Shown piece by piece: positions 1-64,000 of a stretch of DNA of 64,000 nucleotides (the first letter of the stretch is position 1; every line of letters starts with the position of its first letter). The position numbers were made by a program, and so were the translations under genes. This stretch comes from Escherichia phage vB_EcoS_FFH_1. The stretch is from the sequence record KJ190157; one strand, written 5' to 3'. The notes beneath the pieces were generated by a model. The model searched no databases, had not been told where the DNA came from, and worked only from the letters and a program-made list of their open reading frames with translations.

Positions 1-735
1 TTACGCAACTTTTAATTTCTCGATATATTGTTGCGGGCTGCAACTATATTCTGCGCGTTCTTCCTCGGTCATACTTTCCCAACATAATTGCAGGCGGTCG
101 GCTAGAAACTGATAATCATTATCATCCTCAAGAGATTCATCAATAAAGGTTTCACCTATCAATGTAACCCCAATCGATAGAATATCGTTAACGGCTTGCG
201 CGTCCAGCGTTTTAAATCCGTATGATGCCGCCGCTGATAGCACGCCTTTATGATCATCAATCATTGTAAAATCAGCGTTCGGATATAACTGTTTAAATAA
301 TTCAAAGTAGTAAGATTTATATACAGCGTCTTTACTGTGGTATATTTCGCTAACCTTATCAGCCTCAAAATATTTGTGTAGTGTATCGCGGGAAAACACG
401 CGGATATTACTATCACCACGACCGCGCACTCCTTGTTTACGCAAATAATAATAGTCCGACTTGCTCATCAGTCGAGCGGTGCAAATAATGTTTAGCGTAT
501 TAACATCATTCATACATTGGCGCATATATGTAACAAGCGGCAATAAAGTATCTTGCATTATTAAATCATGTTTGCAGGCTTCATTTTTATACTTATTTAA
601 ATCTAAATTGCCCTCGCTATCAAAGCAAGGCGCTACACGATGGAAAGAGTTAATGATAGTGCCGTCCAGATCCCAAATCATGACGCGGGAAATATGCGGG
701 AAATTACGGGTAATATTCGTTTTAACTTGATTCAT
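1..735 (-). CDS. dmp: 5'-deoxyribonucleotidase (HAD-like), pre-early
   Basis: 244 aa ORF; N-terminal HAD motif I (WDLDGT); position left of A1/A2 as in T5. Confidence 0.75.
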   Translation of the reverse strand: MNQVKTNITRNFPHISRVMIWDLDGTIINSFHRVAPCFDSEGNLDLNKYKNEACKHDLIMQDTLLPLVTYMRQCMNDVNTLNIICTARLMSKSDYYYLRKQGVRGRGDSNIRVFSRDTLHKYFEADKVSEIYHSKDAVYKSYYFELFKQLYPNADFTMIDDHKGVLSAAASYGFKTLDAQAVNDILSIGVTLIGETFIDESLEDDNDYQFLADRLQLCWESMTEEERAEYSCSPQQYIEKLKVA

Positions 736-767
736 TTTGTTACGTTCTCCATTTAAGGGATTAGATT

Positions 768-799
768 AATTCAGCATTGCCCGCTATTTATAAGCGGGC
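768..799 (-). terminator. hairpin terminator candidate
   Basis: TTGCCCGCT...AGCGGGCAA stem with A/T-rich flank. Confidence 0.5.
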
Positions 800-815
800 A
801 ATAATAAATCAACTA

Positions 816-1211
816 TTAAAGACCATAAGCCAACGCATCAGCGATAAAACTAATATCCTCGCCAGATACGCTGGAACGAATCCCCGCGCAGGTGTATACC
901 TTTGCGCTCGCTAGTTGGTCATCAAGGCAAGCGGGGCAAGGAGCGACAACTGCAAAGGCTAGGCCGGATTTTACGGCGTCGATGATAATCGTTTCTTGTT
1001 TCACCGTGTCAACATAAACGCCTTTTGCTTTAATATGGCTGGTTAGTTTGCCCTGCGTATAGGCAAAGGTAGTAACCTGCAAAGCGTCATTGAAATCTAA
1101 CAATTCATCAATAACGTGCCCCGCCTCGACGTGGTAACGCTCACCATTAGAATAAACTAGAACAATAGAAGACTGAGCGCGGTCGAATGGGATACGGTTA
1201 GATTTAGCCAT
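816..1211 (-). CDS. hypothetical protein
   Basis: 131 aa ORF, same strand as neighbours, hairpin terminator downstream. Confidence 0.5.
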   Translation of the reverse strand: MAKSNRIPFDRAQSSIVLVYSNGERYHVEAGHVIDELLDFNDALQVTTFAYTQGKLTSHIKAKGVYVDTVKQETIIIDAVKSGLAFAVVAPCPACLDDQLASAKVYTCAGIRSSVSGEDISFIADALAYGL

Positions 1212-1249
1212 GTTTATAACTCCAGTTAGTTTAATAAAGGGTATTTAAT

Positions 1250-1507
1250 TTACTTGATAATAATCTGCATTTGATACGGCGTTAATTCACCATTTACGGG
1301 TAAATTATTATCGCTTAGCCACTCATAAAAAGCGTCATCATCGTCAAAAGGGACAATATCATTATCACGATAATCGACCGTAATAATCCCATCCGTATTA
1401 GTTTTGGCGGCTAGGATAGGCCCGAAGCTGTAAACTTTATCGGATTCCATTTCATCCGGTGAAATAAATGCTTTTTCGTCTAATGTTTTGGGTAATGTAA
1501 CTTTCAT
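1250..1507 (-). CDS. hypothetical protein
   Basis: 85 aa acidic ORF between A1 and upstream gene. Confidence 0.45.
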   Translation of the reverse strand: MKVTLPKTLDEKAFISPDEMESDKVYSFGPILAAKTNTDGIITVDYRDNDIVPFDDDDAFYEWLSDNNLPVNGELTPYQMQIIIK

Positions 1508-1564
1508 TCTAATTTAGCTCCTATAGTAGCGGCTATATTTCAAGCCGCTAGGGTAATAATTTAA

Positions 1565-3229
1565 TTATGCAAAGAATTTACCGTTTTTAAAGTCAATCAA
1601 AGTGCGCTGACCGTTTGCATAGGTAATTAAATGCGTTTGCGTCCAGCTTGACGCGCCAACGTTGTAACCCATGTCCAGACTACCAGCCACGCCAGCGGTA
1701 TATACGCCACCGTAAATGCTGGCGGTATGGGTATGCCCCGTGTTTAACTTGCCCAATTTCTTAAATTGTTTAGGATTGCCACGGCTGCCGTTAATGCCGT
1801 TGTGACCGTGTACACCACATTCAATGCCTGCAATCTTGAAAGATTGATCAGTGGTTAGGAAAATGGCGTTAAACTCACAACCTGCAACCTTGCGCAAAGC
1901 ATAATCCAGCACGTTAAACGTTTCGTCGTGTTCACCGATTGCCGCGTAAATTGCAGCATTCAGGCGGTGATATAACTCGGCGTTTGCTGGATCGTCTTTA
2001 ATGTTAGCATTTCGATCATCAAGCCAACGGGATAACGCCAGATCGTGGTTTGATTCAACAATGATCGTTTGACTAAAATCACGTTCCATCGATTCCAGCA
2101 CGCGCCCAGTATCGATTAAGTCATCCAGAACTTTATCACGTCCGGCGGCGTACTGTTTTGCTAGGAATACACCGGATGCACGGTTATGATGATTGCGCGA
2201 TGTAAAATCATGCACGTCATGCACAAACTGATATTTTGGTTTAAGAATATCAAGCAAGCTATTTTCGCCATCCCATGACGCAGCGGCGCATTCTTCATCT
2301 AATTTTTCAGCGTGGATGTCGCCATATTGTAAACCTAAAACGTGCCCCGTTGTTTCATAGCATCCGGCAGGAGTAGCGCAAACATTCAGATCATAAAACA
2401 CGCCGCTTTCGTCCATTGTTTCAAGCTGGCGAACAAAAAATTCCCCGTCCTCATCGAACTCAACAATCAGCGCACCGAAATTATGCAGCGCCTCGGCCTT
2501 TTGTCCTGCTTTCTGCTGAATGTAATTTTTGAGCGTTGCCGTTCCGGTTGAATACATGCGGCGCACAATTTCACCTTTTAAAGCTGGCACGCTTTCGGCG
2601 GTGATTTTAGCCGCTCCAATTGCCAGACCTTCCAGATTAAGCGCGGTTGCAGTTTCAGCGAATCCAGAAAGCGGATAATCTGCGGTTGGCAAAACATTAA
2701 TTTCAGCCATGAAAGCAAAACGGCGGTTATTTAAAAACACGTTTTTGCTGCAAATATATTTATCAAATGCGGAATCATATTTGATTCCGTCTGCACCTTC
2801 TCCATTCTGGAAGCCGTTTTTATTATAAATATACTTAGAAACAAGCAAATCAGCGCCGATATATTTAGCAAATTGCTCCAGTGAGGCTAAAAAGTTTTTA
2901 TGCGGGAAAGTATTGTTCTGAATCGATGTAATAATAAAGCGTTTACCTTGTTTTACTTCCCATTGCTCAACCGTGCTAGAAACAATCCCCGCCGCTTCTG
3001 GGCGCTCATCGTTTTTAATGGCTTTTGCTACTTTCGCCGCTTTCGGTTTCGCTGGTTTATTTGCTTCCAGCCAATCACAAATAGCGGTGGAATGTTTTGG
3101 AGTATCGTAAACCGCTTTTGATATATCGTCGCAGACCTCCAGTTTAGTAGCGCGCAGACGTTTACCGTAGAAATTAAAGTCAGCGGCCATTTTCAGGATA
3201 ACGGTTTGTTTTTCTGCGGAAATAATCAT
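1565..3229 (-). CDS. A1: pre-early protein A1-like, calcineurin-like metallophosphoesterase
   Basis: 554 aa; motifs GDIHAE, GHNGINGSRGN, GHTHT typical of Mre11/SbcD-type phosphoesterases; size and position match T5 A1. Confidence 0.7.
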   Translation of the reverse strand: MIISAEKQTVILKMAADFNFYGKRLRATKLEVCDDISKAVYDTPKHSTAICDWLEANKPAKPKAAKVAKAIKNDERPEAAGIVSSTVEQWEVKQGKRFIITSIQNNTFPHKNFLASLEQFAKYIGADLLVSKYIYNKNGFQNGEGADGIKYDSAFDKYICSKNVFLNNRRFAFMAEINVLPTADYPLSGFAETATALNLEGLAIGAAKITAESVPALKGEIVRRMYSTGTATLKNYIQQKAGQKAEALHNFGALIVEFDEDGEFFVRQLETMDESGVFYDLNVCATPAGCYETTGHVLGLQYGDIHAEKLDEECAAASWDGENSLLDILKPKYQFVHDVHDFTSRNHHNRASGVFLAKQYAAGRDKVLDDLIDTGRVLESMERDFSQTIIVESNHDLALSRWLDDRNANIKDDPANAELYHRLNAAIYAAIGEHDETFNVLDYALRKVAGCEFNAIFLTTDQSFKIAGIECGVHGHNGINGSRGNPKQFKKLGKLNTGHTHTASIYGGVYTAGVAGSLDMGYNVGASSWTQTHLITYANGQRTLIDFKNGKFFA

Positions 3230-3319
3230 ATTAATAAAACTCCATTAAAGGGACTAGGTTAATAATGGCAATATTGCCAAATATAACGCCTCGAATAATA
3301 GGCGTTATAATTTGCAACA

Positions 3320-3517
3320 TTAGTTTAAAGGCATAAGGCTAGAACTAACACCACAAGCAACAGCGGCAATAAAACAAATCAGACCTAAACGTTTTGCTAG
3401 TTTAGATTTACGTTTAAAATAATATGAATCTAAATCATTTTGAAAATAAGCGAACAATAACGAGGCCGCCATAATAAACAAGCCTAGAATTAATGATTCA
3501 GTAGGAAAGAAAATCAT
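3320..3517 (-). CDS. small membrane protein
   Basis: 65 aa, two hydrophobic helices. Confidence 0.4.
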   Translation of the reverse strand: MIFFPTESLILGLFIMAASLLFAYFQNDLDSYYFKRKSKLAKRLGLICFIAAVACGVSSSLMPLN

Positions 3518-3607
3518 TTTTAAAACTCCTGATTTAAGGGAAGAAAATAACTATCGCTAAACAGTTATATTATTGCCCCCTCACTAGAAGGGGGCAAGGT
3601 ATAACTA

Positions 3608-4015
3608 TTATTCGCCTGCGGCTTGTTTCACTTCATCGGCAACGCCCAGCAATTGCGCTACCGCATCCAGCGTTTCAAGTTTTGCGCTTTCCAGACTTGC
3701 CAGATCATCAGCGTCTTTGATAATGCCGGAATCAATAGCGTGTTTAGCGATAACGCGCACATAGTGAGCTTTACGCACAGAGCTACCGCCGCCAACTTTA
3801 CGCGGCTTATCGCTTTTTTGATAGGCTTTTGCGCTGGTCAATTTTGACCGAACGGATACTGGAGAAGCCGCGCCCACTGCTTTTGCAATCTCTTTCAGGC
3901 CGTCGCTATTTGCAAAATCTAAACCGTTTTCGTTGATTAACTGCTGGTACATAGAAACAGCTTTCTGAGTGTTTTCTTCATTCCATGCGAATTTTGCGGT
4001 TTTAGCGTTAGTCAT
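3608..4015 (-). CDS. A2: pre-early protein A2-like (putative DNA-binding)
   Basis: 135 aa ORF immediately downstream-left of A1; basic C-terminal half. Confidence 0.55.
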   Translation of the reverse strand: MTNAKTAKFAWNEENTQKAVSMYQQLINENGLDFANSDGLKEIAKAVGAASPVSVRSKLTSAKAYQKSDKPRKVGGGSSVRKAHYVRVIAKHAIDSGIIKDADDLASLESAKLETLDAVAQLLGVADEVKQAAGE

Positions 4016-4116
4016 GATAAAAACTCCTATTAGTTTAATTTAAGGGATTAGATTAACATAATGTTAATCGTTATATACCCCGAACTACTGGGGTATATAA
4101 AGTTAACACTATAAAC

Positions 4117-4368
4117 TTATGCTACAGCTTCCCATTTTTCGTTACGCTGGACAACCTTTACAACGTCGCCGGATTTAACGCGAACGCTAAAAACGGTTTT
4201 ACCGTTGTTACTACGTTCCGTTTCAGCGTATACCGCGTCGATTGTATCAAATGGCATAAGCGCCGCGCCTTTAATGCGTTCGGCCTTTCCGGTTAATTCA
4301 TCCGTTTTAGTAACGAAAGGAATAAAAACGGATTGACCAATTTTAGGCGTGGTAATAACGTTTTGCAT
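4117..4368 (-). CDS. hypothetical protein
   Basis: 83 aa ORF. Confidence 0.45.
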   Translation of the reverse strand: MQNVITTPKIGQSVFIPFVTKTDELTGKAERIKGAALMPFDTIDAVYAETERSNNGKTVFSVRVKSGDVVKVVQRNEKWEAVA

Positions 4369-4404
4369 AGTATAAACTCCAAGTTATTTAGGGGATTGTT
4401 CCGC

Positions 4405-4433
4405 ATTACCTGCTAGAAAGTAGCAGGTAATAA
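4405..4433. terminator. 10-bp perfect hairpin
   Basis: TTACCTGCTA-GAAAG-TAGCAGGTAA. Confidence 0.5.
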
Positions 4434-4564
4434 GTAACAATCCGCTCGCCAATATAATCAATTTAAAGAACTCCACGCAGGCCGCTATATCCCAGTTAGG
4501 GGGCGGGGCACATTATGGTAAGTGCCGACCGTCAAATTTTATCAAGTTATCGCTCTTATCGAAC

Positions 4565-4589
4565 TGGGTACATCTTAAAGCCTATCGGC
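4565..4589. repeat. 25-bp perfect inverted repeat, left arm
   Basis: TGGGTACATCTTAAAGCCTATCGGC; exact reverse complement at 4833-4857. Confidence 0.85.
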
Positions 4590-4596
4590 TAGGGTG

Positions 4597-4800
4597 TCAA
4601 ACAATTTTTTGCAGTTTTTTATGATTTTCTTTTAAGTCAATCATAATATTGCGCCAGATCATTTCCAGACCTTGCTGGCGGCCTTTCTTGTACTGCGTGA
4701 ATCTATATCTTACGGATTGTTGAGCTACTGTCAACAATTTTTTAGTAGTAACATCTAATTTTTTAGCTGGTTTACCAGTGATCAAAAGCGTTTGTTTCAT
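4597..4800 (-). CDS. small basic protein enclosed by 25-bp inverted repeats
   Basis: 67 aa Lys/Arg/Gln-rich ORF; perfect IR arms at 4565-4589 and 4833-4857. Confidence 0.4.
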   Translation of the reverse strand: MKQTLLITGKPAKKLDVTTKKLLTVAQQSVRYRFTQYKKGRQQGLEMIWRNIMIDLKENHKKLQKIV

Positions 4801-4832
4801 ATCGTCGATTCCTTATAATAGATAAGTTTACC

Positions 4833-4857
4833 GCCGATAGGCTTTAAGATGTACCCA
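4833..4857. repeat. 25-bp perfect inverted repeat, right arm
   Basis: GCCGATAGGCTTTAAGATGTACCCA. Confidence 0.85.
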
Positions 4858-5298
4858 ATTTTTAAAGAGCGTGGCGGTAAACTTCCCGCCGTGTAGTTCG
4901 TCATTGCCGCCCTACGTGATAAATAATAGCAAATACCAAAAATGGCGCAACCTTATTTTTGTAAAGAAACGTAAAGACAAGTGCCACCGGACACCGTGCG
5001 GCAATTGCCTAAGTTTAAAGGAAACGGGCGCGAATACCATAAAACCCAGCGGGTTGGCAAGTAATTTTTTCATTTATATTTGCCTTGCCCTACTTGACAA
5101 AACTTAAAAAGCTCGTGGTAGCGATAAACGAGGGTAGGCAATGCAATGGCATGGCTAAAACTTTCATCGCGTTCTAGGGCGTTTTAGGCCGCTTATTTTC
5201 GAATTAACAAATCATTAACAACCGCAAAATTGAAAAATAGTTGGAAAAGGTCTTGACTTTTAAAAATCAAGACCAAATGACTTAATTTAGTAAATAAA

Positions 5299-5817
5299 TT
5301 AATTGACAATTCCAAATTCAGCTTTTTTAGTTTCAAGCCATAATAGTAACTCTTGTAAATCATAACCAGACTTACTAACACGTTTGTTAGTAATAGGATT
5401 CTTAATTTGAGCAGTCAAATAGTCACGCCCGTAACTATCACGGGGGCGAACTTTATTAACGTAAATGTTTCTAGGGATACCATTAGCACGCTTACAGTTT
5501 TCATACTCACTAGGAGTACGATTATAATTATTCTGCGAACTATCAACCGCGCGAAGATTCCAGATGTTATTATTACGTGGGTTACGATCAATATGATCAA
5601 TCATTAGCTCGCTATCTATACCCCCATTCATTATACAAAAGATAATTCTGTGCACTTTGAATTGTCCCATATCTAATAATTCAACTTGCCAATAATTACC
5701 ATTTAAACCACCTGCGACGGCGTGATCTTCCCGCCAACGTAAAAATGATAACGCTGTTTCATCATAATAAAAGTAACTATTAAAAAGATCATAATCTATA
5801 TCTTTATACTTAGGCAT
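5299..5817 (-). CDS. HNH homing endonuclease
   Basis: 172 aa; HNH motif IDHIDRNPRNNNIWNLRAV plus AP2-like C-terminal DNA-binding region. Confidence 0.7.
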   Translation of the reverse strand: MPKYKDIDYDLFNSYFYYDETALSFLRWREDHAVAGGLNGNYWQVELLDMGQFKVHRIIFCIMNGGIDSELMIDHIDRNPRNNNIWNLRAVDSSQNNYNRTPSEYENCKRANGIPRNIYVNKVRPRDSYGRDYLTAQIKNPITNKRVSKSGYDLQELLLWLETKKAEFGIVN

Positions 5818-6007
5818 CTAATTGTTTCCTTATGTTATTAATTTAATCTCTATTATATTATATCAAAATAGTTAGCAAGCGAGCTAATGAGTTTTTCAGG
5901 ATTAGTTAGCAGACTCATAATCACGGTAAAATCCTATTAGCCAACTAACTATATTTTACGATATAATAACTTTATAAATTAGTTAGTGAGAAAAACTATC
6001 ATTTAAG

Positions 6008-6114
6008 TTATCCACAGACTTAATCACAGCACAAAATAATTTGACATGATAGGCGGCGATATAAGGACTTTTACACAGACTTATCCACATGTTATCCTAC
6101 TGTATAAATATACA
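6008..6114. repeat. left arm of large imperfect inverted repeat with two DnaA boxes
   Basis: TTATCCACA at 6008-6016 and 6081-6089; palindrome ACTGTATAAATATACAG at 6098-6114; reverse complement recurs at 8951-9058. Confidence 0.8.
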
Positions 6115-6382
6115 AGGTAAAAAGGTAGTGTTAACAACTGCAATCAATTTTAAGCCGCCTAAAACGCTTTCTAACGAGCTAAATGCGGTGGGGTAATATT
6201 AAAGTAAAGCCTCAATGCGTCGCCCTGGTGGCTTCGCCGTGTTTTGCTCTTTATTACACCGCTGCGCGGTTATCATAAAAATAGGCGCTAGGCAAGGAAA
6301 ATAAAAAGGTAAAATAATATTTGCCCCTAGAAAGAAAATACCTTTATCATTCACTCACCGATTAACGAGGGAGGCCGAACAA

Positions 6383-7393
6383 ATGAGGCTATATAAACCA
6401 GATAACGCAACCGTTTTAAAAGGTGCATTGCGCAACCTGCTGGACGGTGGCAAGTCAACCAGCATTAAACATTTTATTAACAAGGCTGAAACTATTCATC
6501 AAAACTTTTTTGATGATTATGACGCCTATGATATGGATAGTTTTCTACCATTATATAAGCAAGGGGCAACGCTAGTTTTATATAATCGGGATTGCCATAT
6601 CTTTACAGGCAGGGGAGCGGGGCCGGATACCGATTTTATTGTTGCGCAGGGTAATAATATTGTTGCGTATCATAGCAATTCAGGCCGTCAATCATTTAAT
6701 ATAAATAGTTTTGAGCTTATTGGGCTTGATCTGATAAATGGACTTTCTAGCATTGAGGGATTTTTAGATGTTATCTGGAAGTATTTACCCGCTGGATGGC
6801 ATAAGCCGGATAACGACGGATCTCAATATACTGGTATAATGGCTTTTGATGGCGATGGTAATTTTTTGTTACCTTCGAAATTATACCCGTATGTTTATAA
6901 TGATCTGATAGAAGAAGCCGGGTTTTCTTTCTGGAAAGATGAAGATCAGATTATTGACAGCGTAGAAAACCATGCTGTAAATTCTAACACTCAAAGCGTT
7001 AACACTCAAACTACTGAAAACAAAGGAAAAAACACCATGACCAAGATCGCTAATATTGTTGCCGCTAATAAATCCGCTGCTGTAAACGCTGCAAAACTGG
7101 AAGCAGGTAAAATTGCATTGACTCAAATTACGAAAGTAGCGGCTAAAAAAGCACCGTTCATGATCAAAGGCTATATTGATACGCCGATTGGTCGGGTAGT
7201 GATTGCCAACCTGCTGAGTGTAGCGGTTGACCAGTACGCCCCAAGTAACCAAAAGGCGAAAGCGGTGGCAGGTGCAGCTATGGAAGCGGCTATGTTAGAA
7301 ATGGTGCAAAGTTTTAACATCGCTGAGATGATTGATGAAATGGTAAAAGGTATTGATATTTCTACTTTTACCACTAGCACCGAAAGCGAGTAA
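6383..7393 (+). CDS. hypothetical protein
   Basis: 336 aa ORF, RBS GAGGGAGG upstream, terminator at 7422-7447. Confidence 0.6.
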   Translation: MRLYKPDNATVLKGALRNLLDGGKSTSIKHFINKAETIHQNFFDDYDAYDMDSFLPLYKQGATLVLYNRDCHIFTGRGAGPDTDFIVAQGNNIVAYHSNSGRQSFNINSFELIGLDLINGLSSIEGFLDVIWKYLPAGWHKPDNDGSQYTGIMAFDGDGNFLLPSKLYPYVYNDLIEEAGFSFWKDEDQIIDSVENHAVNSNTQSVNTQTTENKGKNTMTKIANIVAANKSAAVNAAKLEAGKIALTQITKVAAKKAPFMIKGYIDTPIGRVVIANLLSVAVDQYAPSNQKAKAVAGAAMEAAMLEMVQSFNIAEMIDEMVKGIDISTFTTSTESE

Positions 7394-7421
7394 TAGCTAA
7401 CCTAATGTAAAGTTTTGTAAA

Positions 7422-7447
7422 GGCCGCCTCTTATGGTGGCCTTTTTT
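7422..7447 (+). terminator. rho-independent terminator
   Basis: GGCCGCC...GGTGGCC followed by TTTTTT. Confidence 0.7.
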
Positions 7448-7510
7448 GTTATAATGCCTTTACACCGTTTGAGGACGGTTGAAAATTTTCCCAAAAATTG
7501 GAGGCTTAAA

Positions 7511-7741
7511 ATGGTTGCTTATTCTTCTGCTAGTCATCTGTTCACCGCTCAAGGCTGGGTATCTAACCGCGTTATTATTCACGAAATGGTGCAAGAATAT
7601 GGCATTGCTAAAACATACACTACCATTCAGGCGCTCTATGATAATGATCAAATCGATCAGCAAACGGCGGGCTTTTTGCTGGATACCCTGAAGGCGGAAC
7701 ATTGTACCAAAAAACAAGCCGCTAAAATTGTTTTAATGTAA
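7511..7741 (+). CDS. hypothetical protein
   Basis: start chosen at ATG after GGAGG RBS (table ORF begins 7433); terminator hairpin 7752-7775. Confidence 0.5.
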   Translation: MVAYSSASHLFTAQGWVSNRVIIHEMVQEYGIAKTYTTIQALYDNDQIDQQTAGFLLDTLKAEHCTKKQAAKIVLM

Positions 7742-7781
7742 GTAATAACGGGGCGTTATTTTCGCCCCGCTAACTAGGAGA

Positions 7782-7937
7782 ATGAAAATGGTTATTTTTC
7801 GAGCTATTTTAGCGGGTATCTTGGGCGCTATTTTATCGTTGTTTGCAATAGCTTTCGGTGTTCACGCGGTTATTATTGGCGCGGGTATCGCTGCATTTTC
7901 TTATCTGCTGGGCTGCATGACTAGTAAAGGAGAATAA
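7782..7937 (+). CDS. small hydrophobic peptide
   Basis: 51 aa, AGGAG RBS, Gly/Ala/Ile-rich single TM. Confidence 0.35.
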   Translation: MKMVIFRAILAGILGAILSLFAIAFGVHAVIIGAGIAAFSYLLGCMTSKGE

Positions 7938-7939
7938 AA

Positions 7940-8152
7940 ATGATCCGCAATGTTTCCCTTGCCCGTTCGAAAGGCTTTAAGCTGGTGGATGTTAACACGT
8001 TCGAGCGTGAAGATTGTAAAATCGAATATGTAGCACGTAATAAGAATGCCTTTCGTGTTACAGAAAAGAAATTTGACAAGCGCGGCAACGTGATCGCTGA
8101 AACGGTTAAACACTTTGCCACCTTTTACGCTGCGTTTCGTGGGGTGTTATAA
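7940..8152 (+). CDS. hypothetical protein
   Basis: 70 aa, RBS AAAGGAG. Confidence 0.5.
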   Translation: MIRNVSLARSKGFKLVDVNTFEREDCKIEYVARNKNAFRVTEKKFDKRGNVIAETVKHFATFYAAFRGVL

Positions 8153-8153
8153 A

Positions 8154-8498
8154 ATGGTTATTTATGAGGGCAACCGCTTTGTTGCTAATTGCCGCCCTGC
8201 ATTGCTAGCAAATTACTTAAATCAGCTTTCACCAGCTTATAAGGGCGTTATTAATATTTATGAAGGCAAGGCGCATTATAAAATCAATGCGGTCGTTGCC
8301 CGTGAACTAGCGTTTCAATTTTTGACCTTTGCATCTTGTGACGTTCAGGTCATGGGTGAAGCGTTAATTGCAGAAAATGAAGATGATTTTATTAATATTT
8401 TTCGCAAGATATGCACCGAGCGCCTGATAATGAAAGGCGCTTATATTCAATCCACTGCGGATAGTATTGAAACAGCGTTTCGAAAGGTGGCGCAATGA
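8154..8498 (+). CDS. hypothetical protein
   Basis: internal ATG of table ORF 8115..8498 chosen to avoid overlap. Confidence 0.45.
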   Translation: MVIYEGNRFVANCRPALLANYLNQLSPAYKGVINIYEGKAHYKINAVVARELAFQFLTFASCDVQVMGEALIAENEDDFINIFRKICTERLIMKGAYIQSTADSIETAFRKVAQ

Positions 8499-8698
8499 GC
8501 AATAAAATTGTTGTAACCAAAATCAGTACAATGGTTGATGTTTTTTACGTGCCCGATACGCCGGAAAACCGGCAAGCGGTCGAGCGTGGCGAGTATGATA
8601 AAGTGATTTATGATCACGATGGTTATTATCAGCATTTGGTCGATTCCTATGGGGAAGAGGAAAAGATCACGCATCAATTACCGGAGGATGGTTTATGA
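8495..8698 (+). CDS. hypothetical protein
   Basis: 67 aa, ATGA overlap with upstream gene. Confidence 0.5.
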   Translation: MSNKIVVTKISTMVDVFYVPDTPENRQAVERGEYDKVIYDHDGYYQHLVDSYGEEEKITHQLPEDGL

Positions 8699-8808
8699 AA
8701 CGATGGTTTAATCACTGGTACAAGCGGTTTTTAGTACGCCGTCGCAAATCTAGACATCAAGATGAGTGGCGGGAGTGGGCAAAGCGTAACGGTTGCCCGC
8801 TACTCTGA
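8695..8808 (+). CDS. small basic peptide
   Basis: 37 aa Trp/Arg-rich, ATGA overlap, terminator follows. Confidence 0.3.
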   Translation: MKRWFNHWYKRFLVRRRKSRHQDEWREWAKRNGCPLL

Positions 8809-8812
8809 AAAC

Positions 8813-8837
8813 GACGGGGATTAGCTCCCCGTTTTTC
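8813..8837 (+). terminator. rho-independent terminator
   Basis: ACGGGGA...TCCCCGT followed by TTTTT. Confidence 0.7.
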
Positions 8838-8950
8838 CATGCCTCCAGTTAAATACCCCCTTGTTTAGTATCCCCACCAAAATTAAACGCGTTAGAATGC
8901 GATCTAGGACGTTTTAGCGGTATATTAGAATTATTCACTACATAGGAATA

Positions 8951-9058
8951 CTGTATATTTATACAGTAGGATAAGCTGTGGATAAGTCTGTTAATAACGC
9001 CTCAAAATGGCTAGGATTCTGTCAAGTCAAATCGTGCTGTTAATAAGTCTGTGGATAA
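8951..9058. repeat. right arm of large imperfect inverted repeat with two DnaA boxes
   Basis: TGTGGATAA at 8978-8986 and 9050-9058; palindrome ACTGTATATTTATACAGT at 8951-8968. Confidence 0.8.
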
Positions 9059-9084
9059 CTTAAATAATAGTGTTTCTCACTTCC

Positions 9085-9240
9085 ATTCTTAAATGCAAAT
9101 CATTATCATTCGCATTTCACTTTCTAAATGAGAATCATTTCACTTCTTGAATAGTTCTCATTTCACTTTTTAAATGCGAATTATTATCATTCTCATTTCG
9201 CTTTTTAAATGAGAATAATTATCATTCGCATTCGCATTCA
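9085..9240. repeat. degenerate direct repeats (TTAAATG[A/C]GAAT...ATCATTC units)
   Basis: about five 25-35 bp units with internal dyad symmetry, read directly. Confidence 0.6.
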
Positions 9241-9242
9241 GG

Positions 9243-9275
9243 CGAGCGGGGGCAATTGCCCCCCGCGCTTTTGTG
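9243..9275 (+). terminator. hairpin/terminator
   Basis: GCGGGGGCAATTGCCCCCCGC followed by TTTTG. Confidence 0.55.
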
Positions 9276-9871
9276 CAAATCCGACATTGCTCCACGGGTG
9301 TTACGTGCGGGCATGTATGTGCGAATCCGACAATTTTTGGTAGTGTGCAAATCCGACCCGAAAAATTTTATAGTGTGCAAATCCGACAATGAATTTTCCC
9401 AAAAACTCCAGCAATCCGATGCTGCGCATCAATCCTGTGGAATTAGCTAGAATATGTGCAAATCCGACATGGGTTTATTTGTGCGAATCCGACAAGATTT
9501 TTGTGACTTTGATTGGAGGGCGTGTGATTGTAGGGGTTTGAGGAGAAGATGAGAGAGTGAGAGAAATTTGAGGGAACTGTGAGAGGGGCGCAGGATTGGT
9601 GCGGAGCACCTGATTTGCGGGGATTTTGGAGGAGATGTGAGATAACTTGGGTTAATTTGAGATAGGTGCAGAAAAAGCGAAATTTTATTAGCAAAATGGG
9701 GCAAAATAGCTTGACAAGTGAAAATTTCTGTGGCTCTAAAAACTCAGGCAATCATGGGCCTTCGGCCCGAAATAATGCTACTATTTTCAGGAGAGTAAGA
9801 GTTCCTAAAAACTTAGGCGTTTGTGCAAATCCGACCATAAATTTCTAGAAATGCAGTGTGCAAATCCGACA
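9272..9871. repeat. eight dispersed direct copies of TGTGC(A/G)AATCCGACA
   Basis: copies at 9272, 9318, 9346, 9374, 9455, 9480, 9822, 9857, all in the same orientation. Confidence 0.85.
9505..9665. repeat. polypurine (GA-rich) tract with strong strand asymmetry
   Basis: about 160 bp almost entirely G/A/T on the plus strand with GAG(A)G reiterations. Confidence 0.6.
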
Positions 9872-10334
9872 GTAATTTCTGGAAATGTGTTTTCAAAAAA
9901 TGTCTTCTAGAAATAACCGCCCTCCCTATAACCGCCCTGTATTAACCGCCTATTGCTGGAGTTTCTAGGAACAATGAAAACCGCCTGAGTTGACTGGAGA
10001 AACAGATTTAAAGTTTAATGTAAACTCTAGAGTTAGTGCTCAACTATTCCTAGAAACTTAGGAGTCTACTAGAAAGTGTTGTGCCATCCTAGCAGATGAG
10101 CGGCAACAGGTGTATCATCTTGAACACAGATATTGCCTTTAAATATTTTTATGTATTTTAAAAGTAAATAGTCCCCCATTTCATGTGAGATTTCCTCGTG
10201 GGGCGCGTGAGTATTACGGAAGACTTAGTAATTAGATCTATACTCGTGCTGTCGCAACGTATAGACGTAATACTAAGTGTAATAATCATCGCCCCTAGAG
10301 TTCAAAACAAGAGTTGTTTTTAATCTATGAGATT

Positions 10335-10364
10335 ATTATAACATGTGCCGCAATGAGTTGTCAA
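10335..10364 (-). promoter_or_regulatory. sigma70 promoter pointing into the repeat region
   Basis: minus strand TTGACA, 18 bp, TATAAT; no ORF immediately downstream. Confidence 0.5.
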
Positions 10365-10381
10365 GAAGATTTTGTTAACGT

Positions 10382-10738
10382 TTATACATCTCCTTCGAGA
10401 TTGGTATTGGGATCGTAAATTTTCTTGGCTCCTGTATTTAATAGGAATCGTTCTGCAAGTTGTGGGTGAATATCAAAGAACTCTGTGCATCCTTCGAATC
10501 CCTTTAAATTACAGCGGTATTTCTTAAAGTAGATATGTGCAGCGGCTTCTAGATCTCTAGGATTATGGGTTTCATAGATCCCATACACGTATAAATCGTC
10601 AAAACCACGATAAACTATCTTATCTAAGTTTAGTGTTTGAATCCTATTATGTGGATTCATACTAATACCGATCTTTGTTCTCTTAGGGATCTTCGTCAGA
10701 TCCCTATTTGCAAGAATATATACTTTATATAGTGACAT
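10382..10738 (-). CDS. hypothetical protein (possible GIY-YIG/T5orf172-like)
   Basis: 118 aa; weak resemblance only. Confidence 0.45.
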   Translation of the reverse strand: MSLYKVYILANRDLTKIPKRTKIGISMNPHNRIQTLNLDKIVYRGFDDLYVYGIYETHNPRDLEAAAHIYFKKYRCNLKGFEGCTEFFDIHPQLAERFLLNTGAKKIYDPNTNLEGDV

Positions 10739-11456
10739 TCTTTCTAGCCTTTAGATAGATTCCTTTAGATGCTAGATAAATATACGTAGCAAGGAATGAA
10801 GATGTAGATCCTGTTTCCTCAAGAGTAATAGATCCTTTTGCATAACGCTTAGTTCTAGGAGCCTGGTTAAGCACAAGTGCAGTGAGACTACCTAATCCTA
10901 GCGCATCCATTAAACGTTTGAAGGAGTCCTTTTCATCGTGGATAGCATATAGAATGTAATCTTCCGCTGTAGTTAGTTCTATATCACGATGATGTGCCAC
11001 TGCAATCCGTGCTACTACAGCTCCAATCGTTCTATAAATATCTTCAAACGTAATGCTAGTTTCAAAAGCTAATGCTGGAAGATGATCGAACTTACATTTC
11101 TTAGGTGGGATAAGAAGTTGCTCAGGATACGCTTCTAACGCTTCTCTAGCGGATGTTTCTCTATACGCTGGGAGAGGTTCATCAATAATAACATGAATAT
11201 AGTTTCCCATGTGACCTTTAGCAGTTGGATCTAAAGACTTGAGAAGTTTATTCATATCAACATAAGAGTAAGCAAGGTCAGCTTTTGCAGCTTTGTTATC
11301 GTACTTAATCTTACCACCTTCCCACCTAGCTGGGAACATCTCACAAACAAACATTACTGCATGTTTCTCTTGAGCAGTTAGATCAGAGAAACAGCGATGA
11401 TCAGCCCCCTTAGCGAGGGCTAGAATATTCTTAAATTTTACTGCCAAATCTTTCAT
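10725..11456 (-). CDS. hypothetical protein
   Basis: 243 aa ORF. Confidence 0.55.
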   Translation of the reverse strand: MKDLAVKFKNILALAKGADHRCFSDLTAQEKHAVMFVCEMFPARWEGGKIKYDNKAAKADLAYSYVDMNKLLKSLDPTAKGHMGNYIHVIIDEPLPAYRETSAREALEAYPEQLLIPPKKCKFDHLPALAFETSITFEDIYRTIGAVVARIAVAHHRDIELTTAEDYILYAIHDEKDSFKRLMDALGLGSLTALVLNQAPRTKRYAKGSITLEETGSTSSFLATYIYLASKGIYLKARKNVTI

Positions 11457-12076
11457 TAATTACCCCTCTTATCTTTATTAAGGGCAGCTCCCAACGCCTC
11501 CATAATAACATCTTCTAAACTTCCATGTTTACTAGGATTATTAAAATGAATAGTACAAACAGAACTCCTAGAAACTCCAGCATCCACAGGTGCTACGCTT
11601 CGCATATCAGATTCAAAAGCTTCTTGGGTATGTTTCAACTGTACAGAAGGGCCGTAATCTTCCCCAAACTTATATGACTTCGTACTACTTACCACACCCC
11701 CACAAGGAACATTGTGCATATCCGACATTAATCTTTTATCGGAGTTATTCAGCATTGAGATTGTCCCTGACTGCCACGGATCTCTAATAGTCACTGGAGT
11801 ACTAGGACGGTTCACCTCGGTCTTCACGAGTTTGTACCCCGCATCGATCAGTGCATTAATCAGGTTATCCGCCGGGATGCGAGCCGTACCAAAAATCTTA
11901 CGAGCATCTTCGAGCTTACCTTCAAGATCTTTACATGCTTTAATACTAGTGTGTGCAAAGGTTAGCTTCATAGATTTGAATTGTACAGTAGCAGTTAAAT
12001 CTTTAAAGCTATAATCCCATGTATTCAGTTCATGATCTGGTACTACTTGAATAGATTGTTGTGCATATAAAGTCAT
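11456..12076 (-). CDS. hypothetical protein
   Basis: 206 aa ORF, ATG/stop abutting neighbour. Confidence 0.55.
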   Translation of the reverse strand: MTLYAQQSIQVVPDHELNTWDYSFKDLTATVQFKSMKLTFAHTSIKACKDLEGKLEDARKIFGTARIPADNLINALIDAGYKLVKTEVNRPSTPVTIRDPWQSGTISMLNNSDKRLMSDMHNVPCGGVVSSTKSYKFGEDYGPSVQLKHTQEAFESDMRSVAPVDAGVSRSSVCTIHFNNPSKHGSLEDVIMEALGAALNKDKRGN

Positions 12077-12261
12077 TATTTATTCTCCAGTTTGTCTAAC
12101 AGTTTATGAGCTGCTAGATTATATTGTTTGAGTTCACGATTAAGGATTTGGTTTTCACACTTTAACTCTAAATTCTTATTATTAAGAATATTACAGATTA
12201 GTAGAAGTGCTAGTATAACTAGCAGGGAACCTACGAGCATTAAAAGAAAAAGAGTTTCCAT
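12076..12261 (-). CDS. small membrane protein
   Basis: 61 aa, N-terminal TM. Confidence 0.45.
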   Translation of the reverse strand: METLFLLMLVGSLLVILALLLICNILNNKNLELKCENQILNRELKQYNLAAHKLLDKLENK

Positions 12262-12494
12262 TATTTAATTCCCATGTAACGTTTGAGATACGTGATGAAG
12301 TCTTCTGTTGTATGTTCTACGCTACCCTGAACCACAAACAACTTTAAAGCCTCACGCTGTAATTTAAGAGCAGCTAACTCACCACGTAATTTTGTTATAT
12401 CTTCCGCTAGTTCTCTAGCTCTGCGCATAATAGCAAATGATACAAATGTTACAATAAATAACATAACTGCTAAAATAATTACTATGATCTCCAT
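12261..12494 (-). CDS. small membrane protein
   Basis: 77 aa, N-terminal TM plus coiled coil. Confidence 0.45.
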   Translation of the reverse strand: MEIIVIILAVMLFIVTFVSFAIMRRARELAEDITKLRGELAALKLQREALKLFVVQGSVEHTTEDFITYLKRYMGIK

Positions 12495-12772
12495 ATTAAC
12501 ATCCAGCTTTTATCATATATTTGGGCATGTTCTACTAATTCATTTATTGATGTAGAATTATCGTAGATACCCTCTAGTAAACGTTTTCTGTCAAATTTAT
12601 CAACCAAATACTCTGCGCCATTTATTACTACCCTATACAGCTCTGGAACTAATGGATGCTTGTTCGGTATTGGGCGACTACCTAAGTCTATTTCATTATA
12701 TCCCCACGTTGTTTTAAATAGTTTATTACTAAGTGCTGCTAATGGATTTGACCATACAATATAGCTACTCAC
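12482..12772 (-). CDS. hypothetical protein
   Basis: 96 aa ORF. Confidence 0.5.
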   Translation of the reverse strand: MSSYIVWSNPLAALSNKLFKTTWGYNEIDLGSRPIPNKHPLVPELYRVVINGAEYLVDKFDRKRLLEGIYDNSTSINELVEHAQIYDKSWMLIWRS

Positions 12773-13313
12773 TATTTATCTCCATTCTTAACTTTGAAAA
12801 CTTATTATACCAAATTATATGATTATCGTCAATTACAAATTTATGGTAACATGCTGGTACGGTATAAGTTCCATAATCCGTGACACGCTGCACAACCTTG
12901 TGTGCACACAGTCGACAACCATGCCCCTCTAAATGAGATCTAGCAGTTTGCCAGTAATAGCCATCGTGATCTGGACAATAAATCTCGACTTGTTGCTGCA
13001 TTGTTTTATAGTTTACACGCTCATACCCAAAGAAAGCTCCATGAGCTGCAACAGCTTTCTTGATAAATATAAGGTTTAGTGCTTCTTGCTGGAAGTCGGG
13101 GTGTAGCTGCTTAATCTTAGTCCTATTAATAGATCCATCCGATTTAATGAACCTATTTATTGGAAAGTTGTTAGCTTCCTCGATTAATAATTCATTTACT
13201 TTCTCTCTCATATTAAATAGTCTCACAGTTAAGGTAGAAACATTCGTAAGCATCCCCAGTAAACTCTTTATCCTGCAGTAAACACTTAGCTTGGTCTTCC
13301 GGTACTCCAGCAT
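12765..13313 (-). CDS. hypothetical protein (Cys/His cluster)
   Basis: 182 aa; CPDHDGYYW...HGCRLCAHK; start uncertain because of overlap with 13213..13491. Confidence 0.45.
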   Translation of the reverse strand: MLEYRKTKLSVYCRIKSLLGMLTNVSTLTVRLFNMREKVNELLIEEANNFPINRFIKSDGSINRTKIKQLHPDFQQEALNLIFIKKAVAAHGAFFGYERVNYKTMQQQVEIYCPDHDGYYWQTARSHLEGHGCRLCAHKVVQRVTDYGTYTVPACYHKFVIDDNHIIWYNKFSKLRMEINSE

Positions 13314-13491
13314 CTAATAATTGTTGTTTACTTGGCTTTTCAGCGAACACTTTTACAAAATACTCACCATCCTGATTATACTCATTTATATCTCTAGTAA
13401 GGACATATACTTGCATTTGAAGTTCCTTGAAACACAAAAGGCCAGAACAATTAAGTCCTGGCCCCTTAAAATTAATGAAGTTGTTTACCAC
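13213..13491 (-). CDS. hypothetical protein
   Basis: 92 aa ORF. Confidence 0.4.
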   Translation of the reverse strand: MVNNFINFKGPGLNCSGLLCFKELQMQVYVLTRDINEYNQDGEYFVKVFAEKPSKQQLLDAGVPEDQAKCLLQDKEFTGDAYECFYLNCETI

Positions 13492-13909
13492 TTCTTAACA
13501 TAGTGGCCGTTTCCATAAGACCTAGCGTAGTATCACGCTTATTGATCTGTTTACCAAGTTCATCAGTACGTTTACTGATGTAAGCATTAATAGCCATATT
13601 CATAGCTGTAGCGAGATCTTCTTTGGTTATCTCTTCATCGTCTAAGGCTAATTTAGCCAAAGAATCAAATGTGCTAGAGAGTCCTATAAGATCTGAGGTT
13701 TCTCCAGCCAGAATAGGATTAATATTATCTACTGTTACTTCTAGCATGGAGTTAACAATATCTTCGCCGTCTATTAGGCCAGATTCAATATTACTCTCCC
13801 ACTCCTTCATCTGCTCCAGCAATGGATTTTTCTTTTCTGTCATGGTAGAGGTTTCCTGTATCTGTGGGTAAGAAGGATGATTGTGTCTTAGGAGGATGTT
13901 GCTTAGCAA
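13472..13909 (-). CDS. hypothetical protein
   Basis: 145 aa acidic ORF. Confidence 0.5.
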   Translation of the reverse strand: MLSNILLRHNHPSYPQIQETSTMTEKKNPLLEQMKEWESNIESGLIDGEDIVNSMLEVTVDNINPILAGETSDLIGLSSTFDSLAKLALDDEEITKEDLATAMNMAINAYISKRTDELGKQINKRDTTLGLMETATMLRSGKQLH

Positions 13910-14252
13910 TCCAGTTAAGAATCAGCACGCGACAAGGAACAATATCAGTATTGTACCAGAAATCATGAACCCATTGACGAGCATCCTCAAACTTACCAAA
14001 TTTATATGCTTTCTTAAACAATTCAAACCCAAAACAATCTGGTGTAAAGTCTACTTCACGATATTGAACTACTTTAGAACCAGTTAGGTCTTGGATCGCT
14101 GCATTAATTTCTGTATGCGAGAATTTTGTTTCGTGAAACTTATTAAAGAATCGGTAGTTGAAGCGTCCGTTCGTTTCGACAAACAACTGGATGAAGAGAT
14201 CGTTAAATTGGTTATCAAACCAGTAATTCTGTATTTGTTGTAATGCTGTCAT
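13791..14252 (-). CDS. hypothetical protein
   Basis: 153 aa ORF. Confidence 0.5.
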   Translation of the reverse strand: MTALQQIQNYWFDNQFNDLFIQLFVETNGRFNYRFFNKFHETKFSHTEINAAIQDLTGSKVVQYREVDFTPDCFGFELFKKAYKFGKFEDARQWVHDFWYNTDIVPCRVLILNWIAKQHPPKTQSSFLPTDTGNLYHDRKEKSIAGADEGVGE

Positions 14253-14449
14253 TTACGAACTCCGTTAATTGCCACGATGATGCCTTCGTACATAAAAGGA
14301 AGTAGTTCAGAAGTGTAGAAGATATTTTCCGTTATTCCTAGATGTCGAAAAAGTATATTAAATAATGTTGTTAGAAACACAATCTGAGGCAGTAATATAA
14401 AATACTCAGTTACAATCTTTGGTGCTTGATAAACAAGACGTTTTATCAT
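14249..14449 (-). CDS. small membrane protein
   Basis: 66 aa. Confidence 0.4.
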   Translation of the reverse strand: MIKRLVYQAPKIVTEYFILLPQIVFLTTLFNILFRHLGITENIFYTSELLPFMYEGIIVAINGVRK

Positions 14450-14548
14450 TGTTTTTAAGTCTCCTTATTACTTTGGCCTGCTCCACAATAATGAAAACTG
14501 CGAGCACTAATAGTGCTATTAGCCCCGCAGTAATTGGTACTAAATCAA

Positions 14549-14926
14549 TCATGGGAGACGCCATACGTAATTAGCTGTCTGTAGAACCTTAGGTGTGTCA
14601 TCATGATACATTACTACAGACTTTGGTGAATAGCTATCAGCTAGCTCTTTACGAATCATCTTACATTCTTCACCAGTATCGATATTTTTAACTATCACTT
14701 TCATATTAAGAGGTGTTAATACAGAAAGCGGTTTCCAGAAGTCCTCAATCTCAATTCCTACCTTTTTCTCGATTACCATGAGGACTTCTAGTGTATCATC
14801 TGGAATACTAATATTATTATTCACAAACTGTAATATCTCATGTAAGGTATTTAATTCATTAAAATTAAGCTTCATCTTTAAGAATATCCTCAACCATATC
14901 ACAGGACTGTTGCAATTCGTCAGCAA
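14549..14926 (-). CDS. hypothetical protein
   Basis: 125 aa. Confidence 0.5.
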   Translation of the reverse strand: MLTNCNSPVIWLRIFLKMKLNFNELNTLHEILQFVNNNISIPDDTLEVLMVIEKKVGIEIEDFWKPLSVLTPLNMKVIVKNIDTGEECKMIRKELADSYSPKSVVMYHDDTPKVLQTANYVWRLP

Positions 14927-15110
14927 TGCGCTTAATATCGGTCTTCGTCACTCTACCGATTAACATCACCAGTAACATAGAAAGTATAATAAGTGGGACT
15001 GGAATAACAAATAAAGCTACCTTAACAACATTCTTTGGCGTCCATGTGTGGTACTTGGTAACCAGTACACCAACCACAATTAGATAAAACGCTAGAATAA
15101 ACATCATCAT
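14865..15110 (-). CDS. membrane protein
   Basis: 81 aa, two TM helices. Confidence 0.45.
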   Translation of the reverse strand: MMMFILAFYLIVVGVLVTKYHTWTPKNVVKVALFVIPVPLIILSMLLVMLIGRVTKTDIKRIADELQQSCDMVEDILKDEA

Positions 15111-15388
15111 TTTTTAATCTCCGTAATTATCTGTGCACGCATTACTTTATTAGGTAATTTTGTATTCCCAGCTATTGCTTCAATATTATTTAGTTTTTCT
15201 TTTAGAATATCTGAGCGTCTCTGTGCTAGTTCAATATCTTGTTCTTGTTCTATTAAGCGGCAGTGAAGTCCACTATTAGTAGTAAGCATACTCTCTATAT
15301 TTTTTCGCATGCTTACAATACCAATAATCCCGCCAATCGCTACTAGTGTCATAAGCACTAGCAATCCAATGAGAATTTCAGTTAACAT
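15107..15388 (-). CDS. membrane protein
   Basis: 93 aa, N-terminal TM. Confidence 0.45.
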   Translation of the reverse strand: MLTEILIGLLVLMTLVAIGGIIGIVSMRKNIESMLTTNSGLHCRLIEQEQDIELAQRRSDILKEKLNNIEAIAGNTKLPNKVMRAQIITEIKK

Positions 15389-15551
15389 TAAATGCCCCTA
15401 CATTTTTCGTTATTTGGCGTTACTTTGCAAATCTCTACGTTTAGCTCATGAAGAGACTTGTCTACTTCAGTTAAGCGTATGTTAAGAGAAACCATATTAT
15501 ATATTAGTATTCCTATAAGGAATGACAGTATTGAAATTGATACTCTTTCCA

Positions 15552-15821
15552 CTATTTCTTACCTTTCAGTTGCTTAACTTCACGCTCAAAAGATGCTGCA
15601 CGACGTTCGGCAGTCGCTTGATGCTCTTTAGCAAAACGTGCTTCCTGTTTTGCAAGGTTGAATGCCATAGCATTCTTATTCAGAGAATCATACATCTTTT
15701 TCATTGCCGGAATAGACATCTTCATGAGCTGACCCTCAAAACCCTGCATGTCGAGGAGAATTGCCAGAACGTTAGCCATTTCATTTTTAGTCATGTTTTC
15801 CATTAGAATTTCCTCTCTCAT
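15552..15821 (-). CDS. hypothetical protein
   Basis: 89 aa; canonical promoter at 15836-15864. Confidence 0.5.
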   Translation of the reverse strand: MREEILMENMTKNEMANVLAILLDMQGFEGQLMKMSIPAMKKMYDSLNKNAMAFNLAKQEARFAKEHQATAERRAASFEREVKQLKGKK

Positions 15822-15835
15822 TAATTTATGAACTT

Positions 15836-15864
15836 ATTATACAGAATTTTAAGGCTTAAAGCAA
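15836..15864 (-). promoter_or_regulatory. T5-type early sigma70 promoter
   Basis: TTGCTT, 17 bp, TATAAT on minus strand. Confidence 0.7.
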
Positions 15865-15881
15865 CTGAATTTTTTAATTAC

Positions 15882-16313
15882 TTACCAATCATTAACAACG
15901 CCGGAGAACTCAGAAGCAAAAACTTTTTCAAATTTCTCTGTAATTTCAGGATGATCTTTGCAGATCAGCTCAATGCATGCTTCTGGAGTCATTCCTTCAT
16001 CTTCAGGATCACCATAGTATTTATCCCAAAGATCATCGGGGATGATGTGCTCCGCCAAATCTTGGAAAGAGATTAGCTGATAACGTTCTGCTTCCTCGGG
16101 GATAAGGATTTCACAAAGATCTTTATCTATATCGCTACGATAATCCGCAATTAATAGGGCATTGCAAGCATGACACTCCCAAACCATCAAGCGTTCAGAA
16201 ATAGGATTAGACTTATCCTGAACGTAAGACTGAAACAGGGTTCGGAAAGTTGCCTTAACTTGTTCAAACTTATCTGCTGCTGCGAAAACTAGAGCTTTAT
16301 CAACTTTGTTCAT
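15882..16313 (-). CDS. hypothetical protein
   Basis: 143 aa; canonical promoter at 16344-16372. Confidence 0.55.
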   Translation of the reverse strand: MNKVDKALVFAAADKFEQVKATFRTLFQSYVQDKSNPISERLMVWECHACNALLIADYRSDIDKDLCEILIPEEAERYQLISFQDLAEHIIPDDLWDKYYGDPEDEGMTPEACIELICKDHPEITEKFEKVFASEFSGVVNDW

Positions 16314-16343
16314 TTTGATTCCTTCTCATCAATTTATAAAGTA

Positions 16344-16372
16344 ATTATACAGAAACTTAAGCATTTTAGCAA
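16344..16372 (-). promoter_or_regulatory. T5-type early sigma70 promoter
   Basis: TTGCTA, 17 bp, TATAAT. Confidence 0.7.
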
Positions 16373-16480
16373 ATAAAACTTTTAGTTAAAATGCCTAATC
16401 CTGTGCCAATAGCAATACAAATGATTATAAGTATTGCTACTGTTTGTATGATTCGTTTAATAATAGCCTCAGCTATATAC

Positions 16481-17071
16481 TTAGACATTTATATCTCCAC
16501 GCAATACGGCAGCTACATCTTCCCCTATTTGTAATACTTCGCCGGTAGTACAATTAACTACTCTATCATAGCTAGTAAACTTACCAGATACAATATCCTC
16601 CAGTGGGATTGGAGTTTTACTCATTTCAAATGAGACATTAATATAACGTGGATCACGTAGAGAAGTAGTATGTACATGCCCGTGAATATTTAGTTTGCCA
16701 CGAAGTTCATTAGGGTGCAAAGGGCAGTGAGATAGCCAAAACTTTTTGCCGCCTCCAGTCTGTTTACCTAGAGCCTGGATATCGTCATAAACTTCCGCTA
16801 AATCCCTGATGCTCAGTCCTTGACGTTCCGCATCATGATTACCCATAATAAGTTGATTAGGGACATTGTGGATAACCGACTTTAATTTGGTTAGACCTTC
16901 ACGACCTACTGCAATATCTCCTAGCAAAATAAGTTTTGTTCGTTTACCAATATGTTTAGACAAAGTATCTAGAATATACTCATCGTGCTCTTTCATGTTC
17001 TTAAACCACGGACGGAAACGTAACGCTCCAGGGTGGTCTAGATGCAAGTCTGACCAGAATTTAACTTTCAT
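16481..17071 (-). CDS. metallophosphoesterase
   Basis: 196 aa; motifs DLHLDH, GDIAVGREG, GNHDAE, HGHVHT. Confidence 0.7.
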   Translation of the reverse strand: MKVKFWSDLHLDHPGALRFRPWFKNMKEHDEYILDTLSKHIGKRTKLILLGDIAVGREGLTKLKSVIHNVPNQLIMGNHDAERQGLSIRDLAEVYDDIQALGKQTGGGKKFWLSHCPLHPNELRGKLNIHGHVHTTSLRDPRYINVSFEMSKTPIPLEDIVSGKFTSYDRVVNCTTGEVLQIGEDVAAVLRGDINV

Positions 17072-17360
17072 TACTCTTTTCCTTATTCTGTATTAAACTA
17101 TCAACCCAAGAGGTTAACACTTTGGTTTTAAACTCCTCGGGAGTCTCTCCTTCCTTAAGATCTACCTCATTAAGGTAGGTAGTAAGCCTTGTTTCTATCT
17201 CTATTTCAGCAGGAGAATTAAAACAAAAATTGACTGCTATTCCAGAATATATTACTCCGGTGTCTCCTTTGACGAAAGCATTAACTAATGCCCTCCAACG
17301 AAGGGCATCAATACGCATTGCTCGTAATTCTTCTTGTACTTCTTTCATTCTATCATTCAT
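17061..17360 (-). CDS. hypothetical protein
   Basis: 99 aa. Confidence 0.5.
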   Translation of the reverse strand: MNDRMKEVQEELRAMRIDALRWRALVNAFVKGDTGVIYSGIAVNFCFNSPAEIEIETRLTTYLNEVDLKEGETPEEFKTKVLTSWVDSLIQNKEKSNES

Positions 17361-18235
17361 TAAAGGATCCTCTGTACACCACAGCTATCTTCTCGAAGCG
17401 TGGTAAATGTTGTGATTTTCCCCGTTTCATCATTAACTTGCGCAACCGTCAACTGCCCGTTGAAAACACCGCCAGTATCTAGGTAAACACGATTCTGGTA
17501 TAAAATAGGGTAAGGTACTCCAGTATGTCCGTGAAACACGAAATCTACTCCATTAACTGGAGGTACTTCTACCATGTATTTCTCTTTAAACCCTGCATAA
17601 CGCTGGAAATATGAGTGTTCTTCACCATTTTTAGATAAGTGAAAACCTATTTCTTGGATTACATCTCGATCCCATAAGTATGGCTCAACATGGTATCCAG
17701 GATGATCATGTGGGTCTTCCTTAGCTGCTTCTACTTGTGCAATAAGGTTATCCCATACTGGGGTTTCTACTTCGTTACCACATTCTTTGTACGTAAAAGG
17801 TACACCACCATGAACAACACCATACTTCTGGCCACGATGTTTAACAGTTAGGAACACTGGCATTTTTTCAGCCATGTCTTCGGCAATATTTTTAATGGTA
17901 TCTGCATCTAGTTCATTCATGGCCCACATACCACCGTTATACATCCAGTTAGCCCAATCTCCCACAATCATAAATTGGTCATGATTACCACGGACACTGA
18001 TAAAGCGTGGATTATACAGGAATTTGGCTAAAACTTGTAGGTTCTGCGTGCCTCGATCAATTAAATCCCCCACGCATACAACGCAGTCTTTCTTGCCGTT
18101 ATAGCCAGCTAATTGTAGTGCATCTTCTAGTAAATCGTTGCATCCATGAATATCACCAACAAAGAATAAGTTAACATCATCCGGTACTACTAGTGTTTTA
18201 TGCACATTAAATTCTTTTTTCATAATTATTCCCAA
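17360..18235 (-). CDS. Ser/Thr protein phosphatase (PPP family)
   Basis: 291 aa; GDIHG, GDLIDRG, GNHDQ motifs. Confidence 0.8.
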   Translation of the reverse strand: MGIIMKKEFNVHKTLVVPDDVNLFFVGDIHGCNDLLEDALQLAGYNGKKDCVVCVGDLIDRGTQNLQVLAKFLYNPRFISVRGNHDQFMIVGDWANWMYNGGMWAMNELDADTIKNIAEDMAEKMPVFLTVKHRGQKYGVVHGGVPFTYKECGNEVETPVWDNLIAQVEAAKEDPHDHPGYHVEPYLWDRDVIQEIGFHLSKNGEEHSYFQRYAGFKEKYMVEVPPVNGVDFVFHGHTGVPYPILYQNRVYLDTGGVFNGQLTVAQVNDETGKITTFTTLREDSCGVQRIL

Positions 18236-18471
18236 ATAACATTTAAAATAGTTGTACCATAATTATTTGATAGTTTGAGAGTATAACCCTCTTTATTGAG
18301 GGCTTTTATAGCTTCATAACTAATTTCGTCACGATTAAGCTGTACAAAAGAACCTCCAATCTCGACAGAAGATACTATCCTCCGCTTAACCCATCTATAC
18401 GTTTTCTTTCGGCTCTTAAGGGACGCGGCTCTATTTATCCTAGCTAAACGTTTTGCTTGTTCCGCTAACAT
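18226..18471 (-). CDS. hypothetical protein
   Basis: 81 aa basic N-terminus. Confidence 0.45.
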   Translation of the reverse strand: MLAEQAKRLARINRAASLKSRKKTYRWVKRRIVSSVEIGGSFVQLNRDEISYEAIKALNKEGYTLKLSNNYGTTILNVIWE

Positions 18472-18475
18472 TTAA

Positions 18476-18910
18476 TTATCTCCAATGGTTAGTATGTTTT
18501 TCAGCCTCTTCATCATTAGGTTCAAATACTACGTGGCAATCTACAGCTTCCCAAAAGGCTTCACGGATTAAGGAGTTTTTAGCTGAAATATCTAACTCTT
18601 CCCACTCTTCTAAAGTCTCTAGGTCTGTATCAACTTCGGTATCACAGCCAACCAAACCCAGAGACACAACAAGAGTAAGACAATCTTCACGTTCTTCGGG
18701 ATAAACCTCAGCATACTCCCAAGCAGCTTCTTCAACATAATATTGTTGTTCCTTTTCTGGAAGTGACTTATACTTTTCTTCTGTAATACCCATCTCAACA
18801 GCGCGAGTACCACAAACTACGTTATTATTAATAATTAGATATGCATAGTTCATTGGAATACCCCTATTTCTTGTAGTGCGTTGATAGCCCCTAGTATGAC
18901 TAGAACCCAT
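18476..18910 (-). CDS. hypothetical protein
   Basis: 144 aa acidic; true start may be the internal MNYAYL. Confidence 0.5.
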   Translation of the reverse strand: MGSSHTRGYQRTTRNRGIPMNYAYLIINNNVVCGTRAVEMGITEEKYKSLPEKEQQYYVEEAAWEYAEVYPEEREDCLTLVVSLGLVGCDTEVDTDLETLEEWEELDISAKNSLIREAFWEAVDCHVVFEPNDEEAEKHTNHWR

Positions 18911-18943
18911 ACGAAGATAGCCTTCCCATCAATTTATATAAGT

Positions 18944-18972
18944 ATTATACCAAAATTTTTAGCAAAAAGCAA
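18944..18972 (-). promoter_or_regulatory. T5-type early sigma70 promoter
   Basis: TTGCTT, 17 bp, TATAAT. Confidence 0.7.
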
Positions 18973-18982
18973 GTAAAATAAA

Positions 18983-19008
18983 AGCCTGATCCGCTAAGAT
19001 CAGGCTTG
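18983..19008 (-). terminator. rho-independent terminator
   Basis: AGCCTGATC...GATCAGGCT, U-rich on minus strand. Confidence 0.65.
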
Positions 19009-19013
19009 GTTTA

Positions 19014-19304
19014 TTAATCCTCTGGATTATCATCCAGGAAATTTTTAATAGCTTCGTGCATAGTTTCTTTACGAAGCTGACGTCCAATCAAAATATGATT
19101 AGCTTCTACTCGACCATTAGGTAAGCGATCCGCTAGAACTACTACAGGAACTTGGCGTACGCCAAATTTCTGCATTAATTCTGTATTATCAGTCTCTTTA
19201 TGGACTTCCAAATTATACTCATTGACTACTTTATCAAATACTGGCTCAAACATTTTGCAAGGATTGCAAGTAGAACCTTTCAATAGATATACTAATTTAC
19301 TCAT
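19014..19304 (-). CDS. thioredoxin/glutaredoxin-like protein
   Basis: 96 aa; CNPC redox motif near N-terminus. Confidence 0.55.
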   Translation of the reverse strand: MSKLVYLLKGSTCNPCKMFEPVFDKVVNEYNLEVHKETDNTELMQKFGVRQVPVVVLADRLPNGRVEANHILIGRQLRKETMHEAIKNFLDDNPED

Positions 19305-19728
19305 AATTATTAATGGCCTCTAAGAAGTTTTTCATAGTTTTTACGGTTGCGGTGCTCAGATCAAGATTTACACCCAAACACTCGGTTAATGCTTCCTGAT
19401 AAGGAGCCTTTAATCTGCCTTCTGGGACTTCTACCTTCTTATATTCTTTATTTTTGACCTTTTTAATCATAGTCTCTAGTACAAGAAGCGGTAATTTAGC
19501 ACCTTCAATATCAGTACCCAAAAGTTCAGTTAAAATTTTATTAAGATCAAGACGAGTTAACTTTTTGCCCTTAGACATAGATGCGCCTACCTTTGTATCA
19601 ATAGATTTTTCCGCTTTCTTTTCGAGCTTTTTGTACTCAGGAGAGTCATGATCACGGAGTGCAATGTTTAGCTCGTAATGTGGTATACGAAAATGTTCCG
19701 CCATTTGAGTGTAGAAACGATCAGACAT
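19297..19728 (-). CDS. hypothetical protein
   Basis: 143 aa. Confidence 0.5.
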   Translation of the reverse strand: MSDRFYTQMAEHFRIPHYELNIALRDHDSPEYKKLEKKAEKSIDTKVGASMSKGKKLTRLDLNKILTELLGTDIEGAKLPLLVLETMIKKVKNKEYKKVEVPEGRLKAPYQEALTECLGVNLDLSTATVKTMKNFLEAINNYE

Positions 19729-19806
19729 AATATATATACCTCTCTTAACTAATTTATGTATATATTATATAATAACTAGGGCTAAAAGTCAACTACTTTT
19801 TTTATC

Positions 19807-20223
19807 TTAATCTACTGCATGTATAAATCTTTTCCTAACTAGATACATAGTTATTGGGTAAATTGAGTACATAAGTATCGGGGAGAAAAGGGTGAAATAC
19901 GCTGTAACTCCCCCAGCTAACATCAAAGGTATTAATGCTAGAGTAAGGGCCATAAGAATCATGCCGAATGAAACAGCCAAAGCTATGGATATAGGATTCT
20001 CTAGTTCCATCCATAACCAACAATATTTCGTATCTCTATGGCAATTGCATTTACAAACGCCGAATGAACCCATAATTATATACTCTAGTCCGTGAATAAC
20101 CTTTATTAATAAGCTATTTCGGGTAGTTAATGCAAGGATAGTAAAGACTATCATTAAAACGAATACTACTAGACTTATTTTCCAGATACCTAGCAGCATC
20201 ATAGTGAATAGTTCTGCAAACAT
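19807..20223 (-). CDS. membrane protein
   Basis: 138 aa, 4 predicted TM helices. Confidence 0.5.
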   Translation of the reverse strand: MFAELFTMMLLGIWKISLVVFVLMIVFTILALTTRNSLLIKVIHGLEYIIMGSFGVCKCNCHRDTKYCWLWMELENPISIALAVSFGMILMALTLALIPLMLAGGVTAYFTLFSPILMYSIYPITMYLVRKRFIHAVD

Positions 20224-20300
20224 GGCTTTCTCCTATCTTCAAAAATTATTAAAGCCCCCTTTGCCTAAAAAGGCGGGAATACCCCCGCCTAAGTTATTAA

Positions 20301-20714
20301 TTAAACTAGTTCGACATGACCGCCATCATAGGTACCACGTTTTATTTCATCGTGATAGTCTCCCGAAGCATTCCAATCAGCACCAAAACGAAGCTTAATG
20401 CCTAGTTCTTTACCAGCTTGTTCAAAAGCCTTTTTAACTGCCCAAAATGCTTCTAAGTCATTCCAATCAATTTTGCCATTAATGTATGGAGCAAAATCAA
20501 GAGCATCCCCAGTAATATGCTTACTTTTACTAGGATCTTTTAAAAATGAAGTACCATTAGCAATATTCTGGGCACTTTGTGCTACTGTACGAATACCCTG
20601 TACGATCGTAAAATCATATGGAGATAATTCTAAAGCTCTACGAGCTACTTTTTGTAGCTCTGGCTTGACGGTAGCTAATTGTTTTTCGCTATTTTTACCA
20701 AATTTAAAACTCAT
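20301..20714 (-). CDS. lys: endolysin, L-alanyl-D-glutamate peptidase (EndoT5-type)
   Basis: 137 aa; sequence matches my recollection of T5 endolysin almost residue for residue; metallopeptidase His/Asp residues (HITGDALDF, GGHVE). Confidence 0.85.
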   Translation of the reverse strand: MSFKFGKNSEKQLATVKPELQKVARRALELSPYDFTIVQGIRTVAQSAQNIANGTSFLKDPSKSKHITGDALDFAPYINGKIDWNDLEAFWAVKKAFEQAGKELGIKLRFGADWNASGDYHDEIKRGTYDGGHVELV

Positions 20715-21367
20715 ATTGATCTACCTAAAGATCTCTGTTGTGGGGAACAGAGCTTTGTTAAATACTCGTTAAATTTCTCAGAATCGGCTGCATCTACAGG
20801 ATTATCTTTCCAAGCAATACCAATATATCCAGCATAGATATTGTTTAGATTGAAATACGGACAAGTGTATATGTAATTAAAAGTAACGTTCTTAAACGCA
20901 GGTATATTTAACCCCATGTATTTATTTACTTTTACACTTAAATCCGATGCGTAGTTAAAGCCGTCTAAGTGACGTCTATATAGCTCAGACGTCTTATTTA
21001 CCGCTTTATCGGCCAAGTCAGCCCTATCTAATTGCGCATTGCTTTCCCATGCAATAATGTTAGAATAATCATTAATGGCATCGGGTTTATACTTGACTAC
21101 AAAAACAGCATCCGCACCCGTTTGGGAAAAAAGCACCATGCTCTTTTCTCTAGCTACGTTAGGAAAATTACTTATCCTTTGAGTTTGAACATCCTGTAGA
21201 ACCGCAGACGTGGAGAAAGTCTTTAAGAATGACATCACCTCACTAGTATTACTAACAAATAAGAAAATAATGACAGCAACTAAGATAGTTAGCAGACGTT
21301 TAAGAAGCGATGCTGGATCTTTCGCTTCTTGGAGCAGTACCGTTAATAATTGTAAGAACTTTTCCAA
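20711..21367 (-). CDS. hol: holin
   Basis: 218 aa, N-terminal TM, immediately upstream of endolysin with start/stop overlap. Confidence 0.6.
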   Translation of the reverse strand: MEKFLQLLTVLLQEAKDPASLLKRLLTILVAVIIFLFVSNTSEVMSFLKTFSTSAVLQDVQTQRISNFPNVAREKSMVLFSQTGADAVFVVKYKPDAINDYSNIIAWESNAQLDRADLADKAVNKTSELYRRHLDGFNYASDLSVKVNKYMGLNIPAFKNVTFNYIYTCPYFNLNNIYAGYIGIAWKDNPVDAADSEKFNEYLTKLCSPQQRSLGRSI

Positions 21368-21490
21368 TTGTAACCTCCTCTAACCAGTACCATTATACTA
21401 ATTTTGGAGGAAAATTACAATGTGTTTTTAAAGATCACTTCTGGAGCATAAAATTTTGTCGTTGTCAAGAAGAATTTTAGATAAAAGAAA

Positions 21491-21515
21491 AGCCAGGGTC
21501 GTTAAACCCTGGCTT
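21491..21515 (-). terminator. rho-independent terminator after ClpP-like gene
   Basis: AGCCAGGG...CCCTGGCT. Confidence 0.65.
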
Positions 21516-21523
21516 AAAATTAC

Positions 21524-22120
21524 TTACTCTTCATTATGCTCCTCGGATTGAGGTAACTGGGCTTTATTATATTGCTCAGATCGATATTTTGCCAAGATTT
21601 CAATACGCTTATGGATTTCTTTGCTATCTAGGTAGATATTTTTGTTGTCTTTTACCATCTCGTCGATTTCGTCTATTGAGAAGAACGGATAGTAGACATC
21701 TAGCATCATATCTTCTACGAACTTGTTGTAAGATTCATAGGCTTTCTTAATTTCTTGACCCTTCTCACAGAATCCGCCAGAGAACGTGTGTCCCATTAGC
21801 GTAGCATGTGGATGTACTACCCATCCATGACAGGATAGGAAAATTGTGCAGTAAGCAGAAGCACTAGGACCAATCAGGTGTCCTATAACTGTTCCACGGC
21901 AATTAGCAATTAAGTTAGATAACTGTGCAGCAGTATCAACATAACCACCCGGACCATTAATCATCAGATTAATTTCGTCGTCCTCATTTGCCTGCATAAG
22001 TACCATTGATAAATCACGGTATTCATCCGGCGGGCCTAACTCTTCATCAAAGAAAAAGGTATACTCGTTAGATTGGCGAATGGAGTGAAACAGATTAGTC
22101 TTTTCTTTTTTATTAGCCAT
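21524..22120 (-). CDS. ClpP-like protease
   Basis: 198 aa; GPSASAYC serine motif and His region resembling ClpP. Confidence 0.65.
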   Translation of the reverse strand: MANKKEKTNLFHSIRQSNEYTFFFDEELGPPDEYRDLSMVLMQANEDDEINLMINGPGGYVDTAAQLSNLIANCRGTVIGHLIGPSASAYCTIFLSCHGWVVHPHATLMGHTFSGGFCEKGQEIKKAYESYNKFVEDMMLDVYYPFFSIDEIDEMVKDNKNIYLDSKEIHKRIEILAKYRSEQYNKAQLPQSEEHNEE

Positions 22121-22132
22121 AGCGATCCTTGA

Positions 22133-22885
22133 TTATCCAACTAGTGGTTCTAGCTCTAAGTCACAGAAGTTATAAACTTCTAGTTTAAGGTTATTGATAC
22201 CATCGAATTTATTAACTAATTCGTGAGTAATATATTTTGCAGGAATACCACTTTCAGATGGATGATCTGATTTAATAGTGAACTTCTGCTCAGCGGGTAC
22301 TACATTTACTATCAAAGAATCCATATCTAAATGGTTTGTTTCTCTGAGTAACTCTCCTTCATTGGGGAATCTAACATCTGTTATTATGGCGACATCTGGG
22401 TCGTCTTTAGCGATGGATTGCTCCAGAATTATGAGCCAAATGCGTTCATGCACCAGCTGCCTTCCTAGCTCTGTCCCTACGAGCTGTAACATTTTTCTCG
22501 GAGAAATAAATAAACTATAAAGTCCGTCTTCTTTATTCTCTGAGATAAGTTGTTGAGGATTAAGATATTTTTCCTCAAAAATAGGCCAAACGTACGAGAA
22601 GTCTTCAAACTTATCGATACCGTACTTAAACCACACATCTCTGGCTCGCTCCAGTTGAGATTGTGTGACCGTAAACCATTGGTCAATCTCTTTTCCCCTG
22701 CGCTCTCCTAAAAACTCTGGAGTTACACCGAGGATTACGGATGCAAGTTCATAAACGGGCTTAGCAAAACTATAACGACGGGATAAACACGTTGGATACG
22801 TGTCATTACACCAATCGATAATTAATTTTGCAACGGTATCTTTTCCCGAACCAGCTTCACCATGTAAACCGACTAATACTGACAT
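22133..22885 (-). CDS. dnk: deoxynucleoside monophosphate kinase
   Basis: 250 aa; P-loop GEAGSGKDT. Confidence 0.7.
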   Translation of the reverse strand: MSVLVGLHGEAGSGKDTVAKLIIDWCNDTYPTCLSRRYSFAKPVYELASVILGVTPEFLGERRGKEIDQWFTVTQSQLERARDVWFKYGIDKFEDFSYVWPIFEEKYLNPQQLISENKEDGLYSLFISPRKMLQLVGTELGRQLVHERIWLIILEQSIAKDDPDVAIITDVRFPNEGELLRETNHLDMDSLIVNVVPAEQKFTIKSDHPSESGIPAKYITHELVNKFDGINNLKLEVYNFCDLELEPLVG

Positions 22886-23238
22886 TAATCTTTCCTATTG
22901 TTAATTGGTGGATAGTAAACTAAGCAACGTTTTTCTTGTAAATCTTGGCGATAGAAGCAAACCATACCAGTCAGTCGTGAAATGTAAGAGTAAACTGCTT
23001 CCTCACATTTTGCTTTTGCATTCCAATCTTTATATGGTACAACAACTACTACGCCATCTTCTCCATTTGTAGCTAATTTCTTTTCAAACTTAAAGTCAAA
23101 GCTACAAGGTTGAAGTTCTTTAGGCCAGTCTACATGAGCTTGCTTTAACTCATGAGATGGCTCTGGTTTTATTTCTTCTGCACAGCCTGTGATTGTGATT
23201 GTGGCTGCGAGCAGTACTCCAAGTTTCCAGTTAAACAC
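22885..23238 (-). CDS. lipoprotein (o-spanin candidate)
   Basis: 117 aa; signal peptide with lipobox ITGC; starts inside the 3' end of the upstream TM/coiled-coil gene. Confidence 0.45.
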   Translation of the reverse strand: MFNWKLGVLLAATITITGCAEEIKPEPSHELKQAHVDWPKELQPCSFDFKFEKKLATNGEDGVVVVVPYKDWNAKAKCEEAVYSYISRLTGMVCFYRQDLQEKRCLVYYPPINNRKD

Positions 23239-23618
23239 GCTAATCTTTCCTCGAACTCTTTATTCTGCTTTTTAGCAATTAATGTAACCAATCCAGGCTT
23301 TGCAGCGATAACATCTTGGCGACTAAGAGCTTTATCTAGCTGCTTAATCTTTTTGTCTAGATCTGCTTGAGATACATTATTCAGTGTAAAATATTGATTC
23401 ATTCGAGTCTCCCGAAGTTCGCTCTCAGCTTTCACCTTATTAAGGGAAGTCTCTAGAGAAGAAATCTTTTTAGTAGCTACCGCAAGATCTCCCGCTAAAG
23501 TCTCCACTTTATCTACTAAGTGATAAGTACCGAATCCGATGCCTATCGCTAGACCTGCTCCCAGGATATACCACTTACCGTGCCATATTCCTGAAAGAAG
23601 TTTTTGTATCAAATCCAT
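23169..23618 (-). CDS. TM plus coiled-coil protein (i-spanin candidate)
   Basis: 149 aa; N-terminal TM, long coiled coil. Confidence 0.45.
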   Translation of the reverse strand: MDLIQKLLSGIWHGKWYILGAGLAIGIGFGTYHLVDKVETLAGDLAVATKKISSLETSLNKVKAESELRETRMNQYFTLNNVSQADLDKKIKQLDKALSRQDVIAAKPGLVTLIAKKQNKEFEERLACLTGNLEYCSQPQSQSQAVQKK

Positions 23619-24273
23619 GTGCTGCTAACCTGTCTTTATCTGATACTTTAATCATATCAGGCTCACCAGTTCCTAGTACACCGAAGATATACTGTTCGAG
23701 AACTTGGTGTAAACGGTATAAGTTACTTTCAATTTCCTGCCACGGAATACCTGACTGATGGAAACGAATGTTAGTCTGAATCACGAAGTTACGAACATCA
23801 TCGTTATCGTTCTTTTTAATACCTTTCACATATGCAATCGGTACACGCAGTTCGGATAAGATACGTTCTGCTTTAGGTTTTGCTTCAGCGAGCAGATCAC
23901 GCATTGTTTCACGAACATCTCCACGACTCTTATCCATTAAGTAAGAGCGAGCATGTAATCCCATCTCTTCCATTTTATCAAACATAGTGTCGAGATTAAA
24001 CGTTTTGAAGCTAAATGCTGGATGCCAGCAGTACAGCTCGTGTAACCAGTAAACTTCACCTGCAACAAACAGTGGGTTTACAAAGTATTCGAAGTCGCCA
24101 CGGAAAGATAGTGAACCATCCCGAAATACTTGGCGAGTATGCACAATGTTCTTTTCTGCATCATCAGTTACCTTAACCAGTAGCTCTTCAGTTTTACGCT
24201 CCCAAACACGATCGGGGTCGAACAAACTGTTCTGCAAATCATACACATCGGCGAACTTAGAAATAATCCTCAT
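23575..24273 (-). CDS. hypothetical protein
   Basis: 232 aa; canonical promoter at 24305-24333. Confidence 0.55.
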   Translation of the reverse strand: MRIISKFADVYDLQNSLFDPDRVWERKTEELLVKVTDDAEKNIVHTRQVFRDGSLSFRGDFEYFVNPLFVAGEVYWLHELYCWHPAFSFKTFNLDTMFDKMEEMGLHARSYLMDKSRGDVRETMRDLLAEAKPKAERILSELRVPIAYVKGIKKNDNDDVRNFVIQTNIRFHQSGIPWQEIESNLYRLHQVLEQYIFGVLGTGEPDMIKVSDKDRLAAHGFDTKTSFRNMAR

Positions 24274-24304
24274 ATTTAATCCTCTTGCCTCAATCTATAA
24301 ACAT

Positions 24305-24333
24305 ATTATACAAAAGTTTGGGCATCTAAGCAA
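24305..24333 (-). promoter_or_regulatory. T5-type early sigma70 promoter
   Basis: TTGCTT, 17 bp, TATAAT. Confidence 0.7.
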
Positions 24334-24427
24334 CTAAAATTTTATTATAAAAATAGCCCAGTCGCAAAAGTGCGTGCTGGGCTTTGTCATTATTTGCTTT
24401 TGCTAGTAAGTTGACTTAGTGTCAATC

Positions 24428-24808
24428 TTATGTAATATTAGTTTCTCTAGCTTTGCGTAGTACCCCTGCATTTCTCCATAACTTAATATCGTCTACTGTT
24501 TCTTTATAAGGAGCTATGGTAAAACCTAGTGGGCCAGCACTAAATAACCCTAAGAATCCTATTGCACGCATATAGAACAAGCATTCTTCGCCTGTCATTT
24601 CTTCAACTGCTTTTCTTTGTTTTTCGTTTTCAAACTCGTGCTCCTTGTTATCTATACGAAGGTGTTTAATGAACCATTCAGCAGAATATTCATCTAAGTG
24701 TCTAAGTATAGCTACTGCATACCCAGCGCCAATTAAAAACCAAGTGGTAACAAGAATTAGTATTATAGTCATATAATCTCCAGTTAAGGTCAGCGACCAA
24801 CTCACCAC
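24428..24808 (-). CDS. membrane protein
   Basis: 126 aa. Confidence 0.5.
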   Translation of the reverse strand: MVSWSLTLTGDYMTIILILVTTWFLIGAGYAVAILRHLDEYSAEWFIKHLRIDNKEHEFENEKQRKAVEEMTGEECLFYMRAIGFLGLFSAGPLGFTIAPYKETVDDIKLWRNAGVLRKARETNIT

Positions 24809-24882
24809 TTACCGCACTAAGGGGCACGACTCCCTTATCCGTAACAGTTGCAGGTGACGCAACTCGGTCCTACGCGAGTTCT

Positions 24883-25167
24883 TTAGGTATTCTGCATTTC
24901 AGCTTTAAATTTTTTCATATTACGAGTCTTTCTATAAAAGAAAAACACAGATGTTGGGCCTAGAAGAATATCCACAATAAATATCATAGATCTAGCACAT
25001 CTGAGTAATGTTTTATCATCAAGAGGAGGCAGATCTAACGGTCGAGTTTTATGTATAACGTATAATATTACATCTTTATTCTTAGAAATATACAGATCAT
25101 CAACCAAGCTGTAAATAGCTACTATAGATCCAATGACGAACCAAAGAGCAAATGGAGAGATAATCAT
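24883..25167 (-). CDS. membrane protein
   Basis: 94 aa. Confidence 0.45.
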   Translation of the reverse strand: MIISPFALWFVIGSIVAIYSLVDDLYISKNKDVILYVIHKTRPLDLPPLDDKTLLRCARSMIFIVDILLGPTSVFFFYRKTRNMKKFKAEMQNT

Positions 25168-25460
25168 TTCAGATCCTTTTCATTAATTAGAATATTAGTA
25201 AACAGTGGAATAACCCCTAGACTCATAGCAGGTCCAAACGTATTCATAGCTACCCACAGCTGCATAGTGATCATCCCATCTTTAATCTCTGGATCTTTAT
25301 ATTCTTCGATACGTTTTTTGGCAAAGGCAACTACATCTGGATTATTTTTATTTTCCTGAATATAGTCATGCCAAAACTGGGTATTCTCACTACGTAGGAA
25401 TGTTAAAACATCCTTAGTTGCTGGAATCTGCACTGTGCTATTGATGTTTAGCTTTTTCAC
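25164..25460 (-). CDS. hypothetical protein
   Basis: 98 aa. Confidence 0.5.
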   Translation of the reverse strand: MKKLNINSTVQIPATKDVLTFLRSENTQFWHDYIQENKNNPDVVAFAKKRIEEYKDPEIKDGMITMQLWVAMNTFGPAMSLGVIPLFTNILINEKDLK

Positions 25461-25857
25461 GCTCTTCTCTCCGACGTTTGCATTCTTTCATCATATGAGC
25501 TGCTACAACTTCATGGTAGTAGTCATTAATGTTACCTTCTGGCAAGAAATGCTTAATAGTCTCTAGCTGACAAATAACTCGATGAAGATGGTTATTTGGT
25601 AGACACAATTTTATACCTGCAACAAATCCAGAGAAGCCTGGAACACTGAACATGGGTTGGGCTTCCACTCTACCTTCAGAGTTGATATTAAGATCAATTG
25701 AGATACCCATTTTCATGCTATAAAGCTGGCAATATTCTCCATTACCAGATCTTGACCAAACAGTGAAATCCTCATCAATTTGATCTTGGATTTCTGTAAT
25801 TGCAAATTTAATTCTAGGGTCTAAATTATTCATCTTCACCTTCAAAGTCGCAATCAT
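25438..25857 (-). CDS. hypothetical protein
   Basis: 139 aa. Confidence 0.5.
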   Translation of the reverse strand: MIATLKVKMNNLDPRIKFAITEIQDQIDEDFTVWSRSGNGEYCQLYSMKMGISIDLNINSEGRVEAQPMFSVPGFSGFVAGIKLCLPNNHLHRVICQLETIKHFLPEGNINDYYHEVVAAHMMKECKRRREEREKAKHQ

Positions 25858-26131
25858 AACGACAAGTAAAAGAACTGGAGCTATTAGTACGTTGAGTGGT
25901 TATTTCACCGCGTTTGCTAAGAGTAACGGCTGGAGTAGAGAAGTTTTTATTAGTATATATTTCTACTTTACCATTACGTTCCTTAACATCACGAACTTTA
26001 CCATACTCGGTAATAATGCCGTTCTGTTGGACTTTAACATTACCATTTTTCATAGAAACTTTGGTAGATGCCAGAGAACCGAAACTAACTGTGGAGATCA
26101 TCAGTGCAATAATAAACTTATTCATCTTCAT
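25826..26131 (-). CDS. secreted small protein
   Basis: start moved to MKMNKF after GGAGG RBS (table ORF 25826..26212); signal peptide. Confidence 0.45.
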   Translation of the reverse strand: MKMNKFIIALMISTVSFGSLASTKVSMKNGNVKVQQNGIITEYGKVRDVKERNGKVEIYTNKNFSTPAVTLSKRGEITTQRTNSSSSFTCRYDCDFEGEDE

Positions 26132-26399
26132 CCTCCCCACTACAATCACGACATACATCATAATCGTTGAAAGAACGTTCGTGAGCTTCACACCACCAAG
26201 AACAAGAATCACAGAGAAACATTTCGGTTTTCTCTAGTGCTTGACCTAAAAGATCATCAGCTTCCTCAGCAGTAATCTTCAATCCGCACACATCTGCCAC
26301 ACGTTCTTTAATTAAACGACCTGCTTCGTGATAAGACATACAGGTTCCCACAACATCATGTTCAAGAACATGAACAGCACAGTCTAGACGAGTTTTCAT
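26118..26399 (-). CDS. Cys-rich hypothetical protein
   Basis: 93 aa; CDSCSWWC...CRDCSGEDEDE; promoter at 26430-26458. Confidence 0.5.
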   Translation of the reverse strand: MKTRLDCAVHVLEHDVVGTCMSYHEAGRLIKERVADVCGLKITAEEADDLLGQALEKTEMFLCDSCSWWCEAHERSFNDYDVCRDCSGEDEDE

Positions 26400-26429
26400 T
26401 TCAAACCTCTCTCATCAATTTATAAATAT

Positions 26430-26458
26430 ATTATAGCAAGAAAATAGAGGTTTAGCAA
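26430..26458 (-). promoter_or_regulatory. T5-type early sigma70 promoter
   Basis: TTGCTA, 17 bp, TATAAT. Confidence 0.7.
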
Positions 26459-26475
26459 ATGAATTATTTCAGAAT

Positions 26476-26823
26476 TTAGTCATAGCACCACCATAACCCA
26501 CGCTTACGCATGTCATGATCGCGATTATAATCATAATTTTCTGGATCTTTCATCACGCGGTGGAGTTCTTGACGATTCCCTTGACGAACCATTTTATTAG
26601 AATGCCACTTAACATTCTTACTAATAGAATTCCAGTTATAACCATCCTTTTTCTCATTACGAATGGTTGCTTCCTTCATTTCCTGTTCTACATCATCCCA
26701 GGATTTAGCATAAATAACACGAATCCAGTAGCCATTTTCTTTGATGAAAGAATATTCTTGAGAGAATTGTTCTTTAGACTTCCACCACTGATCACCAGAT
26801 TGTTTACGATAAGTACGGCTCAT
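26476..26823 (-). CDS. hypothetical protein
   Basis: 115 aa, Trp/Lys-rich. Confidence 0.5.
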   Translation of the reverse strand: MSRTYRKQSGDQWWKSKEQFSQEYSFIKENGYWIRVIYAKSWDDVEQEMKEATIRNEKKDGYNWNSISKNVKWHSNKMVRQGNRQELHRVMKDPENYDYNRDHDMRKRGLWWCYD

Positions 26824-26944
26824 ATTACCTCCATTAAGTCTTTTAAATTAACCTAATGTGGATGAATTTTGTTATACATATATTATGTACCTTTATACAG
26901 AAAAACCCCAGACTACTTATTCAATAGCTGGGGTTTGTTATTAA

Positions 26945-27259
26945 TTACAGATCGGGGCGTTCATCTTCGAAACAGCCTGAGCTAATTCCTTCTCCGAATC
27001 CTACAAAGCCATCAAATTCATCATTTGAGATGCCCATAATCATTGCTTCCATTTTCCTAATCTCCGAAATTTTCATGCCTGCTTTACTATTCTTATAATA
27101 TTTGCGAGGGTTCCCGCACATCCAACAAGAACAGATGCAAGGAGTAGTAGTGATAATACCTAACCGCTTAGGGCTTTCTTCATGTGGGAAGACTGTCCAA
27201 TACTTCTTGCGGTTGTTCTTCACACGTTGCCGGTGATGGCGTCTTAATGCTCGATCCAC
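26945..27259 (-). CDS. hypothetical protein
   Basis: 104 aa; basic N-terminus, Cys cluster. Confidence 0.5.
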   Translation of the reverse strand: MDRALRRHHRQRVKNNRKKYWTVFPHEESPKRLGIITTTPCICSCWMCGNPRKYYKNSKAGMKISEIRKMEAMIMGISNDEFDGFVGFGEGISSGCFEDERPDL

Positions 27260-27340
27260 ACATTTCTCCTAAAACTTGGGAGATAAACGGAGTTTGCTCG
27301 ACTACCTTGCGTAGCTGGGAGAAATCGTATCCAAACCCCA

Positions 27341-27709
27341 TTACATCGCCTGAGTAAATGTACGACTAATAACGTCGTTCTGTTGTTCACGAGTCAGTGC
27401 ATTAAATCGAACAGCGTAGCCAGAGACACGGATGGTCAACTGAGGATATTTTTCAGGATGTTTCTGCGCATCCAAAAGCTGATCACGGCTTAACACATTG
27501 ACATTTAGGTGCTGACCACCTTCGATTTGAGGGGCGACTTCCACCTTAACTTCACGGAAGGCTTCGGGATCGAATTGTGGTGTGATACCTTCTAGATCTT
27601 CAACTAGAACTTTCTGTTTAAGTTCACCATTGTCGGAGTATAGCTGAATAATCTGATTTTCATGAACAAGGTTAATTACGCCAGACTTAAGATTTTGATA
27701 TGCTTTCAT
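27341..27709 (-). CDS. grcA: autonomous glycyl-radical cofactor (GrcA/YfiD-like)
   Basis: 122 aa; C-terminal [10 protein letters not shown]...[20 protein letters not shown] is near-identical to the E. coli GrcA glycyl-radical domain as I recall it. Confidence 0.75.
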
Positions 27710-27751
27710 TAGATCTCCCTGATGTTAGAATTTGGCTCAGCTCTTTATTGT

Positions 27752-27946
27752 CTATAGTTTACCACGATATACAGAAACTGTCTTACCAGTTTGGTTCATA
27801 ACGTATGCTACTTCATCTTCTTTTAAGAAGATTGCTTGATCTATTCCAGAAATAGCTATGCTTTTATTTCTGGGATTAAACCCTACGCTTTTACCAACAT
27901 GAATCTGCTCACCACCATCAGTGGACATTATTTTAACTGTTAACAT
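27752..27946 (-). CDS. hypothetical protein
   Basis: 64 aa. Confidence 0.45.
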   Translation of the reverse strand: MLTVKIMSTDGGEQIHVGKSVGFNPRNKSIAISGIDQAIFLKEDEVAYVMNQTGKTVSVYRGKL

Positions 27947-27983
27947 AATTGCTCCTATATTTAGCTATCTCTAGCTCTTTTAA

Positions 27984-28059
27984 TGGTAGTTAGTAGTGGA
28001 TTTGAACCACTGTAGTCGCTCCGTATGAAGGAGGTGCATAACCACTCTGCCAACTAACT
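27984..28059 (-). tRNA. tRNA-Met(CAU) (or Ile2/fMet)
   Basis: hand-traced cloverleaf; T-arm AGTGG-ATTTGAA-CCACT; anticodon loop on plus strand GTATGAA; CCA encoded. Confidence 0.65.
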
Positions 28060-28155
28060 GTTATGTTTTACTAGACTAAGTAAGTATTCTTTATACTCTT
28101 TAGACCAATTAGCTTTTTTAAACTTTCCTGGACGCATAGTCTTAATTCCTAGATT

Positions 28156-28232
28156 TGGTACTCCGGGAGGGATTTAAACCCCCGATCTCTCGGTTATCAG
28201 CCGAGTGCTTTAGATCGCTAAGCTACCGAAGT
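28156..28232 (-). tRNA. tRNA-Ile(GAU)
   Basis: perfect anticodon stem CTCGG/CCGAG, loop TTATCAG. Confidence 0.7.
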
Positions 28233-28247
28233 ATTAGAATATTTACA

Positions 28248-28538
28248 TCATACACTGTCTAAGTAAGAAGTATAATGGAATTTAGCTTCTCCAGTCTTAT
28301 CTACTTCTACCTCAGTTCGTGGTACTTGACGAACCACACCATGAATCATCTTATAGCGAATGCCTTTAGCTGGTTCATGATCTTTTGGGAATACTTGTTT
28401 AACCGTTACTACTTTATATCCTTCACGCGGTGTTAACACTACTACTTGATCACCTTCTTTGATTTTCCAAGAAGATGGAAATTCATAGGTATATCTTTGA
28501 CCACCAGTTTGGAATACTACAGAAAGATAACGTTTCAT
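28248..28538 (-). CDS. hypothetical protein
   Basis: 96 aa; promoter at 28569-28597. Confidence 0.5.
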   Translation of the reverse strand: MKRYLSVVFQTGGQRYTYEFPSSWKIKEGDQVVVLTPREGYKVVTVKQVFPKDHEPAKGIRYKMIHGVVRQVPRTEVEVDKTGEAKFHYTSYLDSV

Positions 28539-28568
28539 TTGGTTTCCCTCTCATTAATTTATATAGAT

Positions 28569-28597
28569 ATTATAACAAGAAATAAGAGAGAAGGCAA
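28569..28597 (-). promoter_or_regulatory. T5-type early sigma70 promoter
   Basis: TTGCCT, 17 bp, TATAAT. Confidence 0.65.
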
Positions 28598-28602
28598 ATG
28601 AA

Positions 28603-28677
28603 TTTTTAAATTTGGTGCTCCCACCAGGAATCGAACCCGGTTCAGATGCTTACAAGGCAACTGCATCGCCAGCAATG
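28603..28677 (-). tRNA. tRNA-Thr(UGU)
   Basis: T-loop AATCGAA, D-stem GCAT/ATGC, loop TTACAAG; one anticodon-stem mismatch. Confidence 0.55.
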
Positions 28678-28854
28678 CTTTAGGAGCGATGATCCCGTTA
28701 TTTCAACGGGATTTCTTTTTCAATAACAGGAGACTTATCAGTCATAACTGTCATTGCCATTTGTTGTAGAAATTCAAAGGTGAAGGCTACACGTTCTTCA
28801 CCAATCTCTACTTCTACACGTTTCTTTTGTTTATCGATCTTGACTTTTAGGTTG

Positions 28855-29076
28855 TCAGCCATCTTCGGGTTCTCGTTGCTGCGCTACTTCTAGCCAGTCT
28901 GGTAGAAGAAACTTTGTACGAAATTCTTCGTAAGTTTCTTTGGGATAAAAGCTAAAACCTCCTTTCTCATCATTCAGGATAACAGAACCGTCAGTTTGTT
29001 CGTATGCTCGGTATGTTTCCCCAATAACAATAACTCGTTTATCAGTACTTTTATTACGAAACTCAAAAACGTGCAT
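28855..29076 (-). CDS. hypothetical protein
   Basis: 73 aa between tRNA genes. Confidence 0.4.
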   Translation of the reverse strand: MHVFEFRNKSTDKRVIVIGETYRAYEQTDGSVILNDEKGGFSFYPKETYEEFRTKFLLPDWLEVAQQREPEDG

Positions 29077-29092
29077 AATGTTCCCTTAAAGT

Positions 29093-29168
29093 TGGAGCGG
29101 CTAGAGGGAATCGAACCCTACTCAGCGAGGCTTGGAAGGCCTGCGACACAACCCGTGTGCTTAACCGC
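29093..29168 (-). tRNA. tRNA-Gly(UCC)
   Basis: T-loop AATCGAA; anticodon loop TTGGAAG. Confidence 0.6.
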
Positions 29169-29176
29169 TTATTGTT

Positions 29177-29254
29177 TGGCAGGGGATATTGGATTTGAAC
29201 CAATGATCTCGACTTCAAAGGCCGAAGCTTTAGACCAGGCTAAGCTAATCCCCA
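29177..29254 (-). tRNA. tRNA-Gln(UUG)
   Basis: perfect T-arm ATTGG-ATTTGAA-CCAAT; loop TTCAAAG. Confidence 0.6.
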
Positions 29255-29260
29255 ACTGTT

Positions 29261-29336
29261 TGGCAGAAGGTAGTGGGTTCGAACCACTGATCGGGGTTTC
29301 AGAGACCCCAGCCTTAACCGACTTGGCTAACCTTCT
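29261..29336 (-). tRNA. tRNA-Gln(CUG)
   Basis: perfect T-arm and anticodon stem GGGGT/ACCCC; loop TTCAGAG. Confidence 0.7.
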
Positions 29337-29520
29337 TCTTAATACTTTTTGGATCTTCTAAACGTTTGCCTTCATGATCTACTCGAATAACTCCGCACCC
29401 TTCGCAAACCACAACTACACCATAACCTTCTTTGACCTCAGCTTCTGTAATCAAACCAGAAAGATCACCAGTATCTCTGCCCCACATATCAATGGAGCAT
29501 TGTTTGCAGAAATCAGCCAT
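29314..29520 (-). CDS. small zinc-ribbon-like protein
   Basis: 68 aa; CKQC...CEGC. Confidence 0.45.
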   Translation of the reverse strand: MADFCKQCSIDMWGRDTGDLSGLITEAEVKEGYGVVVVCEGCGVIRVDHEGKRLEDPKSIKKKVSQVG

Positions 29521-29545
29521 ATTTTATTTCCTATTTAAGTTAATT

Positions 29546-29622
29546 TGGGGTGGCTAGTGGAATTCGAATCCACATAGGCCTGATTCACAATCAGGATCAT
29601 TAACCAATTATGATATAGCCAC
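29546..29622 (-). tRNA. tRNA-His(GUG)
   Basis: perfect T-arm and anticodon stem CCTGA/TCAGG; loop TTCACAA. Confidence 0.7.
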
Positions 29623-29862
29623 AATTGAAAACTCGCAGGGTTAGCGAAACCTTCCTCAATTAGCATGTTCTAGAATACTAATCAAGTTATCTCCTATTGC
29701 ACGCAGCTCAAGACGAGTACGAATTTTCAATTGTGGTGGCTCTCAGAAACTCTTCTACTCTAGCCTTAGCAGCTTACTCCCGAACGCATGTCGGGGAAGT
29801 CTTACTAAGCGCATCAAATAGCACCGTTACACTTTGAGCCATTGATATATCAAGAAGTAGAA

Positions 29863-29993
29863 GGACTTGAACCTTCACGAGATAGACCATTTATCTCAGC
29901 CGCTTTATGAGGTATATTGCAGAGAGTGGATGTTCCCTATAAACCTTTTAGGCAGCCCCGTCTACCGATTCCGGCATACTTCAAGATTTGGAG
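29863..29993 (-). ncRNA. tRNA-like stable RNA candidate (~130 nt)
   Basis: perfect T-arm GAAGG-ACTTGAA-CCTTC at 29870-29886 and 6-bp acceptor pairing 29863-29869 with 29987-29993, but 100-nt interior with no canonical anticodon arm. Confidence 0.35.
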
Positions 29994-29998
29994 GTAGG

Positions 29999-30093
29999 TA
30001 AGGGGATCGAACCCTTACACCGTATCACTACGATCAACCGATTTCAAGTCGGAGTCCAGCGCCAGCCATTGGATTGACCTACCGTATAAATTG
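29999..30093 (-). tRNA. tRNA-Ser(UGA), class II
   Basis: 95 nt with long variable arm; T-arm AAGGG-GATCGAA-CCCTT; loop TTTCAAG. Confidence 0.6.
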
Positions 30094-30105
30094 TTTGGCG
30101 GAAGA

Positions 30106-30196
30106 GGAGAGATTTGAACTCTCAAGCCGTTTTACCAGTCAGCCACTTTCCAAGCGGTTTTCGTCGCCAATTCGATTTGCTCTTCCAATAATAAGA
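30106..30196 (-). tRNA. class II tRNA, probably Ser(GGA)
   Basis: 91 nt; perfect T-arm and 7-bp acceptor; anticodon arm only resolved with mismatches (loop TTTCCAA). Confidence 0.4.
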
Positions 30197-30233
30197 TGAT
30201 GCCTCTATCACACCAGGCAGTTACGCCTCGCTG

Positions 30234-30300
30234 GGATTCGAACCCATTAAAACAGCTCAACCGAGATAGTAGATTTAATTTACTCTGACCATCAAATTTG
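30234..30300 (-). ncRNA. tRNA-like fragment (T-arm only)
   Basis: T-loop GGGATTCGAACCC present but no acceptor partner or anticodon arm found. Confidence 0.25.
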
Positions 30301-30308
30301 GTGCGTGA

Positions 30309-30385
30309 CAAGGGATTCGAACCCTCAAAACCCGACTTCTAAGGACGGTATGTATGCCAATTCCATCAATCACGCGTATTTGGTG
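30309..30385 (-). tRNA. tRNA with UAG anticodon (Leu by anticodon), class I shape
   Basis: 77 nt, short variable region; loop TTCTAAG; discriminator A. Confidence 0.45.
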
Positions 30386-30390
30386 GAGGA

Positions 30391-30469
30391 TAACGAATTC
30401 GAATCGTTCTGATGTCCTCGGTGCAAGCGAGGTGTCCACCCCTAGCAGACCCATCCCCCAAATTCTTTA
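30391..30469 (-). tRNA. tRNA-Ala(UGC)
   Basis: perfect anticodon stem CCTCG/CGAGG, loop GTGCAAG; G3-U70 wobble in acceptor stem. Confidence 0.7.
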
Positions 30470-30571
30470 GTTTACTAAGGCTATTAGCTCGGCGTAACTA
30501 CAGCACCTTCGCTTCGAGCTAATACCTTAGTGAACTATGATGAGGATTTCTCCCCATCAATTTATATAAAT

Positions 30572-30600
30572 ATTATAACAAGAAATTAAGCATTAAGCAA
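30572..30600 (-). promoter_or_regulatory. T5-type promoter driving tRNA block 30469-29999
   Basis: TTGCTT, 17 bp, TATAAT; tRNAs immediately downstream. Confidence 0.7.
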
Positions 30601-30952
30601 GTACATTTTTGCAGATTTCTTGTAGTTCCTTTACATCACGAACGTAAAGGTAGTCTGAACTTCCAGAGTGCATACTTTGCATAAACACACCCTCATCTGG
30701 CGCAGTATCCTTCAAAGTAATTCCTAACCAAAAAGCGGCAAAACGAGGTGTTACCTCACCTTGACTTGCCTTGAATACATCGGCTTCTGTGATCTCCTGA
30801 CCAGTAGAAAGTCCCATATACGGTACGTTCAGATCGATATCTTTGTAGAATTCAGCTAGGTCTTGTTCGAAGTCCCAACCTTTAGAGATAGCGAACTCTA
30901 TTGTTACATGACCGAAATAACCTTGAATCTTGTTTGATAGTTGCATTTGCAA
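30593..30952 (-). CDS. hypothetical protein
   Basis: 119 aa. Confidence 0.5.
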   Translation of the reverse strand: MQMQLSNKIQGYFGHVTIEFAISKGWDFEQDLAEFYKDIDLNVPYMGLSTGQEITEADVFKASQGEVTPRFAAFWLGITLKDTAPDEGVFMQSMHSGSSDYLYVRDVKELQEICKNVLA

Positions 30953-30961
30953 TTCCTTATT

Positions 30962-31035
30962 TTGAGTTAATTGGTACTCGGTGATAGAATCGAACTATCA
31001 CAACCGCCGTGTAAAGACGGGGTTCTCCCATTAAA
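30962..31035 (-). tRNA. tRNA-Val(UAC)
   Basis: perfect T-arm GATAG-AATCGAA-CTATC; loop GTGTAAA. Confidence 0.6.
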
Positions 31036-31178
31036 CTAACCGAGCAAAAGATTTGCTACTAAAAATGCTTCGAACAGAAATTCACAAAATCCCGCTAAAA
31101 ACATACCTATTGTAAAATCGGCAGAAAATACATAGGAATCTTTTATTTTCTGCTTCATTAAGTAAAACCAGATAGTCA

Positions 31179-31496
31179 TTAAAATCTCTCCATTCTAAAG
31201 CCAATGAAGTAAGGTGCATTACACGGAACATGCTTAAGATCTTTAAGAGTAATTTTACGTCCTAAGCGTCGTTCCATACAAGTGAAACATAGAACAATAT
31301 CTTTGGGCTGCCCTTTTCTTATCTGATCCCAGACCCAATCTTCAACCATACACATTTCATGGTATTGTTCACAGTCTCGACAATAATGACACTGATGTTC
31401 TGGTACTTTTTGATTTTTAATACACAGTTCAGTAAAGCGTTTTCCGGCTCTGCCAGACATTTCTGATATTGTTTCTAGAACTTTGTTAATATTCAT
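31179..31496 (-). CDS. Cys-rich hypothetical protein
   Basis: 105 aa; HQCHYCRDCEQYHEMC...CFTCMERR. Confidence 0.5.
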   Translation of the reverse strand: MNINKVLETISEMSGRAGKRFTELCIKNQKVPEHQCHYCRDCEQYHEMCMVEDWVWDQIRKGQPKDIVLCFTCMERRLGRKITLKDLKHVPCNAPYFIGFRMERF

Positions 31497-31513
31497 AACA
31501 AATTCCTTTAAAT

Positions 31514-31592
31514 TGGTAGATCGCCTGGGACTCGAACCCAGAACCTTCCGATTAAAAGTCGGATGCTACTAAACCTATTGAGCTAGCGACCT
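31514..31592 (-). tRNA. tRNA-Lys(UUU)
   Basis: perfect T-arm and anticodon stem TCCGA/TCGGA; loop TTAAAAG. Confidence 0.7.
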
Positions 31593-31781
31593 ATTAGTAG
31601 CCATTATATACTTCTTTAATAGAATGGACTTTTAAGTAAGGATGATTAATCCCAAACTCCGCCATTACTTCTTTTTCATCTTTTCCATAATGTGCAAGTA
31701 AGGATCTTGAGGTATTATTACCTAAACGTTTGTCATTTACTACTAATCGAAATACTTTCATTTCGAAATCCTCTATTAAAA

Positions 31782-31859
31782 TGGAAGCGGGTGCAGGAAT
31801 CGAACCTACCTCTTTCTAGCTTATGAGACTAGCGATCTCTACCAGAGATCTAACCCGCA
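31782..31859 (-). tRNA. tRNA-Met(CAU) (or Ile2)
   Basis: loop TTATGAG; mismatch at acceptor pair 1-72. Confidence 0.55.
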
Positions 31860-31865
31860 ATTGTT

Positions 31866-31941
31866 TGGTCAGTGCGGCAGGACTCGAACCTGCGACCCGA
31901 AGCATCCAAGGCTCCCACGCTACCAACTGCGCTACGCACTG
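31866..31941 (-). tRNA. tRNA-Pro(UGG)
   Basis: perfect T-arm GCAGG-ACTCGAA-CCTGC and acceptor; loop ATCCAAG. Confidence 0.65.
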
Positions 31942-31950
31942 TTAATTCTT

Positions 31951-32148
31951 TTATTGTGGGGGGATATTAATAATTCGTCCATCTACACAATAAACGGTAC
32001 TAGGGATTGTACTGTATATGTAGAAATTCTTTATATTACTCTCTCCGCCACAGAAATTTTTAGCAAATTCATACTCTTTATTAATGGTTGAGTCAAGTTT
32101 AAAACAACCAGTAAGTAGGAATACAGATAGCAATAAAACTTTCTTCAT
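31951..32148 (-). CDS. small lipoprotein
   Basis: 65 aa; lipobox LLTGC; promoter at 32181-32209. Confidence 0.5.
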   Translation of the reverse strand: MKKVLLLSVFLLTGCFKLDSTINKEYEFAKNFCGGESNIKNFYIYSTIPSTVYCVDGRIINIPPQ

Positions 32149-32180
32149 TTTGCTTTCCTTCTCTTCACTTTATAAAATAT

Positions 32181-32209
32181 ATTATACAGAGAATTAAGTA
32201 AAATAGCAA
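32181..32209 (-). promoter_or_regulatory. T5-type early sigma70 promoter
   Basis: TTGCTA, 17 bp, TATAAT. Confidence 0.7.
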
Positions 32210-32358
32210 ATGAATTTTTAATAAATTTACTTATTGTGTAGGCCACCTGGAGGCTATGAACCCCACGGCTGACAAAGAAGTTTGCGAGACTTCTCTTAAA
32301 AGCCAGAATAGACCCGCCGATCTATCGGAACCTACATAATAAGTAAACTTTATAGTGT

Positions 32359-32479
32359 CATTCTAGACAGGACTCGAACCTGTTATCACTTGTGCGGACT
32401 TACGAGAACCATTCTTTCACTCGAATCGAACGAGCTTCTGCCCTAGCCAAGCTGGTTTCCCCATCAACCACGCTAGAAT
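32359..32479 (-). ncRNA. tRNA-like stable RNA candidate (~120 nt)
   Basis: perfect T-arm ACAGG-ACTCGAA-CCTGT at 32367-32383 and perfect 7-bp acceptor pairing 32360-32366 with 32473-32479; long interior. Confidence 0.35.
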
Positions 32480-32601
32480 GTTTGATTGTTTTCAGTGCAA
32501 GAGTCCGAGTCTTGGACACGACCGCTTCGCAAGTACATAGGCAGCTTATCATGAGTCAGCACTTCCGAATTGCTAGCCCCGTGTTCTGCACTGAAATTTT
32601 A

Positions 32602-32949
32602 TTAGTTTAACCGTAAAGTATTATCTACTTCACCATTAATTGTTCGGCATTCCTCTGGGATTGCCGGTGTAGCCTTGTATTCCCACCACTCAGCACCATC
32701 ATATTCCCCACGTTCTAGCCAAGTTCCATCGGCAAACCATACATTACCATAAAGTAATTGTCCACCGTATCCAGAATCATATTCAAAGTCTAGGTTATTA
32801 AGAAACCCCTCAATGTCTTCTTCTGTATAATCTAAAGGTAATACCCAGACTTTTTTGTCCCCATAATACCCAAATTCTATTTTAATACACTTAACTTTAG
32901 AATTGGTATTTTTTAAGGCGAGTAACAGCTCTTCTTTAGCATTACGCAT
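32602..32949 (-). CDS. hypothetical protein
   Basis: 115 aa. Confidence 0.5.
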   Translation of the reverse strand: MRNAKEELLLALKNTNSKVKCIKIEFGYYGDKKVWVLPLDYTEEDIEGFLNNLDFEYDSGYGGQLLYGNVWFADGTWLERGEYDGAEWWEYKATPAIPEECRTINGEVDNTLRLN

Positions 32950-32974
32950 AGTATATTCTCATACTGAATTAAGT

Positions 32975-33051
32975 TGGCGCGACCGATGGGATTTGAACCC
33001 ACATTCTCTCCCGTGACAGGGGAGTACCATTACCAAGCCAGCCCCGGTCGC
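32975..33051 (-). tRNA. tRNA-Asp(GUC)
   Basis: perfect anticodon stem CTCCC/GGGAG, loop GTGACAG; perfect acceptor. Confidence 0.75.
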
Positions 33052-33060
33052 ATAATTCAT

Positions 33061-33246
33061 TTACTCAGCTTTGAGTTTTTCAATAGCTGCATTAAGTTCT
33101 TTAAGAAACTCTTTTCGTACATTAAGACGATTGAGACTTACTAGTATATCGTGTTTAAGTTCTTCGATGTATTTCTTTTCAACTTCAATATTGTTGATAG
33201 TGCTATCACGATGAACTTCTAGCTGCGCAATTACATTCTTGGACAT
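33061..33246 (-). CDS. hypothetical coiled-coil protein
   Basis: 61 aa. Confidence 0.4.
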   Translation of the reverse strand: MSKNVIAQLEVHRDSTINNIEVEKKYIEELKHDILVSLNRLNVRKEFLKELNAAIEKLKAE

Positions 33247-33348
33247 GCTTGTTTCCTCAGTTATTAATGAAAATGGTATCTGTGGCTGAATTCGATGTCA
33301 GCAATGATAGCTGGTTGGCTACCGGTTTACTTAACTCTACACAGAATT

Positions 33349-33431
33349 TGGCGGGCCGTGTAGGATTCGAACCTACGTTGTCTTTCGACATGGATTAACA
33401 GTCCACCGCCAAACCGCTTGGCTAACGACCC
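33349..33431 (-). tRNA. tRNA-Asn(GUU) with extended variable region
   Basis: perfect T-arm GTAGG-ATTCGAA-CCTAC; D-stem GCCA/TGGC; loop TTAACAG; 13-nt variable region. Confidence 0.55.
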
Positions 33432-33583
33432 TAAATTTATATTGCTGACTAGGATTTTCACCTAGACGGAGTTAGCACCGTAGCGTGTAGCGGCATACCT
33501 CTCCAAACCGTGCCTCATCTTTCAATTACGGAGACAGTGTTCCTACGCGTGCCTGAATTGATTCAACAATTCTTCCAGCAAAT

Positions 33584-33659
33584 TGGACGACCGCATGAGA
33601 TTTGAACTCACATAAAAAGGATTTGCAATCCTTCGCCTAAGCCCTTCAGCCAACGGTCG
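33584..33659 (-). tRNA. tRNA-Cys(GCA)
   Basis: perfect anticodon stem AAGGA/TCCTT, loop TTTGCAA. Confidence 0.7.
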
Positions 33660-33707
33660 GTTTATCTTGTTCTGTCATGTTGCTTCTCCAGTTCAATTTA
33701 TGTAATT

Positions 33708-33736
33708 ATTATACAGAACTTTTGGAAACTAAGCAA
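33708..33736 (-). promoter_or_regulatory. T5-type promoter driving tRNA block 33659-32975
   Basis: TTGCTT, 17 bp, TATAAT. Confidence 0.7.
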
Positions 33737-34016
33737 CTACATTTTTTAAGAATTTGATGCCTTTCTTTTTCTTCTTATATTTCCACGTTAATGGATTCTG
33801 TCGATTATGAACGCTTGAGATCTTTGTCTCGTCAAAGTTCTTCAATATCATGTAATCACAGGATAATTGTTCTAGTAGAATGTGATCACCGTCAAAAGCG
33901 TATACATAAGGCTGTTGACTAACACGATAATGATAGACTTTGTTAATTCTACGTTTCAGCGACTTATCAGCGCAGTAAATAAAGAAGTTTTCAGGATGCA
34001 TCAGCAGCTCCTTCAA
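33729..34016 (-). CDS. hypothetical protein
   Basis: 95 aa. Confidence 0.45.
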   Translation of the reverse strand: MKELLMHPENFFIYCADKSLKRRINKVYHYRVSQQPYVYAFDGDHILLEQLSCDYMILKNFDETKISSVHNRQNPLTWKYKKKKKGIKFLKNVVA

Positions 34017-34099
34017 TTTGGTGCACCCTGTTCGTATCGAACGAACCTCTCAAGCTCTTCAGGCAAGCGCTAATCCATCTCAGCTAAAGGTGCAAATTT

Positions 34100-34176
34100 T
34101 GGCAAACCTACTAGGACTCGAACCTAGACCGTACGGTTTTGGAGACCGACATGCTGTCCAGTAACACTCTAGGAAT
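34100..34176 (-). tRNA. tRNA-Trp(CCA)
   Basis: perfect T-arm CTAGG-ACTCGAA-CCTAG; loop TTTGGAG; two acceptor mismatches. Confidence 0.55.
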
Positions 34177-34184
34177 GCAGAAAT

Positions 34185-34261
34185 TGGCGTCCTGTGCGGG
34201 GATCGAACCCGCAAATCCTACCTTGAAAGGGTAGTGACTTTACCAGTTTGTCTAACAGGAC
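34185..34261 (-). tRNA. tRNA-Glu(UUC)
   Basis: perfect T-arm, anticodon stem CTACC/GGTAG and acceptor; loop TTGAAAG. Confidence 0.75.
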
Positions 34262-34268
34262 TTAAATT

Positions 34269-34359
34269 TGGTGTTGGATGATGGAGTCGAACCACCCGAG
34301 ACCCTTCCGAGTCGGCAGATTTACAGTCTGCTTCGCTACCTCTACGATACTAATCCAAC
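34269..34359 (-). tRNA. tRNA-Tyr(GUA), class II
   Basis: 91 nt with long variable arm; perfect anticodon stem GCAGA/TCTGC, loop TTTACAG. Confidence 0.7.
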
Positions 34360-34489
34360 ATATTTAGAAGTATTCAAAAATTCTCATTTAAACACTTTTA
34401 AATATGTTTTCAAATTAGGTAACTATTATACCAAGTTTTAAGGCACTGAGCAAGTCAAATTTTAAAGAACTTGCTCAGTGCTATATTAG

Positions 34490-34765
34490 TTAGTCGAACT
34501 TAGGAGTGACAGTTAAGGAGAACGGAAGTTCGAAAACTTCTTCACCCTCATTACTAACGGTAACTACACGACCTTTAAGTTCAGACATTAAAATATCAAT
34601 ATCAGCTTTTGCATCTGGAGCCATGCCAGCTTCAATACATTTAGCTTTAACCTCCGGTAGAAGATCTACGTTATAGAGATAGAGCCACTCAATCTCACCT
34701 TCCCAGTCTTCCCAGGATTTGCAGATTGCACTTTCAATACCAGTTGCTGCAACACGATTTTGCAT
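34490..34765 (-). CDS. hypothetical protein
   Basis: 91 aa; promoter 34785-34814. Confidence 0.5.
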   Translation of the reverse strand: MQNRVAATGIESAICKSWEDWEGEIEWLYLYNVDLLPEVKAKCIEAGMAPDAKADIDILMSELKGRVVTVSNEGEEVFELPFSLTVTPKFD

Positions 34766-34784
34766 TCGTTAACTCCTTCATCAA

Positions 34785-34814
34785 TTTATACAACTATTAT
34801 ATCAGAAATTTAAA
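34785..34814 (-). promoter_or_regulatory. T5-type early sigma70 promoter
   Basis: TTGCCT, 18 bp, TATAAT. Confidence 0.6.
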
Positions 34815-34855
34815 GCAAAAGGCAAGTACATTTTTAAAAATTCTGTTTGGAGGAG

Positions 34856-35062
34856 CTAAACTCCAGATTCTTCAGCTAAGTCTAGGCTAATAAGAGTTAT
34901 AGCCATAATTGCTGCACCGTGTTCTTTTTCTCCGGTGTTTTTAGCAGAGTCTATAATAGTCTTAATCTGTTCGTAATAGCCTTTTACTTCTTGTTCAATA
35001 CCTGCCTCGGCTATCATGCCTTTAGTCATGATTCGTTGCATAGTAATTTCACGGTTAGCCAT
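34856..35062 (-). CDS. hypothetical protein
   Basis: 68 aa. Confidence 0.4.
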   Translation of the reverse strand: MANREITMQRIMTKGMIAEAGIEQEVKGYYEQIKTIIDSAKNTGEKEHGAAIMAITLISLDLAEESGV

Positions 35063-35238
35063 GATGTTTCTCCAGCTTCATTTTTAATAGTTTACAAATG
35101 AAATCAACGTCTTCATCTGTACCTAGATCTCTATCTTCAAGAGTTGCCTTGAAGTTTTTAGTCAATTCCATGAGGATAACTTCTCTAGAACGACGTGTTG
35201 GCGGAGGTGGATGTCTATACATCTTATTTCCTTAGTTT

Positions 35239-35315
35239 GGTAGGGGTGGTGGGATTCGAACCCACAAAACCTGAATTTTAAGTCCAGTACCTATGCCAAT
35301 TCGATTACACCCCCG
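35239..35315 (-). tRNA. tRNA with UAA anticodon (Leu by anticodon), class I shape
   Basis: 77 nt; perfect T-arm GTGGG-ATTCGAA-CCCAC; loop TTTTAAG; discriminator A. Confidence 0.5.
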
Positions 35316-35321
35316 TGTAGT

Positions 35322-35510
35322 TTAGTCAATTACTTTTGAGGCTTCAAGGTAGTCGATATAGTGTATGTTTTCTACCGTAATCATATAATCTGCCACTTTA
35401 TCCATAGCTTGGGCTTCAGAGGTAGCTCTGGCTAACCTATATCCTTTTTTATATTCATCCGGGTATTCTCTATCTTGGATAAACACAACATAAACTATAT
35501 ATAGATCCAT
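35322..35510 (-). CDS. hypothetical protein
   Basis: 62 aa. Confidence 0.4.
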   Translation of the reverse strand: MDLYIVYVVFIQDREYPDEYKKGYRLARATSEAQAMDKVADYMITVENIHYIDYLEASKVID

Positions 35511-35529
35511 TTGTGACCTCTATTTAATT

Positions 35530-35607
35530 TGGTGGCTCCCCGAGGATTCGAACCTACGTACCTTCCGGTTATGAGCCGGGTGCTCATACCATATGAGCTT
35601 GAGAACC
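35530..35607 (-). tRNA. tRNA-Met(CAU), possibly initiator
   Basis: loop TTATGAG; three consecutive G-C pairs at base of anticodon stem; weak T-stem. Confidence 0.5.
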
Positions 35608-35613
35608 AGAATT

Positions 35614-35702
35614 TGGCGGAAGAAGCGGGAATCGAACCCACAAGGCTATATTTCAAACCGACAGATTAGCAATCTGCTGCAATACCGTTATGCTATTCTT
35701 CC
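35614..35702 (-). tRNA. tRNA-Ser(GCU), class II
   Basis: 89 nt; perfect acceptor; anticodon stem GCAGA/TCTGC; loop TTAGCAA. Confidence 0.6.
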
Positions 35703-35717
35703 GAATTTATAAGATAT

Positions 35718-35746
35718 ATTATATTAGAAATTTAGCTTCATAGCAA
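35718..35746 (-). promoter_or_regulatory. T5-type promoter driving tRNA block 35702-35239
   Basis: TTGCTA, 17 bp, TATAAT. Confidence 0.7.
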
Positions 35747-36242
35747 GAAAATTTTTCAAGTTTTCGGTAGACATCTCATCCACATCTACGGGAGAAACAA
35801 AGCCGTTTAATTTTCTAGCAAATTTTTCACCCGCAGGATCATTGTCCCCAACAGCTACCAATTTAAAAGGTAGTAATTTCAGTTGCTTTAATAACGCTTT
35901 TCCTGGAGAAGAACCCAACATTGCTAGGGCTGGATAACCAGCATTATGTAACGCAACTGCCTTAAATACAGATTCAGCAATCAATACTACTTTTTCATCT
36001 CCATTGAGAGTTTCTAGTCCCCATACACACTGGGTAGTAGAATAAGTAAAGTATTTAGCTTCAAAGGGGCACTTACCATGACCTTTTGGAGCAGAAGGAT
36101 TATAAGTTTGATAGCCCCTCAACATCCCGGAGAAGTCATACAACGGGACTGTTAGCCATCCTTCCGGACTTAACCAGCAATGATATTTATCTGTATCAAA
36201 TCCTCTAGATAAGAGGTGCTGTGTTAGCTCATCAACATTCAT
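35724..36242 (-). CDS. Toprim-domain protein
   Basis: start set at MNVDEL after AAGAGGA RBS; conserved Glu (LIAESVFKA) and VAVGDNDPAGEK (DxD) Toprim signature. Confidence 0.55.
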   Translation of the reverse strand: MNVDELTQHLLSRGFDTDKYHCWLSPEGWLTVPLYDFSGMLRGYQTYNPSAPKGHGKCPFEAKYFTYSTTQCVWGLETLNGDEKVVLIAESVFKAVALHNAGYPALAMLGSSPGKALLKQLKLLPFKLVAVGDNDPAGEKFARKLNGFVSPVDVDEMSTENLKNFLAMKLNF

Positions 36243-36272
36243 ATTTGGTTCCTCTTTCAAATTTATAGATAT

Positions 36273-36301
36273 ATTATACAGAGAATTTAGCATTCAAGCA
36301 A
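36273..36301 (-). promoter_or_regulatory. T5-type early sigma70 promoter
   Basis: TTGCTT, 17 bp, TATAAT. Confidence 0.7.
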
Positions 36302-36417
36302 TCAAATTTTTTAACTTTTTAGAGGAAAATCATAGGGCACTTAAGGATAGCAGATAAGTGGTGAGGACCAAAATTTGTGACCCCACTAAAAATCCTGGGG
36401 CAATTTTTAAAGACCCC

Positions 36418-36446
36418 TTGACATTTTCGCTGGGGTAGTGTAAAGT
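36418..36446 (+). promoter_or_regulatory. candidate sigma70 promoter for the plus-strand Gly/Gln/Cys module
   Basis: TTGACA, 17 bp, TAAAGT (weak -10). Confidence 0.4.
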
Positions 36447-36508
36447 ATATGTTATGGATGAGTGATCAAATAGACACACATTTTCTATATACTAGGAGGT
36501 GTCAAAAA

Positions 36509-37492
36509 ATGACAGAAGAAGTAACTAAGAGTCCTGAGACCGTCGCTAGCGTTGCAGCAGAATTGCACCGTCACGAGGAATCAGATAAGAAAAAGTGGGA
36601 GAAGGTCAGAGCCTACGAAGAAAAACATCGTGAACACGATGATAAAGAAGATGATGATGAACATTGTCATAAATATGGAAAACATAAAATGCAAGAACCA
36701 GTAAACGTATTCACTAGTGGCTTCCCTGGCCTACTGGGTGGTTATCCAGCAAACGCAAGTGCTTTCGGTGGTGAAGGTATGGGACTATTCGGAGCTATCC
36801 TAATCGGTGCTCTATTAACAGGCGGATTCGGTGGTTTCGGTGGATTCGGCGGACGTGGTGTAGTTGGTGAAGGTACCGCAGTTGATGCAGTACTTCAGAA
36901 CCAAGATACCGCTAGTATTCTAGCAGCTATTAACACTACTCGTACAGAAGCTAACCAGGGTACTGGAGCTGTTTTAAGCGCAGTTAACAATGGTTTTAGC
37001 CAGACATCCCAAAACCAGAGCCGTGATACTCAGTCTGTACTGACTACGATCTATGGTACAGGTGCTAATCTGTCTAATCAGATCTGTCAGGAAACTCGCA
37101 ACGTTATTCAGGGTCAGTTCGATCTTTCTCGCCAGATTGATCAATCTTTCGCAGCTAATCAGATAGCTCGTGCACAAGATAAGTTTGATTCTGCACAGAT
37201 CGCTTTCCAGCAGACTTTACAAACTAATAACCAGTTTGCCGCTGTTCAGGCTCAGATGTGTGCTAATCAGAACTCTCTGGAACGTCAGATCGCTGAATGT
37301 TGCTGTGAACTTCAGACTGCGATCGCTGGTGTAACTACTGCGCGTATCCAGGATGAGTTAGATGCATGTCGTCTACGTGAAGCAATCGCTGCGGGTAACG
37401 GTGCTAACGGTCAGGTAATTAATCAAATCGCTGTAAGTCTTGGTGCTATAACTCAGACTCTGGCTGGTCTGCAGGCTAAACTGCCGGCTTAA
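36509..37492 (+). CDS. Gly-rich/Gln-Asn-rich protein of unknown function
   Basis: start at ATG after AGGAGG RBS; charged His/Asp/Lys N-terminus, glycine-zipper hydrophobic segment (GGFGGFGGFGG), Q/N/S/T-rich C-terminus with CCC; E. coli-like codon usage. Confidence 0.6.
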   Translation: MTEEVTKSPETVASVAAELHRHEESDKKKWEKVRAYEEKHREHDDKEDDDEHCHKYGKHKMQEPVNVFTSGFPGLLGGYPANASAFGGEGMGLFGAILIGALLTGGFGGFGGFGGRGVVGEGTAVDAVLQNQDTASILAAINTTRTEANQGTGAVLSAVNNGFSQTSQNQSRDTQSVLTTIYGTGANLSNQICQETRNVIQGQFDLSRQIDQSFAANQIARAQDKFDSAQIAFQQTLQTNNQFAAVQAQMCANQNSLERQIAECCCELQTAIAGVTTARIQDELDACRLREAIAAGNGANGQVINQIAVSLGAITQTLAGLQAKLPA

Positions 37493-37513
37493 TATTAAGG
37501 GGAGGAGCCCATT

Positions 37514-37930
37514 ATGAGTAAATATGGTTTTGTAAATAACGGACTTAATCAAAGTATGGGCTCCCAGCAGCCCCTGCCTGGTCTGGATAACCCCTACTTA
37601 CAACAATTGCAACAGCGTTTAGCAGAAGCGCAACAGATGCAGCAACAACTCCAGCAAAACCCTGGAAGTGTGAGTCCTATGCAAATGATGCAGCAAATGA
37701 GCGGGCAGTCGCAAATGCCTCAACAAATGCAGCAACAGGTGCCTCAGCAGCAAGTTCAGCAACAAACCCAACAACCGCAGGTTTCTGCGGAAGGACAGGC
37801 AGTACTAGCCCTTTTCGAAGACTTCGCAAAGACAGAGGATGGGAAACAGCTTGTATCACTTATGGGTAAGTTTAATAGCTTCTGCCAAAGCCAAGTTGCA
37901 AAAGCTCAAAATGGTGGTAATAACTCCTAA
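37514..37930 (+). CDS. Gln-rich low-complexity protein
   Basis: 138 aa; strong RBS GGGGAGGAG; poly-Q/M tracts. Confidence 0.55.
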   Translation: MSKYGFVNNGLNQSMGSQQPLPGLDNPYLQQLQQRLAEAQQMQQQLQQNPGSVSPMQMMQQMSGQSQMPQQMQQQVPQQQVQQQTQQPQVSAEGQAVLALFEDFAKTEDGKQLVSLMGKFNSFCQSQVAKAQNGGNNS

Positions 37931-37939
37931 GGAGAAATT

Positions 37940-38134
37940 ATGTGTTGCAGAAAACCTGTTTCGTGCTGCCCAATGCCTGTAGCACGTTGTTGCTCTCCAG
38001 CAATGTTTACACAAATACCGGCGTTCAATCCCTTTGCCTTTAAGCCTACTCTTATCCTGCCCCCTAGAGTAGATTTTCAGTCAAGATTGGCCTCCCGTAT
38101 GGGTGGTTGCTGTACACCGAGAGTGTGGTTCTGA
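37940..38134 (+). CDS. small Cys-rich protein
   Basis: 64 aa; paired cysteines (MCC...SCCP...RCCSP...GGCCTP); RBS AAGGAGA; terminator follows. Confidence 0.5.
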   Translation: MCCRKPVSCCPMPVARCCSPAMFTQIPAFNPFAFKPTLILPPRVDFQSRLASRMGGCCTPRVWF

Positions 38135-38148
38135 AGAACCAAACAATA

Positions 38149-38182
38149 AAGCCCCTAGTCGAAAGACTTAGGGGCTTTTCTG
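38149..38182 (+). terminator. terminator ending the plus-strand module
   Basis: AGCCCCTA...TAGGGGCT followed by TTTT; A-rich on the other side. Confidence 0.7.
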
Positions 38183-38192
38183 TATTTAAGAT

Positions 38193-38230
38193 AAAAGAAA
38201 AGCCCTGCGCTCTCCAGGGAACGCAGGGCT
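38193..38230 (-). terminator. terminator after SPFH gene
   Basis: perfect 9-bp stem AGCCCTGCG/CGCAGGGCT, U-rich on minus strand. Confidence 0.7.
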
Positions 38231-38254
38231 TACTTCAGATGTTACATGCGGATA

Positions 38255-39202
38255 TTATTTATTACGCATATCCATGATCATTTGACCATCGTAGCCAGTA
38301 CCTACCACAGTCTGTGGTACACCACCTTGATATTTCTGAGCACGAATCATTTCGACTTCCAGTTGTTTCCAACGAATCATCTCAGGAGTAATGGTACGTT
38401 GCAGTGCGGCGTTAGCTTCAGCTTCTTTCTTAGCTGCGTACAGTTTAGCATCTGCGTCACGTTCATTAGCGATAGCTTGGTTGTTGCGAGCTTCACGATC
38501 TGCTTCTGCTTGTTTAACTTTTTGCTGTGCTTCCTGTTCAACACGAGCTAATTCAGCTTTAGCAGCATTAACCTGTTCTTCACGAACTTTGGTATTCTGT
38601 ACCTGTTCCATGATTACCGGTGGCAAAGTAATATCCTGAAGGAATACCTGCTTAACTGTGTAACCATATGGGCGTGCATACTCTTCAACTTCCTGTTGAA
38701 TTGCAGTTTGCAATTGAGCCTGAATTTTAGCATCAAACAAATCTTGTGCTTTAGGTACAGACTTACCAAACTCACGAATAGTAGACAGTAATTTTTCAGT
38801 TACATATTTGTCTAACGCTTGATCCTGAGTACCTGCGTTAATACGGTTAATTGGTGCCTTAGAACCATCAAACTGCAACATAACAGTCAGGTCAACAGTG
38901 GATTTAAACTTATCCTGGCTAGGAACCTGAAGTTTATCTAATTTTACAGCAATATCTTTTGTACTAAAAGTGTCGAAAGATGCAAATGGGTTTACAAGAT
39001 GGAAACCTGGTAATACTGGGTTAGGATCTACTTTACCCAGAAATGTTTGGGTTTTAACCGTACCATCAGAAACAATAGTATATGAATTAAAGGCTAGAAT
39101 CAAGCCTGCTAAACCAACTACAGCACCAATACCCCAACGTTTAATAGTACGAATTACTTTCTGCTCAGAAGTCAGTTCTTTCATATTTTTAGTATTAAAC
39201 AT
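38255..39202 (-). CDS. SPFH/band-7 (HflC/stomatin-like) membrane protein
   Basis: 315 aa; N-terminal TM, SPFH-like core, Ala/Glu/Gln-rich coiled-coil C-terminus. Confidence 0.65.
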   Translation of the reverse strand: MFNTKNMKELTSEQKVIRTIKRWGIGAVVGLAGLILAFNSYTIVSDGTVKTQTFLGKVDPNPVLPGFHLVNPFASFDTFSTKDIAVKLDKLQVPSQDKFKSTVDLTVMLQFDGSKAPINRINAGTQDQALDKYVTEKLLSTIREFGKSVPKAQDLFDAKIQAQLQTAIQQEVEEYARPYGYTVKQVFLQDITLPPVIMEQVQNTKVREEQVNAAKAELARVEQEAQQKVKQAEADREARNNQAIANERDADAKLYAAKKEAEANAALQRTITPEMIRWKQLEVEMIRAQKYQGGVPQTVVGTGYDGQMIMDMRNK

Positions 39203-39236
39203 ATATTTCCTTTGTTTTAGTTACAGTTAATAAAAT

Positions 39237-39311
39237 TGGCCGAGGTGACAGGATTCGAACCTGCATAAAGGAATTTAGAAGACTCCTGCCTCTCCCTTAG
39301 ACTACACCCCG
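39237..39311 (-). tRNA. tRNA-Arg(UCU)
   Basis: T-arm ACAGG-ATTCGAA-CCTGC; loop TTAGAAG; isolated just upstream of the SPFH gene. Confidence 0.6.
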
Positions 39312-39812
39312 TTTAAATATTTTTAAGAACTCTCGTAAAAACTCTTAAAAATACAGACGATACCGGGAGAGTCATAAGTCTCACTCATTAAGTATTTCAA
39401 GACAAAATACAGTAACGTCTATTATTTTCCAGTTTAAGTCAGGGTGACTTAGTGGTTATGTCCTGCGGTATATTGAGGACTCGGTTAGGCTTGGGGTCAT
39501 GACTTCCCGCCTTTTGCTGCTACTCAACAGGAGTTATCGCGAATTACCTGTGCTATTGTGCACCATTAGTGACATCTCTCATGTCAGCATTTCCCACTTT
39601 GTGGATAGCTTGAAAAACTACTCCGATATGGAGAAAAACTTCACTATCCTAGAATACCTTCTAAAGTTCTTCTTTAGCCTGGACATAGTTAAAGCGTAAT
39701 AAAACTATTCAGCAGACTGGTTGGTTAGTCTGGAACCAACTACCGCGTGGTTTAGGCAGTGCGCAACTAACCTCGGAAGCTTTTACGTTAAAAGCATCAG
39801 TTATCCAGTTCT

Positions 39813-39884
39813 TACCGACCGTAGGATTCGAACCTACATCTTCCACCAGTTACGGCTTGATAATACCAATTATACTAGGACGGC
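39813..39884 (-). ncRNA. tRNA-like element, identity unresolved
   Basis: perfect T-arm GTAGG-ATTCGAA-CCTAC and partial acceptor pairing, no convincing anticodon arm. Confidence 0.3.
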
Positions 39885-40122
39885 AGTGTTACTACATAAG
39901 TGATTTCCACACCCCACTATTTATAAATTAGAGAAGAGTTTAGGGGAGAGGTTTCAGACGCCTCATTTTACACGTTCTAGCCACTAACCGGGATTGCCGC
40001 CCCCTGTGTACTAGTTTTACAACTAACCCACCGACTCTATTCAACGAATCTTAGTGCTCGACGCATCTTACATTAAGACAAGTTCAGCGTAATCGGCTCG
40101 CTGTTCTCTAATTTATGAATAT

Positions 40123-40151
40123 ATTATACAGAATTTATAAGCATTTAGCAA
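40123..40151 (-). promoter_or_regulatory. T5-type early sigma70 promoter
   Basis: TTGCTA, 17 bp, TATAAT; points towards the tRNA-like element, tRNA-Arg and the SPFH gene. Confidence 0.7.
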
Positions 40152-40159
40152 ATAAATTT

Positions 40160-40603
40160 TTAATTAAATTCGCCAGCAATCTGAGCAGCAGTACCACCAT
40201 CGTAACGCCCAGGAAATTCTTCCTTAATCGCTTTCATCAGCATACCTTTTGTAATTCCAGGGTTTAGCTTAACTAATTCTGCAAAGTATTTACGAATCTC
40301 AGTATCAGATAACTGAGGAGGCAGATACTCCTGCAACCACTTATTTAGAATGTATTCATACTGAGCGGACTGCAAGCTATAACTATCAAGATCTTGACCA
40401 TGAAGTTTAGCTTTCATCTGGTTAATGCTTTTTAGTTGAGCTTTGAGATAAGACACAAATTGTTCAGAAGTGATGAAATCTTTATCAATACGCTGAAGAT
40501 CCCCGATTATGGTCTGATAGCTTTTAGCGACTTCTTTATCAGAACCATTAAACTTAGAATCCTGCAAAGCTCTACGCAAAACATCTAAAATATTCTCTTC
40601 CAT
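40160..40603 (-). CDS. GatB/YqeY-like domain protein
   Basis: 147 aa; overall resemblance to YqeY family, recalled not searched. Confidence 0.45.
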   Translation of the reverse strand: MEENILDVLRRALQDSKFNGSDKEVAKSYQTIIGDLQRIDKDFITSEQFVSYLKAQLKSINQMKAKLHGQDLDSYSLQSAQYEYILNKWLQEYLPPQLSDTEIRKYFAELVKLNPGITKGMLMKAIKEEFPGRYDGGTAAQIAGEFN

Positions 40604-40804
40604 TATTTCATTCCTAACGCTTGGTTAAAAGATTGTTCTGTCATAACTGCTGAGACTTTGGCGAAATCAAACTTTTTAGGGTTCGTAGTGATTTCAGCAA
40701 CGTTAGAAGTTTTAACAGTTTTCGTAGTACGAATACCGCGAGTGTTAACACCAATAATTACAACTGATTTCATATTTCGCTTCCTCTCATTAATTTATGG
40801 AAGT

Positions 40805-40833
40805 ATTATACGGAAATTTAAGTATTTAAGCAA
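40805..40833 (-). promoter_or_regulatory. T5-type early sigma70 promoter
   Basis: TTGCTT, 17 bp, TATAAT. Confidence 0.7.
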
Positions 40834-40841
40834 GTAAATTT

Positions 40842-41309
40842 TTAAGTTTTAGTGACAACAGGTTTATAAAACGTATGTCCCTTAATCTTAGTTGTTTTCT
40901 TAAACTTCTTTGTCCAGTAAGGTTTATCTTTACCACTATGGAAGTATAGTGCTCCATATGTAGGATCTTGTGGTAAATCAACGTAGTATATCACTCTAGC
41001 TAAATTCTTAGCGGTTTGCCAAGCCTCATCAGTTTTATCAACTTTTGGTCTCTTAGATACCCAAGAGAACTGGTTAGACTGATATACTACTTTACAGTAG
41101 GAATCTGGGAATTTACCGGAGTTTACACGGTTCTTAGTAACATGTGCAATCGCCGTCATTCCCTTTATGCCCTCACCACGACTTTCGAAATAGATATTTT
41201 TAGCAATGCAATCTATTTCTTTTGCATCGTGCGATGCCTGACTACTAAAGCTGAAGGTAAGGGCAGCTACTAAAAGCAAAGCTGCCTTCATTCTTTTTAC
41301 TCCTGCCAA
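40842..41309 (-). CDS. secreted cell-wall hydrolase (SleB-like)
   Basis: 155 aa; signal peptide; conserved NIYFESRGE...HVTKNRV region. Confidence 0.5.
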   Translation of the reverse strand: MAGVKRMKAALLLVAALTFSFSSQASHDAKEIDCIAKNIYFESRGEGIKGMTAIAHVTKNRVNSGKFPDSYCKVVYQSNQFSWVSKRPKVDKTDEAWQTAKNLARVIYYVDLPQDPTYGALYFHSGKDKPYWTKKFKKTTKIKGHTFYKPVVTKT

Positions 41310-41614
41310 TCATATTCAACACGATTGGGATTTTCTTTATACCCTAAGTCAAGCAAATCATTACGCATAGTTTGCTTAGCTACGGGATTCGAGGTTACTA
41401 GTACCACTTTCTTTGGTCTCTGCCCAAACTCTAAGAGTAAACGAAGAATTTGATAACCTTCCATACCATCTACAGCCAAGTCATTATCCATATAAACGAA
41501 GTGGCCTGTGGTATCAGTTTTATTCAGAAACTTTACAGCGGCTTCTGGGGTTCGAATGATAATGTCCATTCCGTGAAGATTACGCACATCATCAATCAAA
41601 ATATGAAAAGTCAT
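41297..41614 (-). CDS. hypothetical protein
   Basis: 105 aa; promoter 41645-41673. Confidence 0.5.
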   Translation of the reverse strand: MTFHILIDDVRNLHGMDIIIRTPEAAVKFLNKTDTTGHFVYMDNDLAVDGMEGYQILRLLLEFGQRPKKVVLVTSNPVAKQTMRNDLLDLGYKENPNRVEYDWQE

Positions 41615-41644
41615 AATAGCCTCGTTTCATCAATTTAAAAATAT

Positions 41645-41673
41645 ATTATACATATAATGTAGTAGATTAGCAA
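41645..41673 (-). promoter_or_regulatory. T5-type early sigma70 promoter
   Basis: TTGCTA, 17 bp, TATAAT. Confidence 0.7.
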
Positions 41674-42056
41674 ATACATTTTTAAATTGTGAAACTAGTA
41701 AACCGATAAACAGCCTAGAGGCGCCACAGGCCATATCTTATGAGCCATGTACCTTTGATCTAGGGTTTGAATCATCAACGAATACTTTGCATCTTTTAGC
41801 TTTAGAAGTTTAGAAGTTTGAGTTCTTTAAACTTTTCAGCTTTCATACTTAAATGTTGATCTTTGAAGTTGTGTCGATAATATCAACGACGCTTTGTTCT
41901 TACGTGTCAGCTTAAAAGGCTGGTGTAATAAACATAATCTCCAATAGATTATACTTTATAGTATGGTCAGCGGTCTTATTTAACCTCGTATTTCAACCGC
42001 TGCTGCGAGGTAAGATGCTTGGGCTTTCGTCTACCGATTTACTAGCTTTTAAATTA

Positions 42057-42695
42057 TTACTCTACTTCAATGAGGGTAGAGGCGTTAGACTCGGACAGAA
42101 CAAAGTCAACATTTGTTGCAAAGTCCTGGTATTCCTCGTCATGCTGCTTAATCAGCTTCTCCAGTTCCAGCGGATCAATCAAGAATGGAGTATTCTTGAG
42201 TTCCAGCAGGTTGAGCTGCATTTTAACTTCATCTTCGGAAGTTTTCTTATCGCGGGTAGCCATACTATCCTGCAAACGCTCATATTTAGCATCAAACTGT
42301 GCTTTCTGCGTATTAAACTTAACCGTAGCGGCATGGAACTGCTTACGCATGTTAGCCAGCAATTGGGCTTTAAGTTCCATAGAACGCTTAGCTTCAATTG
42401 CTTCCGCAACAGTCATCTTACGAGAGCCAATCTCAACGATTGTTTCCGCATTGCTTTTAATCAGAGCAGCTTTGATACGATCACGCTGGGACATCATATC
42501 CAGCAGAGACTGGAAATCAGTCTTAATACGAGTAGACAGATCAGCTACTTCGATTGCAGCGCCAACTACAACCTGGTTTTTATCCTTACCTTCACCAACA
42601 GCGATCAGAAGCTGTTGTTCAGTAGCTTTACGGATTTTAGCTTCCAGAGATTTGATAGTTGCCAGAGCGCGAGTTTTAGAGATACGAGTAGTCAT
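42057..42695 (-). CDS. coiled-coil protein
   Basis: 212 aa; strand consistent with neighbours and promoter; overlapping plus-strand ORFs treated as shadows. Confidence 0.55.
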   Translation of the reverse strand: MTTRISKTRALATIKSLEAKIRKATEQQLLIAVGEGKDKNQVVVGAAIEVADLSTRIKTDFQSLLDMMSQRDRIKAALIKSNAETIVEIGSRKMTVAEAIEAKRSMELKAQLLANMRKQFHAATVKFNTQKAQFDAKYERLQDSMATRDKKTSEDEVKMQLNLLELKNTPFLIDPLELEKLIKQHDEEYQDFATNVDFVLSESNASTLIEVE

Positions 42696-42748
42696 TATTT
42701 GCTTCCTTATATGAAGTTTGAGATTTGAATTTGTTTAAATTTGGTCTA

Positions 42749-42931
42749 TTACAGACCAATTGCCAGCAGAGTGCGCAGAACAGTATCGTTACTGTTATCA
42801 ATTTTAGGATTAGCACGATTTAGCAGATCAAAGATTTTCTGGATACCTGATTGACGTTCAGCCATACGACGGATACCCAGATTACGAGTAGCTTTCTTAC
42901 CATTTTTACGAACATTTTTAGATACTGGCAT
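42749..42931 (-). CDS. small basic protein
   Basis: 60 aa; promoter 42972-43000. Confidence 0.45.
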   Translation of the reverse strand: MPVSKNVRKNGKKATRNLGIRRMAERQSGIQKIFDLLNRANPKIDNSNDTVLRTLLAIGL

Positions 42932-42971
42932 ATTTGTTTTCCTCTTATTGTTTTCTCAAATTTATGAATAT

Positions 42972-43000
42972 ATTATACAGAATTTTGGGGCCGGAAGCAA
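42972..43000 (-). promoter_or_regulatory. T5-type early sigma70 promoter
   Basis: TTGCTT, 17 bp, TATAAT. Confidence 0.7.
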
Positions 43001-43001
43001 A

Positions 43002-43703
43002 TCAAATTTTCATTTTTTCGATCATAGCTGCAACACAATAGCTTTCAACTAAGGCATCAAATGCAGGATCATGCTTAACCGGATAGATCCCATAACGAAT
43101 AGTGTCCATCTTCTCCATTTTAGCTATTGCCCAGCTAATACCTTCGGTCTCTAGAGCCTTATAACTGTATCCAGCTTGCATCCAGAGATTACGAAGAGAT
43201 CGAACATTGCCCAAATTCCAGAATTTCCACGGAACTACCTCTTCATTGGTTCCAGCATGGAACGTATTTGCAGAGTAGATAGTCATATCAAACTCTGGGC
43301 CATTGCCATAGTACAAAGCATTGTCGCCTAGAGCCAATTCCATAATATTTTGAGCCATAGAGAAGGCAGCATAGTTAGAGCCAAGTTTATTAGTGCAATG
43401 ATGTTTACCATTTTGGAAGGCAATCAGTTTTGGATTACGTTCCTTCATAGCTTCCATAATGTGGATAGCAGACGGGCTATTTTTAGCTTGATCCATCCAG
43501 AATGCTAGAGTAGATGCTGTAACTTTAGCACCAGAATTAAACTGATCTTGCACATCCAAAGTAACAAATACTAGATCAGGGTCTTTATCAATTCCATGCA
43601 TAGCCACAAAAGCGAAAGAAGGCATTGCGATATGAGTAGTACCACAATCTCCTGGAGTTCCTAGAGATTCAATATCTAGCATACCAAATGGTTTTACTTT
43701 CAT
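43002..43703 (-). CDS. DEDDh-type 3'-5' exonuclease
   Basis: 233 aa; Exo I motif MLDIESLG, Exo III motif HDPAFDA. Confidence 0.6.
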   Translation of the reverse strand: MKVKPFGMLDIESLGTPGDCGTTHIAMPSFAFVAMHGIDKDPDLVFVTLDVQDQFNSGAKVTASTLAFWMDQAKNSPSAIHIMEAMKERNPKLIAFQNGKHHCTNKLGSNYAAFSMAQNIMELALGDNALYYGNGPEFDMTIYSANTFHAGTNEEVVPWKFWNLGNVRSLRNLWMQAGYSYKALETEGISWAIAKMEKMDTIRYGIYPVKHDPAFDALVESYCVAAMIEKMKI

Positions 43704-43731
43704 AACTTATCCTTTATTGTGTAGAAAACTA

Positions 43732-43968
43732 TTAAAGAGCTGTCTCTTTAATAGACTCCCACTTCTTGGGGTCTTTAAAACCAGGAAGCATATCCTCACT
43801 GACATCCCAGTTCTCTTCCATAGAGAAGTCGGGCCATTCATTCCAGCTACCTTCCAGCTCTTCATAACAGGTATCCATTACCTCATGACTAGAAAGTCGT
43901 GTATAATCCCTAGCTGACTTATGGGTGCTAGCACGGTTAAAATCATTCTTTGCTACAAAATTACGCAT
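43732..43968 (-). CDS. hypothetical protein
   Basis: 78 aa. Confidence 0.45.
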   Translation of the reverse strand: MRNFVAKNDFNRASTHKSARDYTRLSSHEVMDTCYEELEGSWNEWPDFSMEENWDVSEDMLPGFKDPKKWESIKETAL

Positions 43969-44009
43969 AGTTTCTCCAAATAAGAGGGGCTTTCGCCCCC
44001 TGATTTAAA

Positions 44010-44225
44010 TCACTTGCCCAGCAGTTTAAGGATATTTTCCATAATAGTTTGGGCAGACTTTTCACTCTTGTTAGTTTCAGCCAACTTTAAAGCGAGTTCT
44101 TCCTGCTGTTTCTGAATATCAGCTGCGATTTTTTGATCAGCCTCAATACGAGCTTGAAGCTCATCAGTGATAGTGGTAAAGGAAGCAACGATTTCAGTAA
44201 CAGAACGTGGTTTCTTAGAGAACAT
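44010..44225 (-). CDS. hypothetical coiled-coil protein
   Basis: 71 aa. Confidence 0.45.
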   Translation of the reverse strand: MFSKKPRSVTEIVASFTTITDELQARIEADQKIAADIQKQQEELALKLAETNKSEKSAQTIMENILKLLGK

Positions 44226-44289
44226 AAAAAATATCCTTGATTAGTTAGAGAATTAGTCGATTGTAGGGGCTTTCGCCCCTACTTATCTA

Positions 44290-44805
44290 TTACTTCGCTT
44301 TACGCTTACGAACTGGTTTAGCAGATTTACGAGCAGAATCACCCGTGAACTTAATGCCTACACCGTAACACAGAGCACGAACATTATCTTTACTATACTC
44401 TACGCCAAAGATATTTGGCTTAACAGAACCAAACTGTCCACGAGTATCACGCAATACATCTGCTGTTGGTTTACGCTTCTGGTTAACTGCTTTCTCGTAA
44501 TCTTTCATGGCCATGCCATTACGAGGGAACAATTCTGCTCCAGCATTGAAACTCAGTGCTACTGGAACAGATTTGTGACCATAACCCTGTACATAGGTCA
44601 CAAGGCGGGCTACAGAACGAGTGGCATTCTTAGCCTTCGGCTTTTGACGAATCGGAGCCGGATTATTCAGTGCTTGAGCAGCCTGAGCATCAGTAGGGTG
44701 CTTGCGCAGGTGGCGTTCCAGACGAGCTTTGCGGTTAGCCTCAGTCTGCGGGAAAGTTTTAACTGTAGTAGCTGCTTGAGTTTTTGCGTTTTTCTGCTTA
44801 GCCAT
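44290..44805 (-). CDS. basic protein (possible nucleic-acid binding)
   Basis: 171 aa Lys/Arg-rich; promoter 44844-44872. Confidence 0.5.
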   Translation of the reverse strand: MAKQKNAKTQAATTVKTFPQTEANRKARLERHLRKHPTDAQAAQALNNPAPIRQKPKAKNATRSVARLVTYVQGYGHKSVPVALSFNAGAELFPRNGMAMKDYEKAVNQKRKPTADVLRDTRGQFGSVKPNIFGVEYSKDNVRALCYGVGIKFTGDSARKSAKPVRKRKAK

Positions 44806-44843
44806 TATTTGTTTTCCTTTTTGTTTATCAATTTATGAAGTAT

Positions 44844-44872
44844 ATTATACAAGAATTTGAAGCGTTTAGCAA
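44844..44872 (-). promoter_or_regulatory. T5-type early sigma70 promoter
   Basis: TTGCTA, 17 bp, TATAAT. Confidence 0.7.
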
Positions 44873-44888
44873 ATGAATTTTTTAAAAA

Positions 44889-45167
44889 TTATCTACCAAC
44901 CATCTTGGCTTGTTCTGCATCGGAAACATATTGATACGCTCCTTTATTATACGCTGGAGCAGTACACATTTTCTTACGCTCAATCTCTTCTTGAGCTTTT
45001 CTTTCGCGTTCAGCTAATTCTTCATCCAGATAAACTAAACGTTGTTCTGGAGGAGGTGGAAGACGTGTTTCTGGCTCACCAATATTAGCCTTTCTTATTT
45101 GACGAGGTGATTGTGCACGTTTTCTCAACGGTTTAAATCCTAATGAATTTGAGTTATAAATTCGCAT
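44889..45167 (-). CDS. hypothetical protein
   Basis: 92 aa; promoter 45195-45223. Confidence 0.45.
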   Translation of the reverse strand: MRIYNSNSLGFKPLRKRAQSPRQIRKANIGEPETRLPPPPEQRLVYLDEELAERERKAQEEIERKKMCTAPAYNKGAYQYVSDAEQAKMVGR

Positions 45168-45194
45168 AAAGCCCTCCTCACTTTCAATACGAAT

Positions 45195-45223
45195 ATTATA
45201 CTAAATTAGAGGGCTTTAAGCAA
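45195..45223 (-). promoter_or_regulatory. T5-type early sigma70 promoter
   Basis: TTGCTT, 17 bp, TATAAT. Confidence 0.7.
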
Positions 45224-45243
45224 GAAGATTTTTAATTTATTTA

Positions 45244-45732
45244 TCACATCTCGGCAAGTTCTTGCTCAGTAATAACTGTGTTACACAATGCATCTACAGC
45301 TTCATTACCACTAATACCAGAATGTCCTTTAACCTTAATAAAGGTAGGATTAGTATTATGAAAGTTGATATACTGCTGTGTTAATTTAAATGCTTCCTGC
45401 CAAAGTTCTAGATTAAGAGGAACTTCACCATCTGCTTTCTTCCAGCCTTTCCTTTGCCAAGAAAACATCCAACTTTCCATACCATTTTTGCAATAAGCAG
45501 AGTCAGTATAGATAGCAATTGGTCTATTATCTTTTTTAACAGACCAACGTAGAGCTTCTACAATAGCTGTGAGTTCCATCTCATTATTTGTAGTTTTAGG
45601 ATTATAACCAGATTTAGAACCTAAACGATCGTCGTTATCATCATAGACAATAAAACCCCAAGCACCTGGACCTGGGTTAGACTTACAAGCACCATCTGTG
45701 TAAATGTGGAAAACCGACATTATACCTCCCAA
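45244..45732 (-). CDS. rnhA: ribonuclease H
   Basis: 162 aa; YTDGACKSNPGPGAWG N-terminus and DSAY motif typical of RNase HI. Confidence 0.85.
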   Translation of the reverse strand: MGGIMSVFHIYTDGACKSNPGPGAWGFIVYDDNDDRLGSKSGYNPKTTNNEMELTAIVEALRWSVKKDNRPIAIYTDSAYCKNGMESWMFSWQRKGWKKADGEVPLNLELWQEAFKLTQQYINFHNTNPTFIKVKGHSGISGNEAVDALCNTVITEQELAEM

Positions 45733-46001
45733 CTAATTTTAAGACCCATGTCTACAAAGGCGGCTTCTCGGTAGTATTGTGAGAGATGATACCCCTTATC
45801 CGATAAGGTTTTTAGTACCGATTTAGCTGCTCCTGGCATTTCTCTAGGATTATATAGCCACCTAGCGTAAGGATTATCTCGAATAATTACTTCTGTATTT
45901 CCAGACTTAGCAGCTTCTACAATCTTTTCTTCTATAAACTTTAGAAATGCGGGTACTTCTGTTAATCCTGCAAGTTCTTGGGCTTCTTTGGCTGAAATCA
46001 T
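45720..46001 (-). CDS. hypothetical protein
   Basis: 93 aa; promoter 46027-46055. Confidence 0.5.
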   Translation of the reverse strand: MISAKEAQELAGLTEVPAFLKFIEEKIVEAAKSGNTEVIIRDNPYARWLYNPREMPGAAKSVLKTLSDKGYHLSQYYREAAFVDMGLKISWEV

Positions 46002-46026
46002 TGTATACCTCCAATTTATAAAATAT

Positions 46027-46055
46027 ATTATATTTAAATTTCACTAAATAAGCAA
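46027..46055 (-). promoter_or_regulatory. T5-type early sigma70 promoter
   Basis: TTGCTT, 17 bp, TATAAT. Confidence 0.7.
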
Positions 46056-46096
46056 ATGAAATTTAAATATAATAGCCCCCGAAAGGGCTATTTGAG

Positions 46097-46936
46097 TTAA
46101 GAAGACATCTTAGCTTTAAGAGCTGGGTGAGGATCGTACCCCTCTAAATGGAATGACCAAGCTGCCGTATTATTTTCTAGTAAGTCGTAAAGATCTACAA
46201 ACTCTGGCATTACTAGAGTTGGTAAAGGACGAGGTTTACGTTTTACCTGTTCTTCTACCTGTTCCATGTGGTCATTATAGATATGAGTATCACCGCCACT
46301 AAAGATAAGATAACGAGGTTTTAATCCTGTCAGTTTTGCTAATATATGCGTTAATAAAGCATAACTAGCAATATTGAAAGGTAAACCGAGGAAACAATCC
46401 ACAGAGCGTTGTGTCCATTTAAGATCTAGGTATCCATCGTTACTTACATAGCACTGGAAGCCGTAGTGACAGGGTGGTAATGCCATTTTATCAAGTTCAG
46501 CTACGTTCCATGCAGAAACTAGATGTCTGCGGCCATGAGGATTATTCTTGAGTCCTTCAATAAGTTCTAGAATCTGATCTCGCCCACCAAAGTTGCGCCA
46601 CTGTTTACCATATACTGGTCCTAGATTACCCTTATCATACCCCATACTTATAGCTTGGTCTTCATAATTTGGAGTCCAGATGGTCCACTGTCCTTCGTCA
46701 CGACCAAATGTGAATACACGTAGATCATGGAGATTTGTGGAACCAGACAAGAACCATAAGAGTTCTCCTACTACGGATTTCCAAGCTAGACGTTTGGTAG
46801 TTACAGCCGGGAACCCTTCACGTAGGTCGAACTTAGCATAGGAATCAAAAATTGAAACTGTGCCTGTTCCTGTACGGTCATTACGGGGTTCACCTAGTAA
46901 AATTACATCTGTCAAAATTTTTAAGTATTGTTGCAT
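46097..46936 (-). CDS. thyA: thymidylate synthase
   Basis: 279 aa; active-site LPPCHYGFQCYV and other ThyA blocks. Confidence 0.9.
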   Translation of the reverse strand: MQQYLKILTDVILLGEPRNDRTGTGTVSIFDSYAKFDLREGFPAVTTKRLAWKSVVGELLWFLSGSTNLHDLRVFTFGRDEGQWTIWTPNYEDQAISMGYDKGNLGPVYGKQWRNFGGRDQILELIEGLKNNPHGRRHLVSAWNVAELDKMALPPCHYGFQCYVSNDGYLDLKWTQRSVDCFLGLPFNIASYALLTHILAKLTGLKPRYLIFSGGDTHIYNDHMEQVEEQVKRKPRPLPTLVMPEFVDLYDLLENNTAAWSFHLEGYDPHPALKAKMSS

Positions 46937-47469
46937 TAATAAGTAACCAATTCCTGTACAAATCGCAGGCTGTTATCACTGTTTGCGCCAACTGCATAGA
47001 CTAATCGAGTGGATTCATAGTTATAATCCAGTATCATACTATCTAGGTGTATATCTGCCTCTAGCTTCTGTTCGCTAAAGATTGTAGATACAAAAGCACT
47101 TTCAATATGCCCATGTTGGTACATTTCTAGAAGAAGATTAGCTCCACCTAGAACTACTGTTTGCTGATCTTTTAGAAAAGTAGGTAATGTATCACCTATC
47201 ATTGATATGGGAGTGTAAATATCATGTGTAATATCATCTGGCAGTGGACGATCAGCACGAATAAATAGGTCAGAAGCTCCAATCATACGTTCCCTAACGG
47301 CGTATGGAAGAGCTAAATAAGTACCAGCACCAATGATGATGTTATCTGGATTCAACACGTCCAGTTGAGAATAGAAAGCATTCAGTTCTTCTTTGAAAGA
47401 GCCCCAAGGGAGCTTACCTCGGAGGCCGAACTCCCCATTCGGCCCAACTGCGTACATTGCTGTAATCAT
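46936..47469 (-). CDS. frd: dihydrofolate reductase
   Basis: 177 aa; DHFR-like N-terminus; start/stop coupled with thyA and nrdB. Confidence 0.75.
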   Translation of the reverse strand: MITAMYAVGPNGEFGLRGKLPWGSFKEELNAFYSQLDVLNPDNIIIGAGTYLALPYAVRERMIGASDLFIRADRPLPDDITHDIYTPISMIGDTLPTFLKDQQTVVLGGANLLLEMYQHGHIESAFVSTIFSEQKLEADIHLDSMILDYNYESTRLVYAVGANSDNSLRFVQELVTY

Positions 47470-48611
47470 AAGAAATCTCCAAATTCATTACCCAGATCTT
47501 TCAGAGTATCAGTAGAGGTCTCAGTTACCTGACCTACACGGTAGGCTGCACCAATCTGGATTTCTTGTGGAGCAGGCTGTAGAGAAGTAGTATCCAACCA
47601 GTTCATAATCCACGGAATAGGGTTTTTAGTGATTACTGGTAAGTGACTAGGCCATTCTACACCAATGTGCATAAATGCATTACGCCCTACAAAGTACAAG
47701 TATTCTTCTAGAAGTTCTGCATTCAAACCAATCAGACTACGACCTTTGAAAATGAAATGACCCCATTCAATTTCAGTTTTCAGAGTTTTCAGGAGCTGTG
47801 CTGGTGCTTTAGCCACTGCTTCGTCTACCAGATCTTTGTCAAACTGCTGGAACATAATCTGGATGATTGCTTTGGACATCTGAGTGTGCAGAGCTTCATC
47901 TTTAGCGATTAATTGCAGATTTTTAGCAATACCTTGCAGAATATCGTTCTCTGCTAATGCAAAGGTACATGCAAAGGATGCGTAGAACTGCATTGCTTCC
48001 AGACCGTAGATTGCAAAATAAGCATCTAACAGTTTAGCCTGAGTTTCACGCTTAACTTCAGGGAACTCCGTTTCTGGGTATGTATTGTCACCACGATGAT
48101 CACGTACTGCGATGAAATACTGACCTAACTGGTACAGTTCATCGAATAGTTCAACAGAATCAGCGATGCGTGCGAATGCTTCTTGGTTTTTGGTTACAGA
48201 ATCAATAAATTCTGCTGGATCAGTTAGCACATTACGAATAATATTGCTATAAGCACGACTGTGCAGATCTTCGAAGTAGCTCCACTGCTTGAGCATACCT
48301 TCCAATTCTGGACGACTTACAAGCGGCATAATAGCTGCTTCAGGAGCACGACTGATGAAGGAATCTGTTTGAGTCTGCCATGCTAAGTTCAGGAGTGTAA
48401 TTTCCTGAATTTCTCGTGGGAGATTAGGCCATTGTTTCTTATCTGCTTCCAGACTGATTTCAGTTTCAGTCCAAAATTGAGAGCGTTGCAGAAGTGCCAG
48501 ACGTTCTAGTTCTGGATGTGCTACACGTACATAATCTGCGATACCTAGAGAATCTCCCAGGAAAAGGTCAGCGTTAGTATGATCCCAATTCAGGTTTAGT
48601 AAAGTAGTCAT
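47466..48611 (-). CDS. nrdB: ribonucleotide reductase class Ia beta subunit
   Basis: 381 aa; di-iron ligand motifs and C-terminal acidic tail typical of NrdB. Confidence 0.9.
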   Translation of the reverse strand: MTTLLNLNWDHTNADLFLGDSLGIADYVRVAHPELERLALLQRSQFWTETEISLEADKKQWPNLPREIQEITLLNLAWQTQTDSFISRAPEAAIMPLVSRPELEGMLKQWSYFEDLHSRAYSNIIRNVLTDPAEFIDSVTKNQEAFARIADSVELFDELYQLGQYFIAVRDHRGDNTYPETEFPEVKRETQAKLLDAYFAIYGLEAMQFYASFACTFALAENDILQGIAKNLQLIAKDEALHTQMSKAIIQIMFQQFDKDLVDEAVAKAPAQLLKTLKTEIEWGHFIFKGRSLIGLNAELLEEYLYFVGRNAFMHIGVEWPSHLPVITKNPIPWIMNWLDTTSLQPAPQEIQIGAAYRVGQVTETSTDTLKDLGNEFGDFL

Positions 48612-48642
48612 TGATTTTCCTCTTTCTCACTATTTCAGGAAT

Positions 48643-48671
48643 ATTATAGCAAATCTGGTAGCGATTAGCAA
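48643..48671 (-). promoter_or_regulatory. T5-type promoter upstream of nrdB
   Basis: TTGCTA, 17 bp, TATAAT. Confidence 0.7.
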
Positions 48672-48677
48672 ATAAAA

Positions 48678-49160
48678 TTATAAACTATCAAGCTCCAATA
48701 GTTTAGCATCGCGCCATTCTATAGCATCCTCTAATTCTTTGAATGTTTTAGTATGTTTTACACCTTTTCTAGCAATCTGGACTTGGTAAGATCCGCTTGC
48801 TTTTTGGTGTATATTTTTAATACCTAACTTATTGTCTTTGTGCGCTCCGACATTCTTTCCATTGTTAAATCTATCAGATGCTAATAAATTAATTGCTCTA
48901 TTATCATGACGTATTCTGTTGTCATGGTCTACTTCTTTTGGAATGTATCCATGGGTGATATAGAATGCTAAGATATGTGCATAGTATTTTTTACCCCTTA
49001 CTTGCATTACTATGTATCCTGAACATTTTTCTAGAGAACCTGCTTCTTTGTCAGCAAACTTAGTATTAAAGGATTTATCTTCTCTAGGTCTGTGGGTAAA
49101 GATTCCGGTTTCTGGATTATAGTCAAATAACTCAGCTATTTCTTTGTATTTTTCTTCCAT
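48678..49160 (-). CDS. HNH homing endonuclease
   Basis: 160 aa; HNH motif VDHDNRIRHDNRAINL; inserted between nrdB and nrdA. Confidence 0.75.
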   Translation of the reverse strand: MEEKYKEIAELFDYNPETGIFTHRPREDKSFNTKFADKEAGSLEKCSGYIVMQVRGKKYYAHILAFYITHGYIPKEVDHDNRIRHDNRAINLLASDRFNNGKNVGAHKDNKLGIKNIHQKASGSYQVQIARKGVKHTKTFKELEDAIEWRDAKLLELDSL

Positions 49161-49189
49161 AATCTAAAATTACAGCCGTTATAGGCCTA

Positions 49190-49212
49190 ATAAAAGGGGC
49201 TTTCGCCCCCTT
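49190..49212 (-). terminator. hairpin terminator between nrdA and HNH gene
   Basis: GGGGCTTTCGCCCC flanked by A/T runs. Confidence 0.55.
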
Positions 49213-49217
49213 ATTTA

Positions 49218-51551
49218 TTATAATTGGCAACCACCTGATGCGCATCCAGCAGCAGCTTCCTCTCCTGCACCTCCACCGTTTGCGGTGTTGAAGTTAGCAT
49301 AATAGAAAGTTTTCCACCCGTACTTAACAGCAGTCATGAAATCACGAACTACTACTGGGCCAGGAATAATTTCATTCTCAAACTTGGTGTAGTCGTAGTA
49401 CATATTAGTACTGATAGACTGGCTGAAGAATTTCTGCATAGTTGCTACCCATTTGATCCACTCGATACGATCTACATCATAAGCCAATTTATAGCTCATT
49501 AACGTTTCCCAATCGGTTGCACCTGGAGCAATTGCAATTACTTTATTTACTGCACTACCCTTGATAGATACAATCTTACGTGGTGGTTCGATAGAGTTAG
49601 TAACACCTAACAGAACAGAAGAACTTTCTCCCGGCATCTGAGCAGTCAGAACAGAGTTACGCATACCATATTTCAGAATATCTGCACGTAGAGACTCCCA
49701 ATCCATTTCTAGACCTATGGATACCAGTTCATCAACAGTTTTCTTGTACGTGTCGATTACCAAAATTCCCTTAGATGGTTTAGTACGATCAAACCACTCA
49801 CATGCACCCTGTTCTTTAGCTAGGCGTACAGAGGCTTTATGCAGGAAGTAAGACAGTTTTTCAGCCTCACGGTGAATCCAGTTACGTGCTTCAATACCTT
49901 CATAAGCCAGACCTTCTGCGGCCATTGCACCTGCTGCGTTCATTAGGCCAATACCAACATTACGACGTTTCTTAGCCGTATATTCCATAGTTGGGAACGG
50001 ATAATCCTGAATTTCGATAATTGTATCAATGAATTTCAGAAGGATGTAGCAAGTTTTTTCCCACTCAGCCAGAGATTCCATGCGTCCAAGTACAACACCA
50101 CCTAAGTTACACAGAGATACTTCACCAATATCCTCCGGCTTCATTTGATCAAGCTGCTCTTTTGTCTTATACAGCTCTGTGATATGATGGAACGGGCGTG
50201 TAGGCTGAGTAATCTCAACACAAAGGTTTGTCATACGGATCGGATCAAGGAAATTACCATGACGATTAGACTCCCCAATGTGATGAGCATACATACGTCC
50301 TGTTTCCATTCGGATACGTAGCCAAGTATCTAGGATTTCTTTTGCAGAGACTTTAGGAGCTGCTGGAACTGTTTTTCCTTTGTGGTCGATCTTTGTAAGA
50401 GATGCCACACGTTTCTCCGCTGCCACATAGATTTCTTCAAATTTAGCCTCGTCATCACTATAAAACGCTTCATGAACTTCTGGAGCATAGAAGTATGACA
50501 TTAGCGTAATATCTTCATTTTTCAGATAACGTTTTAACAAAAGATTGTTGAAGCTCAGAGAATAATCCATCTTATCGATTTTATTCTCATCTGTAGCACG
50601 TTGTTGCTTAACCTGCATCAATTGAATGATTTCAGGGTCAAAGTATGGATAAGACACTGTAGCAGAACCACCACGAGTTTGCTGAGTATTGGCCTTTACT
50701 GAGCGGTCAATGTGTCGATAATATGGCAGTTTTCCGGAATGCGGGAATGCCCCATTTCGCACCGGATCAGCAATTGATCTGCTCTCAAGATGATACCCGA
50801 TTCCCGCTCTGGCTGCGACCATTTTGAAGACGATGTGCTCGGCGGTGTCGATTGAATCCAACGTGTCAGTGGAATCCACGAGGCAGCAACTAGCAAATCC
50901 ACGGTCACTAGAGCGCAGACCAACCAGTGGCGGCGTAGGAACGTTGATTTTGTGGAGCGACATTGCGTTGTAGAGGTCGATTGCATCTAGAATTGTCCAG
51001 TTAGGTTGAGATAACATCGCCATTGCCATACCCATGTAGGCAAACTGCGGGGTTTCATAAATTTCACCAGTGGCTATGTTACGACGGGAATACTTATCAA
51101 AGAACTGCTTCAGCCCACCACTAGTAAAAAGACGGTCACGATCATGGTCGATAACCTGATTCAGAGCTTCAAATTGCTCATCGGTAATCCATGCACTCAT
51201 GTCTTCCCATGCACCTACGCTAACCATGTGGTCATGGAAGAAACGTAGAGAAGGTGGTTCGAAGGAGTCATAAAGGCGCTTACGCATTTGCGCAAGACGT
51301 AATTCCTTTGCTGGCACATCGTATGCTGGGTTATCTTTGATAAGACTTTCAGCAGCTTTAATTAATGCGTCCATCAGAGTGTCGGAATCTACAACCCCTT
51401 TAGGTAGAGTTTTTTGAGCAGCCATAGTAATGGCTGACCAACTTACATCAACTGTTTTGCAACCATACTCTGCCCAACCATTGAGTTTTTCAGGAGCAAA
51501 GTCTTCTACAGTACCGTCACGTTTAATTACTTTTTCAATGCGATGGCTCAT
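49218..51551 (-). CDS. nrdA: ribonucleotide reductase class Ia alpha subunit
   Basis: start set at MSHRIEKVIKRDG (ATP-cone) after AGGAAAG RBS, table ORF extends to 51656; C-terminal Cys pair. Confidence 0.9.
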   Translation of the reverse strand: MSHRIEKVIKRDGTVEDFAPEKLNGWAEYGCKTVDVSWSAITMAAQKTLPKGVVDSDTLMDALIKAAESLIKDNPAYDVPAKELRLAQMRKRLYDSFEPPSLRFFHDHMVSVGAWEDMSAWITDEQFEALNQVIDHDRDRLFTSGGLKQFFDKYSRRNIATGEIYETPQFAYMGMAMAMLSQPNWTILDAIDLYNAMSLHKINVPTPPLVGLRSSDRGFASCCLVDSTDTLDSIDTAEHIVFKMVAARAGIGYHLESRSIADPVRNGAFPHSGKLPYYRHIDRSVKANTQQTRGGSATVSYPYFDPEIIQLMQVKQQRATDENKIDKMDYSLSFNNLLLKRYLKNEDITLMSYFYAPEVHEAFYSDDEAKFEEIYVAAEKRVASLTKIDHKGKTVPAAPKVSAKEILDTWLRIRMETGRMYAHHIGESNRHGNFLDPIRMTNLCVEITQPTRPFHHITELYKTKEQLDQMKPEDIGEVSLCNLGGVVLGRMESLAEWEKTCYILLKFIDTIIEIQDYPFPTMEYTAKKRRNVGIGLMNAAGAMAAEGLAYEGIEARNWIHREAEKLSYFLHKASVRLAKEQGACEWFDRTKPSKGILVIDTYKKTVDELVSIGLEMDWESLRADILKYGMRNSVLTAQMPGESSSVLLGVTNSIEPPRKIVSIKGSAVNKVIAIAPGATDWETLMSYKLAYDVDRIEWIKWVATMQKFFSQSISTNMYYDYTKFENEIIPGPVVVRDFMTAVKYGWKTFYYANFNTANGGGAGEEAAAGCASGGCQL

Positions 51552-51692
51552 TTGGCTTTCCTTTTTATAGTTATCAGGATTTAAGGAATATTCTACTTTA
51601 TTATCGGTCATTAGGCAAATAAAATTTTCTGATAGAAAAGGCCCGAGTATTTTCATACCCAGGCCTGTATATTACCAGTCTAGCTTTTTAGC

Positions 51693-51983
51693 TTATTCAA
51701 TTACTTTAGCTCTAGCTACTTCTTTTAATAGAATATCTATAGAGGTGCTCAGCTCATTATAATTGAATGGTTTATTTGGATTTGAGGTTACAATTTTCCA
51801 CGCTAGGGTTGTCTTAGGACTTTCTTCCCCTTCCTTACGTGTAATCATATTAGCAGCACTCAGTGAAGTACGATGTATTTTAGTTTTACGGCTCAGATGA
51901 ACGACGTTTCCCATATTACACCTTCCCCATGTCTTTAAAAATGTCATAGAATGCTTTAGACTCAACAGAACGAACGTTATCAA
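51693..51983 (-). CDS. hypothetical protein
   Basis: 96 aa; overlaps phoH 3' end in another frame. Confidence 0.3.
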   Translation of the reverse strand: MITFVLLSLKHSMTFLKTWGRCNMGNVVHLSRKTKIHRTSLSAANMITRKEGEESPKTTLAWKIVTSNPNKPFNYNELSTSIDILLKEVARAKVIE

Positions 51984-52677
51984 TCAATTCGATCATTGAG
52001 AAGGGGGCATTTTCGTATTTCTCATAGACTTCCATAAGGAGTGCTAGACCTGAGTCACCTTTAATGTCTTTCTGAGCTATATCTCCGCAGATAATTAAAC
52101 GGCAGTCTTGTCCTACACGGGTTAGGAGACAAATCATTGCCTCAACGGAAATATTCTGAGCTTCATCGACAATTACATAGGAGTTGTTGAAAGTTCTGCC
52201 ACGAGCATGTTCGATAGCCAAAAATTTAATTTTCTGACGTTCGACATATCCTTTATATGCATGATCGCCGATGGCCCATTTCATACCATCAGCTATTGGC
52301 TCCAACCAAGGCTCTAGCTTTTCCGCTAGATCACCAGGAAGCATACCAAGAGACTTACCTAGAGGTTCATTAGGACGTACGAGAATCACTTGCTCAATAT
52401 CTGAGTGAATGTCTACTAGTTCCTGAGCTGCAAGAACGGACGGAATAAAGGTTTTACCAGTACCTGGCTCACCGATACCCACAGTCACTGTGTTGTTCTT
52501 GATCATATTGATATATGATTTTTGCTCGCGGTTTTTACCTACTAGGGATTTAGCAACTGGGTTAGCGTAATCATTAGAAAAATCAGCCTGAATTACGTTA
52601 TTCTCATATTTGTTGCCACGCTTTCTTGAACCATTGCGGTTCTCTCTTTTTTGACGTGCTTTTCCCATAAATAACAC
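51916..52677 (-). CDS. phoH: PhoH-like ATPase
   Basis: 253 aa; Walker A GEPGTGKT and PhoH blocks. Confidence 0.85.
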   Translation of the reverse strand: MLFMGKARQKRENRNGSRKRGNKYENNVIQADFSNDYANPVAKSLVGKNREQKSYINMIKNNTVTVGIGEPGTGKTFIPSVLAAQELVDIHSDIEQVILVRPNEPLGKSLGMLPGDLAEKLEPWLEPIADGMKWAIGDHAYKGYVERQKIKFLAIEHARGRTFNNSYVIVDEAQNISVEAMICLLTRVGQDCRLIICGDIAQKDIKGDSGLALLMEVYEKYENAPFSMIELIDNVRSVESKAFYDIFKDMGKV

Positions 52678-52744
52678 TCCTATAGTGTACTTCGCTTCTA
52701 ACAGAGGATCAACAAAGAGATCTTGTTTATCAACTTACAAATAT

Positions 52745-52773
52745 ATTATAACAAGGTTTACAGCAAAAAGCAA
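52745..52773 (-). promoter_or_regulatory. T5-type promoter upstream of phoH (divergent region)
   Basis: TTGCTT, 17 bp, TATAAT. Confidence 0.7.
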
Positions 52774-52965
52774 GTATAATTTTAAATAAACCTATGATAT
52801 TGCTTTTAAGTAAAAAATTTACTTGCTTTTAACGTGAGATGTACGATACTAGATAATCATTTTATATCGCGTGCACGAGTGCGTGATTATACAATTTTTA
52901 ATAGAGGTTGGCAAATAAAATTTTTTGACTCAGATCATGTTACAGAACTTTATAGTAAAATATTA

Positions 52966-52994
52966 TTGACATCCGCCCTCGAATGAGTTATAAT
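52966..52994 (+). promoter_or_regulatory. sigma70 promoter upstream of nrdD
   Basis: TTGACA, 17 bp, TATAAT. Confidence 0.75.
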
Positions 52995-53023
52995 AGTAGT
53001 CTTAGTTAGAGAAGGAGGGTGTA

Positions 53024-54898
53024 ATGAATCGTAATGAAGAACTAAAATATAAAGAAATGCAGGCGTTAATTAGAAACTGCAAAGAGATTATCGAAGGGTC
53101 AGCAGATGAAGAGCTGCTGTTTAATAATGCTAATAAACCCTCAGAACGTTTCCCTACACAAAGGGATATGCTTGCAGGTGAATTGAGTAAGTATCTAATT
53201 CTAGAAGAAATGCCTATCCAGATTCGAAATGCTCATATGATTGGGGATATTCATTTCCACGATGCTGATTATGCTGCATTAGGCATGACTAACTGTTGTC
53301 TGGTAGCTTTGGAAGATATGTTGAAGAATGGTATGAAGGTTGGTAATGCTGAAATTAGCACTCCAAACTCTATCACTACTGCGGCGGCTATTACTGCTCA
53401 GATTATCACTCAGGTTAGCTCCCATCAGTATGGCGGTACTTCTGTAGATCGCCTTGATGAAGTATTAGCCCCTTATGTTCGTAAATCCTATGACAAAAAT
53501 CATGCGTTTGCAAAACGTTGGACTAAGGATGAAGCCAAAGCATCAGTAATGGCTACGGAGATGACTGAAAAAGAAGTCTATGACGCTTGTCAGGGTTTAG
53601 AATATGAAATCAATACCATGTTCAACTCTAATGGTCAGAGTCCATTTATTACCTTTGGTTTTGGTCTAGGAACTTCCTGGGAAGCACGTCTAGTACAGAA
53701 AGCAGTACTGAAAGTACGCATGGATGGTTTAGGTATCAATAAACGTACAGCTATCTTCCCGAAACTGGTATTTGTACTTCGCGATGGCGTAAATATGAAA
53801 CCAGGAGATGTTAATTATGACATCAAGAAGTTAGCTATGAAATGTACTGCTGAACGTATGTATCCAGATTATATCAGCTATGACAAGGTTGTAGAAGTTA
53901 CTGGAGACTATAAAGTTTCTATGGGCTGCCGTTCATTCCTAGCTGCTGCAGAAGATGGTGAAACTGCTGGCCGTAATAACTTAGGTGTTGTTTCTGTAAA
54001 CTTGCCTAGAATTGCTATCGAAGCTGAAGGAAATATTGATCTATTCTTTGATTTGCTTGAGCTACGTGTGGATACAGCGTTAAAAGCATTGGAGTGGAGA
54101 GTTGATCGCTTAAAATACATCCAAGCTAAAGCTGCACCCATCCTCTATATGTCAGGAGCCTTTGGGTTACGCTTGGAGCCTGATGAATATGTATTCGATC
54201 ATTTCTATAACCGTGCTTCTGTATCTCTAGGGTATATTGGTTGCCATGAAATGCTACAGTTCATGTTCGGCAAAGATGTAGACACAATGTCAGAGACCTG
54301 CATCAAGTTTGTTCAGCGTGTATTGCAGTACATGCGAGATAGAGTCGATCAGAAGAAGGAAGAGACTAAGTTAGGTTATAGCCTGTATGCTACACCGTCA
54401 GAGTCCCTATGTGATAGGTTTTGCCGTTTAGACCGTGAATATTTCCCAGAGCATGAAGATATTCTGTCTAAAGGATACTACACTAACTCGCACCACCTTG
54501 ATGTAGAGCGTAAAGTTGCTCCTAACGTGAAATTTGATTATGAATCTAACTTTACGCCTATTGCTTCTGGTGGGTGCATTTCCTATGTAGAACTACCGGA
54601 TATGAAACGATTCCCAGATGCACTGGAATGGGTTATTAATTATGCTGCTAGTAAGGTTCATTACTTCGGTATTAATACCCCAGTGGATTCTTGTGGTAAA
54701 TGTGGATTCTTAGGTGAAACAATAGCATCCGAAGATGGATTCAAGTGCCCTATCTGTGGTAATCATGACCCCGAAACTCTTGAAGTAACTCGTCGAGTTT
54801 GTGGGTATCTTGGAAATCCAGGTGCTCGTCCGTTTAACCCAGGAAAACAACATGAGGTTATGGGCAGGGTGAAACATCAGGATATTCGAGCTAAGTAA
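53024..54898 (+). CDS. nrdD: anaerobic ribonucleoside-triphosphate reductase
   Basis: 624 aa; C-terminal Cys cluster and glycyl-radical motif RVCGYLG; TTGACA/TATAAT promoter and GAAGGAGGG RBS upstream. Confidence 0.9.
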   Translation: MNRNEELKYKEMQALIRNCKEIIEGSADEELLFNNANKPSERFPTQRDMLAGELSKYLILEEMPIQIRNAHMIGDIHFHDADYAALGMTNCCLVALEDMLKNGMKVGNAEISTPNSITTAAAITAQIITQVSSHQYGGTSVDRLDEVLAPYVRKSYDKNHAFAKRWTKDEAKASVMATEMTEKEVYDACQGLEYEINTMFNSNGQSPFITFGFGLGTSWEARLVQKAVLKVRMDGLGINKRTAIFPKLVFVLRDGVNMKPGDVNYDIKKLAMKCTAERMYPDYISYDKVVEVTGDYKVSMGCRSFLAAAEDGETAGRNNLGVVSVNLPRIAIEAEGNIDLFFDLLELRVDTALKALEWRVDRLKYIQAKAAPILYMSGAFGLRLEPDEYVFDHFYNRASVSLGYIGCHEMLQFMFGKDVDTMSETCIKFVQRVLQYMRDRVDQKKEETKLGYSLYATPSESLCDRFCRLDREYFPEHEDILSKGYYTNSHHLDVERKVAPNVKFDYESNFTPIASGGCISYVELPDMKRFPDALEWVINYAASKVHYFGINTPVDSCGKCGFLGETIASEDGFKCPICGNHDPETLEVTRRVCGYLGNPGARPFNPGKQHEVMGRVKHQDIRAK

Positions 54899-54904
54899 GC
54901 TAAT

Positions 54905-54938
54905 CAGCCGGGTTGCTAGTCGACCTGGCTTTTATTTT
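54905..54938 (+). terminator. rho-independent terminator after nrdD
   Basis: imperfect hairpin GCCGGG...CCTGGC followed by TTTTATTTT. Confidence 0.6.
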
Positions 54939-54940
54939 AT

Positions 54941-54969
54941 TTGCTTTCAGCCAAAAATTTATATATAAT
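54941..54969 (+). promoter_or_regulatory. T5-type sigma70 promoter
   Basis: TTGCTT, 17 bp, TATAAT. Confidence 0.7.
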
Positions 54970-54998
54970 AGATTTATAAATTTGAGGAGGTAGGAATT

Positions 54999-55379
54999 AT
55001 GACTTTAAAACCGTATATAGTGGAGTCTACGTGTGGCAGTTTCCACCTGGGTGTGGATGATATTGCTGAGGCTGTCTTTGCTGCCACAGGTGATTACTCT
55101 CATATAGGGGGTGCTGGGTACCCCACCGTTATTGGCGATTGGGTGGAAACAAATCTAGATGTGTCGCCTTATAACCCGTATTGCTTGTTTGATGAAGACA
55201 GAGATGAGGTAAAGTGTAATCTTGAATTTGTGTATAATAGAGTATTAAAAGTATACCAACGTAGTCCCGAGGGGTACGGAGATATTACTTGTAGTATTAA
55301 ACAGTATCTTAAAGATGTATACTCTAGTTTTTCTGACGAAGGCCTAGAAACAGTTGCAGTGGAGTTTAATAATGACTAA
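54999..55379 (+). CDS. hypothetical protein
   Basis: 126 aa; own promoter 54941-54969. Confidence 0.5.
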   Translation: MTLKPYIVESTCGSFHLGVDDIAEAVFAATGDYSHIGGAGYPTVIGDWVETNLDVSPYNPYCLFDEDRDEVKCNLEFVYNRVLKVYQRSPEGYGDITCSIKQYLKDVYSSFSDEGLETVAVEFNND

Positions 55380-55578
55380 GAATGTGAAACACCTTAAATA
55401 TCGCTTAATCTATAACGGACGTATGGAAACAGAAGATCTGGCCCAATTAGCTATTAATTCTAATGAGGTTATGGTGCGTGCGCTAGCAATTGAAAAGTTG
55501 CGTGCTTCTTATGAAAATCGTGTTATGGAACTAGAGGAGAAACTGTATGGACTTCTTGAATCAGAGTCTAAAAAGTAA
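55354..55578 (+). CDS. hypothetical protein
   Basis: 74 aa; start may be internal MTKNVKH. Confidence 0.45.
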   Translation: MQWSLIMTKNVKHLKYRLIYNGRMETEDLAQLAINSNEVMVRALAIEKLRASYENRVMELEEKLYGLLESESKK

Positions 55579-55741
55579 TCCAGAAAACATGCTTATTGAG
55601 CAATGGAACTTTGGTTATAATGCCGGTATAGCTACTTGTATTGCTAGATTGGATATGCTTATTAAGCAAGAAAAGGTACGCCCGGAGGAAGCAATTTTAC
55701 TCCGAAATATTATCGAAGGATTTAAGCAAGGAATCGTATAG
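55547..55741 (+). CDS. hypothetical protein
   Basis: 64 aa. Confidence 0.45.
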   Translation: MDFLNQSLKSNPENMLIEQWNFGYNAGIATCIARLDMLIKQEKVRPEEAILLRNIIEGFKQGIV

Positions 55742-56565
55742 TGCGTAGACTAATTATTATTAGCGGTGCGGGTTTGAGTGTTGAAAGTGGTGTACGAGCT
55801 TTTCGTACTGATACTGCTAGTGGTAAAGCATTGTGGGATGATTATAATCTAGAAGAAGTATGTAATATTCATGCCTTTCGTGGTAATTTTTATCATAAAA
55901 CCCATATGTTTTACAACAAGCGACGTGAAGAGTTAGAAACTGTTGAACCTAACCTTGCGCATCTTCGTATTGGTGAGTGGTATAAGAAATATCCGGGTCA
56001 AGTAGTAAATTTGACTACTAACATTGATGACCTTATTGAGCGTGCTGGTGTTCCACATAATGATATTCTCCACATTCATGGATACTTAAAGGAGGTTGTT
56101 GTAGCTGATAGCTACAATAGTAGTAATAAACGAATTATTGATGTTGGGTATAACTCTATTGACCCAGAGGATTATAAATGGGTTAAACCTAACGTTATCT
56201 TCTTTGGTGAGCATGCTCCAGCATATACAGAAATGTACAATGTTTTTGATGGTATTACCAGTCAAGATATGATCATTGTGGTTGGTTGCTCTAACCAAGT
56301 AATTAACTTCTACTGGGAATTATTTCCTGTTCTTAATTTGACTGCTGCCAAATTAATGGTAGTTAACTACTACGATAGTGCCCTAGCGGCAGAACCAGGC
56401 TATCAAGGTATGACTCGTAGTGAGATGTACCAGTTGGAAGATCGTGGTATTCCTTACTGGAGTAAAGGTGCGGTAGATGCTTTTAGTGACCCTGATTTTA
56501 TTGCTCGTGTGGAAGCCCATTTAGAGGGTAGACCTTACGTGCCAGGGAAACAAATATGTCCATAA
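55741..56565 (+). CDS. Sir2-like (sirtuin family) protein
   Basis: 274 aa, probable GTG start; N-terminal GAGLSVESGVRAFR matches the sirtuin NAD-binding signature. Confidence 0.65.
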   Translation: MRRLIIISGAGLSVESGVRAFRTDTASGKALWDDYNLEEVCNIHAFRGNFYHKTHMFYNKRREELETVEPNLAHLRIGEWYKKYPGQVVNLTTNIDDLIERAGVPHNDILHIHGYLKEVVVADSYNSSNKRIIDVGYNSIDPEDYKWVKPNVIFFGEHAPAYTEMYNVFDGITSQDMIIVVGCSNQVINFYWELFPVLNLTAAKLMVVNYYDSALAAEPGYQGMTRSEMYQLEDRGIPYWSKGAVDAFSDPDFIARVEAHLEGRPYVPGKQICP

Positions 56566-56738
56566 TTAAATCTGTGTATACACACCCTGATGATATATTT
56601 GTATGGGCGGACGGTAGTTGGTGCTATCGCTGTGAACTGTGGGAAATGGACTATAAATCCGATGACTATGGTGTCATATATGTTGATACGGCTGAGTATG
56701 ATACGTTCTTAGAAAGGAACAAAAATGGAAATAAGTAA
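56556..56738 (+). CDS. hypothetical protein
   Basis: 60 aa. Confidence 0.4.
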   Translation: MSIIKSVYTHPDDIFVWADGSWCYRCELWEMDYKSDDYGVIYVDTAEYDTFLERNKNGNK

Positions 56739-57231
56739 TACTCCAATTATTTTTCTAGACATTGATGGGGTGCTCAATTCGAGCATCTCCCACCATCATG
56801 CACCTGATGATGAAAAGATTTTCTTTGGAAGTGACTGGGTTTTCAAACCGCTTCTCAAGGCTTTTCAGGACTTTATTCGTCCTTCTCCGATAATGATTGT
56901 TGGGGTATCCTCATGGTTCTCTGTCAGGAATGAGATGGAGAACGTTCAGATTATGACCGGATTAGGTCTTATCGATCGTTTTCTTGGTACAACGGATTTT
57001 ACTGGTGGTGGGCTATCTAGGGGTAATTCTGTTCTTCGCTTCGTTGAAAAGCATAAGCTCAAACATTGGTGTGTACTGGATGACGCTGGTGCTATGATGT
57101 ATCAGTATCCAACGGTTATAGTCAATGGTAGAACTGGAATAAATCTTCAAGATTTAAAAGCTGTTAGCTATATGCTAGAATTTAGCCCAGATCTTGAAAT
57201 GTGTAAATCCTTACAACAATTTAAGGTGTAA
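56725..57231 (+). CDS. HAD-superfamily hydrolase-like protein
   Basis: 168 aa; HAD motif I IIFLDIDGVLN. Confidence 0.55.
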   Translation: MEISNTPIIFLDIDGVLNSSISHHHAPDDEKIFFGSDWVFKPLLKAFQDFIRPSPIMIVGVSSWFSVRNEMENVQIMTGLGLIDRFLGTTDFTGGGLSRGNSVLRFVEKHKLKHWCVLDDAGAMMYQYPTVIVNGRTGINLQDLKAVSYMLEFSPDLEMCKSLQQFKV

Positions 57232-57233
57232 AT

Positions 57234-57662
57234 ATGTTCAATAATGTATTCTCTAAAGAAGCTAACCCAATTTTGGTTAACTTTTGGCGTACTCTCCCAG
57301 CTAGCCTGTATAATGAGGCTATTAACTCTTTGAAAATATGGTGTGAGAATAACGAAATCTCCTTTGCTTTTAAAGATGATATTGATGAGGCTCCCTGTAT
57401 TGTTTTAATTGTGCAGGTAGAGGAGGGTCTTGAAGAGATTGTGGGCTGGAAAGAGTTAGACGAAATGGGCTTAGTTTTTGCGTTAAATTATAAACTGTTT
57501 ATGCCTGCTAAGCATCGCCTTGTTGTTAACTATAAAACTAGTGAATCTCCTGGTTTTCAGGTTAATGAACGTTATGGTTGGTCTTACTCACCGGAAGAAG
57601 TAAATGAGGGGATTCAGAAACTTCGACGTTTCGGGTATATGATCCCGGGTTTAACTGCTTAA
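57234..57662 (+). CDS. hypothetical protein, paralog A
   Basis: 142 aa; shares blocks with downstream gene. Confidence 0.5.
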   Translation: MFNNVFSKEANPILVNFWRTLPASLYNEAINSLKIWCENNEISFAFKDDIDEAPCIVLIVQVEEGLEEIVGWKELDEMGLVFALNYKLFMPAKHRLVVNYKTSESPGFQVNERYGWSYSPEEVNEGIQKLRRFGYMIPGLTA

Positions 57663-57671
57663 GGAGGCAGG

Positions 57672-58064
57672 ATGGAACAAGTATATTGGCGTCAGATTGA
57701 CCCTAGTTTGGTGAAACGTGCGGAGAAGCTGCTACAACGTTGGTTGGGGGTAAGGCAAGCCTCCTTCTCTTTTCCGGAGCAGCAAACGGATGATCCATGC
57801 ATTGGCGTTTTCCTGTCTGGATATGCCGGGGAATGGGAGATGGATTGGAATGAATTGTCCGCTATGGGTTTAATTGTTGCCCTAAATTTCTCTTTGTTCC
57901 ATCCACGTGGTTTGGCCATATGTCGTGTGCCTGATGACGGTTGTTCGCCCCATCTTTTACAGGTGGAAGATGATATTTGGGAGTACACTCCAGATATTCT
58001 CAAAGAAGCTAAAGAACAATTAAACCGTGTTGGGATTTATGTTCCAGGCCTAAATGATGAATGA
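57672..58064 (+). CDS. hypothetical protein, paralog B
   Basis: 130 aa; RBS AAGGAGG; terminator at 58091-58118. Confidence 0.5.
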   Translation: MEQVYWRQIDPSLVKRAEKLLQRWLGVRQASFSFPEQQTDDPCIGVFLSGYAGEWEMDWNELSAMGLIVALNFSLFHPRGLAICRVPDDGCSPHLLQVEDDIWEYTPDILKEAKEQLNRVGIYVPGLNDE

Positions 58065-58090
58065 TTTTTACTAGCTGAACTCTGATTACC

Positions 58091-58118
58091 GAGTCAAAAT
58101 GACTCGGTTTTATCCGTA
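58091..58118 (+). terminator. rho-independent terminator
   Basis: CCGAGTCA-AAA-TGACTCGG followed by TTTTAT. Confidence 0.7.
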
Positions 58119-58155
58119 CTCAAGACCAATGATAGCACCATCCGGAAAATTTTAC

Positions 58156-58184
58156 TTGCAGGATGCCCAAAATCTTGATATAAT
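58156..58184 (+). promoter_or_regulatory. sigma70 promoter with ~490-nt leader before the 929-aa NTPase gene
   Basis: TTGCAG, 17 bp, TATAAT. Confidence 0.6.
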
Positions 58185-58676
58185 ATTTATATTGAGAGAC
58201 ATTAGTAAAAATTGATTTTGCTAATTTTTCTTGTTTACAATCCGCGATACGGAACAGTTAGGCTGCCCCATTAAGGGTTGTTTTAACTATTACTAGTGTT
58301 TATATTGCATTAGTTAATCTTCAATTAAGTGATCTGTGTACCCTGAATTCGGAAAGGTAAATCCAAACCGTGCATATTTAGCTCGTTATATAGGCAGAGC
58401 TTTATATGGGGGTGCGAACGAAAAGAGCAGCGAATGGCGGCACGTACAGTAGTCACCTACCAATAGGATAGTGAGGACAAATAGAATCGGCTTAGCGGCC
58501 AATGACCTAGGTTCTATTCTGTATATGAGCGAAGAGAGCACAGCACTGAGATATGATAACTTATTCATATTGTTTGATGATAATTGATGTTTACGTAAAT
58601 AGTAGTAATAGTTGTTCTATTCTTTCTGAATAGTCCTAAAGAAAAGATTTCTATTAATCAACACAGGAGTATTGTT

Positions 58677-61466
58677 GTGTTTTCTATCCTCCAAGGTCAC
58701 GCCGGTTTTTCTCGTGATTTAGCAACAGGTATTTGGCGAGAAATCAAAGCGGAAGATTATACCTTTGCCAAACGATTCTCGAAAGAGCATCCAGAAGGTA
58801 AACCAGCTTCTATGCCCTTCAAATTTGATGTAATAGAAGAGCACGACCCACAAAGCCTTGCCGAAATGTTACCACTTATGAGACGTTTAACGTCTGACCC
58901 TCATATCGTTGCGGTACGAGGTCGATGTCTTGCACCTAAAAATAATGTGCGACGTAAGAAAGGTAACTTTAATGTATCCAACCCTAGCAATATTATTGCT
59001 ATGGACGTGGATGGTATCCTAGATACCGGTGGGTATGACAAGTTTAATCTTGTAGGTATGGCTCGCCACATTATTAAGATGTTGAATAGTATTAGTGAGG
59101 ATATGTTTCCTCTTGATGCAGGGTTTATTGCTCATGCATCGTCTTCGGCTGGCCTAAAACCAGGTATCCGAATGCACTTAATGCTAGAATCTAACGTCAA
59201 GGTAACTCAAGGTCAGTTAAAGTTCTTATTTACGTCTATCAATGATAGTAGTAAGCAAAAATTCGGTTTTGATATTGCCGACTTAGCTTATTACTCATCT
59301 GTCCAGCTTCACTATTTTGCCGACCCTTTATTTAGCGATGGTATTGTTGATCCGTTTAAAGCGGAGAGTAAGCCACGTCTGGTATATGTTAAAGGTTCGA
59401 AGGTAAATTTGCCCAATAATCTGGTTGACTATGAAACAACTAGAGGGGAATTTAAGGAAGAGTTTTATTCTTTACTTGATCAAATTAAAGGCAAAAAGAT
59501 TGCTTCTGATAAAGTAGAAGAAACCATCAGCGAATTGGAAGAAGCCGAGGATGGGGTGTACTTGCGTATTATCCCCAAACTCTACCATAGAGCATTAGAG
59601 GATGGTGTTGATTTCGCATGGCTAGAACGCGAGATTAAACCCGCTTTATCTGAATATATTGCAACTAAAGATAACAGTCGTAATATTCAAGATTACTTTA
59701 ATAACGGTCGTAAGCAGGCTCTCAAAGCGTTTGTTAATAATTCTAAACGTGAGATCCCATTAAATCTGAAGGGTGTTCCACTCAAGAAATTAGAAGTGGA
59801 TTCTCCACCAGAAGTTCCGTACCTGAAGATTAACATTGTGCCTCCAAAAGGCCATATAACATTTGTTAAGGCAAGTCTTGGTACTGGTAAGACTACGGCA
59901 GTAACTAAATGGCTGGACGCAGGTGTTCTTCCTGGCAACTTTTTAGCAGTTACAAATACTAGAGCACTGGTATCTTCAAACGCTAAGAAATTTAGCGCAG
60001 GACAATATGATAAGTCTGTAGATATGCTCAACTTTAAACGTGGAGCTATTGATCGTATGTCTACAACTATCCACTCTTTGCATAAGTTCAAAAGTTTTAT
60101 TGGTCAAATAGATACCATTTTTATTGATGAATGTGATGCTGTAATGAATGATCTATTATTCGCACCTGTTGTTAAGCAACGTCGCGAATGTATTCAAGTT
60201 CTACGTGACATCCTCATGACAGCTAAAACTGTAATTCTATCAGATGGTGATATTAGTGCCGAAACTATTGAAGCATATGGTTCTCTAATTGATTTTGATA
60301 AACCAGTAGCATTTTATAATCATCACCGTAAGATGCTGTCAAAAGCTCATGCTTATGAGTTCCCGGATGAATCCAGTATTTGGGTTGCACTTCAGACCTC
60401 TCTAGAGATGGGTGAGAAATCTATCCTAGTATCTGATTGTGGGCCGGATGAACTGAATGAGAAGGGCATGGCATTGCGTCGTAATACGGGTGCGCTAGTT
60501 AAGGAAATCCACTCAAACTCCACTTCAGATGTGGATATTAGACGTATTCTGGATTATACGACTAATGAGTTAATTGATCAACAAATTGACTGCTTATTAT
60601 GTAGTCCATCCGTAACGAGTGGCGTTGATTTCAACTATTTTGATAACGTATTTGTTATTACTAGAACTAGTAATCAAGCGCCAAACATGCGTTTCCAAGC
60701 AATTAGGCGCGACCGTGGTGCTCAGAATATCTATTATTTTATTGATAAATCTACGAGTGGATTCTCCGCAGGTTCTGAACAATATAATATTGATGAGGGT
60801 TGGCTGGAGTTAGCACAGCAATTATACGCACGTCGCAGAGAGCTAGAATCTAGGAACTATACTAGTACTTTACGTTATTACTTGCTTGATCAGGGTGCAA
60901 CTATTGATATTTTCAGTGAAAGTTGGGGAACTATTGAAGGTGCTGGTAAAGAGTACACAGAAGAGCGAATTAAAGCTATTCTACATTCAACTCCTGATTA
61001 TTGTGCTCCACGTCATGCGGATGCGTATGAAGCTAAACTACTTCTTGTCCGCTATTATCATCTTGAGTCTATTAAAGATGTAACAGTTGAGCATGTTGAA
61101 CAATATATCAAAGATAAACCGAATGATCGAGCTGCATTCTTCCATAAGATGCACGAGATGTTCTGGGAAGATATTAAGAAGTGTTCAAATGTGACCATTA
61201 AACCATTCATAGAGGCTCTGAAAGGTAAGAAGAAAGACTTCTTCCTTAAAACAGGTCAGAGTGCTAACCCAAAATATGCTAGAATGTATCTTGGTATGAT
61301 GGGTATTGGTAAGGATATGAACACTGAAAATATTGTAGACTGGTACAGAACCTATTGTAAAATCGAGTGTATGCCAATCCCATATAAGTTTATGACTGAT
61401 GAGGAGAAACATATGCATGATGAAGCAATGGCAGAGCTAGGTGCTAGAAATGACAGTGAAGAATAA
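58677..61466 (+). CDS. large NTPase/helicase-like protein (possible replication origin-binding protein)
   Basis: 929 aa, probable GTG start after AGGAG; Walker A SLGTGKTTAV and Walker B IFIDECDAV. Confidence 0.55.
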   Translation: MFSILQGHAGFSRDLATGIWREIKAEDYTFAKRFSKEHPEGKPASMPFKFDVIEEHDPQSLAEMLPLMRRLTSDPHIVAVRGRCLAPKNNVRRKKGNFNVSNPSNIIAMDVDGILDTGGYDKFNLVGMARHIIKMLNSISEDMFPLDAGFIAHASSSAGLKPGIRMHLMLESNVKVTQGQLKFLFTSINDSSKQKFGFDIADLAYYSSVQLHYFADPLFSDGIVDPFKAESKPRLVYVKGSKVNLPNNLVDYETTRGEFKEEFYSLLDQIKGKKIASDKVEETISELEEAEDGVYLRIIPKLYHRALEDGVDFAWLEREIKPALSEYIATKDNSRNIQDYFNNGRKQALKAFVNNSKREIPLNLKGVPLKKLEVDSPPEVPYLKINIVPPKGHITFVKASLGTGKTTAVTKWLDAGVLPGNFLAVTNTRALVSSNAKKFSAGQYDKSVDMLNFKRGAIDRMSTTIHSLHKFKSFIGQIDTIFIDECDAVMNDLLFAPVVKQRRECIQVLRDILMTAKTVILSDGDISAETIEAYGSLIDFDKPVAFYNHHRKMLSKAHAYEFPDESSIWVALQTSLEMGEKSILVSDCGPDELNEKGMALRRNTGALVKEIHSNSTSDVDIRRILDYTTNELIDQQIDCLLCSPSVTSGVDFNYFDNVFVITRTSNQAPNMRFQAIRRDRGAQNIYYFIDKSTSGFSAGSEQYNIDEGWLELAQQLYARRRELESRNYTSTLRYYLLDQGATIDIFSESWGTIEGAGKEYTEERIKAILHSTPDYCAPRHADAYEAKLLLVRYYHLESIKDVTVEHVEQYIKDKPNDRAAFFHKMHEMFWEDIKKCSNVTIKPFIEALKGKKKDFFLKTGQSANPKYARMYLGMMGIGKDMNTENIVDWYRTYCKIECMPIPYKFMTDEEKHMHDEAMAELGARNDSEE

Positions 61467-61683
61467 AAAATGGGAAACAAGGAAGTTCCCAGTAAAAGAA
61501 CGTAAAGTTCCTGTTTATGATACTTCGGAAAAGCTATGTAGGGTGGTACCGCATAGATTAGCTGGTATCCCTAACATATCCGAATGGTTACTTAAACAAC
61601 GGAAAACAAACGTGTCTCTTCGCATCGGCTTTGAGTTAGATAAAGTCTATGCTGAACTTGCTTCTTTGCTCAAGGAATCGTAA
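61441..61683 (+). CDS. hypothetical protein
   Basis: 80 aa. Confidence 0.4.
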   Translation: MLEMTVKNKKWETRKFPVKERKVPVYDTSEKLCRVVPHRLAGIPNISEWLLKQRKTNVSLRIGFELDKVYAELASLLKES

Positions 61684-61691
61684 AAATTTAT

Positions 61692-61720
61692 TTGCATAGT
61701 TCAAAAAATTTCTGTATAAT
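61692..61720 (+). promoter_or_regulatory. T5-type sigma70 promoter
   Basis: TTGCAT, 17 bp, TATAAT. Confidence 0.7.
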
Positions 61721-61751
61721 AGATTCATAAATTTGAGAGAGGAGTTTAAAT

Positions 61752-62456
61752 ATGGCTGGTTCTCGCAGAAAGAAACATATCCATGAAATCCCGGATGAAG
61801 TCTTTAAAAAAGTTATAGAGCATCTGGAGAACGGTGGTACTAAGAAAGCAGCATGTGAAATGCTTGGCGTATCATCCAACCCAACTATGGAAAGGATGAT
61901 AGAAGAGTGGCAAGATCGCCAAATTCAAGTTGCCGAGATGAAGAAAAAGAAACGTGGCACACTCATTGAAGGCATTGAGTTGGCCAACGTTATTGAACAG
62001 TATCTATCTGGCGATTCTTTTGAAGAGATTGCCGATCGTAATTACCGCTCTGTAGCAATGGTTAAATCTGTTCTGGAACGCTATGGTGCTCTGCTTCGTT
62101 TGAACGATATTGTAGATCCATTGAATCCACCAATTATTCCTGATGATGCTGTAGCAGAAGAATTTGAGGTAGGTGAGCTTGTTTGGGTTCCTGGATACCA
62201 GTGTATCGGTGAAATCAAAAAAGCAATGGATACCCCTGTTGGTTGTTACCGTGTATGGCTTCTATCAGAAGGCAAACAACAGAACGTTCATTATATGAAT
62301 TATGAGTTGGCTTCTGTTAAACATCTGGAAAAGCTAGGGGTTGATGTAAAATCTCTAGGGTATAAGTGGACTCGTGAAGAAGTTATTACGTTGATTAACG
62401 AAGCTGTTAAGGCTGCCTTGAAACTTGATAAAGAAAAAGGAAAACGCCGTGAGTAG
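61752..62456 (+). CDS. putative HTH DNA-binding protein
   Basis: 234 aa; N-terminal helix-turn-helix-like segment (GGTKKAACEMLGVS); promoter 61692-61720. Confidence 0.5.
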   Translation: MAGSRRKKHIHEIPDEVFKKVIEHLENGGTKKAACEMLGVSSNPTMERMIEEWQDRQIQVAEMKKKKRGTLIEGIELANVIEQYLSGDSFEEIADRNYRSVAMVKSVLERYGALLRLNDIVDPLNPPIIPDDAVAEEFEVGELVWVPGYQCIGEIKKAMDTPVGCYRVWLLSEGKQQNVHYMNYELASVKHLEKLGVDVKSLGYKWTREEVITLINEAVKAALKLDKEKGKRRE

Positions 62457-62700
62457 ACTAACTGATTTACTTAAAGATGGGGAAATAAAAACACTATATC
62501 GTAGAAGCTGGGATAACGATAATAACGGCTTAGTGTTACTAACTTTAGATGCTGACTCGGATGTAGCTACTCAGCATACCTGGGTAGCCGGTAACTATCC
62601 ATATAGCGAGGTTGTTTCATTAACAGTATGCGAAGCTATTGCAGATGATTGGGAGGTTGCCAGCATCGAGGATATGCTCGCTGTTGGCCTGGTGGAGTAA
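62425..62700 (+). CDS. hypothetical protein
   Basis: 91 aa; true start possibly GTG near 62449. Confidence 0.4.
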   Translation: MIKKKENAVSRLTDLLKDGEIKTLYRRSWDNDNNGLVLLTLDADSDVATQHTWVAGNYPYSEVVSLTVCEAIADDWEVASIEDMLAVGLVE

Positions 62701-62717
62701 CTACTTAAAAATTTCAG

Positions 62718-62746
62718 TTGCTTAATCCTACAATTCTTGATATAAT
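62718..62746 (+). promoter_or_regulatory. T5-type sigma70 promoter
   Basis: TTGCTT, 17 bp, TATAAT. Confidence 0.7.
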
Positions 62747-62803
62747 ATTCTCATAGTTTGAAAGAACTATTCTGTTTAATTCTTAATTAAGGAAATATAA
62801 AAT

Positions 62804-63214
62804 ATGACTACTCCAACTCAGTGGACTGATGAACTGTTCGAAAAAATGTCTTCCGAATACGTTGCTCGTATGGAGCAATTCCCAGAGGATGAACGTCCGG
62901 GTGTTAGCATGGAAATTGTTAGCGAAATTGCCCAGGAAAACGGTGTAACTCCGAACGGTTTTCGTATGAAGCTGACTAAAGCAGGTTTGTATATTAAGAA
63001 AGCTGCTGGTTCTACTTCTAAATCTAGCGCATCTACTGGAGAAAAAGCTTCTGGTGGTTCTCGTACCTCCAAAGCTCAAGCCCATGCCGACCTTCGCGCA
63101 GCATTCTCTGACGCTGGCTTAGCACCAGATTTTCTGGATGATGCAATTATCGACAAACTGACCGGTAAAGCGGCTGCTCATCTGGCAGAAGCAATCCGAG
63201 CTATCACTAAGTAA
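62804..63214 (+). CDS. hypothetical protein
   Basis: 136 aa; promoter 62718-62746. Confidence 0.55.
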   Translation: MTTPTQWTDELFEKMSSEYVARMEQFPEDERPGVSMEIVSEIAQENGVTPNGFRMKLTKAGLYIKKAAGSTSKSSASTGEKASGGSRTSKAQAHADLRAAFSDAGLAPDFLDDAIIDKLTGKAAAHLAEAIRAITK

Positions 63215-63250
63215 TTTTTAGATAAATCCACCAACAAAAGGAACACAGTT

Positions 63251-63547
63251 ATGACCAAAGCTGAAATTATCGCACAATGTGAAAAATTTGGTGAGTTTTA
63301 TCTTCATTACGAGAAACTTCGTCAGAAAGGAACCACGTACCTTCAGGGTACGATGGAATTTGATCCAGCCCAAGATAAATATCTGGCTGAGCGTATTAAA
63401 CGTGAACGTATTCGTAAAGCGAAAGATGATGAGATCCTTGTCTTCTCTCGTACTAATGATAGCTTCCGTTTTATTCCTGTTGAGAAAGTCCGTCGTGTGA
63501 CTAGCCTCCAATCAGAGTTAGATCGTGCTTCTCCAGTAGGCCGATAA
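63251..63547 (+). CDS. hypothetical protein
   Basis: 98 aa; terminator 63555-63582. Confidence 0.5.
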   Translation: MTKAEIIAQCEKFGEFYLHYEKLRQKGTTYLQGTMEFDPAQDKYLAERIKRERIRKAKDDEILVFSRTNDSFRFIPVEKVRRVTSLQSELDRASPVGR

Positions 63548-63554
63548 GAAACCA

Positions 63555-63582
63555 ATTAGCCCCTATATGGGGCTTTTTGTGT
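63555..63582 (+). terminator. rho-independent terminator
   Basis: AGCCCC-TATAT-GGGGCT followed by TTTTTG. Confidence 0.7.
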
Positions 63583-63597
63583 ATTTGGGATATGTAA

Positions 63598-63906
63598 ATG
63601 AGCGAACAGGTAAATCAAAACTATGAAGGACACGTTGATGACCAGTCCATCATACTTTGGGAGAAGGAGGGGGAACAAGTAAGATTAACAGTATCGGAAT
63701 TTCGTGGGAATCTATACATGGGTATTCGTTACTGGCTTCTTGATATTAATGATGAATGGTTTCCAACGAAATCTGGCTTCTCTTTTCCTTACACCCTAGA
63801 AACAACATCACAGCTTTTCTACGCGTTTACACAGATTCTTAGTGAATCTGAGGTTTTACATGAGGTACAGAAACGAGCTGAAGAACTCAAAGCCAAGAAT
63901 GCCTAG
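63598..63906 (+). CDS. hypothetical protein
   Basis: 102 aa. Confidence 0.5.
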   Translation: MSEQVNQNYEGHVDDQSIILWEKEGEQVRLTVSEFRGNLYMGIRYWLLDINDEWFPTKSGFSFPYTLETTSQLFYAFTQILSESEVLHEVQKRAEELKAKNA

Positions 63907-63933
63907 TTCTTGGCTTTTTCTTTATAAATGTAT

Positions 63934-63962
63934 TTGCTTTCAACTCAGTTTTGTTATATAAT
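63934..63962 (+). promoter_or_regulatory. T5-type sigma70 promoter (gene truncated at window end)
   Basis: TTGCTT, 17 bp, TATAAT; ATG at 63994. Confidence 0.65.
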
Positions 63963-64000
63963 ATTTATATAAATTGATGAGAGATACAAATAAATGACTA

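What the first reader, a model, noticed from the sequence alone, without database searches (positions are those of the whole stretch)
4565..4857. Perfect 25-bp inverted repeats enclosing a 67-aa basic ORF
TGGGTACATCTTAAAGCCTATCGGC (4565-4589) is exactly reverse-complemented at 4833-4857, bracketing ORF 4597-4800 (Lys/Arg/Gln-rich). This could be a miniature inverted-repeat element, a long-range RNA stem that pairs the 5' and 3' ends of the transcript, or a recognition site pair for a site-specific nuclease.
Basis: seen in the sequence. Interest (0 to 1): 0.55.

Follow-up and report, generated by a model that had tools for sequence, protein, structure and literature searches.

The report
T5 repeat IRA/IRA′ bracketing hdi
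The perfect 25-bp inverted repeat is real, but it is the already-catalogued "IRA/IRA′" repeat of phage T5's pre-early region, and it brackets the known cell-division inhibitor gene hdi; comparison of relatives shows that the two arms co-evolve to stay complementary, most likely as a long-range RNA helix.

Summary
4565-4589 and 4833-4857 are exact reverse complements, occur nowhere else in the window, and never arise in shuffled sequence. The window is a T5-like phage (Tequintavirus) left terminal repeat. The repeat is already annotated in T5 (AY587007) as "inverted repeat A / A′". The 67-aa ORF is the homolog of T5.008 = Hdi, a published FtsZ/cell-division inhibitor.

It is not a mobile element. 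There is no target-site duplication, no other copy, and no empty site in any relative examined.

The arms persist in six lineages of Demerecviridae with very different sequences:
- 11 of 29 stem pairs changed on both sides.
- One phage has a matching 1-nt insertion in both arms.
- Mismatches are mainly G·U in the gene-sense RNA (60 vs 6 cells).
- The sense duplex is the more stable in 24 of 26 unique arm pairs.
- Background substitutions show no matching bias.

The downstream arm always covers the spacer, −10 and start site of a conserved σ70 promoter. The cargo between the arms varies.

Best reading: a selected 24-29-bp long-range RNA helix in read-through pre-early transcripts, probably an RNase III-type processing or stabilising stalk. 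That last step is inferred, not tested. The element is already known and its function is unresolved. Interest is modest.

The parts
4833..4857 (-). Upstream (5') arm of the inverted repeat as read in the gene-sense (minus-strand) transcript. It corresponds to T5 'inverted repeat A′' and lies 17 nt upstream of the hdi Shine-Dalgarno.
   Evidence: for the sequence. One search gives AY587007 IRA′ at 4950-4974, which is window + 117. Conserved and co-varying in all relatives.
4565..4589 (-). Downstream (3') arm, corresponding to T5 'inverted repeat A'. It is also the spacer, −10 (TAAGAT, 4572-4577) and discriminator of a σ70-type promoter.
   Evidence: One search gives IRA at 4682-4706, overlapping the putative promoter T5P1 at 4663-4737. 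One search finds TTGACA-17-TAAGAT at 4600→4572. The same arrangement is seen in every genus examined.
4551..4564 (-). Outer extension of the helix on the downstream side: three extra pairs next to the arm, an internal loop, and the 7-bp outer helix strand AAGAGCG (sense).
   Evidence: 39 nt, 87%; per-sequence pairing; MFE fold.
4858..4871 (-). Outer extension on the upstream side. It contains the leader motif CGCTCTTTAAAAAT, which directly precedes the 5' arm in the lineages examined.
4597..4800 (-). hdi homolog (T5.008 family, Pfam DUF7416), 67 aa. T5.008 is a published inhibitor of FtsZ and host division.
   Evidence: ORF. (DUF7416 1e-35; phrog_4718 1e-38). (T5.008 at T5 4715-4918). (63/67 identical to T5.008; motif conserved across genera). 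(median dN/dS 0.10). PMC10714956.
4595..4600 (-). −35 hexamer TTGACA of the promoter whose core forms the 3' arm. It overlaps the hdi stop codon.
   Evidence: Conserved position 4-7 nt upstream of the 3' arm in all lineages.
4707..4734 (-). Internal promoter TTGACA-16-TAAGAT inside the hdi coding sequence, matching T5 P-H22.
   Evidence: One search places P-H22 at T5 4799-4873. The P-H22 transcript was detected by primer extension during infection (PMC7472727). The promoter is present only in Tequintavirus and some Epseptimavirus.
4824..4884 (-). Local 12-bp hairpin (AAGTTTACCGCC / GGCGGTAAACTT) whose 37-nt loop displays the 5' arm. It overlaps the arm by 3 nt, so it competes with the long-range helix.
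   Evidence: I12. Conserved in Stitch, TrudiRoth and IME178. Not evident by eye in the Klebsiella flanks and weak in phiR201.
4923..4950 (-). Putative upstream promoter (TTGCGC-16-TATTAT) that would yield transcripts carrying both arms. This is inferred and falls below the scan tool's threshold.
   Evidence: Read. Equivalent elements are TTGCAA-16-TAATAT in phiR201 and TTGTGG-17-TAATAT in Serratia phage Kamaji, at the same relative position.
4390..4446 (-). Long local hairpin (26-nt arms) in the leader between the 3' arm and the T5.007-homolog start. It is possibly a second processing or stability element of the same operon.
   Evidence: I2. Long hairpins with different sequences occupy the same position in Stitch, UTK0009, Klebsiella, Serratia, TrudiRoth and IME178.

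Best explanation
The repeat is the IRA/IRA′ pair of the T5-like pre-early (first-step-transfer) region. Its two arms are kept complementary by selection because they pair in RNA.

In leftward pre-early transcripts that start upstream of the 5' arm and read through hdi, the 5' arm (4833-4857) and the 3' arm (4565-4589) form a long-range helix of 24-29 bp. The helix closes off the hdi cassette. The 3' arm is placed so that it coincides with the core (spacer, −10, start site) of the conserved promoter that drives T5.007-A2-A1-dmp.

The most likely consequence is inferred, not shown. The helix would act as a double-stranded processing or stabilising stalk, a substrate of host RNase III. Cleavage would separate the cassette mRNA from the downstream message, much as the flanking stalks of 16S and 23S rRNA precursors do. 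It would leave the read-through message with a 5' end close to that of the promoter's own transcript.

Shown here: the repeat, its identity with IRA/IRA′, the identity of the ORF, the co-variation, the strand asymmetry, and the overlap with the promoter. Inferred: that both arms are co-transcribed, that the helix forms in vivo, and what it does.
For: Identity of the element:
- T5 GenBank features IRA and IRA′ lie at the homologous coordinates.

Selection on pairing:
- On 32 distinct arm pairs, 95.9% of cells pair and 11 of 29 pairs changed on both sides. 0 of 500 shuffles reach any observed measure, and controls with the partner slid by 1-3 columns drop to 25-50% paired.
- Arm sequences are largely different in Klebsiella Sugarlandvirus, Serratia Kamaji, Pectobacterium My1 and its relative L093, yet stay complementary.
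- L003 has a matched 1-nt insertion in both arms.
- Stem position 7 shows the series C-G, U·G, U-A.

Strand of action:
- Mismatched cells are 60 G·U in the gene-sense RNA against 6 A·C.
- Sense-strand transitions in the flanks show no C>T/A>G excess: 88 vs 121, 61 vs 56 and 45 vs 49 sites.
- The sense duplex is more stable than the antisense duplex in 24 of 26 unique arm pairs, by a mean of 6.1 kcal/mol.

Folding:
- The helix is in the MFE structure in all 11 representative lineages. In the window the fold has a z-score of −8.4.
- Stem length stays at 24-29 bp across genera, while the distance between arms varies from 217 to 431 nt. That fits a helix and does not fit phased protein sites.

Co-transcription is plausible:
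- No terminator-like site was found between the arms.
- A conserved promoter-like element lies upstream of the 5' arm.

Established knowledge: E. coli RNase III cleaves RNA duplexes of about two helical turns or more.
Against: - No transcript-level data were available, so co-transcription of both arms, helix formation and cleavage are all untested.
- Counted as distinct events rather than cells, the G·U excess is only about 18 vs 8, and the sequences are phylogenetically related. Two lineages (My1 unit 2 and the DT57C type) favour the antisense strand.
- Some G·U-creating changes, such as C→T just upstream of the −10, could be selected for promoter strength instead.
- The strict coincidence of the 3' arm with the promoter core is not required by a pure processing model and is only loosely explained by it.
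- The strong promoters P-H22 (inside the unit) and the arm promoter produce transcripts with only the 3' arm, or with essentially none of it. The helix can therefore affect only a subset of messages.
- No paper linking T5 pre-early RNA to RNase III was found.
Confidence: 0.5

Rival explanations
1. DNA-level operator pair. The two arms are binding sites for a phage or host protein, for example one involved in A1-dependent shut-off of pre-early transcription. The protein would occlude the −10 of the arm promoter and, by looping to the other arm, silence P-H22, which lies between them.
For: The 3' arm covers the −10 and spacer of a conserved promoter, and P-H22 lies between the arms. Both arms are conserved in all relatives. 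Paired operators flanking promoters are established in the gal, deo and ara operons (general knowledge).
Against: Arm sequences differ greatly between genera while staying mutually complementary. A matched 1-nt insertion in both arms is tolerated. The spacing varies from 217 to 431 nt with no constant helical phase. Arm mismatches are strand-asymmetric (G·U vs A·C), which a double-stranded protein site does not predict. No candidate binding protein was identified.
Confidence: 0.17
2. Cassette-exchange boundaries. The conserved flanks (leader motif, arms, RBS, promoter) serve mainly as homology patches through which related phages swap the small host-takeover genes between them. This would be comparable to the promoter/stem-loop (PeSL) cassettes described for T4-type phages.
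For: The cargo is variable while the arms are constant. It is hdi alone, an extra ORF plus hdi (L003, L028, L041, L044), an unrelated 56-aa ORF replacing hdi cleanly between the RBS and the −35 (L022, DT57C), or a truncated hdi (IME178). My1 has two such units in tandem, and the leader motif GCTCTTTAA[A/C]AATTTGG recurs as a direct repeat around the units.
Against: Recombination between genomes needs flanks conserved in the same orientation. It does not need the two flanks to be reverse complements of each other. This model therefore explains neither the compensatory changes nor the G·U asymmetry. It could be a secondary consequence of conserved flanks rather than the selected function.
Confidence: 0.12
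3. Inverted partial promoter copy. The 5' arm is a reversed copy of the promoter core that acts on the opposite strand as a weak divergent promoter, an RNA polymerase/σ70 docking site or a pause site.
For: On the plus strand the right arm reads GCCGATAGGCTTTAAGATGTACCCA, the same spacer, −10 and start sequence as the real promoter.
Against: The −35 position of the inverted copy is ATAAGT in the window and TAAGTT in the Klebsiella phage, 1-2 of 6 matches (read). The scan reports no plus-strand promoter there. This model also does not predict the G·U strand asymmetry.
Confidence: 0.07
4. Mobile or enzymatic target: a MITE-like transposable unit, an invertible segment, or a pair of cleavage sites for a homing or site-specific nuclease.
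For: Perfect terminal inverted repeats around a short unit, with an HNH endonuclease gene about 450 bp away.
Against: There is no target-site duplication, and the unit is single-copy in the 64-kb window. It is present at the same locus, with no empty site, in every relative examined. In every locus examined the last ORF between the arms reads in the same direction as T5.007, so no inverted variant was seen. [quoted passage not shown]
Confidence: 0.03

Closest known systems
T5 'inverted repeat A / A′' (IRA/IRA′) of 'Repeat Region 1' in the left terminal repeat (GenBank AY587007, attributed by Davison to Wang et al.; Davison 2020 preprint 10.1101/866236)
   Same: Same locus, same 25-bp extent and, apart from one mismatch in T5's upstream arm, the same sequence. 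T5 coordinates equal window + 117. It lies between T5.007 and the upstream repeat region, and is duplicated with the terminal repeat.
   Different: Nothing structural differs, so this is the same element in a different Tequintavirus. The literature treats the region as untranslated with unknown function. Here it is shown to enclose a real gene, to co-vary across genera, and to overlap a promoter core.
T5.008 / Hdi, host division inhibitor targeting FtsZ (Mahata et al. 2023, PMC10714956)
   Same: The enclosed ORF is 63/67 identical to T5.008, at the same position. It belongs to Pfam DUF7416.
   Different: Activity was not tested for this allele. The paper does not discuss the flanking repeat or the regulation of hdi in the sections read.
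RNase III processing stalks formed by sequences flanking 16S and 23S rRNA, and the RNase III sites of T7 early mRNAs (established knowledge)
   Same: A duplex of at least two helical turns is formed by sequences on either side of a functional RNA unit within a longer transcript made by host RNA polymerase. T7, like T5, expresses its first genes from strong host-type promoters.
   Different: T7 sites are local hairpins between genes, not long-range pairs around a gene. Cleavage here is not demonstrated, and here one strand of the stalk doubles as a promoter core.
Fold-back (5'-3' long-range) pairing in mRNAs of small toxic proteins such as hok (type I toxin-antitoxin systems; established knowledge)
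   Same: A small, host-toxic protein is encoded on an mRNA whose upstream and downstream regions pair over a long distance.
   Different: No antisense RNA partner was identified. The hdi ribosome-binding site is not inside the helix. The biological logic differs too, because a lytic phage wants early expression.
Promoter/stem-loop (PeSL) regulatory cassettes of T4-type phages (recalled from the literature, not checked here)
   Same: Small early host-takeover ORFs are flanked by repeated promoter-plus-structure motifs, with variable cargo between conserved flanks.
   Different: PeSLs are local stem-loops repeated in direct orientation. Here the structure is one long-range helix spanning the cassette.

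Membership tests
T5 IRA/IRA′ element | About 25-bp arms homologous to the features annotated in AY587007 at 4682-4706 and 4950-4974 | tested here: met
   One search gives the annotation. Searches place the T5 arms (L025/L027) at the homologous positions, with the downstream arm identical to the window and one mismatch in the upstream arm.
T5 IRA/IRA′ element | Location in the left terminal repeat between the T5.007 homolog and the upstream repeat region / HNH insertion, downstream of dmp-A1-A2 in the map | tested here: met
   Gene order and 8 matches T5 and BF23.
Hdi / T5.008 (Pfam DUF7416) for the enclosed ORF | Sequence homology to T5.008 over the full length | tested here: met
   Pfam DUF7416 E = 1.1e-35 over residues 1-66. 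63/67 identical to T5.008. Median dN/dS 0.10.
Hdi / T5.008 (Pfam DUF7416) for the enclosed ORF | Inhibition of FtsZ ring formation and host division | not testable with these tools
   Shown for T5.008 in PMC10714956, not for this allele.
Miniature inverted-repeat transposable element (MITE) | Terminal inverted repeats | tested here: met
Miniature inverted-repeat transposable element (MITE) | Target-site duplication flanking the arms | tested here: not met
   No 2-12-bp direct repeat abuts either the 25-bp or the 39-bp boundary.
Miniature inverted-repeat transposable element (MITE) | Multiple copies, or presence/absence polymorphism at the insertion site | tested here: not met
   Single pair in 64 kb. 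Present at the same locus in all relatives examined, with no empty site.
RNase III long-range processing stalk | RNA duplex of about 20 bp or more formed by distant segments of one transcript | tested here: inconclusive
   A 24-29-bp helix is predicted in the MFE fold in all lineages and is supported by covariation. Co-transcription of both arms is only inferred.
RNase III long-range processing stalk | RNase III-dependent cleavage within the duplex | not testable with these tools
   Needs transcript end mapping in wild-type and rnc hosts. No literature was found.
Known RNA families (Rfam 15) | Match to a curated covariance model | tested here: not met
   No match in 4565-4857. Only three sub-threshold chance-level hits elsewhere in 3900-6400.
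Invertible DNA segment / site-specific recombination sites | Both orientations of the segment found among relatives; a recombinase nearby | tested here: not met
   The last ORF between the arms has the same orientation as T5.007 in every locus examined. No recombinase was found among the five neighbouring ORFs scanned.

The most novel reading that the evidence does not exclude
The coupling of the helix to the promoter is the point. The leader RNA made from upstream carries a 25-29-nt copy of the template-strand sequence of the universal pre-early promoter core (about −24 to +3). It could act on that promoter itself, for example by pairing with its non-template strand when the promoter is open or by pairing with nascent read-through RNA at the polymerase. 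Upstream transcription would then tune the output of T5.007-A2-A1-dmp and of the toxic Hdi. That would be a cis-encoded, promoter-complementary RNA switch. The tandem repetition of the same design in phage My1 would make it a general module of T5-like pre-early regions.
Probability: 0.07. Interest if true: 0.7.

Novelty: already known. Interest (0 to 1): 0.33.

Why it matters
The repeat and the gene inside it are both already in the literature, so the finding does not reveal a new kind of element. What this analysis adds is that "Repeat Region 1" of T5-like phages, described as untranslated and of unknown function, contains a helix under clear selection for pairing. The pairing most likely acts in RNA. 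The helix brackets the FtsZ-inhibitor gene hdi, and one of its strands is the core of the promoter conserved in every lineage examined. If the helix proves to be a processing or regulatory stalk, it would give a concrete, testable handle on how the first 8% of the T5 genome balances a toxic host-takeover protein against the essential A1/A2 injection functions. Post-transcriptional control has received almost no attention in this classical system.

Tried and rejected
- MITE, transposon, invertible segment and nuclease-site readings were rejected: no TSD, single copy, no empty site, constant orientation.
- I first thought L003 lacked the repeat. Inspection showed both arms carry a matched 1-nt insertion that defeated the ungapped search.
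- I suspected the ORF might be spurious, because Davison calls the region untranslated and a strong promoter lies inside it. This was rejected by dN/dS of 0.10, a motif conserved across genera, and the Hdi paper.
- Davison's statement that DT57C lacks T5p008-011 suggested a natural deletion of the unit. In fact DT57C keeps both arms and has a different ORF between them.
- Mutational bias as the cause of the G·U excess was tested against flanking sequence and not supported.
- Rfam gave no match.
- Folding the window alone cannot choose a strand, because the repeat is perfect.
- Three further IMG/VR scans mostly returned contigs already in hand, and the one metagenome scan gave only 16 loci.
- Klebsiella phage KP2025 has a weak T5.007-like hit but no such repeat, and is not a T5-like genome.
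- Davison's 2015 review and the supplements of the 2020 preprint could not be retrieved.
- No RNA-seq or 5'-end mapping study of T5 pre-early transcripts turned up, and no paper held both RNase III and T5 pre-early terms.
- The annotated range of P-D/E20 in NC_005859 (4338-4664) stops just short of the arm promoter. I could not decide whether they are the same promoter.

Full report
**1. The observation**

The sequence at 4565-4589 (TGGGTACATCTTAAAGCCTATCGGC) is exactly reverse-complemented at 4833-4857, with 243 nt between the arms. A search allowing 3 mismatches finds only these two sites in the 64-kb window, and none in 100 dinucleotide-preserving shuffles. No 12-16-mer of the arm occurs elsewhere.

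The complementarity continues outward. Three more pairs follow (the last a U·G in the minus-strand RNA). After a short internal loop there is a 7-bp helix, CGCTCTT/AAGAGCG. The repeat finder reports 39 nt at 87%.

The 67-aa ORF at 4597-4800 is on the minus strand and has an AAGGA ribosome-binding site.

**2. Where we are**

The neighbours are a dmp-like ORF (1-735), A1 (1565-3229; PHROG 'DNA transfer protein', E = 2e-243), A2 (3608-4015), a T5.007 homolog (4117-4368; DUF7177) and an HNH endonuclease (5299-5817), all on the minus strand. This is the left terminal repeat (first-step-transfer, pre-early region) of a T5-like phage.

The 621 bp around the finding match 443 phage records, with BF23 best at 96%. 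Over 9 kb the closest records are about 92-93% identical. The window is therefore a Tequintavirus not identical to any record in the collection.

**3. The repeat is already catalogued**

GenBank AY587007 (T5) annotates 'inverted repeat A' at 4682-4706 and 'inverted repeat A′' at 4950-4974. T5 coordinates equal window coordinates + 117, and the T5 arms align to ours with one mismatch in the upstream arm.

Davison's preprint calls the surrounding 629 bp 'Repeat Region 1'. [quoted passage not shown] It lists the region among the 'untranslated' repeat regions, which it says serve some important but unidentified functions.

**4. The ORF is already characterised**

NC_005859 annotates the homologous ORF as T5.008 (4715-4918). 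The window protein is 63/67 identical to it and matches Pfam DUF7416 at 1e-35.

T5.008 is Hdi. It is a small protein that is toxic when expressed in E. coli, destabilises FtsZ rings, blocks host division and gives T5 a competitive advantage (Mahata et al. 2023, PMC10714956).

The gene is under purifying selection (median dN/dS 0.10, and 0.05 in the C-terminal half). Its core motif, R-[YF]-[RK]-x-Y-[KR]-[KR]-G-x-QQGL-x-M-[IV]-W-[RD]-N-M-M, survives in Tequintavirus, Epseptimavirus, Klebsiella Sugarlandvirus, Serratia phage Kamaji and the My1 relative L093. My1_013 carries the same core (read). The region is therefore not untranslated.

**5. Promoters**

A consensus scan finds two nearly identical minus-strand σ70-type promoters.

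- TTGACA-16-TAAGAT at 4734→4707 lies inside hdi. It coincides with the annotated P-H22, whose transcript was detected by primer extension during infection (Klimuk et al. 2020, PMC7472727).
- TTGACA-17-TAAGAT at 4600→4572 corresponds to the putative promoter T5P1 of AY587007. Its −35 overlaps the hdi stop codon. Its spacer, −10 and discriminator are the 3' arm of the repeat.

The second arrangement holds in every lineage examined. The arm begins 4-7 nt after a TTGACA or TTGATA and ends at about +1 to +5. The −10 is TAAGAT in T5-like, Epseptimavirus and Serratia phages, TATTAT in the Klebsiella phage, and TATGAT in My1 (11/12 consensus match) and L093. P-H22, by contrast, exists only in Tequintavirus and some Epseptimavirus.

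**6. Not a mobile element**

- No 2-12-bp direct repeat abuts the arms.
- The unit is single-copy in the window.
- Every relative examined carries it at the same place. These include 36 IMG/VR loci, 14 of the 16 metagenome loci (the other two were too short to assess), and T5, BF23, Stitch, UTK0009, TrudiRoth, IME178, phiR201, DT57C, three Klebsiella phages, Serratia Kamaji, My1 and L093.
- L003 looked empty at first, but it has a 1-nt insertion in each arm.
- DT57C was reported to lack several ORFs here. It keeps both arms and has a different ORF between them.
- In every locus examined, the last ORF between the arms reads in the same direction as T5.007.

**7. The arms co-evolve**

On an alignment of 32 distinct arm pairs, 95.9% of cells form standard pairs and 11 of 29 pairs have changed on both sides. 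None of 500 column shuffles reaches any observed measure, and sliding the partner by 1-3 columns drops pairing to 25-50%.

The arms of the Klebsiella phages are TTGGGATTCTATAAAAAGCGTTATCGGC / GCCGATAACGCTTTATTATAGAATCTCAA. Those of Serratia Kamaji, My1 and L093 (ATCGGAAAATTATCATATAGCTCGTTTGC / GCAAACGGGTTATATGATAGCTTTCCGAT) also share little with the T5 arms, yet each pair is complementary over 24-29 bp. The matched insertion in L003 and the series C-G, U·G, U-A at stem position 7 are textbook compensatory patterns.

The distance between arms ranges from 217 to 431 nt because the cargo differs. This argues for a nucleic-acid helix rather than phased protein sites.

**8. Which strand**

In the window the repeat is perfect, so both strands fold equally well. 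In relatives the imperfections are informative.

- Among unique sequences the core-stem cells are 782 Watson-Crick, 60 G·U in the gene-sense RNA, and only 6 A·C, which would be G·U in the antisense RNA.
- The G·U variants are the common, widely shared ones. The A·C variants are near-singletons.
- Sense-strand transitions in the flanks, hdi and T5.007 show no excess of C>T plus A>G: 88 vs 121, 61 vs 56 and 45 vs 49 sites. Mutational bias therefore does not explain the asymmetry.
- As RNA, the sense duplex is more stable than the antisense duplex in 24 of 26 unique arm pairs, by a mean of 6.1 kcal/mol.
- The long-range helix is part of the MFE fold of the sense RNA in all 11 representative lineages.

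There are caveats. Counted as distinct events, the excess is roughly 18 vs 8. The sequences are related. My1 unit 2 and the DT57C type go the other way. Some changes may be driven by promoter optimisation.

**9. Can both arms be on one RNA?**

No terminator-like site lies between the arms. Upstream of the 5' arm there is a promoter-like element conserved in position across genera. It reads TTGCGC-16-TATTAT at 4950→4923 in the window, TTGCAA-16-TAATAT in phiR201 and TTGTGG-17-TAATAT in Kamaji. It is below the scan tool's threshold and remains an inference. Read-through from the promoter upstream of the HNH gene is another possible source.

**10. Mechanism**

The best-supported reading is a selected long-range RNA helix in read-through pre-early transcripts that brackets the hdi cassette. 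A 24-29-bp near-perfect duplex is the size class that E. coli RNase III cleaves (established knowledge). I therefore infer a processing or stabilising stalk, analogous to the stalks flanking 16S and 23S rRNA and functionally like the RNase III sites of T7 early mRNA.

Cleavage would release the cassette mRNA with paired ends. It would give the downstream T5.007-A2-A1-dmp message a 5' end close to the arm promoter's own start.

A second long hairpin (window 4390-4446) has different sequences but the same position in the other lineages examined, and may belong to the same processing logic.

None of this is shown experimentally. No study linking T5 pre-early RNA to RNase III turned up, and a search for RNA-seq or start-site mapping of T5 pre-early transcripts found none.

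**11. What remains unexplained**

A pure processing model does not demand the strict coincidence of the 3' arm with the promoter core in all lineages. My1 carries a second, adjacent unit of the same design: a 38-nt repeat around My1_014 whose 3' arm also holds a −10-like element. The leader motif GCTCTTTAA[A/C]AATTTGG recurs just before each 5' arm, and in most genera again after the 3' arm. These features leave room for a promoter-linked regulatory role or a role in cassette exchange, and both are listed as rivals.

**12. Verdict**

The feature is real and non-random, but it is already annotated (IRA/IRA′) and encloses an already characterised gene (hdi). New here are the cross-genus covariation, the sense-strand G·U asymmetry, the identity of the 3' arm with a universal promoter core, and the exchangeable cargo. 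Interest is modest (0.33). The function is unresolved but directly testable.

Noticed in passing
window 4390-4446: A long local hairpin (26-nt arms, 85%) lies just upstream of the T5.007-homolog ribosome-binding site. A hairpin of 19-35 nt per arm, with a quite different sequence, sits at the same position in Stitch, UTK0009, Klebsiella K30lambda2.2, Serratia Kamaji, TrudiRoth and IME178. This suggests a conserved structured leader, possibly another RNase III-size element.
   Followed up: partly
window 4858-4871 (minus strand CGCTCTTTAAAAAT); L040, L042, L043, L046, L049, L093 downstream of their 3' arms: A leader motif GCTCTTTAA[A/C]AATTTGG directly precedes the 5' arm in the lineages examined. 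In most genera it recurs in direct orientation 10-100 nt after the 3' arm, in the T5.007 leader. In the T5 group only an inverted AAGAGCG remains there, and in TrudiRoth it is part of a 40-nt repeat. Its function is unknown.
   Followed up: partly
window 4707-4734, inside hdi codons 23-31: The experimentally active pre-early promoter P-H22 (TTGACA-16-TAAGAT) is embedded in the hdi reading frame, with TTGACA starting at codon 23 and TAAGAT at codon 30. It is present only where the protein has the LLT[VI]AQ sequence, so the DNA is dual-use in Tequintavirus and some Epseptimavirus.
   Followed up: partly
L022/L024/L086/L087 (IMGVR_UViG_2974666860) and L110 (DT57C, record 4180-4760): hdi is replaced, cleanly between the RBS and the −35 of the arm promoter, by an unrelated 56-aa ORF (MKIKETANNITVEQAEAV...). 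The arms are kept, but this is one of only two lineages whose arm mismatches favour the antisense strand.
   Followed up: partly
L003, L028/L029, L041, L044 (398-410 nt between the arms): Some phages carry additional coding sequence between the 5' arm and hdi (in L003, MQTIYNDHPATHDTIEKIEQWVKAANEYHATYSEAVIICNDGKGLYALEDLK). IME178 (L045) has an N-terminally truncated hdi remnant with an intact repeat.
   Followed up: no
L046 (My1) 6739-6776 / 7009-7046 and 6363-6378 / 6706-6721: Pectobacterium phage My1 has two adjacent repeat-bounded units. One surrounds My1_014 (38-nt arms, 84%). The other surrounds My1_013 (hdi-like) plus My1_012, and its 3' arm lies in a near-consensus promoter TTGACA-17-TATGAT.
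   Followed up: partly
window 5163-5195 / 6151-6183: A 33-nt inverted repeat (76%) brackets the HNH endonuclease gene (5299-5817). It probably corresponds to T5 IRB/IRB′. According to Davison the HNH gene is an insertion that splits one ancestral repeat region.
   Followed up: no
window 5985-6114 / 8952-9081, and 9092-9232: A 130-nt inverted repeat (79%) has arms 2.8 kb apart, plus nested palindromes. It probably corresponds to the IRC-spacer-IRD / IRD′-spacer-IRC′ elements with DnaA boxes that Davison proposes as the injection stop signal. For example, TTATCCACA occurs at about 6081-6089.
   Followed up: no
window 4923-4950 (minus strand): A promoter-like element TTGCGC-16-TATTAT is preceded by CTTTACnnnnCTTTACAAAAAT and conserved in position in phiR201 and Serratia Kamaji. 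No promoter feature is annotated at the homologous position in the T5 and BF23 records examined. It would start the hdi mRNA about 60 nt upstream of the 5' arm.
   Followed up: partly
T5 record NC_005859 4915-5022 (T5.009); BF23 record OR083247 4582-4889 (BF23_00008 and BF23_00009): Small ORFs annotated upstream of hdi overlap the 5' arm, the local hairpin and the conserved leader motif. They are probably over-predictions.
   Followed up: no

What the first reader, a model, noticed from the sequence alone, without database searches (positions are those of the whole stretch)
5299..5817. Two HNH homing-endonuclease genes, one in the pre-early region and one splitting nrdB from nrdA
Both ORFs (5299-5817 and 48678-49160) have HNH motifs plus AP2-like DNA-binding tails and are likely free-standing homing endonucleases. 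The copy between the RNR subunit genes sits at a classic homing target. The pre-early copy is flanked by AT-rich sequence lacking other genes.
Basis: partly seen in the sequence, partly recalled or inferred. Interest (0 to 1): 0.4.

Follow-up and report, generated by a model that had tools for sequence, protein, structure and literature searches.

The report
Two free-standing HNH homing endonuclease genes
The window is from a T5-like phage and carries two small selfish endonuclease genes at spots where many close relatives have none, which is an ordinary, already-annotated feature of this phage group.

Summary
Both ORFs exist exactly as described, on the minus strand: 5299-5817 (172 aa) and 48678-49160 (160 aa). 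Each passes Pfam's threshold for HNH_3. Each has a confident predicted structure whose best solved match is the nicking homing endonuclease I-HmuI, followed by a three-strand-plus-helix tail that matches AP2/ERF DNA-binding domains. The window is a T5-like phage (Tequintavirus).

ORF1 sits at the site of T5 hegG (P-TflVII). ORF2 sits in the nrdA-nrdB spacer, where T5 carries a different gene, hegH (P-TflVIII). The two proteins are 100% identical to proteins already annotated in Phage NBSal005 and phage vB_EcoS_FFH_1.

Most of the ~450 related phage records lack each gene at the same position, with sharp junctions and no remnants.

The nrdA-nrdB spacer holds at least three unrelated-lineage HNH genes in different phages, at two different insertion points. 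Both genes are under purifying selection (dN/dS 0.02-0.24).

The best explanation is free-standing homing endonuclease genes that spread by gene conversion in mixed infections. Cleavage and homing have not been tested for either gene. The published literature already describes this hotspot in T5-like phages. Interest is low.

The parts
5299..5817 (-). ORF1, a 172-aa HNH_3 endonuclease with an AP2-like C-terminal tail. It occupies the T5 hegG (P-TflVII) site in the pre-early, first-step-transfer region of the left terminal repeat.
5308..5905 (-). Approximate extent of the ORF1 cassette that is absent from HEG-less relatives: coding sequence, AAGGA ribosome-binding site and the promoter-like region just upstream. 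The left junction falls within the last two codons and the stop (shared ...AAATTAATTGAC). The right junction is only approximate.
   Evidence: Alignment with T5, Elw, phB7 and JLBYU40 and BLAST coordinates. T5 annotates a promoter directly upstream of hegG. Sequence read.
48678..49160 (-). ORF2, a 160-aa HNH_3 endonuclease with an AP2-like C-terminal tail, in the nrdA-nrdB spacer.
   Evidence: AF2 pLDDT 92. Foldseek I-HmuI and TEM1 AP2. Subfamily profile hits I-HmuI at E 0.0018 and WRI1 AP2 at E 0.003. 100% aa identity to vB_EcoS_FFH_1. dN/dS 0.02-0.09.
48678..49217 (-). The ORF2 cassette of about 540 bp. It replaces about 37 bp of the HEG-less spacer, including that allele's nrdA terminator hairpin. 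The left junction is at the ORF2 stop codon and the right junction is at the nrdA stop.
   Evidence: Junction sequences of 7 HEG+ and 6 HEG- genomes and alignment.
49194..49212 (-). GC-rich hairpin (GGGGGCGAAAGCCCC followed by TTTTATTA on the minus strand) between the nrdA stop and the ORF2 start. It is specific to the cassette and stands in for the terminator of the empty allele. No Shine-Dalgarno sequence or clear promoter lies between it and the ORF2 ATG.
48643..48671 (-). nrdB promoter (TTGCTA-17-TATAAT with TG), conserved in HEG+ and HEG- genomes. The ORF2 stop lies about 8 bp upstream of its -35. In T5 and Spc35 the other HNH genes sit downstream of this promoter instead.
   Evidence: T5 annotates a promoter here.
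49218..49300 (-). Last ~83 nt of nrdA, whose sequence variant travels with the window-type HEG. It is a candidate co-conversion tract or target/immunity polymorphism.
   Evidence: Identity to the window is 87-93% in five of the six HEG+ genomes compared and 78% in the divergent S124. It is 79-84% in HEG- genomes. The rest of nrdA is about equally similar in both groups. Fixed differences at 49245, 49251 and 49254.

Best explanation
Both ORFs are free-standing homing endonuclease genes (HEGs) of the HNH_3 plus AP2-like family, resident in a T5-like phage genome. The proposed mechanism is as follows.

In a cell co-infected by a HEG-carrying and a HEG-less relative, the enzyme binds a long, degenerate site near its own insertion point in the HEG-less genome. 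It binds through the N-terminal beta-sheet and the C-terminal AP2-like domain. The His-Me (HNH) centre then nicks or cuts the DNA. By analogy with I-HmuI and T4 MobE, the likely lesion is a strand-specific nick that replication turns into a break.

Recombinational repair copies the HEG cassette and a short stretch of flanking sequence from the HEG+ genome. The HEG+ genome itself escapes, because the cassette or linked substitutions alter the site.

ORF1 is a self-contained cassette with its own promoter-like region and a good ribosome-binding site in the pre-early DNA. It would therefore be made at the very start of infection. ORF2 has neither, sits just after a hairpin downstream of nrdA, and is probably expressed at a low level by read-through, as T4 mobE is.

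Shown here: domain architecture, conserved catalytic positions, confident fold, presence/absence at fixed sites with clean junctions, several HEG lineages in one spacer, purifying selection, and a linked flank polymorphism. Inferred: enzymatic activity, nick versus double-strand cut, target position, expression route, and present-day mobility.
For: Architecture and fold:
- Pfam HNH_3 above threshold for both, and PHROG 99.
- Catalytic D-H/N/N columns are invariant and align residue-for-residue with I-HmuI.
- AF2 pLDDT is 92 and 90.
- I-HmuI is the top structural match for both. Profile-to-PDB E-values for I-HmuI are 2.8e-14 and 1.4e-9.
- The AP2-like tail is supported.

Empty sites:
- Pre-early site and nrd site.
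- There are no HEG remnants in the empty alleles.
- Window-type ORF1 is in about 24 records and window-type ORF2 in about 42-46, out of roughly 450 related records.

Occupancy of the nrd spacer:
- T5 hegH type is in about 75 records and the Spc35/AKFV33 type in about 29-36.
- These lineages share only 36-44% aa identity with ORF2 and insert at a different point in the spacer.
- ORF2 occurs in both Tequintavirus and Epseptimavirus, next to HEG-less members of each genus with equally similar flanks.

Other evidence:
- The nrdA 3' end co-segregates with the HEG.
- dN/dS is 0.02-0.09 for ORF2 and 0.09-0.24 for ORF1, against 0-0.04 for nrdB.
- HNH+AP2 is a recognised HEG family (PMC10448857).
- RNR genes are frequent HEG targets, and T4 mobE between nrdA and nrdB is promoterless and nicks T2 nrdB (PMC2790892; PMC3045599).
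- HEGs are the main variable genes among T5-like phages (PMC10644984).
Against: - No biochemical or genetic test of either protein exists. T5 names its genes at these two sites 'P-' (putative) endonucleases.
- ORF2's synonymous divergence between genera (dS 0.47-0.50) is about that of nrdB (0.54-0.74). There is therefore no sign of a recent cross-genus jump. Long residence with occasional loss would give a similar pattern.
- No target site could be identified.
- The nrdA 3' polymorphism is not exclusive. HEG-less RN29 also has the extra codon.
- ORF2 lacks a visible promoter and Shine-Dalgarno sequence, so expression is uncertain.
- Pfam does not call AP2 in either window protein.
Confidence: 0.8

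Rival explanations
1. The genes descend from HEGs but are now retained for a benefit to the phage rather than for homing. One possibility is a weapon that degrades or excludes co-infecting relatives, made from the pre-early DNA in the case of ORF1. Another is a DNA-binding regulator that uses the AP2-like domain, as I-TevI doubles as an autorepressor.
For: Purifying selection is strong and, for ORF2, as strong as on nrdB. ORF2 has co-diverged with its flanks across two genera. ORF1 has its own promoter-like region and a strong ribosome-binding site in the earliest-expressed DNA, beside a divergent promoter region.
Against: Most relatives do without either gene. Non-orthologous HEGs replace each other at the same spacer, which is the pattern of selfish turnover rather than of a fixed useful gene. 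Marker exclusion is itself the normal outcome of homing, so this rival overlaps with the main explanation.
Confidence: 0.12
2. They are inactive relics: former HEGs that have stopped cutting and are drifting towards loss, inherited only vertically.
For: The HEG life cycle predicts such a stage. Truncated relatives of ORF1 lacking the tail exist in databases (P0012, P0013, P0019 and P0034; vB_Sen_H9/I1). There is no evidence of recent cross-genus transfer.
Against: Both reading frames are full length and all catalytic positions are intact. dN/dS of 0.02-0.24 shows selection on the protein. The predicted folds are confident.
Confidence: 0.06
3. The enzymes are the nickases that make the well-known site-specific single-strand interruptions in T5-type virion DNA.
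For: The closest solved relative, I-HmuI, is a nickase (PMC3017599). T5 and BF23 virion DNA carries specific nicks (PMC10644984).
Against: The literature read here treats nicks as a general trait of T5-like phages. Each of these genes is absent from most T5-like genomes, and the alleles are highly variable. Nothing links either gene to nick positions.
Confidence: 0.02

Closest known systems
T5 hegG (putative H-N-H endonuclease P-TflVII, T5.010)
   Same: It occupies the same site in the left terminal repeat, on the same strand, with the same length (172 aa) and the same promoter-plus-ORF layout. Both gene ends and the flanks are 88-92% identical in DNA.
   Different: It is only about 55-60% identical in protein. 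The core, at window 5380-5740 (N-terminal sheet, HNH motif and linker), is 36-75% identical in DNA. The window therefore carries a different, mosaic allele, the one found in NBSal005, EC100, fp01 and NR01.
T5 hegH (P-TflVIII) and the Spc35/AKFV33 ORF96 endonuclease
   Same: They are free-standing HNH_3 genes with AP2-like tails in the same nrdA-nrdB spacer, on the same strand.
   Different: They share 36% and 44% aa identity with ORF2. They are inserted downstream of the nrdB promoter with the stop overlapping the nrdB start. ORF2 is inserted upstream of that promoter and replaces the nrdA terminator.
The vB_EcoS_FFH_1 / EPS7 endonuclease (EPS7 and vB_Eco_mar003J3 records label it 'H-N-H endonuclease F-TfIVI') and the phiR2-01 g086 endonuclease
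   Same: This is the same gene as ORF2. Identity is 100% to FFH_1 and 96-98% to the others, and the position is the same where it was checked.
   Different: Nothing of substance. These are database annotations without experimental data.
I-HmuI (PDB 1U3E), the intron-encoded HNH nicking homing endonuclease of Bacillus phage SPO1
   Same: It is the best solved match for both proteins. It shares the N-terminal DNA-binding sheet plus His-Me finger, and the D74/H75/N96 positions align.
   Different: I-HmuI is intron-encoded, and its C-terminal DNA-binding module is not AP2-like (a helix-turn-helix, from memory). Sequence identity is only 17-20%.
T4 MobE
   Same: It is a free-standing HNH gene between nrdA and nrdB. 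It is promoterless, co-transcribed with nrdA, and nicks the HEG-less relative's nrdB (PMC2790892). ORF2 likewise lacks its own promoter and ribosome-binding site and follows nrdA.
   Different: There is no detectable homology to ORF2 (BLASTP E 0.82; hhalign probability 0.3%). It is an independent occupant of the same niche.
HNH-AP2 homing endonucleases (Magnani et al. 2004) and the 'IPA-HNH' genes of Barth et al. 2023
   Same: They have an N-terminal HNH and a C-terminal AP2 DNA-binding domain and are free-standing in phage genomes near essential genes (PMC10448857).
   Different: The IPA-HNH genes have HNH domains too divergent for the Pfam HNH_3 model, whereas the window proteins match HNH_3 directly. 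The window tails fall below Pfam's AP2 threshold.

Membership tests
HNH / His-Me finger endonucleases (Pfam HNH_3, PF13392) | Match to the family model above the curated cut-off | tested here: met
   47.4 and 34.5 bits against a cut-off of 24.8.
HNH / His-Me finger endonucleases (Pfam HNH_3, PF13392) | Catalytic His (general base) and metal-binding Asp/Asn positions present | tested here: met
   D74-H75, N87 and N96 in ORF1; D78-H79, N91 and N100 in ORF2. These columns are invariant or nearly so in 74-78 homologues. They align with the same positions of I-HmuI. The roles of these residues in I-HmuI are from memory of Shen et al. 2004.
HNH / His-Me finger endonucleases (Pfam HNH_3, PF13392) | Beta-beta-alpha-metal fold | tested here: met
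HNH / His-Me finger endonucleases (Pfam HNH_3, PF13392) | Metal-dependent nuclease activity | not testable with these tools
   Needs purified protein.
AP2/ERF-type DNA-binding domain (Pfam PF00847) | Match to the Pfam AP2 model | tested here: not met
   Neither the full proteins nor the isolated tails hit AP2, even at E <= 10. 40 of 74 homologues do.
AP2/ERF-type DNA-binding domain (Pfam PF00847) | Three-stranded antiparallel sheet packed on one C-terminal helix, similar to solved AP2 domains | tested here: met
AP2/ERF-type DNA-binding domain (Pfam PF00847) | Profile-level sequence homology of the tail to AP2 domains | tested here: inconclusive
   The broad family profile gives WRI1 at E 3.5e-9 and TEM1 at 4.5e-6. 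The ORF2 subfamily profile gives WRI1 at E 0.003 and other ERFs at E about 1. The ORF1 subfamily profile gives no AP2 hit. Its hhalign alignment to AP2-positive relatives runs through residue 154.
Free-standing homing endonuclease genes | Stand-alone ORF, not within an intron or intein, between conserved genes | tested here: met
   ORF2 lies in the nrdA-nrdB spacer. ORF1 lies in a non-coding stretch of the pre-early region.
Free-standing homing endonuclease genes | Presence/absence polymorphism at the same site among otherwise collinear, closely related genomes, not tracking the phylogeny of the flanks | tested here: met
   Flank identity is the same for HEG+ and HEG- genomes, and both states occur in two genera.
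Free-standing homing endonuclease genes | Site-specific cleavage or nicking of the HEG-less allele near the insertion point, with the HEG+ allele resistant | not testable with these tools
   The only lead is a linked sequence variant in the last ~83 nt of nrdA.
Free-standing homing endonuclease genes | Nuclease-dependent over-transmission with co-conversion of flanking markers in mixed infection | not testable with these tools
   Needs phage crosses. The short nrdA-side tract that travels with the HEG is compatible with co-conversion but does not prove it.

The most novel reading that the evidence does not exclude
ORF1 sits in the first-step-transfer DNA with its own promoter, so it may be expressed before the rest of the genome enters the cell. 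It could then act as an immediate-early inter-phage weapon that cuts the incoming first-step DNA of HEG-less relatives, combining homing with a form of superinfection exclusion. A related reading concerns the nrdA-nrdB spacer. There, three HEG lineages use two distinct insertion points relative to one promoter. The HEGs might partition a single spacer into separate, non-competing homing sites and rewire nrdB/nrdA transcription signals as they go, since ORF2 replaces the nrdA terminator with its own.
Probability: 0.15. Interest if true: 0.45.

Novelty: already known. Interest (0 to 1): 0.15.

Why it matters
It matters little beyond correct annotation. These genes explain part of the mosaic differences among T5-like phages that are being developed for biocontrol and therapy. 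They also mark places where recombination between co-infecting phages is likely to be stimulated.

The one modestly useful point is that the nrdA-nrdB spacer offers a natural, well-sampled system for studying competition and turnover of homing endonucleases. It has an empty state plus three HEG lineages at two insertion points, with hundreds of sequenced genomes. The enzymes could also be a source of rare-cutting nickases. Neither point is surprising to a specialist.

Tried and rejected
- Pfam scans of the isolated C-terminal tails for AP2 found nothing, even at E <= 10. Single-sequence searches of the PDB gave only a weak I-HmuI hit for ORF1 and nothing useful for ORF2. Profiles and predicted structures were needed.
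- Homology of ORF2 to T4 MobE was tested and rejected.
- I looked for HEG remnants in the empty alleles by tblastn and found none.
- I looked for further members of the family in the window with two HMMs and found none.
- I looked for other endonuclease genes among ORFs of at least 90 aa in the tRNA cluster, where T5 has F-TflI/II/IV, and found none.
- The first multiple alignment of the nrd spacer scattered the short empty alleles across the HEG. The list of 'fixed differences' inside 48680-49150 is therefore an alignment artefact and was discarded. The junctions were read from the ungapped sequences instead.
- The idea of a recent cross-genus jump of ORF2 was rejected, because its dS matches that of nrdB.
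- A literature search for the enzyme behind the T5 genome nicks gave nothing that links it to these genes.
- The metagenome, genome-contig and representative-protein searches were not used, because the phage collection already answered the question.

Full report
**What the window is.** The region around the first ORF matches about 450 phage records, almost all of them T5-like Salmonella and Escherichia phages (Demerecviridae, Tequintavirus and Epseptimavirus), at 85-93% identity. Window position 4300 corresponds to T5 position 4413. The window therefore starts near the left end of the genome, inside the left terminal repeat that is injected first. The second region matches the same phages at up to 96.8%.

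**Check of the observation.** Both ORFs are present exactly as stated, on the minus strand. They run 5299-5817 (172 aa) and 48678-49160 (160 aa).
- Both pass Pfam's curated threshold for HNH_3, at E 1.5e-12 and 1.6e-8. Both match PHROG 99, annotated as HNH endonuclease.
- The catalytic D-H, N and N columns are conserved in both and in 74-78 homologues. ORF1 aligns to the nicking homing endonuclease I-HmuI with those residues in register.
- Two HMMs built from the family find only these two members in the window.
- The two proteins are distant paralogues, 31% identical over 106 residues.

**The AP2-like tail.** Pfam does not call AP2 in either protein or in the isolated tails. The claim holds on other evidence.
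- 40 of 74 homologues carry Pfam AP2.
- The family profile hits I-HmuI at E 2.8e-14 with its first two thirds. It hits plant AP2/ERF domains with its last third, WRI1 at 3.5e-9 and TEM1 at 4.5e-6.
- A profile restricted to ORF2's own subfamily still finds WRI1 at E 0.003 and a consistent series of ERF domains at E about 1.
- The AlphaFold models are confident, with pLDDT 92 and 90. Both end in three strands followed by a long helix.
- For ORF2, Foldseek lists I-HmuI and then AP2 domains. TEM1 matches at 1.4 A over 38 columns with probability 1.0, although the E-value is only 0.19 for so small a domain.
- ORF1's subfamily profile finds no AP2 by sequence. Its tail has an insertion of about 13 residues between the first two strands, so for ORF1 the support is at fold level only.

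**Surroundings of ORF1.** In T5 the same place holds hegG, annotated as 'putative H-N-H-endonuclease P-TflVII', with a promoter immediately upstream. The window has the same layout: a promoter-like region and an AAGGA ribosome-binding site before the ATG.
- The flanks are AT-rich, 25-27% GC against about 40% nearby. They have no annotated gene in T5.
- The flanks do contain annotated promoters, two perfect DnaA-box 9-mers and parts of two inverted repeats.
- The window protein is 100% identical to that of Phage NBSal005 and 95-98% identical to those of about 20 other records. It is only about 55-60% identical to T5 hegG.
- Against T5, the ends of the gene and its flanks are 88-92% identical in DNA. 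The core at 5380-5740 is only 36-75% identical. The alleles at this site are therefore mosaic.

**Empty-site alleles at the pre-early site.** Phages Elw, phB7 and JLBYU40 align with the window on both sides at 88-95% and have no endonuclease gene there.
- The left junction is sharp. It falls within the last two codons and the stop of ORF1 (shared ...AAATTAATTGAC, up to window 5307).
- On the right, homology resumes at about 5906 (77%) to 5985.
- About 600 bp (ORF, ribosome-binding site and upstream promoter-like region) stand in place of about 90-100 bp of unrelated sequence.
- tblastn finds no remnant of the gene in the empty alleles.
- Of about 450 matching records, only 23 cover at least 80% of the 2.7-kb query. 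24 encode a protein at least 80% identical to ORF1, and 47 more encode relatives below 60% identity, some at another site in the repeat.

**Surroundings of ORF2.** On the minus strand the order is nrdA (49218-51656), ORF2, nrdB (47466-48611), then dhfr and thyA. I compared seven HEG+ genomes (window, SUT_E1520, SP01, bombadil, saus176N, 1-23, S124) with six HEG- genomes (Baret, HMD-P5, HdH2, S131, smaug, RN29). The junctions are exact.
- All genomes share the nrdB leader and promoter (TTGCTA-17-TATAAT at 48671-48643), up to ...GCAAGTAAAATT.
- In the HEG+ genomes the ORF2 stop codon follows at once.
- On the other side, the sequences rejoin at the nrdA stop.
- About 540 bp replace about 37 bp, which in the empty allele are the nrdA terminator hairpin.
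- The cassette supplies a different hairpin at 49194-49212. That hairpin is followed by 35 nt with no Shine-Dalgarno sequence or clear promoter before the ATG.

**Several HEGs in one spacer.** T5 (hegH, P-TflVIII) and Spc35/AKFV33 carry other HNH genes in the same spacer.
- They are 36% and 44% identical to ORF2.
- They are inserted at a different point, downstream of the nrdB promoter with the stop overlapping the nrdB start.
- Rough occupancy among about 445 records is as follows, with RefSeq/GenBank duplicates included:

| State of the nrdA-nrdB spacer | Records |
|---|---|
| Window type | 42-46 |
| T5 hegH type | about 75 |
| Spc35/AKFV33 type | 29-36 |
| Remainder, the majority (sampled rows mostly lack any annotated endonuclease) | rest |

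- The two sites assort independently. phB7 lacks hegG but has the T5-type hegH.

**Signs of homing and of function.**
- Flanks of HEG+ and HEG- genomes are equally similar to the window. Both states occur in Tequintavirus and in Epseptimavirus.
- The exception is the last ~83 nt of nrdA. It is 87-93% identical in five of the six HEG+ genomes compared (78% in the divergent S124) and 79-84% identical in HEG- genomes. The differences are largely synonymous and keep the C-terminal Cys...Cys pair.
- That pattern fits a short co-conversion tract or a target-site immunity variant. It is not exclusive, because HEG-less RN29 shares the extra codon.
- dN/dS is 0.02-0.09 for ORF2 and 0.09-0.24 for ORF1, against 0-0.04 for nrdB. 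Both proteins are therefore under selection and are not decaying.
- ORF2's dS between genera (0.47-0.50) is close to that of nrdB (0.54-0.74). There is no sign of a recent jump between genera.

**Mechanism.** The best-supported reading is that both are free-standing homing endonuclease genes, and I put this at 0.8.
- In mixed infection the enzyme would recognise a long site near the insertion point in the HEG-less genome and nick or cut it.
- Repair from the HEG+ genome would then copy the cassette and nearby markers.
- A strand-specific nick is the likelier lesion. The closest solved relative, I-HmuI, is a nickase (PMC3017599). The analogous T4 gene mobE lies between nrdA and nrdB, is promoterless and nicks T2 nrdB (PMC2790892).
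- ORF2 is not homologous to MobE. The shared location is therefore convergent.
- Activity, lesion type, target position, expression route and present mobility are all inferences.
- Three rivals are scored in the report: retention for a benefit such as exclusion or regulation (0.12), inactive relics (0.06), and the nickase that makes the T5 genome nicks (0.02).

**Comparison with what is known.**
- HNH plus AP2 is a recognised homing endonuclease family (Magnani et al. 2004, as cited in PMC10448857).
- RNR genes are frequent targets of such elements (PMC3045599).
- T5 has annotated hegG and hegH.
- The AKFV33 paper of 2012 already discussed the endonuclease between nrdA and nrdB in T5-like phages and compared it with mobE (PMC3326045).
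- The BF23 paper names homing endonucleases as the main source of differences among T5-like genomes (PMC10644984).
- ORF2 is 100% identical to a protein annotated as H-N-H endonuclease in vB_EcoS_FFH_1.
- The only details added here are the exact junctions, the two insertion points and three lineages in one spacer, the swapped terminator, the linked nrdA variant, the mosaic hegG allele and the selection estimates.

**Verdict.** The feature is already known and ordinary for this phage group. Interest is 0.15.

Noticed in passing
window 5985-6114 and 8952-9081; 9-mers at 6008, 6081 (+) and 8977, 9050 (-); also 16867 (-): There are five perfect DnaA-box 9-mers (TTATCCACA) where 0.63 are expected. 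Four form two pairs 73 bp apart inside a 130-nt inverted repeat (79% complementary). That repeat brackets the plus-strand pre-early gene block starting at 6383. The function was not examined. It may relate to known repeat and DnaA-box features of the T5 first-step-transfer DNA (from memory).
   Followed up: partly
window 5179-5195 (+) and 6151-6167 (-): A 17-nt inverted repeat, GCGTTTTAGGC(C/G)GCTTA, has only these two copies in the window against 0.13 expected. It flanks the ORF1 cassette and its promoter region. The left arm is also present in T5 and in HEG-less JLBYU40, so it is not part of the mobile cassette.
   Followed up: partly
window 9074-9500: A dense cluster of direct and inverted repeats: 66-nt units at 9074, 9155 and 9190; GTGC(A/G)AATCCGAC units at 9264-9500; and palindromes at 9092-9232. 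It lies near the inner end of the terminal repeat. It is possibly the T5 injection-stop-signal region (from memory, not tested).
   Followed up: no
window 5380-5740 versus T5 (L001): The window's hegG allele and T5's share gene ends and flanks at 88-92% DNA identity, but the core is only 36-75% identical. This suggests exchange of the central, specificity-determining part between alleles at one site.
   Followed up: partly
window 49218-49300 (3' end of nrdA): The last ~83 nt of nrdA travel with the window-type HEG. The changes are mostly synonymous, plus one extra Ala codon. This is a candidate target or immunity site or a co-conversion tract. HEG-less RN29 also has the extra codon.
   Followed up: partly
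window 27984-39311: A cluster of 22 tRNA genes, all on the minus strand. Unlike T5, no endonuclease gene was found among the ORFs of at least 90 aa in this cluster.
   Followed up: partly
window 27341-27709 (-), 35724-36293 (-), 38255-39202 (-): Three ORFs in or next to the tRNA cluster have Pfam matches. A 122-aa ORF matches the glycine-radical domain (E 3.7e-18) and resembles a stand-alone glycyl-radical cofactor. A 189-aa ORF matches Toprim. A 315-aa ORF matches SPFH/Band 7.
   Followed up: no
L011 (saus176N) 2279-2608; database proteins P0012, P0013, P0019, P0034; vB_Sen_H9/I1: Some records annotate or encode shortened versions of these endonucleases that lack part of the protein. In saus176N the DNA still encodes the full 160 aa, so that case is an annotation difference. 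The others may be decaying copies.
   Followed up: no

What the first reader, a model, noticed from the sequence alone, without database searches (positions are those of the whole stretch)
6008..9058. About 107-bp inverted repeats carrying paired DnaA boxes bracket a 2.8-kb plus-strand gene cassette
Two DnaA-box consensus sites (TTATCCACA) plus a palindrome sit at 6008-6114, and their near-exact reverse complement at 8951-9058. Between the arms lies the only plus-strand coding block in the first 36 kb (6383-8808, six ORFs). T5 is known to have DnaA boxes and large inverted repeats around its first-step-transfer injection stop region; here the arms specifically delimit a transcription unit, which could equally make this an invertible or mobile segment, or a DnaA-titrating element.
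Basis: partly seen in the sequence, partly recalled or inferred. Interest (0 to 1): 0.6.

Follow-up and report, generated by a model that had tools for sequence, protein, structure and literature searches.

The report
Known T5 inverted repeats with DnaA boxes
The two inverted repeats are real, but they are the already described "IRC/IRD" repeats with DnaA boxes in the first-injected end of T5-like phage genomes, flanking a dispensable early-gene block, and nothing suggests a mobile or switchable element.

Summary
The window starts at the left terminal repeat (first-step-transfer DNA) of a T5-like phage. The arms exist at 5985-6114 and 8952-9081, matching at 103/130 positions. They are not "near-exact": two blocks match at 90-93% and the spacer between them at about 51%. 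Four of the five perfect TTATCCACA sites in 64 kb lie in the arms. These are T5's annotated inverted repeats C/D and D'/C'. Davison (bioRxiv 10.1101/866236) already described their paired DnaA boxes and proposed that they help stop DNA injection, which remains untested. The bracketed genes are the pre-early genes T5.011-T5.017. A published T5 mutant lacks the left arm and the cassette and is viable. I found no recombinase or transposase and no target duplication. There is no copy in E. coli genomes or plasmids, and orientation is fixed in 27 close relatives. The mobile and programmed-switch readings are therefore not supported. Two additions came out of this work. First, the cassette is truly inverted between the arms in Sugarlandvirus and in My1, which implies at least two evolutionary inversions. 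Second, the inner end of each arm carries a palindrome that matches the LexA/SOS-box consensus at 19/20 positions. It is conserved out to a Vibrio phage, and I found no mention of it in the literature I could search. Verdict: already known; low interest.

The parts
5985..6114 (+). Left arm, equivalent to T5 'inverted repeat C - spacer - inverted repeat D' (Repeat Region 2). It consists of an outer block 5985-6034, a spacer 6035-6073 and an inner block 6074-6114.
   Evidence: the repeat finder pair I1; alignment; block identities. It is 82% identical to AY587007 6022-6151, where IR C and IR D are annotated.
6008..6028 (+). DnaA-box pair 1 of the left arm: TTATCCACA (perfect), then gac, then TTAATCACA (variant).
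6069..6100 (+). DnaA-box pair 2 plus a third unit: TTTTACACA, gac, TTATCCACA, tg, TTATCCTAC.
6098..6117 (.). Degenerate copy of the LexA-box-like palindrome (TACTGTATAAATATACAAGG). In this window CAG has become CAA. It is intact in 23 of 27 relatives' left arms.
6289..6350 (+). Promoter-like sites upstream of the first cassette gene. They correspond to the promoter annotated upstream of T5.011 in T5.
   Evidence: consensus scan only; T5 annotation; experimentally characterised promoter upstream of gene 011 cited in bioRxiv 10.64898/2026.04.02.716235
6383..7393 (+). T5.011 homologue, 336 aa, DUF7566. It is toxic to E. coli when expressed alone, according to the literature.
   Evidence: Pfam PF24450, E=2.6e-114; T5 annotation; toxicity
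7419..7444 (+). Terminator-like hairpin after T5.011.
   Evidence: annotated terminator at the same place in T5
7433..8808 (+). Six small pre-early ORFs: 7433-7741, 7782-7937, 7940-8152, 8115-8498, 8495-8698 and 8695-8808. In T5 the matching stretch holds T5.012 to T5.015, followed by further small ORFs that the two T5 records annotate differently. By order and length, 8115-8498 corresponds to T5.015, the Ung-dependent nickase.
   Evidence: ORF list; collinear match to T5; no Pfam hits; RefSeq product name for T5.015 and PMC8201957 abstract
8814..8836 (+). Terminator-like hairpin with a T-run directly after the last cassette ORF (ACGGGGA-ttagc-TCCCCGT TTTT).
   Evidence: read directly from the sequence; not listed by the consensus scan
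8949..8968 (.). Perfect 9+2+9 palindrome TACTGTATATTTATACAGTA, equivalent to T5 'palindrome D'. It matches the LexA/SOS-box consensus TACTG(TA)5CAGTA at 19/20 positions.
   Evidence: only match with 3 or fewer mismatches in 64 kb, 0.02 expected; CTG-N10-CAG intact in 27/27 right arms; conserved in six lineages
8952..9081 (-). Right arm, equivalent to T5 'inverted repeat D' - spacer - inverted repeat C'' (start of Repeat Region 3, the injection-stop region). DnaA boxes on the minus strand: 8966-8974 (TTATCCTAC), 8977-8985 (perfect), 8989-8997 (TTATTAACA), 9038-9046 (TTATTAACA) and 9050-9058 (perfect).
   Evidence: It is 91.5% identical to AY587007 9333-9462, where IR D' and IR C' are annotated.
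9074..9255 (+). Repeats and palindromes of the injection-stop region that abut the right arm (66-nt family D2; palindromes I2 and I4).
   Evidence: the same place in T5 carries direct repeat C copies and palindromes E-I; Davison's DRE repeats
9272..9879 (+). Eight copies of TGTGCAAATCCGACA... (T5 'direct repeat D'), the remainder of the injection-stop region.
   Evidence: T5 annotation
5299..5817 (-). HNH homing endonuclease (hegG-like) immediately left of the left arm. It is an insertion present in only some relatives.
   Evidence: Pfam HNH_3, E=1.5e-12; T5 hegG annotation; Davison

Best explanation
The arms are the IRC-spacer-IRD and IRD'-spacer-IRC' repeats of the T5 first-step-transfer DNA. 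They are two inverted copies of a roughly 130-bp non-coding module.

Each copy carries two pairs of DnaA-box 9-mers at 3-bp spacing. At its cassette-proximal end it has a third box-like unit that abuts a 20-nt palindrome with the LexA-box consensus.

The most likely function is that the module is a landing pad for host DNA-binding proteins on the first DNA to enter the cell. DnaA is the probable ligand (inferred), and LexA possibly a second one (inferred). The right copy adjoins the injection-stop repeats and is the functionally important one. The best available hypothesis, which is published but untested, is that a nucleoprotein complex formed there helps arrest or anchor the DNA after about 8% has been transferred.

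The left copy sits between the divergent pre-early promoters and is dispensable.

The bracketed block is the accessory pre-early operon T5.011-T5.017, with its own promoter and terminators.

The inverted arrangement is not a transposon or a programmed switch. Because the inner blocks are 90% or more alike, however, they have served as substrates for rare homologous inversions of the cassette during the evolution of the family.
For: Identity (shown):
- The arms are collinear with T5 at 82% and 91.5% identity, exactly where AY587007 annotates inverted repeats C, D, D' and C'.
- Davison describes the same 131-bp pair with eight paired DnaA boxes in 25 T5-like phages.

The motifs are not chance (shown):
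- 4 of 5 perfect TTATCCACA sites in 64 kb lie in the arms, against 0.63 expected.
- The palindrome is the only match to the LexA consensus with 3 or fewer mismatches, against 0.02 expected.

A host ligand rather than a phage ligand (inferred):
- The same TTATCCACA boxes and the CTGT-N8-ACAG palindrome recur in Sugarlandvirus, My1, Slocum and PM135. In Vibrio phage BBMuffin all five perfect boxes in 19 kb form two inward-facing clusters around a block of small genes.
- Over the same range, phage A1 falls to 34-46% identity and A2 to 40%.

Sequence constraint rather than pairing:
- Within-genome left-versus-right identity equals between-genome identity (0.706 vs 0.703).
- Orthologous arms are 84.5% (left) and 92.2% (right) alike.

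The right copy matters more:
- It is better conserved, and CTG-N10-CAG is intact in 27/27 right arms against 23/27 left arms.
- The T5 deltaL-deltaR mutant is deleted for about 5394-9160 of AY543070. That removes the left arm and the cassette but keeps the right arm, and the mutant is viable.

Not mobile or switchable.

Evolutionary inversions:
- Homologues of T5.011 and T5.015 (Sugarlandvirus), and of T5.011 and window ORF 8495-8698 (My1), lie between the arms in reversed order and on the reversed strand, while the flanks stay collinear.
- The outer block and spacer of each arm keep their flank-specific type in both orientations.
Against: - No binding of DnaA or LexA to these sites has ever been shown. 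The BF23 paper states that experimental studies of their role are lacking.
- Viability of the mutant lacking the left arm shows the pair is not required. This weakens models that need both arms, such as looping or a 'knot'.
- Whether two-step transfer was altered in that mutant was not measured.
- It is not obvious how a cytoplasmic protein bound to DNA that has already entered would stop further entry.
- The left-arm palindrome is disrupted in this window and in 3 of the 26 relatives examined, so LexA binding at the left arm cannot be essential.
- The relaxed DnaA consensus TTWTNCACA is not significantly enriched over the whole window (12 found vs 7.2 expected). Only the perfect boxes and their clustering are significant.
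Confidence: 0.7

Rival explanations
1. The sites are recognised by a phage pre-early protein rather than by host DnaA or LexA. The candidate is A2, a DNA-binding dimer needed for second-step transfer, alone or with A1. On this view the arms mark where transfer is restarted or where the DNA is processed.
For: A2 is essential, binds double-stranded DNA as a dimer and associates with A1 (Davison). The arms contain tandem 11-12-bp units and a dyad-symmetric 20-mer, which would suit a dimeric binder.
Against: The motifs stay at the exact host consensus (TTATCCACA; CTGT-N8-ACAG). Meanwhile A2 diverges to 66%, 59%, 49% and 40% identity in Sugarlandvirus, My1, Slocum and PM135. A co-evolving phage protein and its site would be expected to drift together. 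Injection arrest occurs without phage protein synthesis (Davison), although restart does need A1 and A2.
Confidence: 0.12
2. The arms form a DnaA-titrating element. They soak up host DnaA to block new rounds of chromosome replication early in infection.
For: They are clusters of high-affinity consensus boxes on the first DNA to enter the cell, which superficially resembles the E. coli datA locus.
Against: There are only about 8-10 sites per injected genome, against several hundred high-affinity boxes on the host chromosome (established knowledge). The host DNA is degraded within minutes through A1 anyway, which makes titration redundant. Deleting one cluster causes no lethality.
Confidence: 0.05
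3. The arms have no biochemical function of their own. They are conserved module boundaries, meaning homology patches that let T5-like phages exchange or flip the variable accessory cassette by recombination.
For: Cassette content and length vary widely between conserved arms. The distance between arms ranges from about 1.6 kb (L031) to about 3.9 kb (L005) among close relatives. Sugarlandvirus and My1 share only two detectable homologues each with the window's cassette. The inversions map to the arms.
Against: Recombination anchors do not need exact host-factor consensus motifs, fixed 3-bp box spacing or a conserved dyad. These are retained out to Vibrio phages, where the rest of the arm sequence is unrecognisable. 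There is no concerted evolution of the two arms.
Confidence: 0.08
4. The segment is a programmed invertible element, like the G segment of Mu or the C segment of P1. It would switch orientation within a phage population.
For: Inverted repeats bracket a transcription unit, and both orientations exist in the family.
Against: No invertase or other recombinase was found in the cassette or in the adjacent ORF. The arms are 130 nt and 79% alike, rather than short crossover sites. Orientation is uniform in 27 distinct T5-like arm pairs. It is also uniform in every record for which both a T5.011 and an A1 hit were listed. The cassette carries its own promoter, so inversion would not switch expression.
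Confidence: 0.02
5. The arms are the terminal inverted repeats of a mobile element, such as a composite transposon or homing cassette, that inserted into the terminal repeat.
For: Terminal inverted repeats bracket accessory genes, and an HNH homing endonuclease lies next to the left arm.
Against: No transposase was found. There is no direct repeat of the flanks: AAATTAGTT on the left against TCCATTCTTA on the right. There is no copy in E. coli genomes or plasmids. The arms occupy the same positions throughout the family, and some lineages keep only the right arm (Davison). GC content between the arms (0.37-0.49) is not clearly different from its flanks. The HNH gene lies outside the arms and is itself the sporadic insertion.
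Confidence: 0.01

Closest known systems
Bacteriophage T5 inverted repeats C/D and D'/C', also called IRC-spacer-IRD and IRD'-spacer-IRC' (Repeat Regions 2 and 3 of the left terminal repeat). Sources: GenBank AY587007 annotation; Davison, bioRxiv 10.1101/866236.
   Same: Same position, order and orientation. The arms are 82% and 91.5% identical to T5. The length is about 130 nt, with the same paired DnaA boxes at 3-bp spacing, the same palindrome D and the same bracketed genes T5.011-T5.017.
   Different: Only strain-level differences. This window has all eight box positions, whereas T5 is reported to have seven. It has a CAG-to-CAA change in the left palindrome. The inter-arm distance is 2837 nt, against about 3180 nt in T5.
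Chromosomal DnaA-box clusters of E. coli (oriC, datA, DARS)
   Same: Several consensus TTATCCACA boxes are closely spaced in a defined orientation. One pair (6081/6092, mirrored at 8966/8977) has the 2-bp spacing seen in oriC arrays (established knowledge).
   Different: The arms are not at a replication origin: T5 origins lie mid-genome, and replication genes are not on the first-injected DNA (Davison). I looked for neither an unwinding element nor an IHF site. Most pairs are 3 bp apart. Binding is unproven.
LexA (SOS) operators of Gammaproteobacteria, consensus TACTG(TA)5CAGTA
   Same: The right-arm palindrome matches 19/20 positions, and the family-wide consensus of the arms equals the operator consensus.
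   Different: It does not overlap a recognisable promoter. It lies about 170 bp upstream of the nearest promoter-like site on the left, and downstream of the cassette terminator on the right. Binding is untested, and the left copy is broken in this window.
Site-specific invertible segments (Mu G, P1 C, Salmonella hin)
   Same: Inverted repeats flank a gene block, and both orientations occur in nature.
   Different: There is no invertase and no short crossover sites. No alternative gene fusions are created by inversion. Orientation is fixed within genera.

Membership tests
T5 first-step-transfer repeat pair (IRC-spacer-IRD / IRD'-spacer-IRC') | Sequence homology to the annotated T5 repeats at the syntenic positions: between hegG/T5.010 and T5.011, and between the last cassette gene and the injection-stop repeats. 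| tested here: met
   The left arm is 82% identical to AY587007 6022-6151 and the right arm 91.5% to 9333-9462. The flanks are collinear.
T5 first-step-transfer repeat pair (IRC-spacer-IRD / IRD'-spacer-IRC') | Two conserved blocks separated by a roughly 50-nt spacer, about 130 nt in total, present as an inverted pair. | tested here: met
   Blocks match at 45/50 and 38/41, the spacer at 20/39, and the total is 130 nt.
T5 first-step-transfer repeat pair (IRC-spacer-IRD / IRD'-spacer-IRC') | DnaA or DnaA-like boxes in pairs 3 bp apart, two pairs per arm. | tested here: met
   Pairs at 6008/6020, 6069/6081, 8977/8989 and 9038/9050.
Functional injection stop signal | A cis-acting requirement for arrest of DNA transfer at about 8% of the genome. 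| not testable with these tools
   Only positional evidence exists: the right arm abuts the annotated iss region. The literature says functional tests are lacking.
DnaA-binding site cluster | Multiple matches to the 9-mer consensus TTATCCACA / TTWTNCACA, clustered beyond chance. | tested here: met
   4 of 5 perfect boxes in 64 kb lie in 260 nt of arms, against 0.63 expected in the whole window.
DnaA-binding site cluster | Demonstrated DnaA binding. | not testable with these tools
   No footprint or ChIP data were found.
LexA operator | CTGT-N8-ACAG dyad with an AT-rich centre. | tested here: met
   The right arm 8949-8968 matches 19/20. The dyad is intact in 27/27 right arms. The left arm of this window does not meet it (CAA).
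LexA operator | Overlap with, or proximity to, a promoter that it represses; LexA binding. | tested here: inconclusive
   Only weak promoter-like matches lie within or next to the palindromes (minus-strand sites 8957-8930 and 6134-6107). Binding is not testable here.
Site-specific invertible segment (serine-invertase type) | An invertase gene in or beside the segment. | tested here: not met
   Pfam scan of all seven cassette ORFs and the adjacent ORF found only DUF7566 and HNH_3.
Site-specific invertible segment (serine-invertase type) | Both orientations among clonal or closely related genomes. | tested here: not met
   One orientation in 27 distinct T5-like arm pairs. The opposite orientation appears only at genus or subfamily distance.
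Transposon / insertion sequence | A transposase, target-site duplication, and copies at other loci. | tested here: not met
   No transposase. The flanks are not duplicated. No hits in E. coli genomes or plasmids.

The most novel reading that the evidence does not exclude
The arms may be composite landing pads for two host chromosome regulators: tandem DnaA boxes fused to a consensus LexA operator. This module is conserved across Demerecviridae from E. coli phages to a Vibrio phage, and I found the LexA part mentioned nowhere in the searchable literature. If LexA really binds, the first-injected DNA of T5-like phages would be wired to both the host's replication-initiation status and its SOS status. 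For example, arrest or release of DNA transfer, or protection of the injected fragment, could respond to LexA cleavage once A1 starts destroying host DNA. In addition, the inverted pair has repeatedly flipped the accessory pre-early operon during evolution.
Probability: 0.25. Interest if true: 0.55.

Novelty: already known. Interest (0 to 1): 0.2.

Why it matters
As submitted, the finding re-discovers a feature that is already annotated and published for T5, so it adds little. The underlying biology is still open. How T5 stops injecting after 8% of its genome has been unexplained for more than 50 years, and these repeats are the leading cis-acting candidates. Three results from this check sharpen that question:
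- The right arm, not the pair, is the constrained copy. The left arm is deleted in a viable mutant.
- The motifs keep the exact host consensus across very divergent phages, which points to host ligands.
- A consensus LexA-type operator sits next to the DnaA boxes, which adds a second testable host factor.

The evolutionary inversions also show that the cassette's orientation relative to A1/A2 and the stop signal is not functionally critical.

Tried and rejected
- Mobile element: megablast of arm-cassette-arm against complete E. coli genomes and against plasmids gave no match. The Pfam scan found no transposase or recombinase. Rejected.
- Known RNA family: Rfam found nothing at gathering threshold in 5500-10500.
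- Foreign origin: the composition profile shows no clear GC anomaly. The GC skew simply follows the coding strand.
- Concerted evolution or selection for complementarity: within-genome left-versus-right identity is the same as between-genome identity (0.706 vs 0.703; permutation p = 0.03, a negligible effect). Rejected.
- Reaching more distant relatives through IMG/VR with an A1 alignment returned only the same genomes. I used GenBank phage records instead.
- Davison 2015 (Bacteriophage 5:e1086500, PMC4743489) could not be read. I therefore cannot exclude that the LexA-like palindrome or the inversions are mentioned there or in Heusterspreute et al. 1987.
- Promoter scan of the arm spacers found only weak 9/12 matches, no better than expected from shuffles. 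I did not pursue a promoter role for the arms.
- The apparent conserved antisense ORFs inside T5.011 (6881-7252 and 7171-7380, minus strand) are shadows of the conserved sense gene.

Full report
**1. What the window is**

Megablast of 5800-9300 finds 476 phage records, almost all T5-like phages of Escherichia, Salmonella and Klebsiella. Phage T5 itself matches at 88.6% over 99% of the query. A 12-kb query from the start of the window aligns from near position 1 of several complete genomes. The window therefore starts at the left terminal repeat, the DNA that enters the cell first (first-step transfer, FST). On the minus strand the window carries:
- a dmp-like ORF (1-735)
- A1 (1565-3229)
- A2 (3608-4015)
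- small pre-early genes
- an HNH endonuclease (5299-5817)

**2. The observation**

The repeat finder reports arms at 5985-6114 and 8952-9081: 130 nt, 79% complementary, 2837 nt apart. A pairwise alignment and direct counting show three parts:
- outer block: 45/50
- spacer: 20/39
- inner block: 38/41

Ten shuffles of the surrounding 5.5 kb gave at best 26-30/41, against 38/41 observed. The 32-nt inner core occurs only at these two places in 64 kb.

TTATCCACA occurs five times in the window, four of them in the arms, against 0.63 expected. Each perfect box has a variant partner 3 bp away, and a third unit (TTATCCTAC) follows the inner pair. All boxes point into the cassette.

The plus-strand block 6383-8808 has seven mechanical ORFs. 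It is indeed the only substantial plus-strand block up to about 36 kb.

**3. It is a known feature**

The T5 record AY587007 annotates inverted repeats C (6022-6060) and D (6112-6152), and D' (9332-9372) and C' (9424-9462). It also annotates palindrome D, the promoters, the terminators and ORF011-017 between them. The window's arms align to exactly those intervals, at 82% and 91.5%. AY543070 annotates the region starting just left of the right arm as the injection stop signal.

Davison (bioRxiv 10.1101/866236) treats the pair as 131-bp IRC-spacer-IRD and IRD'-spacer-IRC'. He reports eight DnaA or DnaA-like boxes in pairs 3 bp apart in 25 T5-like phages. He notes that the distance between the arms is highly variable, and that some lineages lack part or all of the left arm. 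He proposes that membrane-bound DnaA arrests injection at these sites. Later papers repeat this and state that functional tests are lacking.

**4. The cassette**

It corresponds to T5.011-T5.017. T5.011 is DUF7566 and is toxic when expressed alone. T5.015 is an Ung-dependent nickase.

A 2026 preprint built a T5 mutant deleted from hegG to 017. Mapping its primers onto AY543070 puts the deletion at about 5394-9160. That removes the left arm (6098-6227) and the whole cassette and keeps the right arm (9412-9541). The mutant is viable, with small plaques. So the cassette is accessory, and the pair of arms is not required.

**5.

- Mobile element: there is no transposase or recombinase and no flank duplication. 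There is no copy in 5,426 E. coli genomes or 72,556 plasmids, and no clear compositional anomaly.
- Programmed inversion: there is no invertase. In 36 IMG/VR loci (27 distinct arm pairs) the order A1, A2, left arm, cassette, right arm, stop-region repeats is always collinear. In records where both T5.011 and A1 hits were listed, the strands agree with this.
- Selection for complementarity: within-genome left-versus-right identity (0.706) equals between-genome identity (0.703). Orthologous left arms are 84.5% alike and right arms 92.2%. The two copies therefore evolve independently under sequence constraint, and the right one is constrained more strongly.

**6. Evolutionary inversions**

In Sugarlandvirus (IMG/VR loci L039-L041; KpGranit MN163280) the whole terminal repeat is transcribed in one direction. 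A full-length T5.011 homologue lies between the arms on the same strand as A1/A2 (37% identity, E=5e-41). A T5.015-like ORF lies there too, and the two are in reversed order. The flanking T5.007, T5.008 and T5.018 homologues stay collinear.

In Pectobacterium phage My1 the T5.011-like gene and a homologue of window ORF 8495-8698 are likewise reversed in order and strand between arms at 7821-7886 and 11792-11857.

Serratia phage Slocum and Proteus phage PM135 have the T5 orientation. Vibrio phage BBMuffin has an analogous divergent block, although its genes were not compared with those of T5's cassette.

An A1 neighbour-joining tree gives (BBMuffin,(PM135,(Slocum,(My1,(Sugarlandvirus,T5 group))))). 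The ranking by A2 identity agrees. On that tree at least two inversion events are needed. This rests on a single-gene tree and should be checked.

In an alignment of 11 arms from 6 lineages, the outer block and spacer keep a flank-specific type in both orientations. The A2 side has "GCAC(A/G)AAA..TTGACA", and the stop-signal side of Sugarlandvirus, My1 and Slocum has "TTATACA..TTGTAAA". This places the breakpoints in or just inside the inner block, which is the part most alike between the arms.

Davison noted ORFs "read in the opposite direction" in these types, but described the T5 genes as missing and replaced. The homologues found here show that it is an inversion.

**7. A LexA-type operator in the arms**

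The palindrome at the inner end of the right arm, TACTGTATATTTATACAGTA (8949-8968), matches the E. coli SOS-box consensus TACTG(TA)5CAGTA at 19/20 positions. It is the only match with 3 or fewer mismatches in 64 kb, against 0.02 expected.

CTG-N10-CAG is intact in 27/27 right arms and 23/27 left arms. This window's left copy has CAA.

A copy with 4 or fewer mismatches lies beside the DnaA boxes in both arms of Sugarlandvirus, My1 and Slocum, and beside one box cluster in PM135 and in BBMuffin. The consensus of the 11-arm alignment is GAGTTATCCACAGACTTATCCACAGGTTATCCTACTGTATATATATACAGTA. That is tandem DnaA boxes abutting the exact LexA consensus.

Davison's preprint does not mention LexA or SOS. 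No paper in the searchable library combines T5 or the injection stop signal with LexA or SOS boxes. Older subscription papers could not be read.

Because A1 and A2 diverge strongly while these motifs stay at the host consensus, host proteins are the more likely ligands. This is an inference.

**8. Mechanism**

Shown:
- identity with the T5 repeats
- non-random motifs
- stronger constraint on the right arm
- dispensability of the left arm and the cassette
- absence of mobility or switch machinery
- historical inversions

Inferred:
- DnaA binds the arms, and perhaps LexA does too.
- The right-arm complex contributes to arrest or anchoring of the entering DNA. This follows from its position directly left of the injection-stop repeats and, in T5, about 200 bp left of the major nick annotated at 7.9%.

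I put DnaA binding at about 0.6, LexA binding at about 0.4-0.5, and a causal role in injection arrest at about 0.25-0.3.

**9. Verdict**

The feature is already annotated and published. The mobile and switch interpretations are not supported. Interest is low for the finding as submitted. The LexA-type operator and the repeated inversions are modest additions worth a short experimental follow-up.

Noticed in passing
window 8949-8968 and 6098-6117; also L039 4237-4256 and 8170-8189, L083 7854 and 11805, L082 6445 and 11826, L084 11781, L085 542: The 20-nt 'palindrome D' at the inner end of each arm matches the LexA/SOS-box consensus (19/20 in the right arm). It is conserved next to the DnaA boxes across six lineages, including a Vibrio phage. 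I found no mention of it in the searchable literature.
   Followed up: partly
L039-L041, L081 (Sugarlandvirus) and L083 (My1), between their arms: The cassette is genuinely inverted relative to A1/A2: homologues of T5.011 and of one other gene are reversed in order and strand. On an A1 tree this needs at least two inversion events, and the breakpoints map to the inner block of the arms.
   Followed up: yes
right-arm palindrome in 27 T5-like genomes (alignment; counts): The 2-nt centre of the palindrome is AA in 14 genomes and TT in 8. The two 20-mers are exact reverse complements of each other, which could reflect flipping of the palindrome centre (for example by template switching) rather than two independent substitutions.
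   Followed up: no
window 5163-5195 and 6151-6183: A second, weaker inverted pair (33 nt, 76%) corresponds to T5's annotated inverted repeats B and B'. It brackets the HNH endonuclease gene plus the left arm.
   Followed up: no
window 9272-9879 and 9074-9255: Eight copies of TGTGCAAATCCGACA and a set of 66-nt repeats and palindromes lie right of the right arm. These are the T5 injection-stop-region repeats (direct repeats D and C, palindromes E-I). GC skew peaks sharply here, at +0.52 around 9450-9749.
   Followed up: partly
window 16867-16875 (minus strand): This is the only perfect TTATCCACA box in the window outside the arms, lying among early genes beyond the terminal repeat.
   Followed up: no
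L085 (Vibrio phage BBMuffin) 464, 514 (+) and 3902, 4005, 4060 (-): All five perfect DnaA boxes in 19 kb form two inward-facing clusters around a block of small genes (gp2-gp11) that is transcribed divergently from A2-A1-dmp. This is the same architecture as in T5, despite 34% A1 identity.
   Followed up: partly
window 6383-7393: T5.011 (DUF7566) has a C-terminal part, roughly residues 200-336, that is conserved much further than the N-terminal part. Only that part is detectable in Slocum, My1, PM135 and some Klebsiella phages.
   Followed up: no
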